Of a stretch of 64,000 nucleotides of DNA, positions 1 through 64,000 are shown piece by piece. The position numbers were made by a program, and so were the translations under genes. The notes below the pieces were generated by a model, which saw nothing but the letters and a program-made list of their open reading frames with translations, searched no databases and was not told where the DNA came from. Numbering within the stretch: the first letter of the stretch is position 1; each line of letters begins with the position of its first letter. Location of the stretch: the NCBI GenBank assembly GCA_963739615.1, contig CAVUBD010000001.1, positions 44,590 through 108,589 of the forward strand, in the 5' to 3' direction. The DNA is from an uncultured Actinomycetes bacterium (lineage in GTDB: Bacteria > Actinomycetota > Actinomycetes > Streptosporangiales > Streptosporangiaceae).

Positions 1-566
1 CCCGGGGAGGGTGCCCGCGACTGCGTACCGGCTGCAGAGGTACTCGAAGGCTTCCTCGGCCCCGCGCCTGCCCGCGAGCGCGCGGGCGAAGCCCAGCAGT
101 TCCTCCTGCTGGGCGGACCATTCCCGGGGGATCATCTGAACGAGCAGGTTCCTCGCGTACTCGCCCCACCGGTCCACCCTGGCTGCCAGGTCACGTGCTG
201 GGAGCAGGCCGGTAACTGGCTCTGCACCGTGCCCGGCTTCGCCGGCAGTGCTTACTTCTGGGCAGCGGGATGCCTCAGCCAGCAGGAATGCTCCGGTGAG
301 ACTCAGCGCGTCGCCAGCGTGCTCAGGCATCCCGAACGCCTCGATGCGGCGCCAGGTGCGTTCTTCTGCCGGGATTTCCGGTACCTTGCCCTGCTCCTGG
401 AGCCAGTTCTCGACGGAGCGCAGGTCGAAGGAGGGACTGGTGGCGGTGCCCCCCACGGGCTGGGGGAAGTCAGCGTAGCGGCGGCGCCAGTTGCTGACGG
501 CTGCCCTGCCAACGCCGCCGAGGCTGGCGATGCCGGACGCGGTGACGGTGGCGGGGCTGTCGCTCA
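1..566 (-). CDS. 5' part of a gene that runs off the window: N-terminal HTH domain protein, probably an N6-adenine DNA methyltransferase (RM/BREX-type)
   Basis: Absent from the ORF track because it has no stop inside the window. Reverse-strand ATG at 564-566 is preceded by GGAGG. The translation MSDSPATVTASGIASLGGVGRAAVSNWRRRYADFPQPVGGTATSPSFDLRSVENWLQEQGK... matches the HTH N-terminus I associate with actinomycete N-6 DNA methylases. The catalytic part lies outside the window. Confidence 0.55.
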
Positions 567-693
567 TGCTCGCCTCCTAATGACATGTTGCGGTGTGGCC
601 CGCCGTGTGAACTGAGGCCGGGGATCGGTTATGTGAATATAGGCCACGTCCGCCCGGATTCGCGAGGCTGCCCGCGGCGCGATCGCTGCCGCC

Positions 694-1983
<1,290 letters not shown>

Positions 1984-2159
1984 TCCCGACCTCCTGCGCC
2001 GTCCGCTCGACCCTGCGACATGTGAATGCTAGCAGTTCCCGAATTCTTGTTGACGGTATTCACAAAGTCTGGTCTTATTGTCATGTCCGAGATGGCTACG
2101 GAGCCCGGTCCCCGCGTCCCGCAGGGGCCTTGCGCTCCGAGGTGCGGCGGGAGCACGCG
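1984..2159. promoter_or_regulatory. Divergent promoter region between the kinase gene and the nuclease/helicase/PIWI operon
   Basis: Locally AT-richer stretch. TTGACG at 2050-2055; 7-bp inverted repeat TGTGAAT (2021-2027) / ATTCACA (2058-2064). No clean -10 at canonical spacing. Confidence 0.35.
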
Positions 2160-3950
2160 ATGACTGGATGGCCGGTCCCCGACGGGGCTGAGGGAGACCC
2201 GCGCCTGGTGAGGGTCTTCACCTCGGCGGTGCGGGAGGGTGAGCAGGAATGCCCGATGCACCGTGCGCTGAAAGCGCACCCGCGTATCAAGACTACGGTG
2301 GCGCCGGCGTTCAAGAGCCAGGACTTCGAGGATTTCCCCCTTGAGCCGGTGATGAGAGCGCTTGACCTCATCGAGGACGGCAAGGCCGGCGTGGCTGAGG
2401 CCCTTGATGGCCTGTCACGGGCGGCTTCCGAGGCCAGGCGGGGACGCGGGGAGAAGCGGTTGCACCCGGGGCTGGTCCAGTGGGCCGCGCAGGCCGTCAC
2501 GCACTACCTGGAAGCAGCGCTGCCGACCGTTCAGATGCCCGGCGTCGGGCAGCCGGCGCTCGTCCCGGTGCGGGACGAGTGGGTTCAGCAACTGAACCTA
2601 GGGCGACTCGATGAGTCCGGCGTGCGGATGTACGAGCTGTGCGCCTGGGGCCGCCGGTACCAGAGCCCGGACGGCCTGTTCCGGGAGCTGCGCCTGCCCC
2701 GGTTCGGGACGGTCGAGGGCGCGGAGCGCGAGCCAGGCGAGGTCGCCATGGCGGCCCGCGTCCTGGCGTTCGGTTCCCCGGCGCGGGTCGCCGAGAAGAA
2801 GGGAAACGGGGCCTACGCCTGGCCTACGATGCGGGGGCGTCCTTACCTGGTGCGGCAGGGGACCCTGCCGTCCTGGGTCCGCGTCGTGGAGGTCGGCTGC
2901 GGCGACGGCAGCGCCAGGGTGCTCTTCGAGGGCGACCCGGACAAGGCACAGCGCGAGTATGAGGAGGCCCGGGGCCGGCTCCGCGCCACCGTGGATTCCG
3001 CGGAGCGAAGGCCCGGTCGCAGCTGCGCCAGCTGCCGCCTTGCTCCCACCTGCCTGGACCTGCGCAAGGTCCCCGGGCTCCTCGGAATAGCTGACGCCAC
3101 ACGCCCTCGGCGCACCCTCTCCGTCACTGACCTGCGCCGCCACGAGAAGTGCCCGGCGCAGGAGCACCTAAGGCGCCTGCGCCTGCCCCGAAGGCTCGAC
3201 ATCGAGTACGGCAGCCGGGCCGTGCAGCGAGGGAAAGCGGTCCACAAGCTCCTGGAGCACCTGCACGCCCGCACGCCGCACCGGCGCTGCACCCTCGCGG
3301 ACGTCCCTGACCCCCGGGGATGGGGCGCCGGCGAGTGGCACCTGACCGGTCGTGAAGCGGAGCTCGGCGCCCAGATGATGGCCCGGCACGTCGCCGTCTG
3401 CCCCCTGAAGTACGCCGACCGCGACATGCCCCTGAGCACGGAACCTGTCCTGGCCTTCGACGACCCGGCATCTGACACCGTGGTGATCGCCGAGCCCGAC
3501 CTGCTGTACTGGGACGGCGGCGGCAGGGTGTGGCGGGAGACCAAGACCACCGGGTACATCGCGGACCGGTCAGGGAAGGACGTCCTGGAGGTATATCCCC
3601 AGGCGGCGCTCGCGCTGGTGCTGCTGGCTGAAGGTGTCCTCGGCGGTGACCCTGCCAGGTCGCGGGTGGAACTGGAGATCCTCCGGCCCTCCGGTCCTGA
3701 CCTGGAGCTGATCAGCGCCGGCGATCCCGGTCGCGTCGCGAAGGCCCGCGAGGTCATCGCGTCGCTCGCTGGTCCCTGGCACTCCGACCGCGAGTTCACG
3801 GCCAACCCGGGGAAAAAGCGGTGCGCGGACTGCGAAGTCGCCCAGTGGTGCCCGTCGGCCCTCCCCGCCCTGCCAGATGAGGGAGACGTGCGGCCCGGCG
3901 GGCAGAAGGACGCCCCGCCGGCTCCGTCCGCACAGTCGGCCGCCGCCTGA
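2160..3950 (+). CDS. Cas4/RecB-family PD-(D/E)xK nuclease with a 4-Cys Fe-S signature, fused to a ~300-aa N-terminal region of unknown function
   Basis: ATG at 2160 is preceded by GGGAG; the track ORF start at 1848 would overlap the kinase gene. C-terminal half carries EKCPAQ (first Cys), AEPDLLYW (D), WRETKTT (ExK), YPQAALAL (QxxxY-like) and CADCEVAQWC (CxxCx5C) at about 3822-3851. Confidence 0.75.
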   Translation: MTGWPVPDGAEGDPRLVRVFTSAVREGEQECPMHRALKAHPRIKTTVAPAFKSQDFEDFPLEPVMRALDLIEDGKAGVAEALDGLSRAASEARRGRGEKRLHPGLVQWAAQAVTHYLEAALPTVQMPGVGQPALVPVRDEWVQQLNLGRLDESGVRMYELCAWGRRYQSPDGLFRELRLPRFGTVEGAEREPGEVAMAARVLAFGSPARVAEKKGNGAYAWPTMRGRPYLVRQGTLPSWVRVVEVGCGDGSARVLFEGDPDKAQREYEEARGRLRATVDSAERRPGRSCASCRLAPTCLDLRKVPGLLGIADATRPRRTLSVTDLRRHEKCPAQEHLRRLRLPRRLDIEYGSRAVQRGKAVHKLLEHLHARTPHRRCTLADVPDPRGWGAGEWHLTGREAELGAQMMARHVAVCPLKYADRDMPLSTEPVLAFDDPASDTVVIAEPDLLYWDGGGRVWRETKTTGYIADRSGKDVLEVYPQAALALVLLAEGVLGGDPARSRVELEILRPSGPDLELISAGDPGRVAKAREVIASLAGPWHSDREFTANPGKKRCADCEVAQWCPSALPALPDEGDVRPGGQKDAPPAPSAQSAAA

Positions 3951-3967
3951 CCAGAGACGAGGAACTC

Positions 3968-5134
3968 ATGATGCCTGAACAGCCGCTCCCCCTCGTCCCG
4001 CACAACGGGACGGTCCTCCTGCGCACTGTGGCCACCGCGGTCCTTGACCTGAGCGACGTGCCGAACCCGGGCACGTTCACGCTGCCCTACCCGGCCGAGG
4101 CCCAGCGCGCCCTGGACCGTACTGTTCTCGCCTGCCTGCTGCGCGGGGCCGAGCCGCCGCGCGGCGTCCCGGACCTGCTGGTCTGGTGCCGGGAGATCCC
4201 GGTCGTTGACTGGCCGCTGGACCTGCCGGAGGACCTGGTGGCCCCGAGTGAGTACCTGATCGACCCGCACGGCCTGGAGCCGACGCAGCTGTGCTACGAG
4301 TGGGCGATCAGCCACCGTGACTCGGCCGCCGAGCAGGTCGAGCGCGAGATGGTCTTCACGGCCATCGAGCAGTGCCGCGCAGCGCGCAGCCCGGAGGCGT
4401 ACGCGGCCTTCCGCCGGCTGCTGATCGAGCACCCGGTGCTCACCCGCGAGCAAGCCGCAGCGACCGCGCTCGAGCCGGCCTTCCTCCCGGTCGCAGCGCT
4501 GCTGCCGCACGTCTACCTGCCCGCCCCGGCCGGCTGGGCAAGCGGCGGCGTGCTCTACTCGTGCGGCCGGTGCAGGACCCTGTTGGTTCCCACCCGGGAC
4601 GACGGCTGGTGGTGCGAGAACGACCGCTGCCGCCGCACCGGCCCCGCGCCGGTCGGCCAGACCTACCACGAGGACGACGGCGGCGGGGTCCTCACGCTGA
4701 CCCGTCCCCTGCGCTTGTTCGTCACCGCTCCCGGAAAGGCGGAACTGCGGCTGGAGAAGAAGCTCCGCGGCCTGCGGCTCCGGCCCCAGATGTGGCCCGA
4801 GTACGACGCGTACGACCTGCTCGTCCCGCTGCCCGGCGGGCAGGAGTGGGCTGTCGACGTGAAGGACTGGGCTAGTCCCGCCCTGCTCGGCCGCCAGATC
4901 AGGCCGCTGCCCAAGGCCCCACGGCACGACAAGGCCTTCATCGTCGTACCCGACCACCGCCTGAGCCGCAGGCCCGGCTACCTGGACATCGTGATCAGGA
5001 ACATGCGCAAGGCCGCCGCGTCAAAGGTGGCGGTCATGAGCGAACGGCAGTTCACCGCGGCGGTCCGCGATGCCCTCGCGGAGCACGGCGGCTACGGCGC
5101 GGACCACGAGAGCGCGGAGGATGATGATGCGTGA
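3968..5134 (+). CDS. Restriction-endonuclease-fold protein with an internal zinc ribbon (pPIWI-RE-associated REase type)
   Basis: 388 aa; GAGGA lies before the ATG. CGRC...CENDRC zinc ribbon at about 4561-4632. PD-(D/E)xK-like AYDLLVP...EWAVDVKDW at about 4810-4866. Sits between a nuclease and a helicase in the same operon. Confidence 0.6.
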   Translation: MMPEQPLPLVPHNGTVLLRTVATAVLDLSDVPNPGTFTLPYPAEAQRALDRTVLACLLRGAEPPRGVPDLLVWCREIPVVDWPLDLPEDLVAPSEYLIDPHGLEPTQLCYEWAISHRDSAAEQVEREMVFTAIEQCRAARSPEAYAAFRRLLIEHPVLTREQAAATALEPAFLPVAALLPHVYLPAPAGWASGGVLYSCGRCRTLLVPTRDDGWWCENDRCRRTGPAPVGQTYHEDDGGGVLTLTRPLRLFVTAPGKAELRLEKKLRGLRLRPQMWPEYDAYDLLVPLPGGQEWAVDVKDWASPALLGRQIRPLPKAPRHDKAFIVVPDHRLSRRPGYLDIVIRNMRKAAASKVAVMSERQFTAAVRDALAEHGGYGADHESAEDDDA

Positions 5135-8100
5135 CCGCAACACCTGGCAGGCAGGCCTCGCGGACGAGCTGGAGCCGCACATGGAAGGCCCCAAACCCCG
5201 GCCTGCGGCGTACCGCCTGTGCGAGGCCGAGCTGGGCCTCTACCTGATGGAGCAGCTCATCCCGGGGCATCCCGCCGAGGCGGGATGGACGCTGCTGGGA
5301 GGCTACCCCTTCGCCCCCGCCGTTGGTGCCCTCACCACCCTGGGGCAGGAGCGGATGCTGCAGATCGCCAGGCACCTGCTGTGGCCGCTGCGGCGCCCGC
5401 GGAGCTGGACCCTCGCGCTGGACCGCTACGCCGGGGTCGACGAGAGGCTGCGGGGGTACGTGCTGGACGGCCCCGGCGACACGGCGCGGCGCCGCCGCCC
5501 GGCCATCGCCGCGCACCGCTGGGACGCCTATGCCGCCGCGCTGGCCACGCCGCCGCCCTTCGTCATGCAGCCGACCCCTGTCGCGGCCCCGGGGCGGTAC
5601 AGGTTCCGGGAACGGCCAGCACGCAACGGCGCCGAGCTGCTGTGGACCGGCGTCGAGCTTCCCGATGCCCTGCCCGCCCTGCGGGGTGCCGAGCACGAGC
5701 TCGGCACCCCGCTGGCCGGAGGCGGGAAGCCGCTGCGCGTCCGCTGGGACGAACTGGCCGATACCGCGGCCTGGATGGACGCGGAGCTCGCCGCCCGCAA
5801 CGAGCCGCCGGGACGGTGGGCCTACCGGTTCAGCCGCGTGGGGCTGTCGGTCCGCGACGCCGAAAGGTCAGACTTCACCGGGTCCGGCGTCCTGGCGATC
5901 GACCAGATGCTGCACATCGTCGGCATGGTAGGCGCAGGCAAGAGCACGCTCCGTGACGTGCTCGCGGTCTGGGCCGCCCAGCATGGGCTCCGTTCCACCC
6001 TCGTCGTCTCCGACGTCGCCGAGGCGCTCCAGCTGGTCGCGCTGTTCACCTCGCTCGGCTTCACCGCCGCCCCCGTGCTCGGGGCCTCCACCCGTGAACG
6101 GCACGTCCAGCGGATGCACCGGCGGCTGGCCGCCCGCGGGAACGCCTCGCTGCTCGCCCACGACTCCCCCGCCTTCGACTACCTCAGCACCGCGTGCCCG
6201 CTCGACGCGCTGCGCGGCGTGGAGGCCCCGGACCCTCTCCGCTTCTCCGACGCCCCGTGCGCGAACCTGTACCCGGCCCGCCGCAAGGACCAGGAGCGCC
6301 GGCTGTCCGCGCTCGCCCCGCCACCCGATGACGAGGAAGAAGAAGACGACAAGCCCCGCGGCAAGCGGCACAGCTGCCCGCTGTGGCACCAGTGCCCGCG
6401 CCACCACGCAGCACGGGAGCTGGTCGCGGCCGACATCTGGGTCGCCACCCCGGCGAGCCTCATCCATACCGCCGTGCCGTCCCAGCAGAATCCCGAGCGG
6501 CTGCGCTACCTTGAGCTGGCCTGCCGCCGCAGTGACCTGATCGTGGTAGACGAGGCCAACCGGGTCCAGATGCAGCTGGACATCATGTTCGCCCCCGCCA
6601 CCACCCTGGCCGGGAAGGCCCCCAACTCGTGGCTCGACGAAGTCCACGCCCGCAAGATCGAGGAACTCTCGCGCAGCGGGCGGACCCAGCTCTCTGACGG
6701 CGACGTGCGGCGGTGGACCGCCGCAGTCAACTCAGTCACCAGCGCCACAGACCGCATCTACGAGATCCTGCTCATGCAGGCCGACGTCCGCCGCTGGGTA
6801 GAGGCTGACTACTTCAGCGCCTGGACGCTCCAGCAGAAGCTCATCGATGAGTGGTTCGGCCCGGAGGAAAACCCCGGGCAGCCGGACGCGGCCGACGTCA
6901 TCGACCGGCCAGGCCCCGAATGGGACGACCCCCGGCACGACGAGCCGGCAGGCCAGGGCACCAGCGACGACACCGAACGGTCGCCAGGCCCCCGCAAGGA
7001 CACCGGGCAGAGGGCACTGGTAATCAAGATCCTCGACGACTTCCGCGATGACCCTCTCGGGGACACCGACAAGCACAGCGACGAGGTCAAAGCCCTCATC
7101 CAGCTCACCCGCCACCTGCTGCACGCCACCGGAACCAGGAACGTCCGCCAGCTCGTCCGCGAGCAGCTGCTGGCCCTGTTCGGGCAGCAGGATCCGACGC
7201 TCGCCGCGCATGCCACCAAGAAGGGCGGCGAGGACGCCAAGCGGAAGCTCGGGGAGCAGTGCCGGCAGTTCGAGTTCACGCTCCTGCTATCCGTCTTGCA
7301 CACGCGCCTGGACATGATGACCGAGATGTGGCCGCGGGTGGAGGCGGCGCTGAACCTCGTCGGGACGTCTAACGCGCTGTCCCGGCGGCCGCCAGAGGAC
7401 TACCGGCCCCTCGTCCCGGAATCGCCTATGGGCAACATCCTCGGGTTCCAGTTCCAGCCCGACTCCGATGCCGGCGAGCCGCAAAGCGGGGAACTGCGGT
7501 TCTTCCGGTGCGCCGGGTCAGGGCGTGAGCTGCTCCTCGGGCTGCCGCGCCTGACCGCCGCCGACGGCCTGCCCGCCCCGCACGTCGTGCTGATGTCAGG
7601 CACCAGCTGGGCGGGAACCTCCACCCGCTACCACGTGCTCACCGAGGTCGGCGCGGTCCTCAAGCCCCCGCAGAAACAACTCGACGCCATCGACCGGACG
7701 ACCTTCACCACCTGCTTCCTCAAGGACGCCGCCGGGAAGCCGCTGAAGCTCTCCGGCGCCAAGCCCCACCTGCGCCCGCTCGTGCTGGAGCAGATGCTCA
7801 GCCAGCTCGCCCGGCCGCGCCCCGACGGATCGGCCAGCCCGATGCAGGCAGAGCTCGCCGCCATCGACGACGACAACCGCCGGCGGCTGCTCCTCCTCAC
7901 CGGCAGCTACGACGAGGCCCGCAGGACGGCGGACTACCTGGAGACCATCGAGCGCTGGGCCGGACGGGTCTGCCGGCTCGTCTCCGACGACGCGGAGCAA
8001 GACCACCTGTGGCGCCAGGCCGCCCAACCGCCTTCCGCCCCCCGGGGCGGACCCGGGACGCTGCGGCGCGGGGACGTCGCGACCTTCGCCGAGACCGGCG

Positions 8101-8768
8101 CGGAAGTCCTCGTCGCCCCGCTCCTGGCCATCGAGCGGGGCCACAACATCCTCAATGACGAGGGGACGGCGGCGATCGGGTCAGTGTTCTTCCTCGCCCG
8201 CCCCCACCCCCGGCCGGACGACATCGGCCTGGCCATCCAGGCCGTGAACGACTGGGCCGCGCGGATGCTCAGGGACGGCAGCTTCGAGGAACTGGTTGAC
8301 TCCGCAGACAGCCTGGACGCCGCCGGCAAGGAGTTCCGCCACCAGGCCCGCGCGAAGTGGCGCTGGCTGCTGAGCCGGCAGCTGGCCTGGTCCCGGCTCG
8401 GCCCGGAGGAGAAGGCCTCGTTCACCTGGGACCAGCTCGTGGTCATCTGGCAGGTCATCGGCCGGCTCGTGCGCGGCGGCGTGCCCGCCCGCGTCGTCTT
8501 CGTGGACGCGCCCTTCGCGGAGCGGCAGGCCCGGGGGCTCACCGGCGACACGGCCGAGACCAGCCTCCTCGCCAGCATGCTGCACGTACTGGCCCCGTAC
8601 TGCGCCGACCAGGCCGGCACCGAACCGCCCGCCAGCGGGAACCCGGTCCCCGCCCTGGACCGCGTGCTCGTCACGACCCTCTACAAACCGCTCTACATGG
8701 CCCTGTCCCGCCTCTTCCCCGCCTCTGAAGCGGACCCCGCCGCGATCACGCACCTGGAGACCTCGTGA
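5121..8768 (+). CDS. Large P-loop helicase, DinG/XPD-like (pPIWI-RE-associated helicase type)
   Basis: Start taken at the MMM cluster (5121-5129), overlapping the stop of the previous gene. Walker A GMVGAGKST at 5922-5948; VVDEAN box at 6543-6560. Four Cys lie between them (TACP, APCA, SCPL, QCPR; 6195-6395), resembling the DinG/XPD Fe-S insertion. Confidence 0.7.
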   Translation: MMMRDRNTWQAGLADELEPHMEGPKPRPAAYRLCEAELGLYLMEQLIPGHPAEAGWTLLGGYPFAPAVGALTTLGQERMLQIARHLLWPLRRPRSWTLALDRYAGVDERLRGYVLDGPGDTARRRRPAIAAHRWDAYAAALATPPPFVMQPTPVAAPGRYRFRERPARNGAELLWTGVELPDALPALRGAEHELGTPLAGGGKPLRVRWDELADTAAWMDAELAARNEPPGRWAYRFSRVGLSVRDAERSDFTGSGVLAIDQMLHIVGMVGAGKSTLRDVLAVWAAQHGLRSTLVVSDVAEALQLVALFTSLGFTAAPVLGASTRERHVQRMHRRLAARGNASLLAHDSPAFDYLSTACPLDALRGVEAPDPLRFSDAPCANLYPARRKDQERRLSALAPPPDDEEEEDDKPRGKRHSCPLWHQCPRHHAARELVAADIWVATPASLIHTAVPSQQNPERLRYLELACRRSDLIVVDEANRVQMQLDIMFAPATTLAGKAPNSWLDEVHARKIEELSRSGRTQLSDGDVRRWTAAVNSVTSATDRIYEILLMQADVRRWVEADYFSAWTLQQKLIDEWFGPEENPGQPDAADVIDRPGPEWDDPRHDEPAGQGTSDDTERSPGPRKDTGQRALVIKILDDFRDDPLGDTDKHSDEVKALIQLTRHLLHATGTRNVRQLVREQLLALFGQQDPTLAAHATKKGGEDAKRKLGEQCRQFEFTLLLSVLHTRLDMMTEMWPRVEAALNLVGTSNALSRRPPEDYRPLVPESPMGNILGFQFQPDSDAGEPQSGELRFFRCAGSGRELLLGLPRLTAADGLPAPHVVLMSGTSWAGTSTRYHVLTEVGAVLKPPQKQLDAIDRTTFTTCFLKDAAGKPLKLSGAKPHLRPLVLEQMLSQLARPRPDGSASPMQAELAAIDDDNRRRLLLLTGSYDEARRTADYLETIERWAGRVCRLVSDDAEQDHLWRQAAQPPSAPRGGPGTLRRGDVATFAETGAEVLVAPLLAIERGHNILNDEGTAAIGSVFFLARPHPRPDDIGLAIQAVNDWAARMLRDGSFEELVDSADSLDAAGKEFRHQARAKWRWLLSRQLAWSRLGPEEKASFTWDQLVVIWQVIGRLVRGGVPARVVFVDAPFAERQARGLTGDTAETSLLASMLHVLAPYCADQAGTEPPASGNPVPALDRVLVTTLYKPLYMALSRLFPASEADPAAITHLETS

Positions 8769-11539
8769 CCACCTTCGAGTCCATCCGGCTCACCGCCTAC
8801 CAGCCCGACCGCGACGCGGGCGCATTCACCCAGGGCTGGTACGGGCTGGCGTTCCCGGCTCGCTGGCGCAAGCTCTTCCTGGAGCACTACAGGCTCGGCA
8901 AGCGCGACCCCGACCGCTATCAGTACGTCCCGATCGGACGGCTGAACGAGGTGATCAGGGCAGTCGCCCCGGACCTGGTGTCCGTGGCGCGCGGGGCGAC
9001 CGAGAACGACGCCAGCCCCTGGATCTACGCGCGCGACCGCTTCCCGGTCCCGCTGCTGCGCCAGATGATCCTCGCGTGGATCTACGACATGCACGGCGAG
9101 GAGACCGACGCCGATAAGAAAGCCGAGATCCTGACTGCCACCACCGGGCTCGTGTCGGAACTCGACTTCAGCGAGCTCAGCTGGGATCCCGAGCCCGTCG
9201 ACCTCCTCGCCCGCAGCCTGAACGCCGACGGCACGGCACAACCCGACGGGCGCCTGTACCAGCTGCTCCCGGACGAGCTGGCAAAACGCGCACTCGACCT
9301 GGGATCCTACGCCTTGGAGGAGGCGCGGCTGAACTTCCGCATCGCGCCCGCTACGCGCGGCGCAGAGCTCATCTCCTGGCCCCCGCGCGACCATCACGAC
9401 GAGGATGGCAGCTGGAAGTTCTCCCTGGTCATCTCCCTGACCGTGCACACCGTCCCGTTCACGGGCGACTTCCGGCTCCACGTCCGGACCGGCATCCGGC
9501 GCTGGTGCACCAACGGGCCGGTCAAGGTGGGCTACCGGCATAGCGTGTCGACGTACCTGCTGACCGAGACGCCGTGGCTGCAGGGCGGCCCCGGCACAGG
9601 GCGCTTCGCGGTCAGCCAGCTGTGCAACGGCGAGGACCCGGACACCTACGAGTGGACTCGCGGCGGCCCCGAAGGCATGCTCAGGCAGCTCATGTTCGCC
9701 CAGCAGTTCCCCGAGCCAGCAGTCCTCCAGGTAGCCCCGGCGACCTGGATCGACGGCGCGGGCGGCGTCACGGCCGGCGTCGTCTACAGCACGACCATGG
9801 GCACCCACGGCGTCGGAGCCGGGCTGATGCCGCGCGACCGCGCACCGCTATCGGAGTGGATCGCCCCGGCCTTCGAGCCGTTTCTGCGCCGCGTCCCGGA
9901 CCACCACCCCAGCAAGTACCCGGTCGCGCCCCGCAACCTCCCCAGGAAGCCGGCCGGCAAGACAGCCGAGGAAAAAGACGAGAAGAAAGCCCAGATCAGG
10001 CGGCAGCAGCAGCAGGCTCGCCGGGAAGGCCTGGGCCGCATCCTGGAGGGCGAGCCGCTGCAAGCCGAGGTGCTGTGGCAGGACACCCCCACGCGCGACG
10101 GCCTGATCGCCCAGCTGGCCGAGGCGCTCGGCCTAGACGACCCTGACAGCAGCGACCCCGGCCTGCTCACCTGGCGGACTAGCGAGCTGATGGTCCGCCT
10201 GCGCCTTGAGGAAGCCGGCGACCTCGCCGCTCCTCTTGTCTTCCCCGGGCCGAAGCCGAGGAAGAAGCATCTCCACCGGGCGATCGGCCAGCGCCGCCGC
10301 CAGGTATCTGACCACTTCTCCGCCGGCAGCCCGGCGGACCTGACGCTCATCGAGATCGATAACCCGGGCGCCTTCGGCCCGTTCACCGACCCTAAGTTCG
10401 CCCTGCGGCTCGGCTGCGCCGACGCAGGGCGCCTGACCCAGTTCATCAACACGCCAAGCGGCAAGAAGAAGACCGCCACCCGCACCAGCATCGAGCACCG
10501 CTCCCTGCAGTCCTGGATCGATGGGTTCCGGCAGCTCGGCCTGAGCACCATCCCCGAGCACAGCCTCGACGGCCTTCCCCCCGACCTGACCGCGGTTGCC
10601 GTGTGGCTGGTGAAACGCCGCGCCGACGGCCCCACCGGCCAGCGTCGCATGACCCCGGTGGCCGTGCGCACCGGCCCGTCCGGCGCCATCACCGGCTGGG
10701 ACCCGGACACGGGCGAGTGGATCCCGTACCGGGCCATGCTCCTGCGCCTGACAAGGCACGCCGACATCCCGGGCGAGGAAGAAGCAGAGGCGGCCGAGAA
10801 CGAAGAGCCGGGAAAGAGCCCGCGCGCCTGGTCCCCGGACTTTGAGGAGCAGCGCGCGATAACCGCCCAGTTCATCAAGCCCCTGCTCTACAGCCTCCGC
10901 CGCGAGCAAGTACTGCTCATGACTCACGCCCAGAACAGCCGCGGCCTATGGCCATTCCTGGCGAACGGGAACATGCTTCGCGACAGCCTTCAGTTCGGCG
11001 CCAGCCCGGCACAGGGGATTGGCCTGTACGGCGACGGCCTGCGCCACGTACGGGTCCGCGACCACTCCATGAACGAAACGCCCCAGTGGTACGGATACAC
11101 CCCCGCCGCCACGAAGCCCGGGGAAGATGATGACGATTCTACGGACCGCTACGGCATCGCAGCCGGCCTCTGGGGCAGCCCTGACGGCGGCAGCGACCAG
11201 CGGACGTTCCTGAGCACGGCGGCCAAGGCGAGCACCGCGAAGAACGCGGCCGTCGACGCATCCAAGTTCGCCACCAGGGAGAACCAGCAGGGCGAGACCG
11301 TCATCGACACCGGCAAGAACGCCTCAAACCCCGGGATCCTCGAACTGGCCGTTTCCGCCTGCAACCCGGCACCCGGGACCAAGGCCACCACGGCATTCGA
11401 CCCCGAACTGTGGGCCGCCCTCGTGCATCAGCTCCGCCGGGCGCCCGACTACCGCGACACGCTCGCCCTACCCCTTCAGATGCACCTGGCCAAGCTAACC
11501 GAGGAGTATGTCCTGCCTCATGACCCGGACGCTGATTAG
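8765..11539 (+). CDS. pPIWI-RE-like protein (prokaryotic PIWI-RE clade Argonaute relative)
   Basis: 924 aa. GTG start overlaps the helicase stop (GTGA). Size, last position in a REase/helicase operon and the C-terminal LALPLQMHLAKLTEEY motif fit my recollection of PIWI-RE proteins. Not confirmed by any search. Confidence 0.55.
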   Translation: MTTFESIRLTAYQPDRDAGAFTQGWYGLAFPARWRKLFLEHYRLGKRDPDRYQYVPIGRLNEVIRAVAPDLVSVARGATENDASPWIYARDRFPVPLLRQMILAWIYDMHGEETDADKKAEILTATTGLVSELDFSELSWDPEPVDLLARSLNADGTAQPDGRLYQLLPDELAKRALDLGSYALEEARLNFRIAPATRGAELISWPPRDHHDEDGSWKFSLVISLTVHTVPFTGDFRLHVRTGIRRWCTNGPVKVGYRHSVSTYLLTETPWLQGGPGTGRFAVSQLCNGEDPDTYEWTRGGPEGMLRQLMFAQQFPEPAVLQVAPATWIDGAGGVTAGVVYSTTMGTHGVGAGLMPRDRAPLSEWIAPAFEPFLRRVPDHHPSKYPVAPRNLPRKPAGKTAEEKDEKKAQIRRQQQQARREGLGRILEGEPLQAEVLWQDTPTRDGLIAQLAEALGLDDPDSSDPGLLTWRTSELMVRLRLEEAGDLAAPLVFPGPKPRKKHLHRAIGQRRRQVSDHFSAGSPADLTLIEIDNPGAFGPFTDPKFALRLGCADAGRLTQFINTPSGKKKTATRTSIEHRSLQSWIDGFRQLGLSTIPEHSLDGLPPDLTAVAVWLVKRRADGPTGQRRMTPVAVRTGPSGAITGWDPDTGEWIPYRAMLLRLTRHADIPGEEEAEAAENEEPGKSPRAWSPDFEEQRAITAQFIKPLLYSLRREQVLLMTHAQNSRGLWPFLANGNMLRDSLQFGASPAQGIGLYGDGLRHVRVRDHSMNETPQWYGYTPAATKPGEDDDDSTDRYGIAAGLWGSPDGGSDQRTFLSTAAKASTAKNAAVDASKFATRENQQGETVIDTGKNASNPGILELAVSACNPAPGTKATTAFDPELWAALVHQLRRAPDYRDTLALPLQMHLAKLTEEYVLPHDPDAD

Positions 11540-11557
11540 GGACCGCTTCGGTCTGAG

Positions 11558-12549
11558 GCGCGTTATGTGGGTTGATATCCCGGTGGCGCCTTGATCGTGA
11601 GGTGGCCTCTGCGAGAGACAAGAGATAGTCGAAGTCCCTTGTCCCGCAGAGGCCACCACCATGCTGCCAACCGAGGACCTGTTCGTCTACGTCTACGTGC
11701 TGATCCACGACCTGATCACCGCCGGGGCCATCGCCATCCCGGCCCGGCCGGGTCCCGAACCGGCCTGCAGCGACGCCGAGCTGCTCACCGTCGCCATGGT
11801 GCGCCACCTGCTGGGCCGGCGCAGCGAGGCCGGATTCCTGGCCGAGGTGGCCCGCGACTGGGGCCATCTGTTCCCGCGGCTGCCGCACCAAAGCGAGGCG
11901 AACCGGCGGATCCGCTGGCTGCGGGGCGCCTTCGAGCAGTTCCGGGCGACGCTGGCGGCCCGGCTGCCCGAAGACGACTGCCAGCAGGTCGACACCTCCG
12001 CGCTGCCGGTCAAGCACGCCTCCCGGGTCCGCGGCCCGGATCAGTGGACCGGCCCGGGCAACGACCTGGCCGCCCGGTTCGGCCGCGACGCCGCGCACGC
12101 CGAATGGTTCTACGGCTTCCGGCTGGCCATCAAGACGGACCTGGGCAGCCGGATCGTGCGGGCCTGGAGCATCGTGCCCGCCGCGGTCAACGAGCGCGAG
12201 GTCGCCGAAGACCTGCTCCGGGCCGGGCCGCCGCCCCGCGACCTGCTGTGCGACAAGGGCTTCAACGGCAAGGCATTCGCCGCCGGACAGGCCGCCCGCG
12301 GGACCGCGGTGCTCGTCCCGCCCGCCAAGGACCAGCGTGCCCGCATGCCCGCCATCCTGCAGAAGGTCATCGCCCAGTGGCGCAACCGCATCGAGGCCAG
12401 CTTCGGCGAGATCACCGACCTGATGGGGCTGGCCCGGCACGGTGCTCATACCTTCTGGGGCCTTCTGACCCGCACCGCTGCCACCATCGCGGCACACACG
12501 CTGCTGCGCACCTGCCTCGCCGTAGGCTAGATCAACCCACATAACGCGC
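11558..12549 (+). mobile_element. IS982-family insertion sequence, apparently intact
   Basis: 19-bp perfect terminal inverted repeats: GCGCGTTATGTGGGTTGAT (11558-11576) and its complement (12531-12549). Flanked by a CTGAG direct repeat (11553-11557 and 12550-12554). One DDE transposase gene inside. Confidence 0.85.
11661..12530 (+). CDS. IS982-family DDE transposase
   Basis: 289 aa. VDTSALPV, LLCDKGF and WRNRIEASFGEI blocks are typical of IS982 transposases. Bounded by the IRs above. Confidence 0.9.
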   Translation: MLPTEDLFVYVYVLIHDLITAGAIAIPARPGPEPACSDAELLTVAMVRHLLGRRSEAGFLAEVARDWGHLFPRLPHQSEANRRIRWLRGAFEQFRATLAARLPEDDCQQVDTSALPVKHASRVRGPDQWTGPGNDLAARFGRDAAHAEWFYGFRLAIKTDLGSRIVRAWSIVPAAVNEREVAEDLLRAGPPPRDLLCDKGFNGKAFAAGQAARGTAVLVPPAKDQRARMPAILQKVIAQWRNRIEASFGEITDLMGLARHGAHTFWGLLTRTAATIAAHTLLRTCLAVG

Positions 12550-12775
12550 CTGAGGCGTGACAAGTGACGGTAGGCGGCCATCAAGGGCACGCGACCCGTG
12601 AGCCATCAACGCATACAGCCAGGCCGCCCGCACCGCATCGCGGTTCCGGCACGAAGGGGTCCGATCTGCCCCCCGCACCCGGAGGCTGGGCGCTCGCCGT
12701 CCAGCTAGGTTACGGCACCAGCCGTAACCCCGCCACGGTGCCAGGCCCCGCTGCCGTAACAGGTAGATTCGTTTC

Positions 12776-13117
12776 ATGGCTTCCCGCCGCCCGCCGAAGC
12801 ACGATCCGGTAAGGCGCATGACCACCCTTGTGCTCTCCCAGGGCTTCCCCGCTGAGTTCTGGCCGGACTCAGAACTCGCCAAGTTCGCGGGCAACGACAA
12901 CCTCGGCTGGTGGATCGGGCACCTCCGCGAAGCCGAGACATCGACCCGGCGGCACCGGAAACGGCTAGAAGCGTTGCGAGACGGTACCGCGCCCCGGGTG
13001 TGCCCCGGCTGCGGAGGTCCGGTCGCCGGCCGCGCTGATGCCGTCTACTGCGGTACCGCCTGCCGGGTCCGCGCTCACCGGGCACGTGGTCAGGCCCGCA
13101 GGCCTGCCCGAGGTTAA
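12776..13117 (+). CDS. Hypothetical protein with a C-terminal zinc-ribbon (CPGCG...YCGTAC)
   Basis: 113 aa with good GC3. An alternative start is at 12818 (MTTLVLSQ). The CPGCGGPVAGRADAVYCGTACRVRAHR motif recurs in small actinomycete mobile-element proteins. Confidence 0.5.
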   Translation: MASRRPPKHDPVRRMTTLVLSQGFPAEFWPDSELAKFAGNDNLGWWIGHLREAETSTRRHRKRLEALRDGTAPRVCPGCGGPVAGRADAVYCGTACRVRAHRARGQARRPARG

Positions 13118-13508
13118 GCGGCGGTGCCGCCGCCCTGCCTCCGCAAGCGGAGGCGCGGGGTGGGCGAGCTGGCCACGGCGCGATGAAGCGGGGTGGTATC
13201 ACGGGGGCGCGGCACCGCCGCATGATCACGATACACACCGCAATGCGTACGTTATGTAACGATCCGGGCGCTGAAGGGCATACTGGCGGCTGGTAGCAGC
13301 GTCAGCGAGCCTGGACGTCGCGGGCCGCGTCCAGCTCGGGTAGACGCTCAGCAGCGTGCACGTGACCGGCGCTGCCGGGGTCGTCTCGGCGGACAGCATG
13401 ACCACCCGGACGCCGCCCAGGTCGCTGGACGCCCCGGCTGCTTCCGCATCCGGACGCATAGAGGACCGCGCTGCCCCCATCCAGGCAGCCGCGCCGGTCC
13501 GCGTGCCG

Positions 13509-13730
13509 TCAGCGGCGCTTGCGCAGGAGCAGGCCGAGGATGTCGCGCTGTTTGTCGGTGAGCGGGCCGAGGCTGGCCGCGGTGCGCTCGACCCACTCCC
13601 GGTCATCGGCAGACAGGTCGTACTTGCCGTCGCCGCCGCGCCCGGCTGCCGGCAGGCCGCAGGCGGTGTCCGCCGCCAGCTCATCCTCGCCAGGGCCGGC
13701 GCCATGAATTGCCCGGAGCCCGTCATGCAT
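13509..13730 (-). CDS. Small conserved hypothetical protein; paralogue of 23811-24023
   Basis: Start trimmed to the internal Met (MHDGLRAI...) because 13731-13823 is AT-rich and promoter-like. The C-terminus DLSADDREWVERTAASLGPLTDKQRDILGLLLRKRR aligns with QLSDDDREWIARVVDSLGPLSQRQRDALGRLLHKHG of the other copy. Confidence 0.5.
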   Translation of the reverse strand: MHDGLRAIHGAGPGEDELAADTACGLPAAGRGGDGKYDLSADDREWVERTAASLGPLTDKQRDILGLLLRKRR

Positions 13731-13810
13731 GATTTCAAGGTGCCGTCTATTAGGTGGCGCTGGCAAATCAATGTGTGCCAACGTAAACCTCTTTAAACCG
13801 GACTGGGCAT

Positions 13811-13850
13811 CACTGAGCATCACTCAGCCGCACTCAGCCGCACTCAGCAA
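13811..13850. repeat. Four tandem 10-bp repeats (CACTSAGCNN)
   Basis: The sequence reads directly as cactgagcat cactcagccg cactcagccg cactcagcaa. Confidence 0.85.
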
Positions 13851-14360
13851 CACCGGCTATAACCGGCTAGCACTTAAAAGAGCGGCAAATTTTTTTGCCT
13901 GGTCACGTAAAACCCGGGATACGTCACCGCTGTGCGGGTGCAGGCATTCACCGAGACACCAGCCCGGTGATAACGGGCTGGTCCCGCTGGCCTGGTCCCA
14001 GTGTGCCGCGCCCGCCTCACCGGGCACACAGGTCCGGCCGCTGGCCTGCGGTTCAGCGTGGCCGGCAGTACCGGCAGCGATGTGCAGCTCTTGTCGCCAG
14101 CAAGGACTCCAGTTCGCTTCCAGCGCGCTTGGGTGACCGTCAGGTCAGCGGCGAGGAGAAGGAATGCGCGGCCATTAACCAGCGCCTTCTACATCAGATG
14201 AAGGTGGCCGTCAGGGCCGCGAAGCAAGATGCGCATAGCGTTCACATCCGTTTGGCCCGAGCGCGGGCCAGAAGGCATACTGAAAGAGCCAGGTCCGGGT
14301 TAGACCGGGAAATTCACGGCGCATTCGCGCCGGGCTTGGCAGCGAAAAAGGGGGAGACCC

Positions 14361-14873
14361 GTGACGTACGTTCTGCACGATGACCAGGTCCGCGACGACG
14401 GCCAGCCGGCCGATGCCCCGCCGCGCCGCCGCACCCGGAACCAGGGCAGGCGCGGCCGCACAGTGCGGTTCGCGATGTCCGACCAGGAGTACGCCGAGGT
14501 GTCGGCCGCCGCCCGCCAGGCCGGGCTAGCGCGCGGCGCGTACGCGGCCGAAGCCACCCTTGCCATCGCACGAGGCGTCGCTGCGACGCCGGACGCGCCG
14601 CTTGCCGATGCGGTGCATGCCCTGGACCGCGCCGCGCTGGCGGTGCGCCGGATAGGCGTGAACTTGAATCAGGCGGTCGCCAAGCTGAACGCGACCGGGC
14701 AATGGTCCGGTGACCTACTCCCGTACGCGCAGGAGAGTGCCCGCCGAGCCGCCCGGCTGGAGGCGGCCGGGGAAGACCTGCGGAAGCGACTCCTCCGCAC
14801 CATCCGCGCACCCGGACGACGCCGACGGACGGCCGGAACGGATTCCGTGCCGCGCTCCGCCGTTCCGGGATGA
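14361..14873 (+). CDS. mobC: MobC-family mobilization (relaxosome accessory) protein
   Basis: GTG start after GGGGGAG. The RTVRFAMSDQEYAEVSAAARQAGL ribbon-helix-helix-like part and RRIGVNLNQAVAKLNATG match the MobC signature (IGxNLNQ). Confidence 0.75.
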   Translation: MTYVLHDDQVRDDGQPADAPPRRRTRNQGRRGRTVRFAMSDQEYAEVSAAARQAGLARGAYAAEATLAIARGVAATPDAPLADAVHALDRAALAVRRIGVNLNQAVAKLNATGQWSGDLLPYAQESARRAARLEAAGEDLRKRLLRTIRAPGRRRRTAGTDSVPRSAVPG

Positions 14874-15061
14874 CCGGATCGCGTTCCGCGCCGACCCGCC
14901 ACGGCGCGGATGGCATTCCGTTCCGCGTTCCGCGCATCCGGGACCGGAACGGATGGAGTTCCGCGTGGCCCGGAACGCGGCGGATGAGGCCCCGCAGTCC
15001 CGGTTGCGGAAAAGGTACCGGTCCCGCCCTTTCCAGGTCGCTGGCCGGGGACGGGTAAGCG

Positions 15062-16609
15062 GTGATCGGGAAGGTGTGCCCGCGCGGGCAGGACGTGGCC
15101 GGGCTCATCCGCTACCTGTACGGCCCCGGATGCCGGGAAGAACACACCGACCCGCACATCGTCGCCGGCTACCGGGATCCCGCCGATCTGGAACCCCCGC
15201 TGCGCGCCAATGGGAGCCGGGACTTCCGCCGCCTGACCGGCCTGCTCCGGCTGCCGCACGACGTGCTCGGCAAGTGGGGGTACGCCAAGCCGGTCTGGCA
15301 CTGCTCGATGCGCGCCGCCCCCGAGGACCGGCTGCTCTCCGACGCCGAATGGGCCGGTATCGCGCGGGACGTGATGCACCGCACGGGGTTGTGCCCGCGC
15401 GGGGAGGAAGACGACGCGGTGCGGTGGATCGCGATCCGGCACGGCCCGGATCACATCCACCTGGTGGCGATGCTGGCCCGGCAGGACCGGACCCGGCCCC
15501 GGATCGTGAACGAGCGGTACCGGGTCCGCGATGCGTGCATCGCCGCCGAGCGGCAGTACGGGCTGCGGTCCACCACCCCGGCCGACCGCACCGCGGCCCG
15601 CCGCCCTACTCGGGCCGAGACCGGCAAGGCCGACCGCCAGGGCCGCGGGGAGCCGGCCAGGCTCACCCTGCGCCGCCACGTCTCCACCGCCGCCGCGTCA
15701 GCGGCCAGCGCGGAGGAGTTCTTCGCCCGGCTGGACCAGGCCGGGGTGCTGGTCCGCCTCCGGTACAGCACCAGGAACCCCTGCCAGGTCACCGGATACG
15801 CCGCCGCCCTGCCCGATGACACCACTAAAGCGGGGGAACCGGTCTGGTACGGAGGCGGCAAGCTCGCCGCCGACTTGTCGTGGCCCCGGCTGTGCCAGCG
15901 GTGGACCCGCCCGGCCCGGCCGGACTCACCGCTGTCGGCCGCCGAAGCCGACGCCCTGTGGGAGTACGTCGCCCGCACCGCCGCTGACGCGACCGCCCGG
16001 ATCAGGTTCTACACCGCGACCGGCAACCCGGCCGCCGCCGCCGACGCCGCGTACGCCGCCTCCGATGCGCTGCACACAGCCGCCGCCGCGCTCGGCAGCC
16101 GCACCCTGCGGCAGGCTGCCGACGCATTCGACCGCGCCGCCCGCCAGCCCTACGGCCGCATACCCAGCCCGACCCCGGCCGGGAACCAGCTCCGCCACGC
16201 CGCCCGGCTGATTTCCGCCTACGCCTACCTCACCGGAGATCCCACCCTCACCCCGGTCGTGCTGCTGGTACGCCTCGCCGCCCTGGCCGAGGCCGTCGCC
16301 GAACTCCGCGACTCCCAGCAGCGCGCCGCCCAGGCCGCCGCCGCGCTCCGCGCCGCCCGGCACATCCGCACCGCCGCCAGGCCCGCGCCGCCCACTCGGC
16401 CGCCAGGCAGGCCCGCGACGGCTACGACTCCGTCCGCGTCGAAATCCGCCCAGCCCCGGCCGGACACCGCCGCTGGCCTGGCCCAGCTCAGCTTCCCCGC
16501 TGCGCCCCGTCCTCGCCCGCCCGCACCAGAGCATCCCGGACCCGGCTCCGGCGATCCACCCCCGCTACGCAGGCCACCACCACCTCGGCCACGCGGCCCC
16601 ACCCGCTAA
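15062..16609 (+). CDS. Relaxase / mobilization nuclease (MobA/VirD2 family) with a Pro/Ala-rich tail
   Basis: N-terminal VAGLIRYLYGPG, WHCSMRAAPEDR and the histidine triad region IRHGPDHIHLV. Lies directly downstream of mobC. Confidence 0.85.
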   Translation: MIGKVCPRGQDVAGLIRYLYGPGCREEHTDPHIVAGYRDPADLEPPLRANGSRDFRRLTGLLRLPHDVLGKWGYAKPVWHCSMRAAPEDRLLSDAEWAGIARDVMHRTGLCPRGEEDDAVRWIAIRHGPDHIHLVAMLARQDRTRPRIVNERYRVRDACIAAERQYGLRSTTPADRTAARRPTRAETGKADRQGRGEPARLTLRRHVSTAAASAASAEEFFARLDQAGVLVRLRYSTRNPCQVTGYAAALPDDTTKAGEPVWYGGGKLAADLSWPRLCQRWTRPARPDSPLSAAEADALWEYVARTAADATARIRFYTATGNPAAAADAAYAASDALHTAAAALGSRTLRQAADAFDRAARQPYGRIPSPTPAGNQLRHAARLISAYAYLTGDPTLTPVVLLVRLAALAEAVAELRDSQQRAAQAAAALRAARHIRTAARPAPPTRPPGRPATATTPSASKSAQPRPDTAAGLAQLSFPAAPRPRPPAPEHPGPGSGDPPPLRRPPPPRPRGPTR

Positions 16610-16626
16610 GCCCGGACGGCCCGGCA

Positions 16627-17928
16627 TCACGCTTCACTGGCCCTGATGTCGGCTGCCTCAGAGCCGGTCTGTACGGCCGTGCCTGCAAGTTGCTCGTCCA
16701 GGCGGCTGAGGGCTGCCCGCGCCTGCTGCTGTGCCGCTTGCCCGGCCGGGACGCCGGGCTCGCTGACCAGGCGGATGACCCGCTGGACCTGATGCGGCAG
16801 GCGGAGAGTTTCGGCGTCGCTGATGGCGGCGGTCAGCATGGTCTCGGCGGTGTGCTCGTCTCCGGCCCTGGCGAGCACTTCAGCGGTAGTGATCCGCTCG
16901 ATGACCCGCCAGTGCGGGGACGGCGGCCCGCTGCCGGCCGGGTAGCGTCCGGCCAACTCGGCAGCCTGAGCAGTACGTCCGGTCGCCAGCAGCCCGCGCA
17001 GGCGGACCTCCCGGACGGTGAACGGGCTGAACAGCACATCGTGCTCTGGTGCTTTCTCTACCGCCTGGACGCACTGGCTGGCGGTGGCGTCGAACAGGTC
17101 GGCCTGCCCGGACTCGGCTGCCGCGCGGGCCAGCAGGACCAGCCCGGCGCCCTGCCGCACCGGGTGATCATCGACCTGAAGAGCCTGCCGGAGCCGGATG
17201 ATCCCGGCATCCGGATGCCCGGCCTTGCGCAGCTCGTTGCCGTGCATCCGCAACACCAGCCCGAGCAGCGGCCGGTCCTGCAGGTGCCAGGCGATGCGAA
17301 GCGCCCGGCCGGTCCAGAGCGCGGCGGTGGCCAGCCGCTCATCGGGCAGCAGATGACCCAGCGCGACCCCGAGCGACATCCGCGCCTGGGCCAGCAGGCT
17401 CATCGCCTCCTGCTCGGCATACCCGGCCGCGACGCGGGCTTCCAGCCGGGTGACCAGCGGCCACAGCTCGCTGACCGCCTCGGCCGCCCGGCCGCTTTGC
17501 CGGGCGATCTGGGCCAGCCGGATGACCGAGGTGCCGAACGCGAGCATGGCGGTGAAGTCCGCGTCGTCCGGGCCGGCGATCCCGAGCATGTGCGGCGGGA
17601 TGGCCAGCGTGCGCGCGATGTGCGCCAGCGTGCCCCGGTCGGTGATGGTACGGCGGCCGGACTCGATCAGCGAGATGTAGGTGCGGTCATAGCCGAGTAT
17701 GTCCGCGAGCTGCTGCTGGGTCATGGAACTGGCTTGCCGGTACCCGCGCAAGATCGCCCCCAGATCCCCGCCGGCCCCGGCCCGCTCTGCTGCTGGCAGC
17801 CACGCCGCCGCCCCGGCCGGACCCGCGCCCGGTATCGCCAGCGGCGCGGGGCGCTGGCACGCCGCGCAGCGCGCCGCCAGACCCGAGGGTGAGCCCGGCG
17901 CTCCGCACTGACCGCAGCGTCCGCTCAT
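16627..17928 (-). CDS. XRE-family HTH regulator with an N-terminal Cys4 zinc ribbon and a C-terminal TPR-like domain
   Basis: CGQCG...CAAC, then MTQQQLADILGYDRTYISLIESGRR (HTH_XRE), then a ~280-aa helical repeat region. Confidence 0.8.
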   Translation of the reverse strand: MSGRCGQCGAPGSPSGLAARCAACQRPAPLAIPGAGPAGAAAWLPAAERAGAGGDLGAILRGYRQASSMTQQQLADILGYDRTYISLIESGRRTITDRGTLAHIARTLAIPPHMLGIAGPDDADFTAMLAFGTSVIRLAQIARQSGRAAEAVSELWPLVTRLEARVAAGYAEQEAMSLLAQARMSLGVALGHLLPDERLATAALWTGRALRIAWHLQDRPLLGLVLRMHGNELRKAGHPDAGIIRLRQALQVDDHPVRQGAGLVLLARAAAESGQADLFDATASQCVQAVEKAPEHDVLFSPFTVREVRLRGLLATGRTAQAAELAGRYPAGSGPPSPHWRVIERITTAEVLARAGDEHTAETMLTAAISDAETLRLPHQVQRVIRLVSEPGVPAGQAAQQQARAALSRLDEQLAGTAVQTGSEAADIRASEA

Positions 17929-17941
17929 CCCAGCCCTCCCG

Positions 17942-18472
17942 TTAGGGGACTGCCTGTCCGTTCAGGCGGGTGAACCAGGCCGCGATCGACCGCTTGTAGC
18001 CGTCAGGCATGACCAGGCCGGGCACCTCGCCGGGACCGAACAGCCCGGCCCGCTTGTGCTCATGGCTGACGACAGGGGGGCCGGTGCTGATGACGTGGCA
18101 GCCGTAGGTGACCACCACCACGTCGCGGCCCTGACTGATGTGATACTGCCAGCAGTCCAGCAGCGGCCCGGCCGTCACCTTCCAGCCGGCCTCCTCACCG
18201 ATCTCGCGCACCACGCAATCGACAGGGTCTTCCCCGAGTTCGAGCTTGCCGCCGGGCAGCTCCCACTCGCCCCGCTCGTTCTCCAGCAGCAGCACCTTCC
18301 CGGCCTGGACACTCACGCCCTTGACCGACACCGGGAACGTGCGCCCGGCCTCACCGCCCCGCACGGGCGCGCTCGCGCTCACCTGCCTGCTCAACTCCTT
18401 CGGCCGCCGCACCTCACCCGACCCTACACGGCAACCTGGTGCACCCGCCGGACGGGCGTGACAGATTGTCAC
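17942..18472 (-). CDS. NUDIX hydrolase
   Basis: Nudix box GGKLELGEDPVDCVVREIGEEAG. The N-terminal part of the 332-aa track ORF looks non-coding, so the start is uncertain (GTG at 18472 or 18382). Confidence 0.8.
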   Translation of the reverse strand: MTICHARPAGAPGCRVGSGEVRRPKELSRQVSASAPVRGGEAGRTFPVSVKGVSVQAGKVLLLENERGEWELPGGKLELGEDPVDCVVREIGEEAGWKVTAGPLLDCWQYHISQGRDVVVVTYGCHVISTGPPVVSHEHKRAGLFGPGEVPGLVMPDGYKRSIAAWFTRLNGQAVP

Positions 18473-18538
18473 TAGCCATCGCCGCCAGCTAGCCGCACCC
18501 TTTCGGTAACAGCACCGTGAAACGCCGCAGGAGCAGCG

Positions 18539-19304
18539 ATGGACACCTTCTACGCCTACCACGCCGACATCCTCGACCCGGACCAGCAGCCGCGCGTCAT
18601 CGCGCTGCTGCGCGAGCACGGCCTGGTGACCTTCACCGGGATCACCGACCGCACCACGCTGGCCAACGCGGCACGCGCGCTGATGAGCATCCGGCCGCAC
18701 CGTGACGCCGGGCCGGACGGGGTGACCGTGATTACCGACACCCGGACCAGGGACCCCGGCTACGCCGCGTTCACCGACGCTGAGCTGATCCCGCATACCG
18801 ACGGGACCAGCCTGCCCGACCCGCCCGGCCTGCTCCTGCTGGCCTGCCAACAGCCCGCCAGCCAGGGTGGGGCCACGCTGCTCGCCGACGCCGCCCGGAT
18901 CACCGCGACCCTCGCCGGGCAGCACCCCGCCGCCCTGCAAGCGCTATCCGCGCCACGAGCCGCCCACTTCGGCACCGCAGGCGGATACCTCGGCCCCGTC
19001 TGCGACCGCCGGCCCCGGCCGGGCACGCATCCGGCTCCGCCTCGATGACCTGGCCATGTTCTCCGCCGACGCCACCCCGGTCATCCCGTTGCTCCGTGCC
19101 GCGATCACCCAGCACCTGCATGCTGTCCAGCTCCGCGCCGGGCAGGGCCTGCTGGTCAGCAACACCCGCTGGCTGCACGGCCGCGACCGCTACACCGGCC
19201 CACGCGTCATGCTCCGCATCCTGGGCGATCCCCTCCCCGGCACTGGTATCCAGCCCGGATTTTCCGTGCCGACGCCCGGTACGCAGACGGCACAAGCAGC
19301 GTGA
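18539..19304 (+). pseudogene. TauD/TfdA-family Fe(II)/2-oxoglutarate dioxygenase, split by a frameshift near 19008-19024
   Basis: ORF 18539-19048 carries IPHTDG (HxD). ORF 18867-19304 carries RIRLRLDD...NTRWLHGR (distal His). The frames join in a run cgccggccccggccggg. This could be a sequencing indel. Confidence 0.7.
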
Positions 19305-19521
19305 CAATGGCTCCGGTGCCGCGCCACGCAGCGGACCAGCACCCCGGCTATGGCTGGTCAGATACGCTGGCCCGGCCACCACCGCGCGCTTCTCATCCTT
19401 ACTGCCTGTCCGCTGAACCGTGAACGGGCACACGAACCGCAGCGGCGGAGCCACCGACGCGGGAATGAGAAGAACCCCCGCGCAACCCGCGCACGGGGGG
19501 TCTCCTTGGTTCCTGGCCCCG

Positions 19522-19719
19522 TTACTTCGGTTCGCGTCCCCGCTTTATCGCCTCGGTGAACGCGCGCCACCCGGAGGCGGGTACGGTCAGCCTTGGTCCT
19601 CCGGGGTTCTTGGAATCGCGGACCAGTCGCGTGGAGTCGGGCAGGGTGGCTACTTCGACGCAGTTCCCGCCCGAGGAACCACTCCTCTTTGCCTTGACCC
19701 ATTTCAAGCTATCGCTCAT
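19522..19719 (-). CDS. DUF397 (BldB-like) small protein
   Basis: WVKAKRSGSSGGNCVEVATLPDSTRLVRDSKNPGGPRLTVPASGWRAF is the classic DUF397 pattern. Confidence 0.85.
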   Translation of the reverse strand: MSDSLKWVKAKRSGSSGGNCVEVATLPDSTRLVRDSKNPGGPRLTVPASGWRAFTEAIKRGREPK

Positions 19720-20525
19720 CGCAGTTCACTCCTGACATTGCGTATCAAGGCTGCGGATTCACGTACCGGCAGTGCCGCTGCACGGAGCAGCGACAGTACC
19801 GTCATCAAGTCCGCGACCTCGGCCTGGGCTTCTACGATCCTGCCACCCCGGTGACACTCGGTGTACCCCACCGCAGGCGCGTCGTCGAAATCGTAGACGG
19901 AGATGGACCCCTCAACCCCAGCGTGATCGTGTGCGGTGAACGGCAGGACCTGAACCATGATCCCAGGTCGCTCGGCGCTGGCCAGGAGCTTGTCCAACTG
20001 CTCAGCCATCACGTCAGGACTTCCGATCACATGCCGCAGGACACCCTCATGGATCACATACCACAGCATCGGCGGGGCCTCGGCCGACAGGATCTCCTGC
20101 CGTCCCATCCGCGCCTCAACCGTGCGCTCCACAGCGTCGTCGCTGGCGGCCGGTCGGCCTGCACGGATGACAGCCCGCGCATACGCCTCGGTCTGGAGCA
20201 GTCCCGGTACCGCGCCGAGATCCCAGCTATGAATACGGGCCGCCGAGCGCTCGAACTCGACCACTGGAGCGAAGAACGCGGGGTAGGACTCCTGGACGAC
20301 CTGCACCTGCCAGCGCGCGAACGTCCCAGGTGCGCCGGTAGCGACGTCGCATGCCTGGGCGAAGGTCGGGCTCGGTGCGCGCACGCACTGTTCGACCGCC
20401 GCCACCAGCGCGAGGCTGTGGCCGATCCTGTCCGCGAATTCCTTCTGCGTCAGGCTCAGCAGCGCACGCCATGCCTTCAGTTCCTCGGCGTATCTCTTCG
20501 CCGCAGAATCGGACATATTACTCAT
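19716..20525 (-). CDS. WhiJ-like XRE-family regulator (HTH + DUF5753-type C-terminal domain)
   Basis: LSLTQKEFADRIGHSLALVAAVEQ HTH, and LLQTEAYARAVI in the C-terminal domain. Overlaps the DUF397 gene by 4 bp. Confidence 0.85.
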   Translation of the reverse strand: MSNMSDSAAKRYAEELKAWRALLSLTQKEFADRIGHSLALVAAVEQCVRAPSPTFAQACDVATGAPGTFARWQVQVVQESYPAFFAPVVEFERSAARIHSWDLGAVPGLLQTEAYARAVIRAGRPAASDDAVERTVEARMGRQEILSAEAPPMLWYVIHEGVLRHVIGSPDVMAEQLDKLLASAERPGIMVQVLPFTAHDHAGVEGSISVYDFDDAPAVGYTECHRGGRIVEAQAEVADLMTVLSLLRAAALPVRESAALIRNVRSELR

Positions 20526-20535
20526 CCTTACATCT

Positions 20536-20711
20536 GAAATCTAAACCATACAGCTAGAAATCTAAGTCTTACACAGTTAGCGTCAGCGCTGTAATGCCTT
20601 GAAGGAACGCATTCAGCGCTGCCAGGGTGGCAAACGGGATCACGTACCCGGCGTAACCTCCGGTCCTCCTGGCCCGGACGGTCTGGGCAATCCGCGCCGG
20701 TACGTGATCCC
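20536..20711. promoter_or_regulatory. Structured divergent intergenic region (direct and inverted repeats)
   Basis: GAAATCTAA occurs at 20536-20544 and 20557-20565, a 21-bp spacing. A 13-bp inverted repeat GGGATCACGTACC (20636-20648) / GGTACGTGATCCC (20699-20711) and an imperfect hairpin at 20586-20619 are also present. Confidence 0.45.
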
Positions 20712-20774
20712 CCGGCAGATGACCAGAAAAGCGCGCCGGACTAAAGCACCGCTGCGAGGAAGGAGCCGGGCCGG

Positions 20775-21260
20775 ATGACTCAGGCGAAGCCCGCGACGCG
20801 GGTCTGCGGTGCCTGTAACGAGACCCTCCTGTCCGGGTACAACCCGGGCACCGTGTGCGCCCCGTGCCAGCGGGCACTGTTCGCGGCCCGGGAGCTGAGC
20901 GACCCGGACGGCCCGCCTGGCCTGGCCGGGTGGGTGTGGGATACCGAGCCGATGCGCCGGGCGCTGGCCCGGCTGGATTTCCCCGCCGTGCTGGTGATTT
21001 ACCGGTCGGCGGCGCGGCTGTCGCGGCGGGAACTTGGCGAGCCGATCGGGCTTTCGCACAGCGTGATCTGGTACTACGAGGCGGGCGCGCGGCAGGGGAT
21101 TTATGACATCCGGCAGTTGCTGCACTTCGCCGACGCTGTGCAGATGCCGCGCGAGGCGCTGCTGCCGGTGATCCTCGGCCAGCCGTGCAGCCTGGGTGAG
21201 CTGCTGGCCGAATCGGTGACGGCAGCACCCCAGATGGCCAGCGCGGCAGGCCGGCCATGA
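20775..21260 (+). CDS. HTH (XRE-like) protein with an N-terminal Cys4 zinc ribbon
   Basis: CGACN...CAPC, then LSRRELGEPIGLSHSVIWYYEAG. First of four overlapping genes. Confidence 0.75.
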   Translation: MTQAKPATRVCGACNETLLSGYNPGTVCAPCQRALFAARELSDPDGPPGLAGWVWDTEPMRRALARLDFPAVLVIYRSAARLSRRELGEPIGLSHSVIWYYEAGARQGIYDIRQLLHFADAVQMPREALLPVILGQPCSLGELLAESVTAAPQMASAAGRP

Positions 21261-22174
21261 CCGGCCCGGCAGGCCCGGCAGTCACGCCGGATGCGCAGGT
21301 AGCGGCCGGGAGCAAGGGGTTCAAGGCCGAGCTGGACGGGCTGCGGGAGCGAATGCGCGGCCTGGGGTTCAGCTATGACGAGATCGCGGCCGAGATCGGC
21401 CGCCGGTACCGGCTGCGCCCGCGTCCGGCGTACCGGCTGGCCTGGGGCTGGAGCCTGGACCAGGCGGCGGCCCGGTTCAACGACCGTGCCGCCCGTCAGG
21501 ACGCGGACCCTGATGCCCGCGCGAGCTTGATCGCCAGCAGGCTGTCGGAGTTCGAGCACTGGCCGCGCAGCAGCCGCAAGCCCTCGGTGTACGTGCTGGT
21601 CATGCTGGCCGAGATCTACCAGACCGATGTGCTGTGCCTGCTGGACCTGGCCGACCATGAGAGCTTGCCGCAGCAGGACCGGCTGGTGCTGCTGCGCCGC
21701 CCGCGCGCCGCGACGCCGTTCGGGGAGAAGGTCGTCGCGCTGATGGAGGCGCGGGGCCTGTCGGCGGCGGAAACCGCGCGGCGGGTCTCGTGCAGCGCGG
21801 GCTACCTGTGCAACGTGATCCACGGCCGCAAACGCCCATCCCGGCGGGTCGCGGCCCGCCTGGATGAGGTGCTGGCGGCGGGCGGGGACCTGGTCACGCT
21901 CGCGGAGACAGCCGAGGTCGTGACCGGCGACGATGACCCTGCCGCGTCCGGGAATCCTCACGGCCAGGCTCCCGGCATACGGGTCGCGATGGGCGAGGGC
22001 ATGTCGCTGTCGCTGCCCTACGTCCCCGGCCGCCTGGTGATCGAGATATCCGGCCCGGCTGAGGCCACGGCACAACTCGCGGGCGGCGGCGATGACCGCA
22101 CGGCGGCCGGCGGGCGGCTCGCGCTGGTCCCGCGAACGGACGGCACCAGCGGGACGGAGGTGACCGGCGCATGA
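21257..22174 (+). CDS. HTH-domain protein (two HTH-like segments) with a C-terminal GRLVIEISG motif
   Basis: Start overlaps the previous stop (ATGA). LSAAETARRVSCSAGYLCNVIHGRKRP HTH; C-terminal SLSLPYVPGRLVIEISGP. Confidence 0.75.
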   Translation: MTGPAGPAVTPDAQVAAGSKGFKAELDGLRERMRGLGFSYDEIAAEIGRRYRLRPRPAYRLAWGWSLDQAAARFNDRAARQDADPDARASLIASRLSEFEHWPRSSRKPSVYVLVMLAEIYQTDVLCLLDLADHESLPQQDRLVLLRRPRAATPFGEKVVALMEARGLSAAETARRVSCSAGYLCNVIHGRKRPSRRVAARLDEVLAAGGDLVTLAETAEVVTGDDDPAASGNPHGQAPGIRVAMGEGMSLSLPYVPGRLVIEISGPAEATAQLAGGGDDRTAAGGRLALVPRTDGTSGTEVTGA

Positions 22175-22632
22175 CGGTGCAGGCCGTCCAGGGCGAGATG
22201 CCGCTGGGCGCATGGCTGCGCCGGCAGCGCGAGGCCCGGGGCTGGAGCAGGCGCGAGCAGGCCCGCCGGCTGATCCAGGCCGGCCGGGACGCCGGGGACA
22301 CCGCCATGCCCAGCGTGGACGACATGGCCCGCAACACCCGCCGCTGGGAACGAGGCGACAACGAGCCCACCGAACGGTACAAGCTGTATTACTGCAAGAC
22401 CTTCGAGATTCCCGCCACCGGGTTCGGCGCCACGGCACCCGGGACTGACGCGCTCTCCCCGATAGCAACGGTCAATGCCCACGGGCTCTCGGTGTCACTG
22501 GGGTACGTGTCCGGCCGGCTGGTGATCGAGATCTCCGGCCTGGATACCGAGGACGGGGAACCGGAGCCAGGACCCGGGCTGTCGCTGGTCAGGTCACAGG
22601 ACCCGCCGAGGCAGTACGGCGGGCGGGCATGA
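22171..22632 (+). CDS. XRE-family HTH protein with a C-terminal GRLVIEISG motif
   Basis: Overlapping start. LGAWLRRQREARGWSRREQARRL HTH; C-terminal SVSLGYVSGRLVIEISGL. Confidence 0.75.
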   Translation: MTVQAVQGEMPLGAWLRRQREARGWSRREQARRLIQAGRDAGDTAMPSVDDMARNTRRWERGDNEPTERYKLYYCKTFEIPATGFGATAPGTDALSPIATVNAHGLSVSLGYVSGRLVIEISGLDTEDGEPEPGPGLSLVRSQDPPRQYGGRA

Positions 22633-23171
22633 ACGAGCAGACCCAGCCGGTACCGGTGACCGGTGCCGGGCACCCGCTGAGGCGGGTCCGGTTGCGCCGT
22701 GGCCTGACCCAGGTGGAGCTGGCCGGGCTGGCGGGCCTGTCGTACTCCTACATCTCGATGATCGAATGCGGCCGGCGCAAGCTCACCCGGCGCGATCACG
22801 TCAACGCGCTCGCTACCGCGTTGCGGGTGCCGCCGGCTGAGATAGCACCGAGCATGATCGCCGGATCTGGCGAGTGGGCGCCAGCGCCCGCGTCGGCGTG
22901 CGCGTTCCCGCCGGCCGGCGATGACATCACCATGGCCCGGCACCGGGACCTGGCCGGGCGGTTCATCGGCCATGTGATCAGCGGTGACACCTGCGCGGCC
23001 GGGGCGTGGCTGCGCCGCCTGGCGCGCGACCCGGACGTGAACCCCTGGCTGCTGCTAGATCAGCTCACCGCCGCAGAGCACGCCGTACCCGGCCTGAGTG
23101 TGCGCCCGTCCGGGGGGAACCGGGCGCGCGTGATATCCGCCGACAGCACCGGGCGGGGGCGGGCTGGCTGA
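22629..23171 (+). CDS. XRE-family HTH protein
   Basis: Overlapping start. LRRGLTQVELAGLAGLSYSYISMIECGRRKL. Confidence 0.8.
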   Translation: MNEQTQPVPVTGAGHPLRRVRLRRGLTQVELAGLAGLSYSYISMIECGRRKLTRRDHVNALATALRVPPAEIAPSMIAGSGEWAPAPASACAFPPAGDDITMARHRDLAGRFIGHVISGDTCAAGAWLRRLARDPDVNPWLLLDQLTAAEHAVPGLSVRPSGGNRARVISADSTGRGRAG

Positions 23172-23191
23172 ATGCGATAGGGGAGATCACC

Positions 23192-23740
23192 ATGTGCGGC
23201 ACCATCGGTACCGCCAGGCAGACAGGCGGGCAGGCCCGTCATGACGACCGCCCGCCCGGTACTGCGGCGCGGATTCCGCCGCTTGCGGACCCGCAGGGCA
23301 ACGACATTACTGCCGGCTGGCCGCTGCGGAGCTTCCTGGAGCTGGGCGCACTCCCCAGCGCCGTGCCGTGCGCCCGCCTGCATACCCGGCACCTGCTCTG
23401 GGAATGGCAGCTCACAGACCTGACCGACAGCGCCGAACTGCTCGTCTCGGAGATCGTGACGAATGCGGTACAGATAACGCAGGCCGACGGGCGCACCGCC
23501 CCGGTGCGGCTCTGGCTGCTGGCCGACCAGGCGCGGCTCCTGATCTTGGTGTGGGACGCGAATCCTCTCCCCCCGGTGCGCGTGAGTACCAGCGCCGACA
23601 CCGAGAACGGGCGCGGCCTGCTATTGGTGGAAACCCTCAGCGCACGATGGGATCACTTCCCGCACCACAGCGGCGGGAAGGTGGTGTGGGCACTACTAGG
23701 GGCTCTATTGCAACCAGTACAACCGAGTACCCGCAGGTAG
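23192..23740 (+). CDS. HATPase_c-type ATP-binding protein (anti-sigma-factor/RsbW-like, WhiJ-cluster type)
   Basis: ATG at 23192 after GGGGAG. SELLVSEIVTNAV (N-box) and DTENGRGLLLVETLSARW (G1-like). Confidence 0.8.
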   Translation: MCGTIGTARQTGGQARHDDRPPGTAARIPPLADPQGNDITAGWPLRSFLELGALPSAVPCARLHTRHLLWEWQLTDLTDSAELLVSEIVTNAVQITQADGRTAPVRLWLLADQARLLILVWDANPLPPVRVSTSADTENGRGLLLVETLSARWDHFPHHSGGKVVWALLGALLQPVQPSTRR

Positions 23741-23810
23741 ACACTAAGACAGAGACCGCCAGCGCGCCTGCCAGTCAAGTGCCGGACGGTTATAGGCCGC
23801 GTGTGACCCG

Positions 23811-24023
23811 CTACCCATGCTTATGCAACAGCCTACCCAGCGCATCACGCTGCCGCTGGCTCAGCGGGCCGAGGCTATCCACGACCCGCGCTATCCACTC
23901 TCGGTCATCATCCGAGAGCTGATACCTGGGATCAGCGCAGGCAGAGCAGCATTCCGGCGGGTCCGTCCCCGAACGGCAGGCTGACCGCCGGCTCGCCTGC
24001 GGTGTGCCGGAAGTCCCTGCCAC
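23811..24023 (-). CDS. Small conserved hypothetical protein; paralogue of 13509-13730
   Basis: 70 aa. Shares the DDREW...SLGPL..QRD.LG.LL.K C-terminus with the other copy. Confidence 0.5.
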   Translation of the reverse strand: MAGTSGTPQASRRSACRSGTDPPECCSACADPRYQLSDDDREWIARVVDSLGPLSQRQRDALGRLLHKHG

Positions 24024-24088
24024 GCATCACCCGGACAGGCGTAGGGTGGCTGGTGACGGGGGCGCAGCGGGGAATCCGGCCAAATGTG

Positions 24089-24154
24089 TGTCACAATCCC
24101 GTAACGGGCTTGCCGACACCGGTACGCATCGCATGCCACCTGACCTGTGAAAAC
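24089..24154 (+). repeat. Copy A of a ~66-nt diverged repeat
   Basis: tgtcacaatcccgtaacgggcttgccgacaccggtacgcatcgcatgccacctgacctgtgaaaac aligns by eye at roughly four-fifths identity with 25423-25488, in the same orientation. Confidence 0.7.
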
Positions 24155-24233
24155 AAGCTAGTTCACCGCGATGTTGATGCCAGCGGGCGCGAGGAAGCCG
24201 GAGTGAGTGACTTTGTGCCTAGAGTGGACTCTC

Positions 24234-24521
24234 ATGGGGCGGGTGATCTTCATGTGCGGTCCGGCCGGATCGGGAAAGTCCACGGTCGCCCAGAGATACG
24301 AGCGGCGGGGCATGACGCGGCTGTCGTTTGACCAGGAGGCGTGGTCTCGCGGCATCACCACGATGCCCCTGCCGCCCGATGTGCACCGCGACATCGAGGG
24401 CCTGCTACGCGCCCGCCTGGTGGAGCTCGTGCGTGCCGGGGCGGACGTGGTCGCGGAGGCGTGGCGCAGGGCCGGCCGCCGCCACACCGCCCTCACCCGC
24501 CGCCTCCAGGCCCTTGCTTAG
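24234..24521 (+). pseudogene. P-loop ATPase/kinase (AAA_33-like), C-terminally degenerate
   Basis: MGRVIFMCGPAGSGKSTVAQRYE Walker A. Only ~95 aa and the expected downstream motifs are missing. Confidence 0.55.
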
Positions 24522-24604
24522 CATGCCTGCATCGCAGTTCCCCGTGCGGGCGCGCTACGGTGGGACAAATCCGATGTCGTTGAGCGCCCGGCCGGAGGAT
24601 AGCG

Positions 24605-25189
24605 GTGGCAACCCCGAGTTCCTGGTTCGAGGGATTCCCCGACCAGATCACAGCCGAGGACTACGCTGCGCTGCCGGAGGAGTTCTGCAAGACCATCGAA
24701 GTGATCGACGGCCACGTGGTCAAGTGCGAGAGCCCGTCGCGGGTACACAACCGGGTCGCGCTGAACCTGGCGATCGCATTCAAGGCGGGGCGCAAGCCTG
24801 AGCCGTGCCTCATGGTTGACACGGACATCGACGTCCGGATCACGGACGTGCCGCTGAACATCCGGCAACCGGATGTCACCGTCTCCCGCTGCATACCAGA
24901 CAGCGAACGGCTCTACAGCCGTGACGTGGTGCTCGTGGCTGAAGTGGTCTCGCCGGGAAGCTCGTTGAAGACGGACACCGTCGACAAGAAGGCCGTCTAC
25001 GCCGATGCCGGCATCTCGACCTACCTGATCGTCTTCTTGAACGAGGGTCAGGACGGGGTCGAGAAGATCGAGGAGTACTGGCTTGAGCCTACGGGCGTCT
25101 ACCGTCTCGTGCAGATCCACACCCGCCGGCTCACGATGGAAAACCCGATCCCGCTCGACGTGCGGTTCGGTGAACTGAACCTGGCGTAG
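24605..25189 (+). CDS. Uma2-family (DUF820) putative endonuclease
   Basis: 194 aa. YAALPEE...EVIDG, QPDVTV and VAEVVSPGS...D..KK..YA.AGI match the Uma2 pattern. Confidence 0.85.
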   Translation: MATPSSWFEGFPDQITAEDYAALPEEFCKTIEVIDGHVVKCESPSRVHNRVALNLAIAFKAGRKPEPCLMVDTDIDVRITDVPLNIRQPDVTVSRCIPDSERLYSRDVVLVAEVVSPGSSLKTDTVDKKAVYADAGISTYLIVFLNEGQDGVEKIEEYWLEPTGVYRLVQIHTRRLTMENPIPLDVRFGELNLA

Positions 25190-25422
25190 GATCACGCCCG
25201 ATTGCCGACGGCCGGGCGCTCCACAATAAGGGCATGCCGCCCACTCCCGCCCCAGTCCGGCGCCACCACAGCCGGACCAGCCGTGCGTTGCGGTGCTGGA
25301 CGGCGTCCTCAAACGGGTCTGCAACCCCGAGACCGGCTACACGATCGCCCGCATCAGGGCCGGTAGGGCCCGAAGACGCGCCGTCCGGGTTGCTGACTGA
25401 CCGCCTGTTTAGCGGCAATAAA

Positions 25423-25488
25423 TGTCTCAATTCCGTTACCGGCTTGCCGGCTCCGTTGCGCATCCTATGCCGTCTGACCAGGTGAAAC
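25423..25488 (+). repeat. Copy B of the ~66-nt diverged repeat
   Basis: tgtctcaattccgttaccggcttgccggctccgttgcgcatcctatgccgtctgaccaggtgaaac; see copy A. Confidence 0.7.
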
Positions 25489-25795
25489 CGACAACCGTGC
25501 CACCCGGTAGGCGACAGACGGGTGGCTTAGGCGGCGAGCGCGAGAACCGCCGATCCGGCGGCAGTGAATAGCGACGTAGCTCTGCCGTGTTCAGCGGCCG
25601 GGTCATGACACGGAGTGCTCGTTGAATAAGCGGGCCGACCTCAGCTTCGAACATCCACGCCGAACCGTCGTAGCTGCCGGTAGCGACCCGGGTGCCGTCC
25701 GGGCTGAGCGCCACCGCGTTCACATCGCCGTCGTGGTCAAGGCCGGCTCGTGTTGCCGGGTGGATGCGCCACCGGTCACTAGATCAGCGCGCAAG
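25436..25795 (-). pseudogene. C-terminal fragment of a WD40-repeat protein
   Basis: DHDGDVNAVALSPDGTRVATGSYDGSAWMFE is a single WD40 blade plus tail. There is no upstream gene body. Confidence 0.65.
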
Positions 25796-25964
25796 AAGAC
25801 ATCAACACCTCCGCCCCGGGCCTGCACCCCACACGGACCTATCGCCTAACAGTGAACAGGCCCACCCCATCCTGACCTGGTTCGATGCGGCAGGATAGGA
25901 CTACCTGGGCGCGTATCGGGCGTGCGCAGAACACTCTTTACTGGAGCACCATACATAGCCCCTG

Positions 25965-26598
25965 GTGCCGACCGGATTTCCGTCATATCCGTTCGATGCA
26001 CGGCCTGTCGCCTCATCCTCGATTGATGACCTTGATCTCCGCCGGTTCCGCGAGGAGATCCTTCCCCAGCTCGTTGCGGATGACGTACTCCGGGAGAATA
26101 GGCGTTCGATACAGCAGCAGCTAGCGTCGCTCCGGCTGGTCACATCCTCAGAGCTTCAGCCCACCCCCACGGGACTGCTCCTAATCGGCCACGAGCCGGA
26201 GGCGCACCTGCCAGGTTCATACGTACAATTCCTCCGATTTGACGGTGCACAGCTAAGTGATCCGATACTTAGCGAGCACCGCATATCCGGCACGATCCAA
26301 GACACGGTGCTGGACGTGGAGGAGATCCTCCGCGCTAATATCGATACGGTTGTGCAGTTTGCAGGTCTTCCAAGAGAACAGCGGAAATCGTCCGTTCCAT
26401 TTGAGGCACTTCAGCAACTGCTCAGGAACGCGCTGTTGCACAGGACTTACGAGGCAAGCAACGCTCCGGTTCGCGTCGCCTGGTTCGATGACCGGGTGGA
26501 GATCCACTCGCCTGGAGGCCCCTTCGGGCAGGTGACGATCGAGACCATCGGCCAGCCGGGGCTGACGGATTACCGAAATCCGACACTTGCAGTGCTGC
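25965..26598 (+). pseudogene. Fragment of an AlbA_2/HATPase_c_4-type putative DNA-binding ATPase (RecG-like annotation family)
   Basis: LLRNALLHRTYEASNAPVRVAWFDDRVEIHSPGGP and DYRNPTLA are the central part of this family. The N-terminal AlbA_2 domain and C-terminal HTH are missing. Local GC is lower. Confidence 0.6.
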
Positions 26599-26691
26599 CT
26601 GCCCCGCTCCCGATAGAATTACACCAGTGCATGAGGGATCCGGGAGGTGGTTGGCGGTGCGGCTGGGTCAGCTGCCGCTGCCGTGGCTGCC

Positions 26692-26826
26692 GGAAGGCGC
26701 GATCAAGATCGTGCCGGGGATCGGCGTGCCGATTTCTGCCGGTTCACCGAGGACGGCATGATCTGCGAGCACTGGAGCCTGATCGACGTCGCCGCCATGA
26801 TGCGGCAGCTAGGCGCGAGCGGCTGA
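26692..26826 (+). pseudogene. C-terminal fragment of a SnoaL-like/ester-cyclase protein
   Basis: FCRFTEDGMICEHWSLIDVAAMMRQLGASG followed by a stop. No N-terminal part. Confidence 0.4.
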
Positions 26827-26827
26827 C

Positions 26828-27738
26828 GTGGCCATGATCCTGGTTACGGGAGCCTCCGGCCTGGTGGGCGGGGAGGTGGTCCGGCAGCTATCGGCGAGCA
26901 GGTCCCGGTGCGCGCGCTGGTGCGCGATCCCGGCCGCGCGCCGCAGCTCGCCGTGCTACCCGGCGTCCAGGTCGTCACCGGCGACCTGGGCCGTCCGGGG
27001 ACCCTCGGGCCGGCCCTCAGCGACGTCGGCCAGGCGGTGCTCATTTCCTCGGCCGACGCGTCGATGGCCAACGTGCGATCCAGCTTTATCGACACTGCGG
27101 CGAAGGCCGGCGTCAGCCACATCGTCAAGTTGTCGGGGATCATGCCCGAGCTCGACTCGCCGTTCCGTTTCGCCCGCATGCACGGCGAGATCGAGGAGCA
27201 CCTGGCCGCGTCCGGGATGACCTTCACCAACTTGCGAGCCGGGGAGTTCATGCAGGCCTACTTCCGCCAGGTCCCCAACATCGTCGCCCGGCACCAGCTA
27301 CGGCTGCCGATGGCCGGCCAGCGCATCGCCTCGATCGACACCGCCGACATCGCGGCCGTCACCGTTCAGGTCCTGCTCGGCACGGGACACGACAACCAGA
27401 CGTACCCGATCACCGGGCCCCAGGCGCTGAGCATGGCCGAGGTCGCGGCGATCCTGTCGGAGGCGACGGGCACGGCCATCGCATACGTCGACGTACCGCC
27501 CGAGGCGGCCAGGCAGGCACAGCTGAACGCGGGCATGCCGCCGTACCTCGCGGACGCCCTGGCCGAGCTCTTCGCCGAGCGCCGGGCGGGCAAGGAATCC
27601 GTGCTGTCCGCCGTCACGCCCGCCCTGCTGGGCAGGCCCGCGACGAGCTTCGCTGAGTTCGCCGCGCGTAACGCCGCGGTATTCCGGGGAGCCCGCTCCG
27701 GTCGTGTACCCACAGCCCGAGCCGGTCCAGGACCGTGA
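26828..27738 (+). pseudogene. NmrA-like NAD(P)-binding oxidoreductase, frameshifted near 26892
   Basis: MILVTGASGLVGGEVVRQLS (Rossmann GxxGxxG) is in the 26828 frame; the rest (VPVRALVRDP...) is in the 26908 frame. One G appears to be missing in tcgg(g)cgag. Possibly a sequencing error. Confidence 0.7.
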
Positions 27739-27789
27739 GCGCAACCAGCCCGAGAACCAGCCCGGGGATCGTCATGAGAAGCACGACAC

Positions 27790-28257
27790 TCACGCCTGGC
27801 CAGCGCACCGCACATGAACGCCGCTCCCGGGCCGCAGGGCGGTGCGCCAGACGAACCCCACCGACACGCCGGCGACGGTCTCAGGTGCCGCGGTGCTGGC
27901 GGCGGTAGCGGCCGGGCGCGGTCGCGTACTCGTTGCCCCGTCGCCGCCGAACACGAGATCGGCGGCGGGATCGACGTGACGCGCGAGTATCTGGCCGAAC
28001 GGCGTCGGCCGCGCCCGCTCGGGGTTGCTGATCATGTGCGGCGAGCCGTGGCAGACGAGCGCGAGATCGCCCTGGTGCAGTTCCACCGGATCAGCTGCCG
28101 ACTCCAGCTTCAGGTAGCAGCTGCCGCGGACGACGAGGTGAAAGTCGGCCATCGGGGCGGCGTCGAAGGCCAGGCCCCACGGAGCTCGCGGGGTGGTGCG
28201 GGCGAAGACCGCGCCGCCGAGCCGGGCTGCCGACAGGACGTCGGCGAGTGCGTCCAT
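27790..28257 (-). pseudogene. N-terminal cupin (AraC-binding-like) fragment of an AraC-family regulator
   Basis: MDALADVLSAARLGGAVFARTTPRAPWGL is typical of cupin_6 AraC regulators. There is no room for the C-terminal HTH before the neighbouring gene. Confidence 0.55.
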
Positions 28258-28386
28258 GGGTTCACTCTTATCCCAGACGCCGGGTGATCTTCAAACTCTG
28301 GCGGCCAGGACACAAACGGCGGCGTCCAGGCGCAGATCCGCCACGACGGCCTCGATAGCGTCAGGCTGAGTTCAGGAGGCATCCAC

Positions 28387-29280
28387 GTGATTCTTGTCAT
28401 CGGCGCGACAGGCCAGTCCGGAGCGGCGGCCGTCAGCGCGCTCGTCGCCAGGAACATGCCCGTGCGGGTTCTCATGCGGCCGCACCGGGTCGCCGCGCCG
28501 GTCGTGCCCGCGGGCTGCGAGCTTGCCCCCGGCGACATCACCAGGCCGGATACGCTGGCCGCCGCGCTCAACGGTGTCACCGGAATCGTCAACTGCGTCG
28601 GCGTCGGCCATGACCTGCGGACCCGGCCGGCCACGATCGAGGCCGTCGAGGTCACAGGTAACCGCAACCTGATCGAGGCGGCCGTGGCGGCCGGCCAGGC
28701 GCCGCACGTGGTGTACCTGTCCGCGCTCATGGCCGAGCGGGCGCCCTACGCCAGGCCGTTCGCCGCCAAGCGGCTGACCGAGGCGGCGCTGGGTGCGTCG
28801 GGCCTGCCGTTCACGATCCTGCGGCCGTCCAATTTCACGGAGAGCATCGCCGGTGACTTCGTCAGCAACGGCGTCGCGAACCTGGCCGGCGGCTTCCCGC
28901 ATCCGACATCCCCCATCTCGGTGCATGACCTCGGGCAGATCGCGGCGCGCTGCGCGGCGGAACTCGGGCCCTCGGGCCGGGTGCACGACCTGTTCGGGCC
29001 GGAGACGATGAGCTTCCCCGATGTCATCAGGCGATGGACGGCCGCCCGGGATGAGACGGTGAAGTTCCGCTCAATGCCGCTGCCAGCGCTCCGCATCCTG
29101 ACGGCGGCCGCCGCGCCAGTCCGGCCGCTGTTCCCGGTCATCTACTCGCTGATCAGGTCGTTCAACGAGCTGGACTGGAGCGGCGGCGCCGCCGAGAGCC
29201 GGCGGCTCGCAGGAGGCGAGTTGCTCGGCGTCGAGGATGCCGCGCGGCGCCACCGCCAGCCGGACCAGCTGCCATCCTGA
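28387..29280 (+). CDS. NAD(P)H-binding SDR/NmrA-like protein
   Basis: MILVIGATGQSGAAAV Rossmann motif; 297 aa. Confidence 0.8.
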   Translation: MILVIGATGQSGAAAVSALVARNMPVRVLMRPHRVAAPVVPAGCELAPGDITRPDTLAAALNGVTGIVNCVGVGHDLRTRPATIEAVEVTGNRNLIEAAVAAGQAPHVVYLSALMAERAPYARPFAAKRLTEAALGASGLPFTILRPSNFTESIAGDFVSNGVANLAGGFPHPTSPISVHDLGQIAARCAAELGPSGRVHDLFGPETMSFPDVIRRWTAARDETVKFRSMPLPALRILTAAAAPVRPLFPVIYSLIRSFNELDWSGGAAESRRLAGGELLGVEDAARRHRQPDQLPS

Positions 29281-29393
29281 CACCAGTCTGGCCGGGCGGG
29301 TTAACCGCAAGGCCGTTCAGATAGCACTGGAGTGCGGCTGGCAAGCCGACCAGCGAGCACCCGCCCGACCTGGATGAATGATTCCTTATGGGT

Positions 29394-29651
29394 TCAGTTG
29401 TCATAAGCGATCAGCGATCCCTTGGCGGGCGTGCTGTCGGCCCAGTTGTGCCAGATGGCGGTGGCCATGGCAAGCAGCCGCTGGGCGATGCGGGCGTAGA
29501 CGCCCTCCGTGGTGCGGCCGCCGTGCCGCTCCAGGTCGAGCTGGCCTTTGAGGGTGTCACTGACCGACTCGATCCACCGCCGGATCAAGCCGATCGACCC
29601 GTGCCTGGGTGCCTCGTCCCGGCGGCCGGGGCGGACTAGCCATCCCGTCAA
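29394..29651 (-). pseudogene. C-terminal fragment of an IS982-family transposase
   Basis: LVRPGRRDE...IRRWIESVSDTLKGQLDLERHGGRT...AIWHNW parallels the C-terminus of the intact IS982 transposase family. Confidence 0.7.
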
Positions 29652-29880
29652 GATATCTTGACAGACCCCTTCAGCTCTTGCCTGAGGGCTCTTCGGGACC
29701 GGGCTTATCCCTGGCTGCCCGGCACGAGCATGGGGACGCCGACGATCGGGCTGGCGGTGAGGCCGGGTACTCCTGCGATGACATCAAGGTTGGTGACCGG
29801 GGGCCACCAGATTCTCGGGTGCTCAGATGGCCAGAGCGGTGGCAGGGCGCCTGCCTGGGACGAGGCCGGGGTCCGGCTGG

Positions 29881-31086
29881 CTAGGGCGGCGGCATGAGCC
29901 CGTTCTCGGGGAAGACGGCCGTGCGGGTTGCCATTATGGCCTGGTCGACGCGGTCTGCAGGGTTGTATCCGGACTCGAAGCGGGTGTACTGCGCCTGGGC
30001 CCCGTCGGTCATCAGCTCGGGTGCCTGGCCGCCGGTGCGGCGGTATGCGTACTCGCGCCAGGCGGCCGGGATGCGCGCCTGGGGGTCGATCGGATATCCG
30101 GCGGCTTCGGCGAGCAGGTGCGCCCAGGTTCTGGGCACGACCTGGAGCGGCTCGTAGCCGCCTCCGCCGGTGAGAAGCCAGCGGCCGCCGGTGACCTGGT
30201 GGGCCAGGTCGTGGATCGCGGCGCCCGCTGCGCGCTGCGCGTCGATGGACAACTCCAGGCCGCCCAGCGGGTCGAGCCGGTGCGTGTCACAGCCGTGCTG
30301 GCTGACCAGGATCTGCGGCCGGAACGCCCGCAGCAGCGGCGGCACGACGGCATGGAAGGCCCGCAGCCACCCGGCGTCCGTCGTCCCGGCCGGCAGCGCC
30401 ACGTTGACCGCCGATCCCGCCGCCCCCGGCCCGCCCGTCTCGGACGGCCACCCGGTGCCGGGCCACAGCGTCGCCGGATCCTCGTGCAGGCTGATCGTCA
30501 GCACCCGCGGATCGTCATAAAACGCCGCCTGCACCCCGTCGCCGTGGTGCACGTCGATGTCGACGTAGGCGACCCGCTCCGCGCCTGCCAGCAGCAGCCA
30601 GGCGATCGCGATCGCCGGGTCGTTATACACGCAGAAGCCGCTCGCGCTTTCCCGCATCGCGTGGTGCAGGCCGCCCGCGATACTCGCGCCGTGCTGCGCC
30701 GCGCCGGTCCAGACCGCGCGGGCCGCGGCCAGGGTCGCGCCCGCCACCAGCGCCGACGCGTCATGCATCCCGCGAAACACCGGGTCATCCGCGGTGCCGA
30801 GGCCGAAACCCAGAATCGAGGAGTCCGGGTCCGGGCCGCCGGCCAGCCGCACCGCCGCGATATAGCGCCCGACGTGCACCATCTCCAGCTGCACGTCAGT
30901 GGCCGGCGCCGCCCGCTCGACTGACACCCCGGCCCTGGCGAGCAGGCCGAACGCGCGGGCCAGTTCGATCGTCAGCTCGACCCGGACCGGCGCCATCGGA
31001 TGGCCGGGCCCGAAGTCATAGGCAGCCAGCCGTTCGTCCCAGGCCACGTGCAGCGTGCAGGGCACGCGGTCATCCTCCGCAGTCAT
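29881..31086 (-). CDS. acuC: Histone-deacetylase-family protein (acetoin utilization AcuC-type lysine deacetylase)
   Basis: Start trimmed to MTAEDDRVP (ATG at 31086). GGLHHA, DIDVHHGDG and the LHEDPATLWPGTG region are HDAC class motifs. Confidence 0.85.
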   Translation of the reverse strand: MTAEDDRVPCTLHVAWDERLAAYDFGPGHPMAPVRVELTIELARAFGLLARAGVSVERAAPATDVQLEMVHVGRYIAAVRLAGGPDPDSSILGFGLGTADDPVFRGMHDASALVAGATLAAARAVWTGAAQHGASIAGGLHHAMRESASGFCVYNDPAIAIAWLLLAGAERVAYVDIDVHHGDGVQAAFYDDPRVLTISLHEDPATLWPGTGWPSETGGPGAAGSAVNVALPAGTTDAGWLRAFHAVVPPLLRAFRPQILVSQHGCDTHRLDPLGGLELSIDAQRAAGAAIHDLAHQVTGGRWLLTGGGGYEPLQVVPRTWAHLLAEAAGYPIDPQARIPAAWREYAYRRTGGQAPELMTDGAQAQYTRFESGYNPADRVDQAIMATRTAVFPENGLMPPP

Positions 31087-31336
31087 GGGTGGCGGCGCGT
31101 GTGACGAGCGCGGCACGCCCGGCGTGAGGCGCGACATAGACCTTGGGATTTCGCTCCAGGCATCGCTGATGGCTGAGCGCTTCGCAGGACGGGCAGGCAA
31201 CGCGGAGGGCGGGGTCGGCGTGAGCGAGCTGGTCGGCGCTTCCCATGTCAGCGAGCACGCGGCTGATGGCGATTTCGGATTGTGTCGCGGTATACGCTCT
31301 TCGTGACGGCGCTGATCTGAATGGCATCGCGTTCAT
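31070..31336 (-). CDS. Small hypothetical protein with a zinc-finger-like CPSC...C motif
   Basis: 88 aa. VACPSCEALSHQRC...HAGRAALV resembles small actinobacterial/phage zinc-finger proteins. Overlaps the acuC start by 17 bp. Weak call. Confidence 0.4.
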   Translation of the reverse strand: MNAMPFRSAPSRRAYTATQSEIAISRVLADMGSADQLAHADPALRVACPSCEALSHQRCLERNPKVYVAPHAGRAALVTRAATHDCGG

Positions 31337-31596
31337 CTCATCTCGAGTTGCCCTTTCACAGTATCACGGCGCGCCGGACTATACGACGCTCAGGGAATAA
31401 TTCGAATACCCAAGCGAACGACGTAGGTGATCGCGGAAGGCGACAGAACCCCCGCCTGCAAGTCGGCGCGCCCGTCCTCCCGGGTCCCTGGCCTGCGGTG
31501 CAGCGGGGCTCACCGGAGGTGCGGGCCCGCTGATTTTTCTGTCGGCAGGACACGCGGGACGTCTGCTACTGCAGCCAGAACCAGCGCAAATGTCCT

Positions 31597-31758
31597 GTCT
31601 CGTTGATCGTGAGGCATGGCGAGCGCTTCCACCTGCGGTGCCTCAAGTACGTGAGACAGTCGGCGCCGTCGTTCGTCTCGCCGATCATGAGGCAAGTCCG
31701 CAAGCCGTAGGTGCTGTCCAACCAGGTCAGTGGTGCGGGTGCCTCATCTCGGTGAGAC
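31597..31758. repeat. Three copies of a ~20-nt motif (two direct, one inverted) in a lower-GC non-coding stretch
   Basis: GTCTCGTTGATCGTGAGGCAT (31597-31617), GTCTCGCCGATCATGAGGCA (31675-31694), and the reverse complement of GCCTCATCTCGGTGAGAC (31741-31758). Confidence 0.6.
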
Positions 31759-32022
31759 GGCACGGTTGGTTGCCTCGCCCTCGTGCTAGCTATGTATGAC
31801 CATAATCTGAGACATCCCACACACATCGACATGCCCATCACTGAACTTGTACGCCGCACCGCGCGACACCAGCGCCAGGCGTGACCGGCCGTGCAGACGA
31901 CGAACGGCGAATAGCCGACCGGGAGCCCAGACCACGCAGTCATGCGGCAATCATCCACCGATGCCGCAGAGATCGCCTGGCTCCGGGAGATCGGTATCGG
32001 GTGATGGGCGGTGACCTGTCTG

Positions 32023-34703
32023 TCAGGGCAGTTTGCGCAGGTAGGCGTCGGCGGGCTCGGCGGCCCGGAGGCGGATCCGGGCATCGACGGCCTGCACGCC
32101 GTCCGGGCGGGCGAAGACCGGGCTCAGCTCGAGCTCGGCGATCTGCGGCAGGTCATCGGCCATCCGGGAGACGCGCAGCAGCAGGTCCCGCAGCGCGCCG
32201 AGATCAACGGCCGGAGCGCCGGGGCGCCCGAGCAGGAGCGGGGCGGCGCGGATGGACCGGATCAGCTCGCCGGCATCGGAGTCGGTCAGCGGGGCAAGCC
32301 GCGCCGCGCGGTCCGCCAGCGCATCGGCGGCCGCGCCGCCGGCCCCGAACAGCACCAGCGGGCCGGCAGCTGGTTCCTGCAGCATGCTGATCATCAGCTC
32401 GACGCCGCCGGTGACCATCGGCTTGACGATGACACCGGCCAGCCGGCGGCCGAAGGTCTCCGCCAGTGAGCGGAACCCGCGCCGGACCGCGTCCGCGCCG
32501 TGCAGGTCGATCAGCAGGGCGCCGGCGCCGCGCGCGCGCACCAGGCCGGGCACGTCCGCCCGGAGCGTGACCGGGCCGCCGAACCGGGCCGCCGCCGCGA
32601 CGGCGGCGTCCTCGGTGACGACCCCGATGCTGTCGGCCAGCGGCACCCCGTAGCAGGCGAGGAGTTCCACGGTCGCGTCCAGCGGCAGCCAGCCGTCGGC
32701 CGGCTTGCCGGCCAGGAATTCCGCGACCAGTTCCCGCGCCCGGTCCTGGCGCAGGCCGTCGAGGTCGGGCACGCTTCCCGGCGGGGTCGCCCGCCACATG
32801 CCGTAGCGCGCGGCGTGGGCGAGGGCGTGGGCGGCGGACTCGGCGTAGGCGTAGGCCGGGACGGCGGGGGAATCCGCGTCCGGGCCGCGCAGCAGCCGGA
32901 CCACTTCCACCTGGTCCAGCACCGCGGCGGCGACCGGCACCGGCAGCCGCGCGGCGGGTATCTCGGGAACCAGGTCACTGCCCGCGCTCGAGGCGGTCAG
33001 CGCCAGCACCGCGTCGACACCCGGGTCGGCGCCGGCCAGCTCCAGGCACTGCCGGAAGACCCCGGGGCCGGCCAGCAGGGTGGTGTCGACCGGCCCGGCC
33101 ACCATGGCCTCGCTGGGCAGCAGGTCCCGGAGCTTCCGCCGGGTGCCGGCGGCCAGGCTGGCGACCTGCAGGCCCGCGTCGCCGCACGCGTCGGCGGCGA
33201 TCACGGCGGCGCCGCGGGTGTTGGATACCACGGCGACCCTGGGCCCGGCGGGAGCCGGCTGCGAGGCCAGCAGGGCCGCGGTGTCGAGCAGTTCGCCGAG
33301 GTTCGCGGTGGCGATCACCCCGGCCTGCTCGAACAGGGCCTGCCTGGTGAGCAGCGGCGTAGCCGCCGCCTTGGCGCGGGCCCCGGCCAGGCGCCGGCCG
33401 CCGCGGACCGGCCCACACTCACGATCAGGACCGGCATGCTGCGACCCACCCGGCGGGCGGTGCGGGCGAACTTGGGCGGGTTCCCGACCGACTCCAGGTA
33501 CAGCAGCGCCAGCTTCGTCACCGGATCGGACTCCCACCACTGCAGCATGTCGGTGCCGCTTACGTCGTCCTTGTCGCCCAGCGAGACCAGGGAGGAGATC
33601 CCGACACCCAGCCGGGACAGGTGCTCCACCAGGGCGAAGCCCATGCCGCCGGTGGACTGGAACGCCAGGCCGGCGCTTCCCGCCGTCGGATGGCGGGCCG
33701 CGAACGTCGCGTCCAGGCACACACCGGGACTGGCGACGCCGAAGGAGGCCGGACCCGCCATCCGCATGCCGTAGCGGCGGCAGGTGCCCAGCACCTCCGC
33801 GCGCGCCGCGCCGTCAAGTCCCGCCGCGAGCACCACCAGGGCCTTGACCCCGCGCCGCCCGCATTCCCCGGCGATCCCGGGCACGGCAGCCGCCGGCGTC
33901 GCAATGACCGCCAGGTCGACCTGCTCGGGCAGCGCGGCCGCCGACGGCAGGCAGGGCACGCCGTCCAGTTCGGCCGCAGCCGGGTTGACCGCATACACCG
34001 GGCCGGAGAAGCCGCCGGTCACGATGTTCCGCAAGATGACCCGCCCGACCGACCCGGGGCGCCGGCTCGCGCCGATGACCGCGACCGAGGCCGGGGTCAG
34101 CACAGGCCGCATGCTGGCCACATCGGCCGACCGCTCCCGCTCGGCCACCGTGTCCCGGTAGGTGCCAAGGGCAGCGTCGGCCTCGTCGCGGGGCAGCGGG
34201 AACGTCAGGTCGTACACACCATCCGCGAACGTCCGGTGCACCTGCAGCCCGGCGTCGGCGAACACCCGCAGCATGGCCGCGTTCTCGCTCAGCGTCTCCG
34301 CGGTCAGGGCGCGGCACCCGCGGCCGCGGGCCAGCGAGACCAGGTGCTCCAGCAGCAGCGTGCCGACGCCACGGCGGTGCATGTCATCGGCGACCGCGAA
34401 GGCGACCTCCGCGGAAACCGAGCCGGCGTCGTAGCGCTCGTAAGTGCCGCAGCCGACCACCTCGCCGTCCAGCACGGCGAGCAGCGCAGCGTGGTCCGGC
34501 CCGGGCTCACGGCATATCCGGCGCGCCTCCCGCTCCGCCGCTACCGGGCTCAGGCTGAAGAAGCGCAGGTAAAGGTTGTCCGGGGACATCTTGGCGTGAA
34601 GGTCCCGCACCGCCGCGAAGTCCCCAGGCCGGGCAGGCCGGATCTCGATCGTCGTGCCGTCGGCCAGCAGAGCATAGGCGCTAGGCTCGCCCTGTGTGCT
34701 CAC
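32023..34703 (-). pseudogene. pat: Pat-type protein lysine acetyltransferase (N-terminal GNAT + NDP-forming acyl-CoA-synthetase-like domains), split by a frameshift near 33393-33410
   Basis: ORF 33315-34703 carries the GNAT (RRGVGTLLLEHLV) and CoA-binding region. ORF 32023-33720 carries the ATP-grasp/ligase-like part. They join as ...SVGRSAA|GRRLAGARAKAAATPLL in a G/C run. Possibly a sequencing indel. Confidence 0.8.
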
Positions 34704-35082
34704 GTCACCCTCCCCGGGTACTGCAGTGACCCGCGATCTCGCACCTAACCCGCATTATCGGGCACGACAGCAAAGCAGGCTCTGATAGCTCAATGATTGC
34801 TCAATAAGATCTTTGCGAGCCAGGCGGCCGGGCCGGAACGATCCAGGCGCGCAGCCCGCTGAGAGTACTGAGGATCTCTGCCCGATCGCCGAGATCATCC
34901 GTGCCTTCCTGCTGGCGGCCGCGGACGCCGCCGCCAGCGCCCGCTTCGACGCGGCAGGGGCGGCCGGGCGGATCGTCCCGGAGGCGGATGGGCGTGTGGT
35001 CTGTTCGCTGCGGCCCTGGCCTTCCCCGATCACGGCAGAGACGGCAATCCGGTATGTGCAGGGGATGCGGTCGGGTGGGCTG

Positions 35083-35688
35083 TCAGATCCAGCCGCGGGA
35101 GCGGGCGAGCTGGACCGCTTCGTGGCGGTTGGCGGCGCCGAGCTTGGCGGCTGCGGAGGAGAGGTAGTTGCGGACCGTGCCGGGGGTCAGGGCCGCGCGT
35201 TTCGCGATTTCATCGACGGGGGCGCCGCCTGCCGCGAGTTCCAGGACGTCGGCTTCGCGGGGGGTGAGCGGGCTGTCGCCGGCGCTGATGGCGTCGGCGG
35301 CGAGTTCGGGGTCGACGTAGCGGCCGCCGCGGTGAACGGTGCGGACCACGTCGGCCAGGACCTGGGCCGAGACGGTCTTGGGCAGGAACCCGCGGACGCC
35401 GGCGGCGAGGGCCCGTTTGAGATGCCCTGGCCGTCCGTAGCTGGTCAGGATGAGGCTGCCGCAGGCGGGCAGCTCGGTGACCAGCTGCTCGGCGACGGCG
35501 ATCCCGTCCAGGCCGGGCATCTGCAGATCCAGCACGGCCACGTCCGGGCGGTGCCGGCGGGCCATCGCGAGGGCCTCGTCGCCGGAGGCGGCCTGGGCCA
35601 CGACCTGCAGGTCGTCCTGGATCGCCAGCAGGGAGGCCAGCGCGGTGCGGATGAGGTTCTCGTCGTCGGCGAGGAGCACGCGGATCAC
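35083..35688 (-). CDS. NarL/LuxR-family response regulator
   Basis: Receiver domain (DDENLIR, DVAVLDLQMPGLDG) plus a LuxR HTH (LTPREADVLELAAGGAPVDEIA). Confidence 0.9.
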   Translation of the reverse strand: MIRVLLADDENLIRTALASLLAIQDDLQVVAQAASGDEALAMARRHRPDVAVLDLQMPGLDGIAVAEQLVTELPACGSLILTSYGRPGHLKRALAAGVRGFLPKTVSAQVLADVVRTVHRGGRYVDPELAADAISAGDSPLTPREADVLELAAGGAPVDEIAKRAALTPGTVRNYLSSAAAKLGAANRHEAVQLARSRGWI

Positions 35689-36992
35689 GGCGCGGGCGTC
35701 TCTGGTGTGACACCGGTGCCGCGCTGGCCCGGGCCGGGCGGCACCGCTGCGGCGCCGCAGGCGGGCAGGCTGGCCTCCAGCCGGAAGTGGCCGTTGCGGG
35801 GATGCCCGGTCGTGATGCTGCCGCCCAGGCCGGCCAGCCGCTCGCCGAGCCCGGCCAGCCCGCTGCCGCCAGATCCGGCGGCCGGCGTGTGCACGCGGTC
35901 GTTGTCCATGCGGAGCGTCACCGCGCGCGGGGCGCCCGGGGAATCCAGGATGTGAAGCTCGATCGTGCAGGCGGTGGCGTCGCTGTGGCGGATGATGTTG
36001 GTGGTGCCCTCGCGGACCACCCAGCCCAGGGCGGCCTGCACGTCAGCAGGAAGGCCCGCCGCGTCGCCGATGACGCGGCAGCTCATCCCCGCGGAACGCA
36101 GGACATCCTGCGCGCCGACCAGCTCGGTGCCCAGGTCCGCGGTGCGGTATCCGCTGACGACCGCGCGCATCTCCCGCAGCGACTCATGGGCCACCTGGCG
36201 CACCTGGAGCATCTGCCCGGCGGCGTCCTTGTCGCCCCGGCGCGCCAGCTCCGCGGCGAGCTCGCTCTGGACGGCTATCAGGGACAGGTTCCGGCCGAGC
36301 ACGTCGTGCAGGTCGCGGGCAAAACGCAGCCGCTCCTCGGCGACCGACAGGCGGGCGTGCGCGGTCCGCGACCGGTCGAGCTCCGACATGATCCGCAGCG
36401 TCGACGCGGACGAGCGGCAGGTGAGCACGCCGACGCCGACGATGAAGGCGTAGAACAGGGATGCCCAGATGAGGTCCTGCCCGTAGGCGCCAGCGCCGGC
36501 CCGGCCGACGCTCGCGGTCAAGCCGCTGGCCGCGGCCGCGCTCACCAGGACCAGGGCGAGCAGCGCGCGCAGGCTGAGCAGAGGCGTGAGCGCCACAATC
36601 AGGGCGCCGCCGAAGAGCATGGCTACCAGCATGCTCACCGGGACCTCGGTCCCGGAGGGTTGGGTGAAGGCCGGGAAGGCCGCCGCTCCGGCGAGCACGC
36701 CGGCCGCGGTCAGCGCGGCGGCTGAGGCGACCAGCCATCTCTTCGGCGGCGGTCCCGCTGCCAGGTAGCGGCCCAGGCCCGCGTGCAGCAACGCGATGCA
36801 GACGCCTGCCTGCGCCACGGACAGCAGCAGGAAAACGGCCAGGCCGGGTCCCCGCACCTGGCGCTGCCCGGCGGCCAGGACCACCGCGAGCACCGGCACG
36901 GCGGCGAGCAGCACGTACACGCTGGCCCTGGTCCGCAACTCGAACCACCCGAGACTGCCCCGCTCGTTCCATCGCCGCCACATCACCGTCAC
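35685..36992 (-). CDS. Sensor histidine kinase (HisKA_3 type)
   Basis: N-terminal TM helices, H-box FARDLHDVLGRNLS and an HATPase_c (REGTTNIIRHS). 4-bp overlap with the regulator gene. Confidence 0.85.
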   Translation of the reverse strand: MTVMWRRWNERGSLGWFELRTRASVYVLLAAVPVLAVVLAAGQRQVRGPGLAVFLLLSVAQAGVCIALLHAGLGRYLAAGPPPKRWLVASAAALTAAGVLAGAAAFPAFTQPSGTEVPVSMLVAMLFGGALIVALTPLLSLRALLALVLVSAAAASGLTASVGRAGAGAYGQDLIWASLFYAFIVGVGVLTCRSSASTLRIMSELDRSRTAHARLSVAEERLRFARDLHDVLGRNLSLIAVQSELAAELARRGDKDAAGQMLQVRQVAHESLREMRAVVSGYRTADLGTELVGAQDVLRSAGMSCRVIGDAAGLPADVQAALGWVVREGTTNIIRHSDATACTIELHILDSPGAPRAVTLRMDNDRVHTPAAGSGGSGLAGLGERLAGLGGSITTGHPRNGHFRLEASLPACGAAAVPPGPGQRGTGVTPETPAP

Positions 36993-37014
36993 CCCTCCAG
37001 CCTGTCACGCTTGC

Positions 37015-37734
37015 TTAGCGCCGTGGTTCCCAGCGGAACCAGCGTCGCGCAGCCCATGCGCCCGCGATGGTCCATGCCGCGAGCACGAGGACCGGGGCTG
37101 CTGCCGCGCCGAAGCTCGCGGCAAGGCCGAGGTGATGACCGCCGGCGGCAGTAGTTCCGGTCAGGCCGAGCCGCAGCAGTTCCACCACCGGCGTCAGCGG
37201 CAGCGCCTCCGCGACCCATCGCAGCGGCTCGGGCAGCATCGCCAGCGGGAACAGCAGGCCGCTGAACACCAGCGGCAGCCACAGTGCCGGCATCGTCGTG
37301 ACCTGCGCCAGCTGCACGGTGCGGGTCACCGCAGCGGTGACCGCGGCCAGCAGCACGAACACCGCAGTCCCCAGGATGAGCGCAACCGGTACGAGCGCGG
37401 CGTTGGCGGGCGGGTTGAGGCCGAGCACCGCGACGGCGGCGACCGCGGCCACGGCGATCTGCGCCCAGGCGATCGCGATGGCGGGCGCGGCGGTCCCCGC
37501 GAGGATCTCGCCGTCGGTGGCCTCGCCCGTGCGCAGCCGCTTGAGCACGAGCTCCTCGCGGCGTGCCACCATCGCCGTCACCAGGTTGTAGTACACGGCA
37601 ATCAGCAGCGCGAACGCCGTCAGCCCCGTCAGGAGCATTGCGCCGAAGTCATGGGCCCCGCTGGCGCCAAGACCACCCCGCGCGGTGCCCGAGGCTGACC
37701 AGGCCCAGCGCCTCGGCCACCGGCCGGGGCGCAC
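37015..37734 (-). pseudogene. ABC-2-type transporter permease lacking its N-terminal part
   Basis: About five predicted TM segments and VLKRLRTGEA. The N-terminal ~30 aa of the ORF are non-permease-like and overlap the ATPase remnant. Confidence 0.6.
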
Positions 37735-38083
37735 TGAGTGTCCCGGCCCACATCCGGCCGGTCTCCGCCACGGTCAGATCCGACGGGAACCCGCCCTCCT
37801 GCAGCATGATCCCCATCCGGCGCCGGACCAGGGCCCGCTCCCGCAAGGGGTCACAGCCCAGCACCCGGACAGCGCCCCGGGCCGGGGGCGCCAGTCCCTC
37901 CAGCACCTCCATCGCCGAGGTCTTCCCGGCCCCGTTGGTGCCCAGCAACGCGAAGAGCTCCCCGCGGCGCACCGAGAAGGTGACCCCCCGGACCGCATCA
38001 AAACCCCGGCCACCCGGGCCGCCGTAGCGCCGCCGCAAGTCCCTGACCGTGATAACGCCGTTGTCGTTCATGTCAGCCAGCAT
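37649..38083 (-). pseudogene. ABC transporter ATP-binding protein, N-terminal half only
   Basis: Walker A GTNGAGKTS and a Q-loop are present. The LSGGQ signature, Walker B and H-loop are absent (144 aa). Confidence 0.75.
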
Positions 38084-38096
38084 CCCTCCGGACCCG

Positions 38097-38354
38097 TCAG
38101 CGGGATCGTGACATCCGAGACCCCCGGATGCTGGAGGCGGTCGCGGCGGCGATGGTGATGGTCATCAGCACCCAGGACCACGTGGCATTCTGGCTGGCGG
38201 ACGCGAACCACCCGTCCCACACCAGCGCCCCGGTCAGGACAAGAACGAACGCCACCAGCAACAGGCGCACGCTGGGCTTCTCCTCGGTCCAGCGGCGCAT
38301 CCGGGCAGTACCGGCACGATCATCCTGAGATCCAGCGCGTTGCGGGTTCTTCAT
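38097..38354 (-). CDS. Small membrane protein (two predicted TM helices)
   Basis: 85 aa. VRLLLVAFVLVLTGALVW and WSWVLMTITIAAATA hydrophobic segments. Lies upstream of the ABC/TCS module. Confidence 0.5.
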   Translation of the reverse strand: MKNPQRAGSQDDRAGTARMRRWTEEKPSVRLLLVAFVLVLTGALVWDGWFASASQNATWSWVLMTITIAAATASSIRGSRMSRSR

Positions 38355-38522
38355 GGCAGACTCCGTTCAGTCACGTCCCGGGATGAGCCCGGGCTCATAG
38401 GTCCAGCATCGCGGCGAACCGGGATTCCCGCCCGTGCCCGCCATCACCAGTCCCGGTGACATCCGCCCGGGCCGGCCATGACAAATCACACGTCCCGCGC
38501 CTGGATCCCCTTGCGGGCGACG

Positions 38523-40072
38523 TCAGAACTCTCCGTCGTCCTCGCCATCGCGTGCGTTCGGGTCGCGCAGCGGCCGCAGCTCTGCAGGCGGCTGGGTGGT
38601 GAAGGCGTAGCGACCCAGGCAGTTGAGGTGCGCGTGCCCGAGCGGGGACAGCCGGGCGGCAGCCTCGTCGCGCACGGGCTGGCCGCTGCCGCGCAGGCTC
38701 TCCACGATGGCGTCGAGGTAACGGGTATTCCACAGCACGACGGCGTTGCGGACCAGGCCGAGGGCGGCGAGCTGATCTTCTTGGCCTTCGCGGTAGGCCT
38801 GCCGGATCTGGCCGCGGTGGCCGTGGCAGATCTTGCGGCCGAGGCGGTGGCGGGATTCCTGCACGGTGAGTTGCCGGTTCATCCGCCGCTGGCAGCTGCC
38901 GTCAACGGGGTCGGCGAGCGCGAGCAGGTGCAGGGTCTTGGCGATCCGGCCGTACTCGATGAACGCCTGCCCGAGCGGGGTGGGGTGTCCGTCGCGGCCG
39001 AACATCCGCAACAAGTCGCAGGCGCGGACCTGGTTGGTGACCAGCGACCCGGCCACGCGCAGCATGTCTGGCCATTGGGTGGCGATCTTGGCGACGTTGA
39101 CCGTGTTGCGGGCGGTCGGCTCCAGCGGGCCGTAGCCGCCGATCGCCTGCTGCCCGGGTGACAGGTCGACATTGGCCGGTAGCGGTTCGGGCAGCGCCGC
39201 GCGCCAGTATCGCTGATCGGGCAGGTCCGCGAAGCGGTAGTTCAGAATCGCGAACACGCCGAAGACCATGTCGCTGCAGGAGGCGTTGCCGGTGGCCACG
39301 ACCCCGGGCTTCGGACCGGCGTCGAGGTTGAGCAGGGTGTCCAGGATGAACAGCGAGTCACGCGGGTGCCGGGCACCACCATCTGCCCGATGCCGGCGAC
39401 TTGGTCGTTGACCGCGTTGAGCCAGCTGATGCCGCGTTTGCAGCCGAAGTACTTCGGCGACGGGCCGGCGTTGATGGTGCGAACGGGCACGACGAACCGC
39501 AGCCCGCCGACCGAGGCGAGTAGCCCACCGCCCCAGGCGCGCGCGATCGGGATCTGTGCCTGTGCGCCGATGAGCACCCCGCTGGCGGCGGCATGGTTCT
39601 CCGCGCGCACGTAGTACTGGTCCACGTGCGCGAGCCGGGCGCGGCTCAACGCCGGCTCACCGGGCTTGATCACGGGGGTCAGCCCGACGTTGCAGGCCTC
39701 GGCCACCAGCAGCGCCGCCACGCTCACCGAGAGGTCCTTGGTGCGCGCCGGGACGTCCGCGAGGTGGGTGTAAGCGTCCAGGAACCCGGTCCAGGCGTGC
39801 ACCTCCAGCAGCAGTTCAGGCAGGTCGACGCGCGGCATCATCGTCTGCGCCGTCGCACGCAGCCAGACCAGGCTGTCGGGTTCGCCGAGCGCGTCAAGGT
39901 GGTCGACGACCAGCCGGGCGCGGCCATTCGGGCCGGGCACGACCCTGGCCCGCGCGTCGTCGCCGGCTTCCCCAACGCGGGCTGCGGTCTGCTTCCACGC
40001 CGCGTCCAGCGTGATCAGCTGACGGGCCAGGTGCGCCGGCGCCGGGTCGGTGAGACTGAGCCCAGCCAGCAC
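38523..40072 (-). pseudogene. Tn3-family transposase, C-terminal ~550 aa only and frameshifted near 39300-39360
   Basis: ORFs 39242-40072 and 38523-39299 together read as a Tn3 DDE domain (LLASVGGLRFVVP, GIGQMVVPGT, ATGNASCSDMVFGVF, NAVVLWNTRYLD). The N-terminal half is absent. Confidence 0.8.
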
Positions 40073-40470
40073 GTCCTCGCGGACCGCCTCCCACCGCTGC
40101 CCGTCGAGCAGCAGCGCTCAGCAGGCTCACCCACCACCGCCCCGACGGCCGGGCCGATCACCCCCGCAAGGGTCAGGCCTTTGTCTTCCATCGTCCTCCC
40201 AGCCGAAGTGCCTCCAGTGGACGCGCTCGATGAAGAGCAGGGGAACGCCGGTGGTCAGAGATAATCCACAGCCTGCTATCGGGAGCCTGGCGACTATGCC
40301 ACAGGCCAGGCGGTAATCGCGGGCGTCGACGGCCTACGGTGTCGGGGGGCGCGAAGGCTGCGAAGGCCCCGGTTCTGCTCAGCCGCTGGATCGTCTGGTT
40401 CGGCTGTCGGCTCATCCGACGCGGCCACGGCCGTGGCTGGGTGGTCCACTCGCGCGTGGTGCCTCCGGGC

Positions 40471-40998
40471 CTATCCGGCGTCTTCGTCCTCTGCGGTGTT
40501 CTCGCACCGTCGCGATTCCCGGACACTGTATGCGATGGTCACCAGCACGGTCAGGCCCCCGATGGCCACGCCCACGCCGGTTGCCACGCCGGAAAATGGC
40601 AGGAGGTCCGTGCATACCAGCACAGCGCCGAGGCCGACGGCGCCAACGCCGAAAAGAACGGTACAGGCGGTGGAAACGCGGCTGGCTGCGGCCTTGAGGG
40701 CCGCCGAGCGGGCGCGTGCCTGCACGGCCGCGAGATAGCGTCTGGCCCACCGGTACTCGACGGCGAAGACGGACAGCGCGAGCGCTATGACCAGCAAGCC
40801 AGGCCCGGGTGCGACCAGAAGCACCGCCCCGACGGCGAAGATCACGATGCCCGCAACGGTGACCGCGATCCGCCGGAGCAGCCTTACCAGGTCCTTCACG
40901 TCTGCAAGCATGCCAGCATACTGATGACGATCTGGCATTCGGGATAGCACGGCGAAGCGGATGGGACGCGCGATCACCACCGTGATGAACCTGGGCAC
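40471..40998 (-). CDS. PGPGW-motif transmembrane protein
   Basis: LLVAPGPGLLVIALALSVFAVEYRWARR. The start is uncertain; an internal Met is at 40911. Confidence 0.65.
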   Translation of the reverse strand: MPRFITVVIARPIRFAVLSRMPDRHQYAGMLADVKDLVRLLRRIAVTVAGIVIFAVGAVLLVAPGPGLLVIALALSVFAVEYRWARRYLAAVQARARSAALKAAASRVSTACTVLFGVGAVGLGAVLVCTDLLPFSGVATGVGVAIGGLTVLVTIAYSVRESRRCENTAEDEDAG

Positions 40999-41081
40999 GC
41001 TGGACGGGCAAGCCGCACCTCACCTTTGCACATTGCGCGTCGATGCCTGGGTTTTGCGGACGTGCGGTTGAGGCGGCTGTG

Positions 41082-41591
41082 TCAGGTGGTGAAGCGGTAC
41101 CGGGTTTGGCTGTAGGGGCTCTTGCCGAACGCGAGGACCTTGGCCGGTTCGACGCCGAAGACGAGTCCGGTCCTGTCGGCGGGGTCGCGGAACCCGTCGT
41201 CGGTGACCTGGAAGTCCCAGTCGAGCTTGGACTTCCAGATCGCCGCCAGGCGTTCAAGCTGGGCCGGGCCGGTGATGCGGGCGGCGCTTCCCTCGACTAC
41301 CACGTCGAGCCCGGATCGGAACTGGTTGGCGCCTGCAGTGAGAATGCATCGGGGGTTGGACTGCAGGTTTTTGGTCTTCTGCTCATGGGAGCCGGTGCAG
41401 AAGTGAAGCGTTCCGTCGAGCCAGATGGCCGGGAGAGGCGTGACGTGCGGCCGCCCGTCACGGCGCACGGTGGACAGCCAGAACATCTCGGAGTTCGACA
41501 GAGCCTCGGCTACCTCGGCCCACGGTCGGGCTGCGGCGCCGGGCTCGCTGAACCCTGCGTTGAGTTCTGCGGTCGGTTCGGTCTGGGGCAT
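41082..41591 (-). CDS. Pyridoxamine 5'-phosphate oxidase-family (split-barrel flavin/deazaflavin-binding) protein
   Basis: 169 aa. MFWLSTVRRDGRPHVTPL...DGTLHFCTG pattern. Confidence 0.8.
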   Translation of the reverse strand: MPQTEPTAELNAGFSEPGAAARPWAEVAEALSNSEMFWLSTVRRDGRPHVTPLPAIWLDGTLHFCTGSHEQKTKNLQSNPRCILTAGANQFRSGLDVVVEGSAARITGPAQLERLAAIWKSKLDWDFQVTDDGFRDPADRTGLVFGVEPAKVLAFGKSPYSQTRYRFTT

Positions 41592-41809
41592 CAGCGTTCT
41601 CCTGTACCGGTTTCGCGGTCGCTCTTCCTGGGTGGACGTCGTGCCCGGGCGGAATTCATCGCCGTGACCAGGGTGTCATGGCTGCGCCGGCCGCGGGCAC
41701 CCCGGCCTGCAGCCAGGGCGTGTCGCCTAATGCGCTCAGCCAGAGTGTGATGGCTCGCAAGACGGCTCCGTGGAGTCCGCGCTCACTGCCGAATCGGTAC
41801 TCTTGCGCA

Positions 41810-42370
<561 letters not shown>

Positions 42371-42382
<12 letters not shown>

Positions 42383-42565
42383 CCAGGTGAGGATCGCGCA
42401 GAGTGTGAGCACGGCACAGTCGATCTTCCCGACGCCGTCCGCTTCGGCCAGCACCCGCGTAAAGACGCGATCCCAGGTGCCGTCACCGGCGTAGCGGCGG
42501 TGACGCTTCCACACCGTCTGCCACGGCCCGAACTCATCGCGCGGCAGATCACGCCACGCCCTAGT
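42371..42565 (-). pseudogene. Remnant of an IS5-family transposase (DUF4096 N-terminal piece fused to the extreme C-terminus)
   Basis: Reverse translation gives WRDLPRDEFGPWQTVWKRHRRYAGDGTWDRVFTRVLAEADGVGKID|CAVLTLCAILTWL. It has no start codon and overlaps the stop of the previous gene. Confidence 0.6.
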
Positions 42566-42601
42566 AACCCCCCGCTATCGAAGATCGTTGGGCTTTCACC
42601 C

Positions 42602-43018
42602 ATGCCGTCCGAGGATCTGCCGGCCGCGGAGTTTGCCTTCCCGGGACCACTGCGCGATCAGTTCGTCGCCGCGATCGTGGCGGGTGGCAAGACCACGACG
42701 ACCGGCCTGATGGCAGATTACGAGAATGACGGCGACCTGCTGCCTCGCCCTGGACAGCGGCAAGCGGTGGTCGACTCCGCTGGCGAGCCGGTCGCGGTGA
42801 TCGAGACGACCGCGGTGCGGGTGATCCGCCTGGGCGATGTGGACCTGGCTCACGCGCTGGGCGAGGGTGAGGGATATACCTCGGTCGCAGAATGGCGGAC
42901 CGGGCACGAGCGATTCTGGCACTCAGCGGAAATGCGGGAAGCCCTGGGCGACCCCGAATTCGCGGTCGACGACGACACGCTCGTGGTGGCCGAGACGTTC
43001 CGGCTAGTGGAAAACTAG
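42602..43018 (+). CDS. ASCH-domain protein
   Basis: 138 aa. GGKTTTTGL...VIRLGDVDLAHALGEGEGYTSVAEWRTGHERFW. Confidence 0.75.
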   Translation: MPSEDLPAAEFAFPGPLRDQFVAAIVAGGKTTTTGLMADYENDGDLLPRPGQRQAVVDSAGEPVAVIETTAVRVIRLGDVDLAHALGEGEGYTSVAEWRTGHERFWHSAEMREALGDPEFAVDDDTLVVAETFRLVEN

Positions 43019-43037
43019 CGGTCACGCCGAACGTTCG

Positions 43038-43310
43038 GTGATGCCGCACCGAGAAGAGCACGGCCACCGGGTGCTGCGCGTGTGCGGCAAAGGCACCAAG
43101 GTCGTCCTGGTCCCGCTGCCGCCAGCCGTCGGGCGGGCCATCGACCGCGCCATCGGATCCCGCAGTCGGGGGCCTATCCTGCTCAACAGCCGCGGCGCCC
43201 GGATGGACCGCCACGCGGCTACCCGGCGCCTGCGGCGCCTCGCCGGAACGGCCGGCATACCGGTAACCAGGGCGCATCCGCGCATGCTTCGCCATATCTT
43301 CGTTCATCAC
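43038..43310 (+). pseudogene. Internal fragment of a tyrosine recombinase/integrase
   Basis: HGHRVLRVCGKGTKVVLVPLPPAVGRAIDRAIG...HPRMLRHIF covers box I-II up to the catalytic His/Arg region. N-terminus and the catalytic Tyr region are missing. Confidence 0.7.
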
Positions 43311-43389
43311 GAGCTCGCTTCACCGCTTACTCTTCTGCCGGGCACACCGCATGACCCTGATCGTCATGCCCCGGGCCGCCACGAATGCC

Positions 43390-43556
43390 GCGTTTCCGCG
43401 GAAACGCTTTGTGCAACTTTTCACAAGCCGTTTCCGCGGAGACGCGCATCGGTCCTCAGACAGCGCGGGAACGTCATGCCGCGGACAGGACGCGCTGGCC
43501 GCCAGGCCGGTGAAAGCGCTTCGTGCATAATTTCACAAGCCGTTTCCGCGGAAACG
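43390..43556. repeat. Tandem ~111-bp repeat carrying three GTTTCCGCGGAAAC-type palindromes
   Basis: Perfect 18-bp palindrome GCGTTTCCGCGGAAACGC at 43390-43407; variants at 43429-43444 and 43541-43556. TTCACAAGCCGTTTCCGCGGA is repeated at 43420-43440 and 43532-43552. Confidence 0.8.
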
Positions 43557-43655
43557 CTCCTCTGCTCGCGGGCAGCGTGGGGATCGTCCTGTCATGCCGC
43601 GTACCGGGCAGCTGTAACCATCCGCTAACGTCTGGTCATGCCTTTGCGCGGACGG

Positions 43656-43937
43656 CTAGAGTCGCTGCGGCCGGTAGATGTCGGAGCGGTGCTCGATAGC
43701 TATGACGGTGACCAGGCGCCGCTCGTCGTCAATGCGGTAGATAACGCGATAATCGCCGCGCCGGGCGCTGTGCAGTCCCTCGAGACCGAGTTTCAGCGGC
43801 TTGCCGACTCGGTGCGGGCTGGCGGCCAGCGAGCCATAAAGGAACTCCACGACTACGGCCGCCACTTTCTCCGGCAGCCTGGTCAGTGCCCGGCGTGCCG
43901 CAGCGGTCCACGCGATCGCGAAATCGCTACCGCTCAC
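43656..43937 (-). CDS. RelE/ParE-family type II toxin
   Basis: 93 aa. GDYRVIYRIDDERRLVTVIAIEHRSDIYR. GTG start overlaps the antitoxin stop (GTGA). Confidence 0.85.
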   Translation of the reverse strand: MSGSDFAIAWTAAARRALTRLPEKVAAVVVEFLYGSLAASPHRVGKPLKLGLEGLHSARRGDYRVIYRIDDERRLVTVIAIEHRSDIYRPQRL

Positions 43938-44218
43938 CGGCCAGAGATCAGGCGCAGGGCATCCGCTTTGGTGAGCACTGCTGGCTCGCCGGCTTCCAAC
44001 TCTGCGAGGCTTTCGCGGATATCGCTGAGCAGTGCGGCGCTGTCCATGATGTCGAGTGTTTCCTCAAGCGACTCGAGATCTTCCACGCTCATGACCACGG
44101 CGGCGGGGTGGCCGTGCCGTGTGATGATGACCCGGCCATGCTCTCGCTGCAGCCGGTCCACGACCTCTGACAGGTGGTTCTTGACGTCGGCAAGCGGCAT
44201 CTGCTCAGACACTGACAT
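43934..44218 (-). CDS. Phd/YefM-family antitoxin
   Basis: Start trimmed to MSVSEQMPLADVKNHLSEVVDRL...ITRHGHPAAVVMSVEDLESLEETLD. Confidence 0.85.
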   Translation of the reverse strand: MSVSEQMPLADVKNHLSEVVDRLQREHGRVIITRHGHPAAVVMSVEDLESLEETLDIMDSAALLSDIRESLAELEAGEPAVLTKADALRLISGR

Positions 44219-44620
44219 GGCTATAAGTATAGCCAATTTACTCGCTGGCCGCCATCCGGCGGACGTACCCATTTGCCGCATTCCGCGCGTCTGCCTGGTC
44301 AGTCGGGCTGGCGGGTGGTCATGGCGGCGGGCGGATCTGCCCGCGCGAGGGTGTCAGCGCGGCGCAAGGCTCACGGCTCGGTGTATCAGCGGGGGCGACG
44401 GGTTCCTCTGCACGGTTGGGGCAGCCGGCGGGCTGCCGGTACCGGGGGGGCTGCGGTGGCACGGTAGGGTCCAGGTTCGTTGTGACAGGCACGGAGTTGT
44501 CCCAGCAGCATCAGCACAGGCCGCGCCAGTGGTGCCGACCGCCCGTGGTATGCGTTAAGACCGGAGATCCCGCGTTTCCCGCGTTTTGTAATCAGTGACC
44601 TGCGTGCAAGGGAGAAGTGC

Positions 44621-45825
44621 TTGTCCGAGACACTTTCCGCCAAGGACGGGAAAGCCGCGGCCGGACCGGCCAGTGGCCGGGACCAGTTCCGGCATCACCA
44701 TTACGGAGCCATTGCTGACCTGCGGCGTACCGGGATCAATCCGGATTTCTGGTACCCGGTCGCTGTATCCGGGAGCGTCCGGAAGAAAAAGACGTTCGCT
44801 GCCACGTTCGCCGGTGAGCGGATCGCGCTGTATCGCGGCGAGAGCGGCACGGTGTACGCGCTGGAGGACCGGTGCGCCCACCGGCAGGTACCGCTGAGCA
44901 TGGGCGTCGTGGAAGGCGACGCGCTGCGCTGCTGCTATCACGCCTGGGCCTACCGCGGGAACGGCCGCATCTCGCAGATACCGTACCTGCCCAAGGGCGT
45001 CGGCCGGCCGCCGCGCGGCGTCCGCGCCTATCCGGTCCGCGAAGCCTACGGCTTGGTGTTCGTCTTCCCGGGGATCCGCAGAAGGCGGACACCACAGCGC
45101 TACCCGAGCTGCCGGAGTTCGATTCCGCCAGGCACAAGACCATGACGTTCTCCCGCACCGTCCGCTGCCACTACTCGTTCATGCACGAGAATCTCCTGGA
45201 CATGAACCACCAGTTCCTGCACCGGGGCATCCTCGGCAAGATCCAGCCCACGCTCCTCGGCTATGACACCGGCCCGCACTCTGTGGAGGCCCGGTACCTA
45301 TTCACCCATGCCGGCGGGAAGAGGAACCGCGGCGCTGGCCTGCTCGCCGCCGACGGCATCGGCGGCGGCAAATCGCCCGACGTCATCACCATCCGCACCG
45401 CCTACCCCTACCAGACCCTCCAGTTGGTCCCCCAGAACGCCGAACTTCCGGCGTTCTCTCTCTGGGTGGCCTACGTCCCGGAGGATGCCGGGCAGCGCAC
45501 CAATCACGTCTACGGCCTGCTCATGATCGAGAAGCCGCCGATCCCGGGCGCCCTGCAACTGGCCTGGCCGCTCATCCGGCGCTTCACCGAGCGCGTGTTC
45601 GCCGAGGACCGGATGGCGGTCGAGGCCGAGCAGCGGGCCTGGGACGAACAAGGCGAGGACTGGAACCACGAGGTCTTCCCGCTGATCATCGATGTCCGCG
45701 ACGTGCTGCGCACCAATGGCGTCCCGATCCGCCCCGAATCCGCCCTGTGCGGCGCCGCCGCGTTCTGCGGCAACTCACCGCCGGCCAGCACGACACCACC
45801 CGCCCGACCGGACCCGCCCGGCTGA
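44621..45825 (+). pseudogene. Rieske [2Fe-2S] non-haem-iron oxygenase, split by a frameshift at about 45067-45073
   Basis: CAHRQ...CCYHAW Rieske ligands are in ORF 44621-45145. The catalytic domain (MHENLLDMNHQFLH) is in ORF 44872-45825. The junction FVFPG|DPQKAD lies in cccgggg. Possibly a sequencing indel. Confidence 0.8.
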
Positions 45826-46565
45826 CCCGCCGGGCCGGACCGCCGGCACCGGTTTCCTCAGTCGCGGTCAGACCGGACGGGCGGGACCCCAGCCGCCGGA
45901 GCAGCGACCCGGCACGGCTGCCGAACCTCAACGTCGATCAGGCCGCCGACCCGATCTGCGCCACTGCTAGCGACAACTTCACCCGAAGCAGCGGGCCACA
46001 TACACCCCCTAACTGCCTAGTGACTCACCATCCCGCCGCCCGCAGACTGTCGTGCCCGCGTTCGCCCCGGCACTGCACGCCAGCCGCCAGGTCAGACCTG
46101 AACCGGCCCGGGCGAGGCCGACGACCTGCCCGGAACTGGCCGATATGCGCCCGGTTCCAGCTTGACATCACGGGCATTGAAGGACGCGCCGATTCGGCAT
46201 CGATCCGTTCCTCAGGTAGGAGAGCTAGCAGGTTACTCTCCGTGGTCAACCTGGTCTGCTGCCCGCCACCAGCGTGGAGCTTGCCTGGCTGGACCTTGCT
46301 CCGCGTGGCCCGGCCGACCAGCTCCTGGGCCGCGCCGGACGGCTGGACCTGCTTGAACGCTGCCGGGCGATGGTCGCCGCGGCGGCAAGTCACGGCTTGG
46401 GGCCCGGCCGCGGGCTGCAGTCCGGCACCACCCGCGCCGGGCATTCCAGCTGTCCTTTTCCCGGCGGCGACTGGCAGGACGTCCGGCCCTGGCGGGATCT
46501 GCCGCGCGCGGGGAGGATAAAGCCGCCCGGAGGGCGGCCGGGCACGGGAGAAAGGGGGGACGGCG

Positions 46566-47342
46566 GTGGCCGAGGTGATGATCCCGGGCCCAGGCGGGCG
46601 GCCGGCTTATCTTGCGGTGCCGGGCGGGCCGGGCCCGTGGCCCGGGGTAGTGGTCATCCACGATGCGCTGGGGATGAGCCAGGACCTGAGGAACCAGGCC
46701 GGCTGGCTGGCAGGGGCGGGATACCTGGCCGTGGCGCCGGACCTGTTCCACGGCCGGGGGACGGCGGCTTGCATGATCTCGATCATGCGCGACGCGCGCG
46801 CCCGGCGCGGCGGGGTGTTCGCCGACATCGAAGCCGTGCGCGCGTGGCTGGTGGCCAGGCAGGACTGCACCGGCATGACCGGCGTGATCGGCTACTGCAT
46901 GGGCGGCGGGCTCGCCCTGCTGCTGGCGCCGGACCGCGGGTACGCCGCCTCAAGCGTCAACTACGGCACCGCCTCCAAGCACGCCTACACCGCCGGCTTC
47001 CTCACCGGCGCGTGCCCCATCGTCGCGAGCTACGGCGGCAGGGACCGGTCGCTGCGGGGAGCGGCGGCCCGCCTGGAGGAGGCGCTGACGGCCGCGGGGG
47101 TCGAACACGACGTGAAGGAGTACCCGCAGGCCGGGCACGAGTTCCTCAATGACCACGCGGCAGCCGGGGACAAGGCGCCGGTCCTGTTCGCGGTCCTGGG
47201 CAGGCTCATGCCGGGATCGGGATACCATGAGGCCTCGGCGCAAGATGCCCGCCGCCGCATCCTCGCCTTCTTCAGCACGCACCTGCGCCCGCCCGGGACC
47301 GACCCTGACGGCCCGGCCGGCCAGGGCAACGCCGGGACGTAA
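46566..47342 (+). CDS. Dienelactone hydrolase-family protein
   Basis: 258 aa. VVVIHDALG, nucleophile elbow GYCMGG, and the GHEF histidine region. Confidence 0.85.
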
Positions 47343-47892
47343 CCGGAACCGGCACCGCACAGGCCCCGCCGATCACATAACCCAAAACACGGTCCTGACC
47401 AAAGCGCACGTGAACCGCCGTTCTGAACTGGACCGGTCCCTTCGGTCTGGCCGGCTGGAGGCGGGCAGATCGGGTTGATCTGGGTGCGTTCGCACGTCCG
47501 GTCTGGGCGGCGGAGCCCGGGGCCTGACGGTCAGCTTCGCCGTGCAATGAAGTCCGGTGGCTGCTGGGCATAGCGGTGGAAGCATCTGGATGGTCCGCTG
47601 GCAGACAGCAGTGGCGATCGCGTGGGTACGGCTCCCTGTCCTGGGGCGCTGCCGGGTTGGCCCGCCGAGTCCGGGAGCCGGGCGCCCGAAGCGATGATGT
47701 CCAGGACTCCTGCGAGTAACACAAAAACCCCACAACCCGGGTGCTCCACCGTCACATCGGCACCGTCTCAGAGGGTGGCAGGAACAAGGGCCTGCTCGTC
47801 ACCGGGGTGGTGTCAGCATGGTGGAGTCAGCATGGTGCTTCGCGGTTCTGACGATAGCCCGGCACGGCAGCCATCCGGGCGTGGACCGGGCT

Positions 47893-48525
47893 TTACCGAA
47901 CGCGCGGTGTTCGGGGTGCACGACCCGCGGCCAGCGACTGCGGGTTCAGTCCGCGCCGGGCCGCGAAGGTCTCGAAACTGGCCCGCTGGTCAGCTGTGGC
48001 CCGTTGCGCCGCATGCAGCCGCCCTGCGTCGGCCAGGCTGGGCCGCACCAGGTTGATGGCCCCGCCCAGCTTCGGGTCGGGCTCCGCCTGCAGGCCGTCG
48101 GCCCGGGCCAGGCGCCGGTTGACCTCGTCCTGGGATGGTCCCTGGGCCGGCATCACCCACAAGGGGCCGTCCACGCCCAGCTGGCAGGAGCAGTAATTAC
48201 CGCCCCAGGGCTGCGCCGCAGCGCGCAGGCCAGCGGCCAGGCTAGTACTGTCCCGTTCCACCTGGACGGCGTCGCTGCCGAGGGCGGCGCTGAACGCGCG
48301 GTGACCCTCGGCCATGACGGGATGCCCCTGACGCGCCGACGACTCATGGTTCTCTGTCCTATCGCGTTCGACATAGAAGGCGTGCAAGTGGGCGTGCTGC
48401 ACGTCCTGCCGGGGATTCCTGCTGATCGCCGCATCGGTGCTGCTGCCGGCCAGGATCCCGGTCGCGGCTTCTGTGTCACGCAGGTAGTCCAGGTTCGGTC
48501 CGCTGTCATTGGCGCAGAACACCAC
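47893..48525 (-). CDS. Hypothetical protein, possibly 5'-truncated or frameshifted
   Basis: 210 aa with good GC3. No motif I can name. The frame remains open upstream without a start codon (..AICRLCGHVVFC..). Confidence 0.5.
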   Translation of the reverse strand: MVFCANDSGPNLDYLRDTEAATGILAGSSTDAAISRNPRQDVQHAHLHAFYVERDRTENHESSARQGHPVMAEGHRAFSAALGSDAVQVERDSTSLAAGLRAAAQPWGGNYCSCQLGVDGPLWVMPAQGPSQDEVNRRLARADGLQAEPDPKLGGAINLVRPSLADAGRLHAAQRATADQRASFETFAARRGLNPQSLAAGRAPRTPRVR

Positions 48526-48800
48526 GTGCCCGCAGAGCCGGCAGATGGCCGTCTGTACGCCTCTGTCTATCCGGGACCAGCGATCTTGACGGATTTAGTG
48601 TTCGGACGAAAATCCACGAGCTGCCCTTTCTGGCCACCAGCCAGATCGTGCTTGTCATCACGCTGGGGCCTGCGGCAGCCCGGGCCGCAGAGCGGACACC
48701 AGCACTGTCCGCTACACGACACGGATCCGCCGAAGACCCTCTCGTCTAACATTCCGTCTAACACCGCGTTACAATCTGGCTGTGCGGGATCAGTAGATGC

Positions 48801-49958
48801 TCAGGCCCGCAGGCCGGTTACGTCGCGGGCGATGATCGTCTTCATGATCTCGGAGGTGCCGCCGTAAATGGTCTGCACCCGGGCGTCGGCGTAGGCGCGC
48901 GCGATCGGGTACTCGGCCATGTAGCCGTAGCCGCCGAACAGCTGCAGGCAGCGGTCCAGGACGCGATGCTGCACCTCGGTCGCCCAGAGCTTGGCCTTGG
49001 CCGCGTCGACCACCGTCAGCGTGCCCTCGTTCAGCGCCAGCACCGCCTTGTCCAGGTAGGCCTCGAGCACGTCGGTCTCGGTCACCGCCGTGGCCAGCTC
49101 GAAGCCGGTGTTCTGGAACGCGGCCAGCGGCTGCCCGAACGCGGTGCGGTGGGTGGTGTACTCGACGGTCCAGTCGATGGCGGCCCGGACGGCGGCCAGC
49201 GCCATCATCGCGATCGACATCCGCTCGCGCGGGAGCCGCTCCATCAGGTGCACGAAGCCGCCGCCCTCGTGGCCGAGCAGGTTGGCCGCGGGCACCCGGA
49301 CGTCGTCGAAGAACAGCTCGGCCGTGTCCTGGGCGTGCATGCCGATCTTGTCCAGCTTGCGGCCGCGGGTGAAGCCGGGCATGCCGCGTTCGGCCACCAG
49401 CAGGCTGATGCCGCGCGAGCCCGCGTTGGGATCGGTGCGCGCCACCACGATGACCAGATCGGCGTTGATGCCGTTGGTGATGAACGTCTTGGCGCCGTTG
49501 AGCACCCAGCCGTCTTGATCGCGGACCGCCGTGGTGCGGATGCCCTGCAGGTCGCTGCCGGCCCCCGGTTCGGTCATGGCGATGGCGCCGATCCACTCCC
49601 CGGCCGCCATCGGCGGCAGCCAGCGGGCTTTCTGCTCGTCGGTGCCCAGGTCGAGGAGGTAGGGGATGGCGATGTCGTCCTGCAGGCCGAAGCCCGAACT
49701 GAGCGAGGTCGCACAGACCCGGGCTAGTTCTTCGATGACCACGCAGCGGTAGCGGAAGTCGTCCGTGCCGGCGCCGCCGTACTCCTCCGGGACCGGGAGG
49801 CCGATGATGGACTGCTTGCCGGCCGCCAGCCAGGTCTGCCGGTCGACGCCGCGCTCTTGCTCCCAGCGCCCGGCGTTGGGTGTGACCTCCCGTTTGACGA
49901 AGGCCCGCACCACCCCTCGGAATGCCTCGTGGTCCGGCTCGTACAGGTTCCTGCGCAC
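48801..49958 (-). CDS. Acyl-CoA dehydrogenase
   Basis: 385 aa. AMTEPGAGSD, KTFITNG, and C-terminal QIYGGTSEIMKTIIAR. Confidence 0.9.
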   Translation of the reverse strand: MRRNLYEPDHEAFRGVVRAFVKREVTPNAGRWEQERGVDRQTWLAAGKQSIIGLPVPEEYGGAGTDDFRYRCVVIEELARVCATSLSSGFGLQDDIAIPYLLDLGTDEQKARWLPPMAAGEWIGAIAMTEPGAGSDLQGIRTTAVRDQDGWVLNGAKTFITNGINADLVIVVARTDPNAGSRGISLLVAERGMPGFTRGRKLDKIGMHAQDTAELFFDDVRVPAANLLGHEGGGFVHLMERLPRERMSIAMMALAAVRAAIDWTVEYTTHRTAFGQPLAAFQNTGFELATAVTETDVLEAYLDKAVLALNEGTLTVVDAAKAKLWATEVQHRVLDRCLQLFGGYGYMAEYPIARAYADARVQTIYGGTSEIMKTIIARDVTGLRA

Positions 49959-49959
49959 G

Positions 49960-50373
49960 TCAACGTCCTTTCCACACCGGAGCGCGTTTCTCGGCGAACG
50001 CCCGGGCTCCCTCTTGGGCGTCCCGCGAGGTGAAGACCGGCGTCATCACCCTGGCCGCCTCATCCCACCGCTGGCTGGCCGGCCAGTCGCCGCCACCGTA
50101 GGCGATCTCCTTGGTAGCCGCGAGGGCCAGCCCGCGACCAGGGAAGGACGGCACCTCGCCGGCCAGGAAGGCCTTGAGGTCCATCCCGGCGGAGAACATG
50201 CCGCCGGCCCCGGTGAGCACCCCCGCCCGCAGGTCGTCATCGGCGTCAAGCTCGTCGGCCGCGTCACGGATGCCGGCCGCCACCGCCCCGTTCAGGGCGT
50301 TGCGCGCCTGCGGCCGGTTGATGGTGATGAGGAGTACCGCACCTGCGCGCTCAACGAGTACCTCGCCGCTCAT
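49960..50373 (-). pseudogene. Enoyl-CoA hydratase/crotonase with a large internal in-frame deletion
   Basis: 137 aa against the usual ~250-260. The N-terminal LLITINRPQARNAL...FSAGMDLK joins directly to the C-terminal ATKEI...FTSRDAQEGARAFAEKRAPVWKGR. The oxyanion/catalytic Glu core is missing. Confidence 0.7.
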
Positions 50374-50469
50374 CCCAACTCCACCTGCTCTGGCTCGGCA
50401 CCGGGACCCTGCCTGAGACCATAATGGGCGAAGGACGCCTCCACCACCAGTCCGCCATCAGGGAGCATC

Positions 50470-51899
50470 ATGGCCGATCCGCCACTGTCTGCCGGACAGC
50501 CCGACGAGCTCAGCCCGCTGGACTACCTGATGCACCGGGGTGAGGCCCGTCCGGCCACCCGGTCCGCGTTCTTGAACCTGGAAATCCTGGACCGCCCGGC
50601 CGACTGGGCCGGCTGCGCGAGGCCATGGACCGGGCCAGCCGGGTGATCATCAGGATGCGGCAGAAGGTGGTGGTACCGCCGGTCCCGACGACGCCGCCGC
50701 GGTGGGTTATCGATCCCGACTTCGAGCTTGACTACCATCTGCGCCGGATCGCGCTGCCCGCCCCTGGCACGCTGCGTCAGCTCCTGGACCTGGCCGAGAT
50801 CACGCTGCAGTCGCCGCTGGACACCTCGCGGGCCCTATGGGAAGCGGTGTACGTCGAGGGCCTGGAAGGCGGGCGGGCCGCGTTGGCGACCAAGCTCAGC
50901 CATGCGATCACCGACGGGCTGGGCGGCATCGCGCTGTTCGAGCAGGTCTACGACACCGAGCGGGATGCGGCGCCGCGGCCGATGCCGCCGGTGCCGGTGC
51001 CGCGTGACCTGAGCGGCAACGACCTGGTGCGCGACAGCCTGCGGCAGCTGCCGGAGACGACGTTCAGCGCCGGGCGGCGGCTGCTGGGCGGCGCAGCGGC
51101 CAACGTGGGCCGCCTGGTGACACAGCCGGGTTCGGCGGTGGCGGAGGCGATCGGCTTCGCGGATTCGGCTCGCCGGGTGCTCGGGCCGCCGTCGGCCGAG
51201 CCGTCGCCGCTGCTGCGCCGCCGGAGCCTGGCCACCCGCACCCACGTGCTCGAACTGCCGCTCGCCGAGCTGCGCGCGGCAGCCAAGACCGTGGGAGCGT
51301 CGGTCAACGACGCCTATCTGGCGGCGCTGTGCGGCGGTCTGGGCCGGTACCACGAAGTGCTCGGCGTGCCAGTCGAGGCTCTGCCGCTGGCGCTGCCGGT
51401 CAGCCTGCGGACCGGGGACGACCCGGCCTCGGGCAACAGGTTCGCGGGCGTCTACATCGCCGCGCCGATGAGTGAACCCGATCCCGCCGCGCGGATGCGG
51501 CAGATCCGCGAGCAGGTGATCGCGGGCCGCAGCGAGCCTGCCATCGACGTTGTCGGGCGGCTCGCGCCGGTTCTCAACCTGCTCCCCGACGAGACGCTGC
51601 TCGGGGTCACCGAACGGATCACGCCGCCGGACGTCCAGGCCAGCAACGTGCCCGGCTACGCGCAGGAGACGTTCCTGGCCGGGGCCAGGGTAGACAGGCA
51701 GTACGGGCTCGGGCCGATGCCCCGGGTGGCCATGATGGCGATCCTGGTCTCCCGGGCGGGCACGTGCACGGTGGCGTTCCGCTATGACACAGAGTCGTTC
51801 AGCGCGGCTGATCAGCTGGAGAAGTGCCTGCAGCTCGGTTTCGACGAGGTGGTGGAGCTGGGGCGGCCGCGCCGGAGCTCGGGCGGGGGGAACTCATGA
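50470..51899 (+). pseudogene. WS/DGAT-family acyltransferase (wax ester synthase / triacylglycerol synthase), frameshifted near 50608-50612
   Basis: ATG at 50470 after GGGAG gives MADPPLSAGQPDELSPLDYLMHRGE...DRPADWA. Reading continues in ORF 50625-51899 (RLREAMDRASR...LSHAITDGLGG). One base appears to be missing in gcc(c)gg. Confidence 0.8.
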
Positions 51900-53425
51900 C
51901 CGCCACGCCGCTGCGATTGCCGGGCTCGGTGGCCGAGGTCGATGCTAGTCCGGCAGGCCCGCACGTCGGCGCGTTCTTCGACCTGGACGGCACGCTGGTG
52001 GCCGGGTTCACGGTCGCGGCCGTCACCAAGGACCGGCTGCGGCGCCGGGAAGTCGGCGCGGGCGAGTTCCTGCACATGATGCAGCTGGCCCTGGCCTACC
52101 GGCTCGGCCGGCACCAGTTCGAGAACGTGATCGAGGGGGCGGTCCATGCGGCCAAGGGACGGCTCGCCGAGGACGTCGAGGAAATGGGCGAGCGGGTCTT
52201 CCGGCAGTCGGTGTCCGACCTGATTTACCCGGAGATGCGCGAGCGGGTCCGCGCCCACCTGCGCCGCGGCCACACCGTGGTGCTGAGCTCGTCCGCCCTC
52301 AGCATGCAGGCCGAACCGGTGGCCAGGTACCTCGGCATCGACCACGTGGTGTGCAACCGGTTCGTCGTCGACGAGCACGGGATGCTGACCGGCGACATCG
52401 TGCGCCCGGTGATCTGGGGCCCCACCAAGGCGGCCGGCGTCCAGCGGTTCGCCGCCGATCATGACATCGACCTGCGGTCCAGCTATTTCTACGCCGACGG
52501 CGACGAAGACCTCGGACTCATGTACCTGGTCGGCAAGCCGCGGCCGGTCAATCCGGGACCGGAAATGAGCAAGGTGGCCGCCCGCCGCGGCTGGCCCGTC
52601 CTGCGGTTCAGCAGCCGGGACGCCGGCGGTCCGCTGGCTGGGGTGCGCACCCTGGCGAGCATCGGCACGCTGGGCCCGCTGGCCGCGGGCGCGCTGGGCA
52701 TCGGCGTGCTGACCCGGGACAAGCGCTCCGGCGTCAACTTCCTGACCCGGTACTGGCCGGAGACCGTGCTCACGCTGAGTGGCGTCACGCTCAACGTGAC
52801 CGGCGGTTCGAACCTGACCGCGCAGCGGCCGGCCGTCTTCTTGTTCAACCACCGCAACAACTTCGACGTGCTCATGGTGGCCGCGCTGGTCCGGGACAAC
52901 TGGACCGGCGTCGGCAAGATAGAGCTGGCAAGCAACCCGCTGATCGGGCCGCTCGGGAAGCTGATGGACGCCGCGTTCATCGACCGCGCGGACACCGCCT
53001 CGGCCGTGTCGGCGCTGGCGGGGGTCGAAGAGGCGGCCGGTAAGGGACTGTCGATCCTGATCGCCCCGGAGGGGAGCCGGATGGACGCCCAGGCGGTGGG
53101 ACCGCTGAGCGTCGGCCCGTTCAAGAAGGGCGCCTTCAGGATCGCCATGGCCACCGGCCTGCCGATCGTCCCGATCGTGATCAGGAACTCCGATTCGGTG
53201 GCGGGGCGCAATGCCTACCGGCTTGTTCCGGGCACCGTCGACATCGCGGTACTGCCGCCCATCGACGTCAGCGGCTGGACCTACGAGGAGCTGCCGAAGC
53301 TGATTGAGCAGGTCAGGACGCGGTACCTGGAGACGCTGGCCGAGTGGCCGGCCGGGGAGCCGGGCGCTGACGAGAAGCCGGGCGCTGACGAGGAGCCGGG
53401 CGGGAGTGGCGATCCGCAGGGATGA
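51896..53425 (+). CDS. plsC: HAD-IB phosphatase fused to a 1-acyl-sn-glycerol-3-phosphate acyltransferase (PlsC-type)
   Basis: Start ATG overlaps the upstream stop (ATGA). HAD motif I FFDLDGTLV; acyltransferase HX4D FNHRNNFD and IAPEGSR. Confidence 0.85.
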   Translation: MTATPLRLPGSVAEVDASPAGPHVGAFFDLDGTLVAGFTVAAVTKDRLRRREVGAGEFLHMMQLALAYRLGRHQFENVIEGAVHAAKGRLAEDVEEMGERVFRQSVSDLIYPEMRERVRAHLRRGHTVVLSSSALSMQAEPVARYLGIDHVVCNRFVVDEHGMLTGDIVRPVIWGPTKAAGVQRFAADHDIDLRSSYFYADGDEDLGLMYLVGKPRPVNPGPEMSKVAARRGWPVLRFSSRDAGGPLAGVRTLASIGTLGPLAAGALGIGVLTRDKRSGVNFLTRYWPETVLTLSGVTLNVTGGSNLTAQRPAVFLFNHRNNFDVLMVAALVRDNWTGVGKIELASNPLIGPLGKLMDAAFIDRADTASAVSALAGVEEAAGKGLSILIAPEGSRMDAQAVGPLSVGPFKKGAFRIAMATGLPIVPIVIRNSDSVAGRNAYRLVPGTVDIAVLPPIDVSGWTYEELPKLIEQVRTRYLETLAEWPAGEPGADEKPGADEEPGGSGDPQG

Positions 53426-55782
53426 GCGGGATAGCTGACCTGGCGGAGCTGCTGGCCGACGGGACCGAGACGGTGCTGCTCACGCAGGCTGCTACGGCGA
53501 CAGAAGCGAGGCTTATCCGGAAGCAGATCGCCGCGGCGGGCGGGACGGGCCAGGCGGTGATCAGCCTGGGCGCGCCGGGCAGCGGGCTTCTCGGGCCCCT
53601 GCCTGAGGCCCTGCCTGAAGCCTTGCTCGAAGGCGAGGAAGACGTCCGGCTTGTGCCGGTCAGAGTGGCCTGGCTGCCGGAGGAACGCGCAGGCCGGCGC
53701 GCGGCTCAGCTGGCCCACATCCTGCCCGGGCAGGACCCGTATCACCCCAGCGAGCGTCAGCAGCAGCGGATCCTGGCCCGCGAGCCGGAACGGGCCACCG
53801 TACTCGTCGGCGAGCCGGCCACGGTCGGCTCACTGCGACGGCAGTGGGCCGAGACCACTGGAGGTGATAACCCGGCCGATTTCGGCGGCTACGTGATACG
53901 CCGCGCCACGCTGGCGCTCGACCGGGCCGAGTACCGCCTGCTCGGGCCCAGGTACCGGACGCCGAGCCTGGTGAAAGAGGAGATTCTGTCCTCGCGCCGG
54001 TTCCGTTCCGGGCTGGGCCAGGTGCACCGGGGCCCGGACCAGGCGCCACCGTCCGCGGCCGAAGCGGGCCGGATCCTCGACGAGCTCGTGGCCGGCTGGA
54101 GCCGCCGGTTCATCGACATCATGCCGACCGTGGGGCGGCTGGTCTTCCAGCGCGGCTTCGACTCGCAGATCGACTACGACGAGGGCCAGGTCGAACGGCT
54201 GCGCGCGGCGATGGAGCGCCACCCGGGCATCTTCTTGTGGTCGCACCGGTCCAACCTGGACAGCCTCGTGCTCACCGCGGCCATGCAGGAGAAGGGCCTG
54301 CCGCCCGCGCACCTGTTCGCCGGCATCAACATGGCGTTCGGGCCGATGGGGGCCATCTTGCGGCGCGCCGGGGTGATCTTCCTCCGGCGCTCGACCGGCG
54401 ACGACCCGCTGTACAAGTACGTACTGCGCGAGTACGTCGGCTACGTCCTCGAGAAGCGGTTCAACCTCAGCTGGTCGATCGAGGGCACCCGCTCGCGCAC
54501 CGGGAAGATGCTCCCGCCGCGGCTGGGCCTGCTGTCCTACGCGGCCGACGCCTACCTCCAGGGACGGGTGGACGACATCTTGCTGCTGCCGGTATCGATC
54601 TCCTTCGACCAGCTGCACGAGATCGCCGAGTACGCCGACTACGCACGAGGCGGGCAGAAGAAACCCGAGGGATTCGGCTGGCTCTACGGCTTCATCAAGG
54701 CGCAGGGCGCCCGTCACTACGGCAAGGTCTATGTGCGGTTCGGCGAGCCGGTCTCGCTGAGTTCGTTCCTCGGACCGCGGGGCGGTCCGGTCGCCACGGA
54801 TCCCGCGGCCCTGCGGCTGGCCCTGCAGAAGACCGCGTTCGAGGTGGCGTGGCGGATCAACCAGGGCATGCCGGTCACGGCGACCGCCATGGTCACCACG
54901 GTCCTGCTGGCCATGCAGGGAACCGCCCTGACGTTCGGCCAGATCCGGCTGGGCCTGGCCGACGCTTTGTCATACCTGGACAGCCGGGGGGTGCCTCGGA
55001 CGGCTAGCGCACGGGCACTGTCGGCGGCGGAGCCGGTCCGGGCGACGCTGGACGCGCTAGTGGCGGGGGGGCTCGTCACCTGTACCGCGGACGGGCGCGA
55101 GCCGGTCTGGCTGATCGGGCCCGAGCACCAGCTCGCCGCCACCTTCTACCGGAACTCGCTGATTCACTTCCTGCTCGACACGGCGCTGTGCGAGCTGGCC
55201 GTGCTGCGGGCCAAGGAAGCCATCTCCGAGCCGGTCGGGGCATTCTGGGACGAGATCGCCCGGCTGCGCGATCTGCTGAAGTTCGAGTTCTACTTCAAGG
55301 ACCGCGACGAGCACCGGCGCCAGGTGCAGGCCGAGATGAACCGGCATGACCCTTACTGGGAAGAGCGGCTGCGCGGCGGGCCGCTCGAAGCGGACGTGCT
55401 GCTGGCGGCGATGCGGCCGCTGGTGTCGCACGTCGTGGTGCGGCCGTTCGTCGAGGCTTACCGGATCGTGGCTGACGTGCTGGCCGACGACGCCACGCTG
55501 GTCGACAGGGACGAGGTGATTCGCCGGGCGCTCGGGCTCGGGCGGCAGTACGTGGCCCAGCGCCGGCTGCGCAGCTCCGAATCGGTTTCCGCGCTGCTGT
55601 TCCAGACGGCCCTCCAGCTGACTGACAACAGGGGGCTGTTTGAGGCGGGCCCGGACGTCGCGACACGGCGGGCCGCCTTTCGCGCCGAACTGCGCGCCCT
55701 GCTCCGCCGCCTGGACCAGGTCGAGGCCATCGCTTTGCGGCGTTACCTCACGGAGTCCGTCAGCGTGACGCCGGCGGACTGA
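53422..55782 (+). CDS. plsB: Glycerol-3-phosphate 1-O-acyltransferase (PlsB-type)
   Basis: 786 aa. 4-bp overlap with plsC. HX4D SHRSNLD, FLRRS and IEGTRSRTGK blocks. Confidence 0.9.
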   Translation: MSGIADLAELLADGTETVLLTQAATATEARLIRKQIAAAGGTGQAVISLGAPGSGLLGPLPEALPEALLEGEEDVRLVPVRVAWLPEERAGRRAAQLAHILPGQDPYHPSERQQQRILAREPERATVLVGEPATVGSLRRQWAETTGGDNPADFGGYVIRRATLALDRAEYRLLGPRYRTPSLVKEEILSSRRFRSGLGQVHRGPDQAPPSAAEAGRILDELVAGWSRRFIDIMPTVGRLVFQRGFDSQIDYDEGQVERLRAAMERHPGIFLWSHRSNLDSLVLTAAMQEKGLPPAHLFAGINMAFGPMGAILRRAGVIFLRRSTGDDPLYKYVLREYVGYVLEKRFNLSWSIEGTRSRTGKMLPPRLGLLSYAADAYLQGRVDDILLLPVSISFDQLHEIAEYADYARGGQKKPEGFGWLYGFIKAQGARHYGKVYVRFGEPVSLSSFLGPRGGPVATDPAALRLALQKTAFEVAWRINQGMPVTATAMVTTVLLAMQGTALTFGQIRLGLADALSYLDSRGVPRTASARALSAAEPVRATLDALVAGGLVTCTADGREPVWLIGPEHQLAATFYRNSLIHFLLDTALCELAVLRAKEAISEPVGAFWDEIARLRDLLKFEFYFKDRDEHRRQVQAEMNRHDPYWEERLRGGPLEADVLLAAMRPLVSHVVVRPFVEAYRIVADVLADDATLVDRDEVIRRALGLGRQYVAQRRLRSSESVSALLFQTALQLTDNRGLFEAGPDVATRRAAFRAELRALLRRLDQVEAIALRRYLTESVSVTPAD

Positions 55783-55904
55783 GGCCGCAGCGCGCGCAGC
55801 GGACCAACGTCCCAGCGCACCGGGACTTTCGGCCGGGCAGCGCGGGTAGCAGCATTACAGATGATGGACGAGGTGTTTACCACCCGCGACCTGAGGAGCC
55901 CGAC

Positions 55905-61307
<5,403 letters not shown>

Positions 61308-61324
61308 GATACCGCGCCCTGAGA

Positions 61325-62485
61325 TCAGGCCTGGATGGCGGCGCCGCACGCGACCAGGTCGGCCGCGTCGGCCAGGCCCCACTCGGTGAGCGCCTCGGTA
61401 GTGTGGAAGCCGGGCACGGGCGCCGGGCCGGGCAGCTGGCCGGGGGTGCGGGAAAAACGCGGCGCCGGAGACGGCTGGGTGACGCCGTCCCGGCCGGCGT
61501 ACGTCTGCCGGGCGGTCAGGTGCGGGTCGCCGGCGGCTTCTGTCATCGACAGCACCGGTTCGACACAGGCGTCGGTTCCGGCGAAGGTCGCCGCCCACTC
61601 GTCTCTGGTCCGGTCCTTGAACCGGGCCGAAAGCAGCGCGCGCAGCTCAGGCCAGTTCCGCGGATCGTCACGGCCGGGCGCCTCGGTCAGCCCCAGGCCG
61701 GCGAGTAGCGCGGCGTAGAACTGCGGCTCCAGGGCACCGACGGCCATCCACTGGCCGTCCGCCGTCTCGTACACGTCGTACCAGGGCGCGCCGCCATCGA
61801 GCAGGTTCACGCCGCGCTCGTCGCGCCAGCGGTCCTGGGCCATGAACATCAGCGGCATCGCGAGCAGCAACGCCACCCCGTCCACGATGGCCGCGTCAAC
61901 CACCTGGCCCTGCCCGGACGTGGCCCTTTCGACCAGGGCCGCGCAGATGCCATAGGCCATGAGCATGCCCCCGCCGCCGAAGTCGCCGAGCAGGTTGGCC
62001 GGAAACTGAGGCGGGCCGCCGGCCCGGCCCAGGCCGTGCAGGGCGCCGGCCCTGGCGATGTAGCCGATGTCGTGCCCGGCTGCCGTGGCGAGCGGTCCTT
62101 CCTGGCCCCAGCCGGTCATCCGCGCGTAGACCAGCCGGGGATTGCGGCGCAGGCATACCTCCGGTCCGGCTCCCAGGCGCTCGGTCACCCCCGGCCGGAA
62201 TCCCTCGAGCAGCACGTCGGCGGCGTCGGCGAGCCGGAGCAGCGCGTCGGTGGCGCGCGGATGCTTCAGGTCGAGGACGGCGGACTTGCGACCGCGGTTC
62301 AGGAACTCACGCTCGGGCCAGGGATTCCCGGCTCCGGGACGGTCGATGCGCAGCACGGTCGCGCCCTGGTCGGCCAGCATCATGGCGCAGAACGGCCCGG
62401 GCCCGATGCTTGCGAGCTCGAGCACGCGCACCCCGGTGAGCGGCCCCCGGCGGCCTGGCGCCGGGGCCGGTTCGGGCCCGCTCAT
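61325..62485 (-). CDS. CaiB/BaiF family III CoA-transferase (alpha-methylacyl-CoA racemase-like)
   Basis: 386 aa. LTGVRVLELASIGPGPFCAMMLADQGATVLRIDRP is the family N-terminus. Confidence 0.85.
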   Translation of the reverse strand: MSGPEPAPAPGRRGPLTGVRVLELASIGPGPFCAMMLADQGATVLRIDRPGAGNPWPEREFLNRGRKSAVLDLKHPRATDALLRLADAADVLLEGFRPGVTERLGAGPEVCLRRNPRLVYARMTGWGQEGPLATAAGHDIGYIARAGALHGLGRAGGPPQFPANLLGDFGGGGMLMAYGICAALVERATSGQGQVVDAAIVDGVALLLAMPLMFMAQDRWRDERGVNLLDGGAPWYDVYETADGQWMAVGALEPQFYAALLAGLGLTEAPGRDDPRNWPELRALLSARFKDRTRDEWAATFAGTDACVEPVLSMTEAAGDPHLTARQTYAGRDGVTQPSPAPRFSRTPGQLPGPAPVPGFHTTEALTEWGLADAADLVACGAAIQA

Positions 62486-62521
62486 ACGGTCGCTACCTCC
62501 GGTGCGCTGACTCTGCCGACG

Positions 62522-63322
62522 TCAGATGTCGAGGCGTTCCTGGCCTCCGCGTATCCCGGCCAGCAGCTGCTCGATGATCTCCCTGGACAGCGACTGCTGC
62601 CACTCGCCGAACTGCCCGCGAATGAGGAAACCCCCCGGAGCAGGGTCGACCGAGGTCAGCATGAACCCGGCGGGCAGGTCCCGGATGGGCAGGAAGAACG
62701 CCGGGGACCGCAGGGACATACGCCAGTCGAGCAGGTACACCGCTCGCGGCCGCGCGCTGATCGAGCGCCCCTCGGCGGCGGTCTGGAGTTCGAGCCGCAC
62801 CCACGGCACCCCCATCAGATCGACCTGCGGGACGCCCTCCTTCATCACCACCTGCAGCCGGGGTGACACGGTGGCCAGCCAGTGCGACGCGAACGAGGCG
62901 GAGACGAAGGCCTCCAGGAGCACGGGCGCAGCCACCAGCTTCGGCCGTGCGCCCGGCCGCAAGTGCACGTTCCTGGCCTGTATCTCTACCCGCTCGAACT
63001 GGTAGGCGTCCCACTGAACGTCGCGTCCGGAGATGACGATGTTGCCGTACTGGCCCACGACCCGGGCCAGGTCCGTTCCCCCCATCGAGATATCGGACAG
63101 GGTCAGGGTCAGGTCATGCCCGGAAAACCGGAACGTCCTCTTCTTCCCGACGAGCCAGGCCCGGGCGGCTTCCACCAGAGCGGCGACCGGATCCCCGGGC
63201 AGGGTTCCGGGCTGAGGCAGGCCAACCGACGCGGCCGCGGCCGAGGACATGGCGACGATGTCGCTCAAGCTCCGCTTCCAGTCGTCGGTCCACGAACGGT
63301 CGAAGGGCCACCACTCAGTCAT
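62522..63322 (-). CDS. Conserved hypothetical protein
   Basis: 266 aa with high GC3. No motif I can name with confidence. Confidence 0.6.
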   Translation of the reverse strand: MTEWWPFDRSWTDDWKRSLSDIVAMSSAAAASVGLPQPGTLPGDPVAALVEAARAWLVGKKRTFRFSGHDLTLTLSDISMGGTDLARVVGQYGNIVISGRDVQWDAYQFERVEIQARNVHLRPGARPKLVAAPVLLEAFVSASFASHWLATVSPRLQVVMKEGVPQVDLMGVPWVRLELQTAAEGRSISARPRAVYLLDWRMSLRSPAFFLPIRDLPAGFMLTSVDPAPGGFLIRGQFGEWQQSLSREIIEQLLAGIRGGQERLDI

Positions 63323-63409
63323 GGCGCCAGCCTGTCACAGGGCCCGCAGCCGGGCAACGGGGCGTACCCGCCGGGGCGGCGGCACCGGGCCGGCGGCGGG
63401 CGCCGGGCG

Positions 63410-64000
63410 TCATCCCGGCTCCCGTTCGTGACCGGCCGGGATGCGCAGGCCCCGGTAGGCATCCGACGCGGGGATCGCTCCGGTCAGGACCCGGTACACC
63501 TCCTGGCAGACGGGCATCTCCATGCCGTAGCGCTTGGCCAGCTCGTGCACGGTAAAGGCGGTGCCGACGCCTTCGGCGACCGTGCGGGTCGCGCCGAGAA
63601 CCTCCGCCAGCGTCCGGCCGGCGCCGAGTTGCTCGCCGAGCGACCGGTTGCGGCTCAGCGGGCTCATGCAGGTGGCGATGAGGTCACCCATGCCGGCCAG
63701 GCCGGCGAAGGTCTCGGCCCGGCCGCCCATCGCGACGCCCAGCCGGGTGAGCTCGGCCAGGCCACGGCAGACCACCGCCGCCCGGGTGTTGTCGCCGACG
63801 CCGAGCCCTTGAGCGATGCCGGTCGCGATGGCCACCACGTTCTTGAGGGCCCCGCCTAGCTCGCATCCGATCACGTCGTCGTTGGTGTAGATACGGAACA
63901 GCCCCCGCTGCATGACGGACTGCAGCGCCCGGGCCACGTCGAGGTCATCGGTCGCGATCACGCTGGCCGCGGCCTGCCCGGCCATGATCTCCTTGGCCAG
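63410..64000 (-). CDS. gpsA: NAD(P)H-dependent glycerol-3-phosphate dehydrogenase, 3' part (gene continues beyond the window)
   Basis: GCELGGALKNVVAIATGI, AGMGDLIATC and NRSLGEQLG are GpsA C-terminal-domain blocks. The frame stays open to the window edge. Confidence 0.85.
   Translation of the reverse strand: MAKEIMAGQAAASVIATDDLDVARALQSVMQRGLFRIYTNDDVIGCELGGALKNVVAIATGIAQGLGVGDNTRAAVVCRGLAELTRLGVAMGGRAETFAGLAGMGDLIATCMSPLSRNRSLGEQLGAGRTLAEVLGATRTVAEGVGTAFTVHELAKRYGMEMPVCQEVYRVLTGAIPASDAYRGLRIPAGHEREPG

What the first reader, a model, noticed from the sequence alone, without database searches (positions are those of the whole stretch)
2160..11539. Four-gene pPIWI-RE-type operon (nuclease / REase / DinG-like helicase / PIWI-RE)
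Four genes are packed with 17-bp, overlapping and GTGA-overlap junctions, which suggests a single transcription/translation unit.
- Gene 2 is a Zn-ribbon REase-fold protein (AVDVKD).
- Gene 3 is a ~1200-aa P-loop helicase with GAGKST and VVDEAN boxes and a 4-Cys insertion.
- Gene 4 is a ~920-aa protein ending in LPLQMHLAKLTEEY.

This matches the computationally defined three-gene PIWI-RE island (Burroughs, Iyer and Aravind 2013: PIWI-RE + DinG-type helicase + REase). As far as I know that island has no established mechanism or phenotype. The neighbourhood is typical of a defence island: a methylase-like gene, a kinase, an IS element and a mobilization module.
Basis: partly seen in the sequence, partly recalled or inferred. 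Interest (0 to 1): 0.85.

Follow-up and report, generated by a model that had tools for sequence, protein, structure and literature searches.

The report
PIWI-RE Argonaute-like defence operon, actinobacterial form
This is an intact copy of a known but functionally untested bacterial defence operon built around a distant Argonaute relative (PIWI-RE), and comparison with 80 related loci shows it travels with a DNA methylase and a protein kinase that nobody had tied to it.

Summary
The observation and the interpretation both hold. Window 2160-11539 (+) carries four tightly packed genes: a Cas4-like PD-(D/E)XK nuclease, a Zn-ribbon REase, a DinG/XPD-like Fe-S helicase and a PIWI-RE protein. All four hit the dedicated Pfam and PADLOC models (E 1e-34 to 2e-262). 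AlphaFold models match Argonautes (gene 4) and DinG/XPD/CasDinG/DdmD (gene 3). The gene order is kept in 74 of 80 related loci.

It is therefore a new member of a known, computationally defined kind that PADLOC already models, including the fourth gene.

New points:
- **Inactive slicer site:** the PIWI-RE protein has no acidic residue at the strand-4 catalytic position, so it is probably a guide-directed binder, not a slicer.
- **Closest analogue:** the best-characterised analogue is DdmDE (inactive Argonaute plus DinG-like helicase-nuclease).
- **Larger island:** a divergent Ser/Thr kinase (694-1983) and an N6-adenine methylase (567 to beyond the window edge) are conserved partners.
- **Linked accessories:** across loci, the methylase occurs only where the REase active site is intact. 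Loci with a decayed REase instead carry a STAND NTPase plus kinase.
- **Host:** probably Streptosporangiaceae, not Streptomyces.

The mechanism remains inferred.

The parts
1..567 (-). First 189 codons of an N6-adenine DNA methyltransferase. It has an HTH-like N-terminus, and the gene runs off the left edge of the window.
   Evidence: Translation is open from the ATG at 567. tblastn with the L033 methylase matches residues 1-177 (39% identity) at 567-25. L033 hits Pfam N6_Mtase at 4e-25 and PADLOC MTase_I at 4e-101. In the 94%-identical relative L083, a 717-aa N6_Mtase gene is called at the same position.
694..1983 (-). Hanks-type Ser/Thr protein kinase (429 aa) with a TPR-like C-terminal region. 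It is transcribed divergently from gene 1 and in the same direction as the methylase.
   Evidence: Pkinase 4.9e-48 and TPR_12 2e-4. HRD and DFG motifs are present. A kinase gene starts 26-270 nt upstream of gene 1, on the opposite strand, in 50 of 74 related loci. It scores below the curated cut-offs for PglW, MAD6 and PknB.
1984..2159 (.). Divergent intergenic region between the kinase and gene 1; presumed to hold promoters in both directions.
   Evidence: GC is 0.63 against about 0.70 for the flanks. GGAG lies at 2150-2153, 6 nt before ATG 2160. The simple scan found no sigma-70 consensus, so the promoters are not located.
2160..3950 (+). Gene 1: a 596-aa Cas4/AddB-like PD-(D/E)XK nuclease with two Cys...CX2CX5C 'iron-staple' sets.
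   Evidence: PDDEXK_1 6.5e-19 and PADLOC PprPDDEXK 1.7e-118. D447, E460 and K462 are at least 95% conserved in 75 homologues. So are Cys31+289/292/298 and Cys331+555/558/564.
3968..5134 (+). Gene 2: a 388-aa protein with a Y domain, a Zn ribbon and an REase-fold nuclease. The catalytic motif is intact.
   Evidence: pPIWI_RE_Y 2.6e-54, pPIWI_RE_REase 2e-34 and PprRE 2.9e-97. D283...D297-V-K299 is intact here and in all class I-III loci, and lost in 38 others.
5121..8768 (+). Gene 3: a 1215-aa protein with a Z domain and a DinG/XPD-type SF2 helicase carrying a 4-Cys (Fe-S) insertion and a helical arch.
   Evidence: pPIWI_RE_Z 3.9e-44 and PprDinG 2e-262. GxGKST, DE, four Cys and QxxGRxxR are invariant in 30 homologues. 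The model (pLDDT 77.5) best matches DinG 6fws (3.9e-10), then XPD, CasDinG and DdmD 9ixm.
8765..11539 (+). Gene 4: a 924-aa PIWI-RE protein (X, MID and PIWI/RNase H domains), probably not a slicer.
   Evidence: Pfam and PADLOC hits. The Argonaute fold is supported. MID pocket residues are invariant. There is no acidic residue in 716-726, VLLMTHAQNSR, at the end of strand 4.
11553..12554 (.). A 1002-bp IS element that marks the right-hand boundary. It is not part of the system.
   Evidence: 24-nt terminal inverted repeats, 96% complementary. A DDE_Tnp_1 transposase lies at 11661-12530. Similarity to relative L008 stops at 11533.

Best explanation
It is an intact PIWI-RE (PADLOC 'Ppr', Argonaute type III) nucleic-acid defence island in its actinobacterial four-gene form, with a divergently transcribed kinase-methylase pair attached.

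Proposed mechanism (inferred except where marked):
1. The PIWI-RE protein has an Argonaute fold and a conserved MID pocket (shown by model and alignment). It binds a short guide by its 5' end and pairs with invader nucleic acid, most likely as an RNA-DNA heteroduplex.
2. It lacks the strand-4 catalytic Asp (shown by alignment and predicted secondary structure), so it acts as a sensor rather than a slicer.
3. Target binding recruits or releases the DinG/XPD-like Fe-S helicase, which translocates 5'-3' along the displaced or target DNA strand.
4. Two PD-(D/E)XK-fold nucleases, both with intact active sites here, degrade the DNA. The Cas4-like one may also produce guides.
5. The N6-adenine methylase marks host DNA so that the REase spares it. 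The kinase tunes or triggers the system.

Functionally this is the DdmDE logic (inactive Argonaute hands DNA to a DinG-like helicase-nuclease), split over separate proteins and combined with restriction-modification-style self-marking.
For: - Identity: Pfam and PADLOC hits for all four proteins.
- Folds: the gene 4 model gives Argonaute/PIWI as all top 50 PDB matches. The gene 3 model gives DinG, XPD, CasDinG and DdmD as the top 17.
- Operon structure: 17-nt gap, 14-nt overlap, 4-nt overlap, and no + strand terminator-like site inside.
- Gene order: kept in 74 of 80 loci across many actinomycete genera.
- Guide binding: MID residues E530, D542, K544, R548 and R589-Q590 are invariant.
- Non-slicer: residues 716-726 contain no D or E. 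In 131 family representatives and 83 loci, acidic residues at the strand-1-end column 621 and at the strand-4-end column 721 are not positively associated; only 2 sequences in each set have both.
- Nucleases: gene 1 D447/E460/K462 are at least 95% conserved. The gene 2 D...DxK motif is intact here.
- Methylase link: the methylase is present in 21 of 32 loci with an intact REase and 0 of 38 with a decayed one, Fisher p = 3e-10 uncorrected for phylogeny.
- Precedents: the DdmDE mechanism (10.1101/2024.05.10.593530); PsPIWI-RE acts only on DNA/RNA heteroduplexes (PMC10991935).
Against: - No experiment exists for any whole PIWI-RE operon in the library searched.
- The catalytic residues were mapped from predicted secondary structure, spacing and column statistics, not from a structural superposition. 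D621 and H888 could be part of an unusual active site.
- The one studied family member is an active nuclease.
- Guide type, guide source and the protein contacts between the four products are unknown.
- The methylase-REase association is phylogenetically non-independent, and 11 loci have an intact REase with no adjacent methylase.
- The role of the kinase is pure inference.
Confidence: 0.6

Rival explanations
1. R-loop-triggered restriction, as first proposed by Burroughs et al. 2013. PIWI-RE is not programmed by a stored guide. It recognises RNA-DNA hybrids (R-loops) that form on heavily transcribed invading DNA. DinG then remodels the R-loop and the REase cuts the exposed duplex.
For: The DinG-like fold and Fe-S Cys set are confirmed. 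PsPIWI-RE works only on heteroduplexes. The model is stated in PMC3702460.
Against: The fully conserved MID 5'-end pocket argues for an anchored guide end. The original argument leaned on the absence of a methylase, which does not hold for this locus. The REase active site has decayed in about half of the related systems, so it cannot be the universal effector.
Confidence: 0.2
2. PIWI-RE is itself the effector: an RNA-guided DNA slicer like PsPIWI-RE. The helicase and nucleases only produce guides or clear up fragments.
For: PsPIWI-RE cleaves, and D525A or D610A abolish cleavage. The window protein keeps D621 after strand 1 and the near-invariant H888.
Against: There is no D or E at or near the end of strand 4 (H721, N724). 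K617 and R618 sit at the end of strand 1. Acidic residues at columns 621 and 721 are not positively associated in 214 sequences (only 2 per set have both). Burroughs et al. also report that catalytic residues survive only in a subset of the family.
Confidence: 0.08
3. Not immunity but chromosome maintenance. The module helps replication, repair or decatenation, for example by removing R-loops, as suggested by the ciprofloxacin phenotype of the P. stutzeri mutant.
For: Ciprofloxacin sensitivity of the piwi-re deletion (PMC10991935; PMC11555693). DinG's known role at R-loops.
Against: The distribution is patchy (about 1100 clusters at 50% identity). Flanks vary between loci. An IS lies 14 nt after the stop codon, and synteny breaks at the gene end. 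The operon is linked with a DNA methylase, a STAND NTPase, and in L041 a second copy. Copies occur on plasmids. All of this is typical of defence cargo.
Confidence: 0.07
4. Abortive infection. Target recognition unleashes non-specific DNA degradation by the two nucleases, under kinase control, killing the infected cell rather than selectively clearing the invader.
For: Many inactive-Argonaute systems work this way (reviewed in PMC11333966 and PMC13618286). The sister class IV loci pair the operon with a STAND NTPase and a kinase.
Against: This locus belongs to the class with a methylase and no STAND NTPase, which fits selective restriction better. DdmDE, the closest analogue in parts, clears plasmids without killing cells.
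Confidence: 0.05

Closest known systems
pPIWI-RE three-gene island (Burroughs, Iyer, Aravind 2013; PMC3702460); PADLOC 'Ppr' / Argonaute type III
   Same: Same three core proteins, with the same domains (Y-ZnR-REase; Z-DinG; X-MID-PIWI), the same strict order and the same overlapping termini. PADLOC also models the fourth protein, PprPDDEXK.
   Different: There is an extra leading Cas4-like nuclease, found in 74 of 80 actinomycete loci but absent from the Chloroflexales locus (L079) and the Nostoc plasmid locus (L081). A conserved divergent kinase and an N6-adenine methylase are attached, whereas the 2013 description stressed that no methylase is associated.
PsPIWI-RE of Pseudomonas stutzeri (PMC10991935)
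   Same: Same protein family. The conserved R/E residues fit by spacing: R763/R765 and E860 are about 79 residues apart, like R639 and E718.
   Different: PsPIWI-RE has catalytic D525 and D610 and cleaves its targets. The window protein has no acidic residue at the strand-4 position. I did not have the PsPIWI-RE sequence, so there is no direct alignment.
DdmDE plasmid-defence system (Vibrio cholerae, Lactobacillus casei)
   Same: A catalytically inactive Argonaute, a DinG/XPD-like SF2 helicase and a PD-(D/E)xK nuclease. DdmD (9ixm_A) is among the top structural matches of gene 3.
   Different: In DdmD the helicase and nuclease are fused, and its insertion domain has lost the Fe-S cluster. Here they are separate proteins, the four Cys are invariant, and there are two nucleases. 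DdmE is a long-C pAgo, not a PIWI-RE protein. No PADLOC hit other than Ppr models was found.
CasDinG of type IV CRISPR-Cas
   Same: A DinG-family helicase recruited by a guide-bearing, non-cutting recognition complex. It is a structural match to gene 3 (7xf0, 8e2w).
   Different: Recognition there is by a crRNA-Cascade-like complex, not a PIWI protein. No CRISPR array or Rfam hit is present in the window.
Pgl / BREX type 2 (PglW kinase + PglX methylase) and MADS (MAD2 methylase + MAD6 kinase)
   Same: An N6-adenine methylase is paired with a Ser/Thr kinase in an actinomycete defence locus.
   Different: The kinase and methylase score far below the curated cut-offs: PglW 76 against 990 bits, MAD6 161 against 460, MAD2 26 against 720. 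No PglY/PglZ or other MADS genes are present.

Membership tests
pPIWI-RE protein family | Domain set: N-terminal X module, MID_pPIWI_RE and RNaseH_pPIWI_RE. | tested here: met
   PF13111 328 bits (cut-off 30.5), PF18157 90 bits (26.6) and PF13032 224 bits (25), each covering nearly the whole profile. PprPIWI 7.7e-220.
pPIWI-RE protein family | Argonaute-like MID-PIWI fold. | tested here: met
   AlphaFold2 model with pLDDT 85.6 and pTM 0.89. The top 50 Foldseek PDB matches are all Argonaute/PIWI, e.g. 4kxt at 2.9e-10 and KmAgo with TM 0.51.
pPIWI-RE protein family | Absolutely conserved Arg and Glu in the PIWI beta-sheet extension. | tested here: inconclusive
   R726, R760, E771, E860 and R891 are invariant or nearly so. 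By spacing to PsPIWI-RE R639/E718, the pair is most likely R763/R765 and E860. The name-giving columns could not be fixed without the reference alignment.
pPIWI-RE protein family | An extra alpha-helix after the first three strands of the RNase H fold, preceded by a conserved Trp. | tested here: met
   The model has strands 609-618, 628-636 and 641-646, then helix 655-664. W652 is invariant in 83 of 83 loci.
pPIWI-RE three-gene island | Strict order REase, then DinG helicase, then PIWI-RE, with overlapping or closely spaced termini. | tested here: met
   The order holds in the window and in 76 of 80 loci, 74 of them with gene 1 in front. Overlaps are 14 and 4 nt.
DinG/XPD clade of SF2 helicases (gene 3) | Cys-rich Fe-S insertion after strand 2, a helical arch insertion, and SF2 motifs. 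| tested here: met
   Invariant C359, C380, C419 and C425, plus GxGKST, DE and QxxGRxxR. A long helical block lies at model residues 488-727. DinG, XPD and CasDinG are the best structural matches. No Pfam DEAD_2 or Helicase_C_2 hit and no PDB hit by sequence.
Cas4/AddB-type PD-(D/E)XK nucleases (gene 1) | D...ExK active site, plus one upstream Cys and a CX2CX5C motif that staple the domain through an Fe-S cluster. | tested here: met
   PF12705 at 69 bits (cut-off 22), full profile length. D447, E460, K462 and C331+C555/558/564 are at least 95% conserved. Metal content cannot be tested here.
Slicing (long-A-type) Argonautes | A complete DEDX catalytic tetrad. | tested here: not met
   No acidic residue in 716-726 at the end of strand 4. 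K617 and R618 lie at the end of strand 1. The mapping comes from predicted secondary structure, not from a superposition.
DdmDE | A DdmE-type pAgo together with a helicase-nuclease fusion, DdmD. | tested here: not met
   The helicase and nucleases are separate genes. Gene 4 hits only Ppr/PIWI-RE models. DdmD is a structural match only (TM 0.26-0.27). It may work like DdmDE, but it is not a member.
Pgl/BREX type 2 and MADS | PglW or MAD6 kinase and PglX or MAD2 methylase at equivalog level, with the remaining system genes present. | tested here: not met
   All scores are far below the curated cut-offs. No PglY/PglZ or other MADS genes appear in the flanks.

The most novel reading that the evidence does not exclude
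The actinobacterial PIWI-RE operon may not be a stand-alone unit. It may be the effector arm of composite systems that come in interchangeable sensing or licensing flavours. This locus would represent a hybrid of restriction-modification and Argonaute immunity. An N6-adenine methylase marks self DNA for an active REase. A non-slicing PIWI-RE with a DinG helicase gives sequence- or hybrid-directed targeting. A Ser/Thr kinase switches the whole system. Sister loci would have swapped methylation-based control for a STAND NTPase, letting the REase active site decay.
Probability: 0.3. Interest if true: 0.75.

Novelty: new member of a known kind. Interest (0 to 1): 0.5.

Why it matters
PIWI-RE is the one major branch of prokaryotic Argonaute-like systems with no whole-system mechanism or defence phenotype, thirteen years after it was predicted. 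This locus is complete, with every catalytic motif of the helicase and both nucleases intact, so it is a usable test case.

The comparison across 80 loci gives concrete, falsifiable leads:
- The PIWI-RE protein is probably a non-cutting sensor, as in DdmDE.
- The Cas4-like nuclease, not the name-giving REase, is the universally conserved nuclease.
- Methylase presence tracks REase integrity.
- A kinase accompanies two thirds of the systems.

If confirmed, this would show how guide-directed recognition and methylation-based self-marking are combined in one system. On its own, though, the locus is one ordinary example among hundreds.

Tried and rejected
- **PDB sequence searches.** The PIWI-RE profile, gene 3 and gene 1 gave nothing usable, so no solved relative exists by sequence.
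- **Promoters and terminators.** The sigma-70 scan found no promoter, and only chance-level terminators, all on the opposite strand.
- **RNA genes.** Rfam and tRNA scans of the whole window were empty. There is no associated RNA gene, CRISPR array or tRNA integration site.
- **NCBIfam.** It has no model for any of the four proteins.
- **Source contig.** An exact-sequence look-up of gene 4 found nothing.
- **PsPIWI-RE sequence.** I could not get it for a direct alignment of D525/D610; the supplement lists accession numbers only.
- **First mapping of the catalytic residues.** I first mapped them to K617 and N724 from the co-varying E617/D724 in three loci. I then found that column 721 carries D/E in 26% of the family and that D621-G resembles the RNase H 'DG' motif. 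I therefore claim only that the strand-4 Asp is missing.
- **Gene 1 as a tandem duplication.** hhalign between its two halves gave only a weak match over the Cys-staple segment (probability 35%, E 4e-4). This is a lead, not a result.
- **The IS element.** It has no near match in the plasmid collection.
- **The large + strand genes at 50.5-61.3 kb.** I suspected a second defence system, but they are lipid-metabolism genes.
Full report
**Observation.** Window 2160-11539 holds four same-strand ORFs.
- Gene 1 is best started at ATG 2160, giving 596 aa. The mechanical ORF begins at GTG 1848, but third-position GC is 0.58 for 1848-2159 and 0.86 after 2160. A GGAG sits 6 nt upstream. Conservation among 75 homologues begins just after this point. 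An independent gene call on a 94%-identical metagenomic relative also gives 596 aa.
- Gene 2 is 3968-5134 (388 aa).
- Gene 3 is most likely 5121-8768 (1215 aa, as called in the relative), preceded by GGAGG.
- Gene 4 is 8765-11539 (924 aa).
- The junctions are a 17-nt gap, a 14-nt overlap and a GTGA overlap. No + strand terminator-like site lies inside.

**Identity.**
- Pfam gives PDDEXK_1 for gene 1, pPIWI_RE_Y plus pPIWI_RE_REase for gene 2, pPIWI_RE_Z for gene 3, and pPIWI_RE_X plus MID_pPIWI_RE plus RNaseH_pPIWI_RE for gene 4. All score far above the gathering cut-offs.
- PADLOC-DB has a dedicated model for each of the four proteins: PprPDDEXK 1.7e-118, PprRE 2.9e-97, PprDinG 2e-262 and PprPIWI 7.7e-220. 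These systems are what PADLOC calls Argonaute type III (PMC11333966).
- The AlphaFold2 model of gene 4 (pLDDT 85.6, pTM 0.89) finds only Argonaute and PIWI proteins among its 50 best PDB matches.
- The model of gene 3 (pLDDT 77.5) finds E. coli DinG, XPD, CasDinG and DdmD. Its Walker A, DE box, QxxGRxxR motif and four Cys are invariant in 30 homologues.
- No PDB entry is related by sequence to the gene 1, gene 3 or gene 4 proteins, the ones searched.

**Conservation.**
- A scan of one genome per species returned 80 loci, almost all from Actinomycetota. The order gene 1, 2, 3, 4 is kept in 74 of them. Most exceptions are cut by contig ends. The Chloroflexales locus (L079) and a Nostoc plasmid (L081) have the classical three genes.
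- The PIWI-RE family has about 1100 clusters at 50% identity. The helicase has more than 686 close relatives, often mis-named 'signal recognition particle'.
- The closest locus, a Streptosporangiaceae MAG (L008), is 95.8% identical over window 1-11533. Similarity stops at the end of gene 4, where the window has a 1002-bp IS with 24-nt inverted repeats.

**Is the PIWI domain a nuclease?**
- In the model, the RNase H strands are 609-618, 628-636, 641-646, 716-721 and 859-865.
- The stretch at and after strand 4, VLLMTHAQNSR (716-726), has no acidic residue. The end of strand 1 reads VKRRADG.
- Across 83 loci and 131 family representatives, column 721 is H, N, D or E, and column 724 is almost always N. 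Column 621 is D in under a third of sequences. Acidic residues at 621 and 721 are not positively associated; only 2 sequences in each set carry both.
- In PsPIWI-RE both D525 and D610 are needed for cleavage (PMC10991935). Burroughs et al. noted that catalytic residues survive only in a subset of the family.
- I therefore infer that this protein binds but does not slice. This rests on predicted secondary structure and spacing, not on a superposition.
- The MID pocket residues are invariant, which fits anchoring of a guide 5' end.

**The nucleases.**
- Gene 1 has D447, E460 and K462 and two Cys...CX2CX5C sets (C31+289/292/298 and C331+555/558/564). All are at least 95% conserved. The second set is the Cas4/AddB-type Fe-S staple (established knowledge of that family). 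The first set suggests a degenerate duplicate domain, but support is weak.
- Gene 2 keeps D283...D297-V-K299. That motif is intact in only 32 of the 70 related loci that could be scored. The Cas4-like nuclease is therefore the universally conserved nuclease of these systems.

**A larger island.**
- A Ser/Thr kinase gene starts 26-270 nt upstream of gene 1, on the other strand, in 50 of 74 loci. In the window it is 694-1983.
- Behind it, an N6-adenine methylase starts at 567 and runs off the window. The relative L083 shows the full 717-aa gene.
- The 75 loci, counting the window, fall mainly into four classes; four more are unscorable or incomplete:

| Class | Accessory genes | Loci | REase motif |
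|---|---|---|---|
| I | methylase + kinase | 12, including this window | intact |
| II | methylase only | 9 | intact |
| III | none | 11 | intact |
| IV | NB-ARC/TPR STAND NTPase + kinase | 36-40 | decayed (36 scored; 4 unscorable) |

- A methylase is present in 21 of 32 loci with an intact REase and 0 of 38 with a decayed one (p = 3e-10). A STAND NTPase is present in 36 of 38 loci with a decayed REase and 0 of 32 with an intact one (p = 6e-18). Neither test is corrected for shared ancestry.
- The kinase and methylase do not reach the curated cut-offs for PglW, MAD6 or MAD2.
- I found no paper in the held library linking PIWI-RE with a methylase or kinase. The 2013 paper argued from the absence of a methylase.

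**Mechanism.** The best-supported reading is a DdmDE-like relay. In DdmDE, an inactive Argonaute with a DNA guide binds plasmid DNA and loads a DinG-like helicase-nuclease, which then degrades the plasmid (10.1101/2024.05.10.593530; PMC13618286). Here the same three activities are present as separate proteins, and the Fe-S Cys are retained. In this class there is also a methylase that could protect host DNA from the REase. PsPIWI-RE's restriction to DNA/RNA heteroduplexes and the R-loop idea of Burroughs et al. suggest that recognition involves a hybrid. Every step beyond fold, motif and gene linkage is inference. The rival explanations are an R-loop sensor without a stored guide, a slicing PIWI-RE, a chromosome-maintenance role and abortive infection; they are weighed in the rival-explanations section.

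**Verdict.** The finding is real and correctly interpreted. It is a new member of a known, computationally defined kind that is still experimentally open. The conserved kinase-methylase pair and the class structure are the only parts that may be new. The rest of the window is ordinary: IS and Tn3 remnants, HTH regulators and lipid metabolism.

Noticed in passing
window 1-1983 (- strand); loci L002-L009, L028, L083: An N6-adenine methylase and a Ser/Thr kinase, co-directional with each other and divergent from gene 1, are conserved with the operon in 12 loci, counting the window. The methylase gene is cut by the left edge of the window.
   Followed up: yes
loci L021-L080 (class IV), e.g. L026 184-2856 and 2978-3721: In 36-40 related loci, an NB-ARC/TPR STAND NTPase of about 900 aa lies convergent with a shorter kinase upstream of the operon. 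In exactly these loci the REase D...DxK motif of gene 2 has decayed, for example to QVHDR.
   Followed up: partly
L040, L046, L054 (Streptomyces), PIWI-RE columns 614, 617 and 724: Three loci carry co-varying H614, E617 and D724 in place of W, K/R and N. This may be a sub-clade with a different, perhaps active, PIWI site.
   Followed up: no
L012 6837-12682 (uncultured Actinomycetota MAG): A minimal variant: a methylase, then an ORF matching only the N-terminal, non-nuclease half of gene 1 (residues 4-293), then PIWI-RE. There is no REase or helicase. This hints that the gene 1 N-terminal domain partners directly with PIWI-RE.
   Followed up: partly
L041 3456-22813 (Streptomyces sp. NPDC018045): Two complete four-gene PIWI-RE systems sit tail to tail, about 1.9 kb apart. 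They are only 33-43% identical to each other's counterparts as judged through the window proteins.
   Followed up: partly
window 2160-3380 (gene 1 residues 1-306): The N-terminal half of gene 1 has its own conserved Cys31...C289-X2-C292-X5-C298 set. It aligns weakly with the Fe-S staple segment of the C-terminal nuclease half (hhalign probability 35%, E 4e-4). It may be a degenerate duplicated domain.
   Followed up: partly
window 11553-12554: A 1002-bp IS (DDE_Tnp_1 transposase at 11661-12530; 24-nt inverted repeats, 96% complementary) is inserted 14 nt after the PIWI-RE stop codon. Synteny with the closest relative ends here. It has no near match among PLSDB plasmids.
   Followed up: partly
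homologues of gene 3: Many NCBI records name the DinG-like helicase 'signal recognition particle'. This looks like a propagated mis-annotation.
   Followed up: no
L082 (Streptomyces sp. BB1-1-1 linear plasmid, 451 kb) and L081 (Nostoc plasmid): Distant PIWI-RE triads occur on plasmids. In Nostoc, the REase gene is annotated as a MerR-family regulator, which fits the HTH fusions noted in 2013. In the Streptomyces plasmid, two extra genes follow PIWI-RE, one annotated as a restriction endonuclease.
   Followed up: no
window 12.6-25.2 kb and 39.2-40.1 kb: This is a degraded mobile region. It holds a weak relaxase-like ORF (15062-16609, below the Pfam cut-off), three HTH_31 proteins, a truncated TauD fragment (18521-19048), a Uma2-family endonuclease (24584-25189) and a Tn3 transposase fragment (39242-40117).
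   Followed up: no
window 50544-61307 (+): Four large genes that looked like a possible second system are lipid metabolism: WS/DGAT, a HAD-acyltransferase, a GPAT-like acyltransferase and an 1887-aa multidomain acyl-CoA carboxylase.
   Followed up: yes
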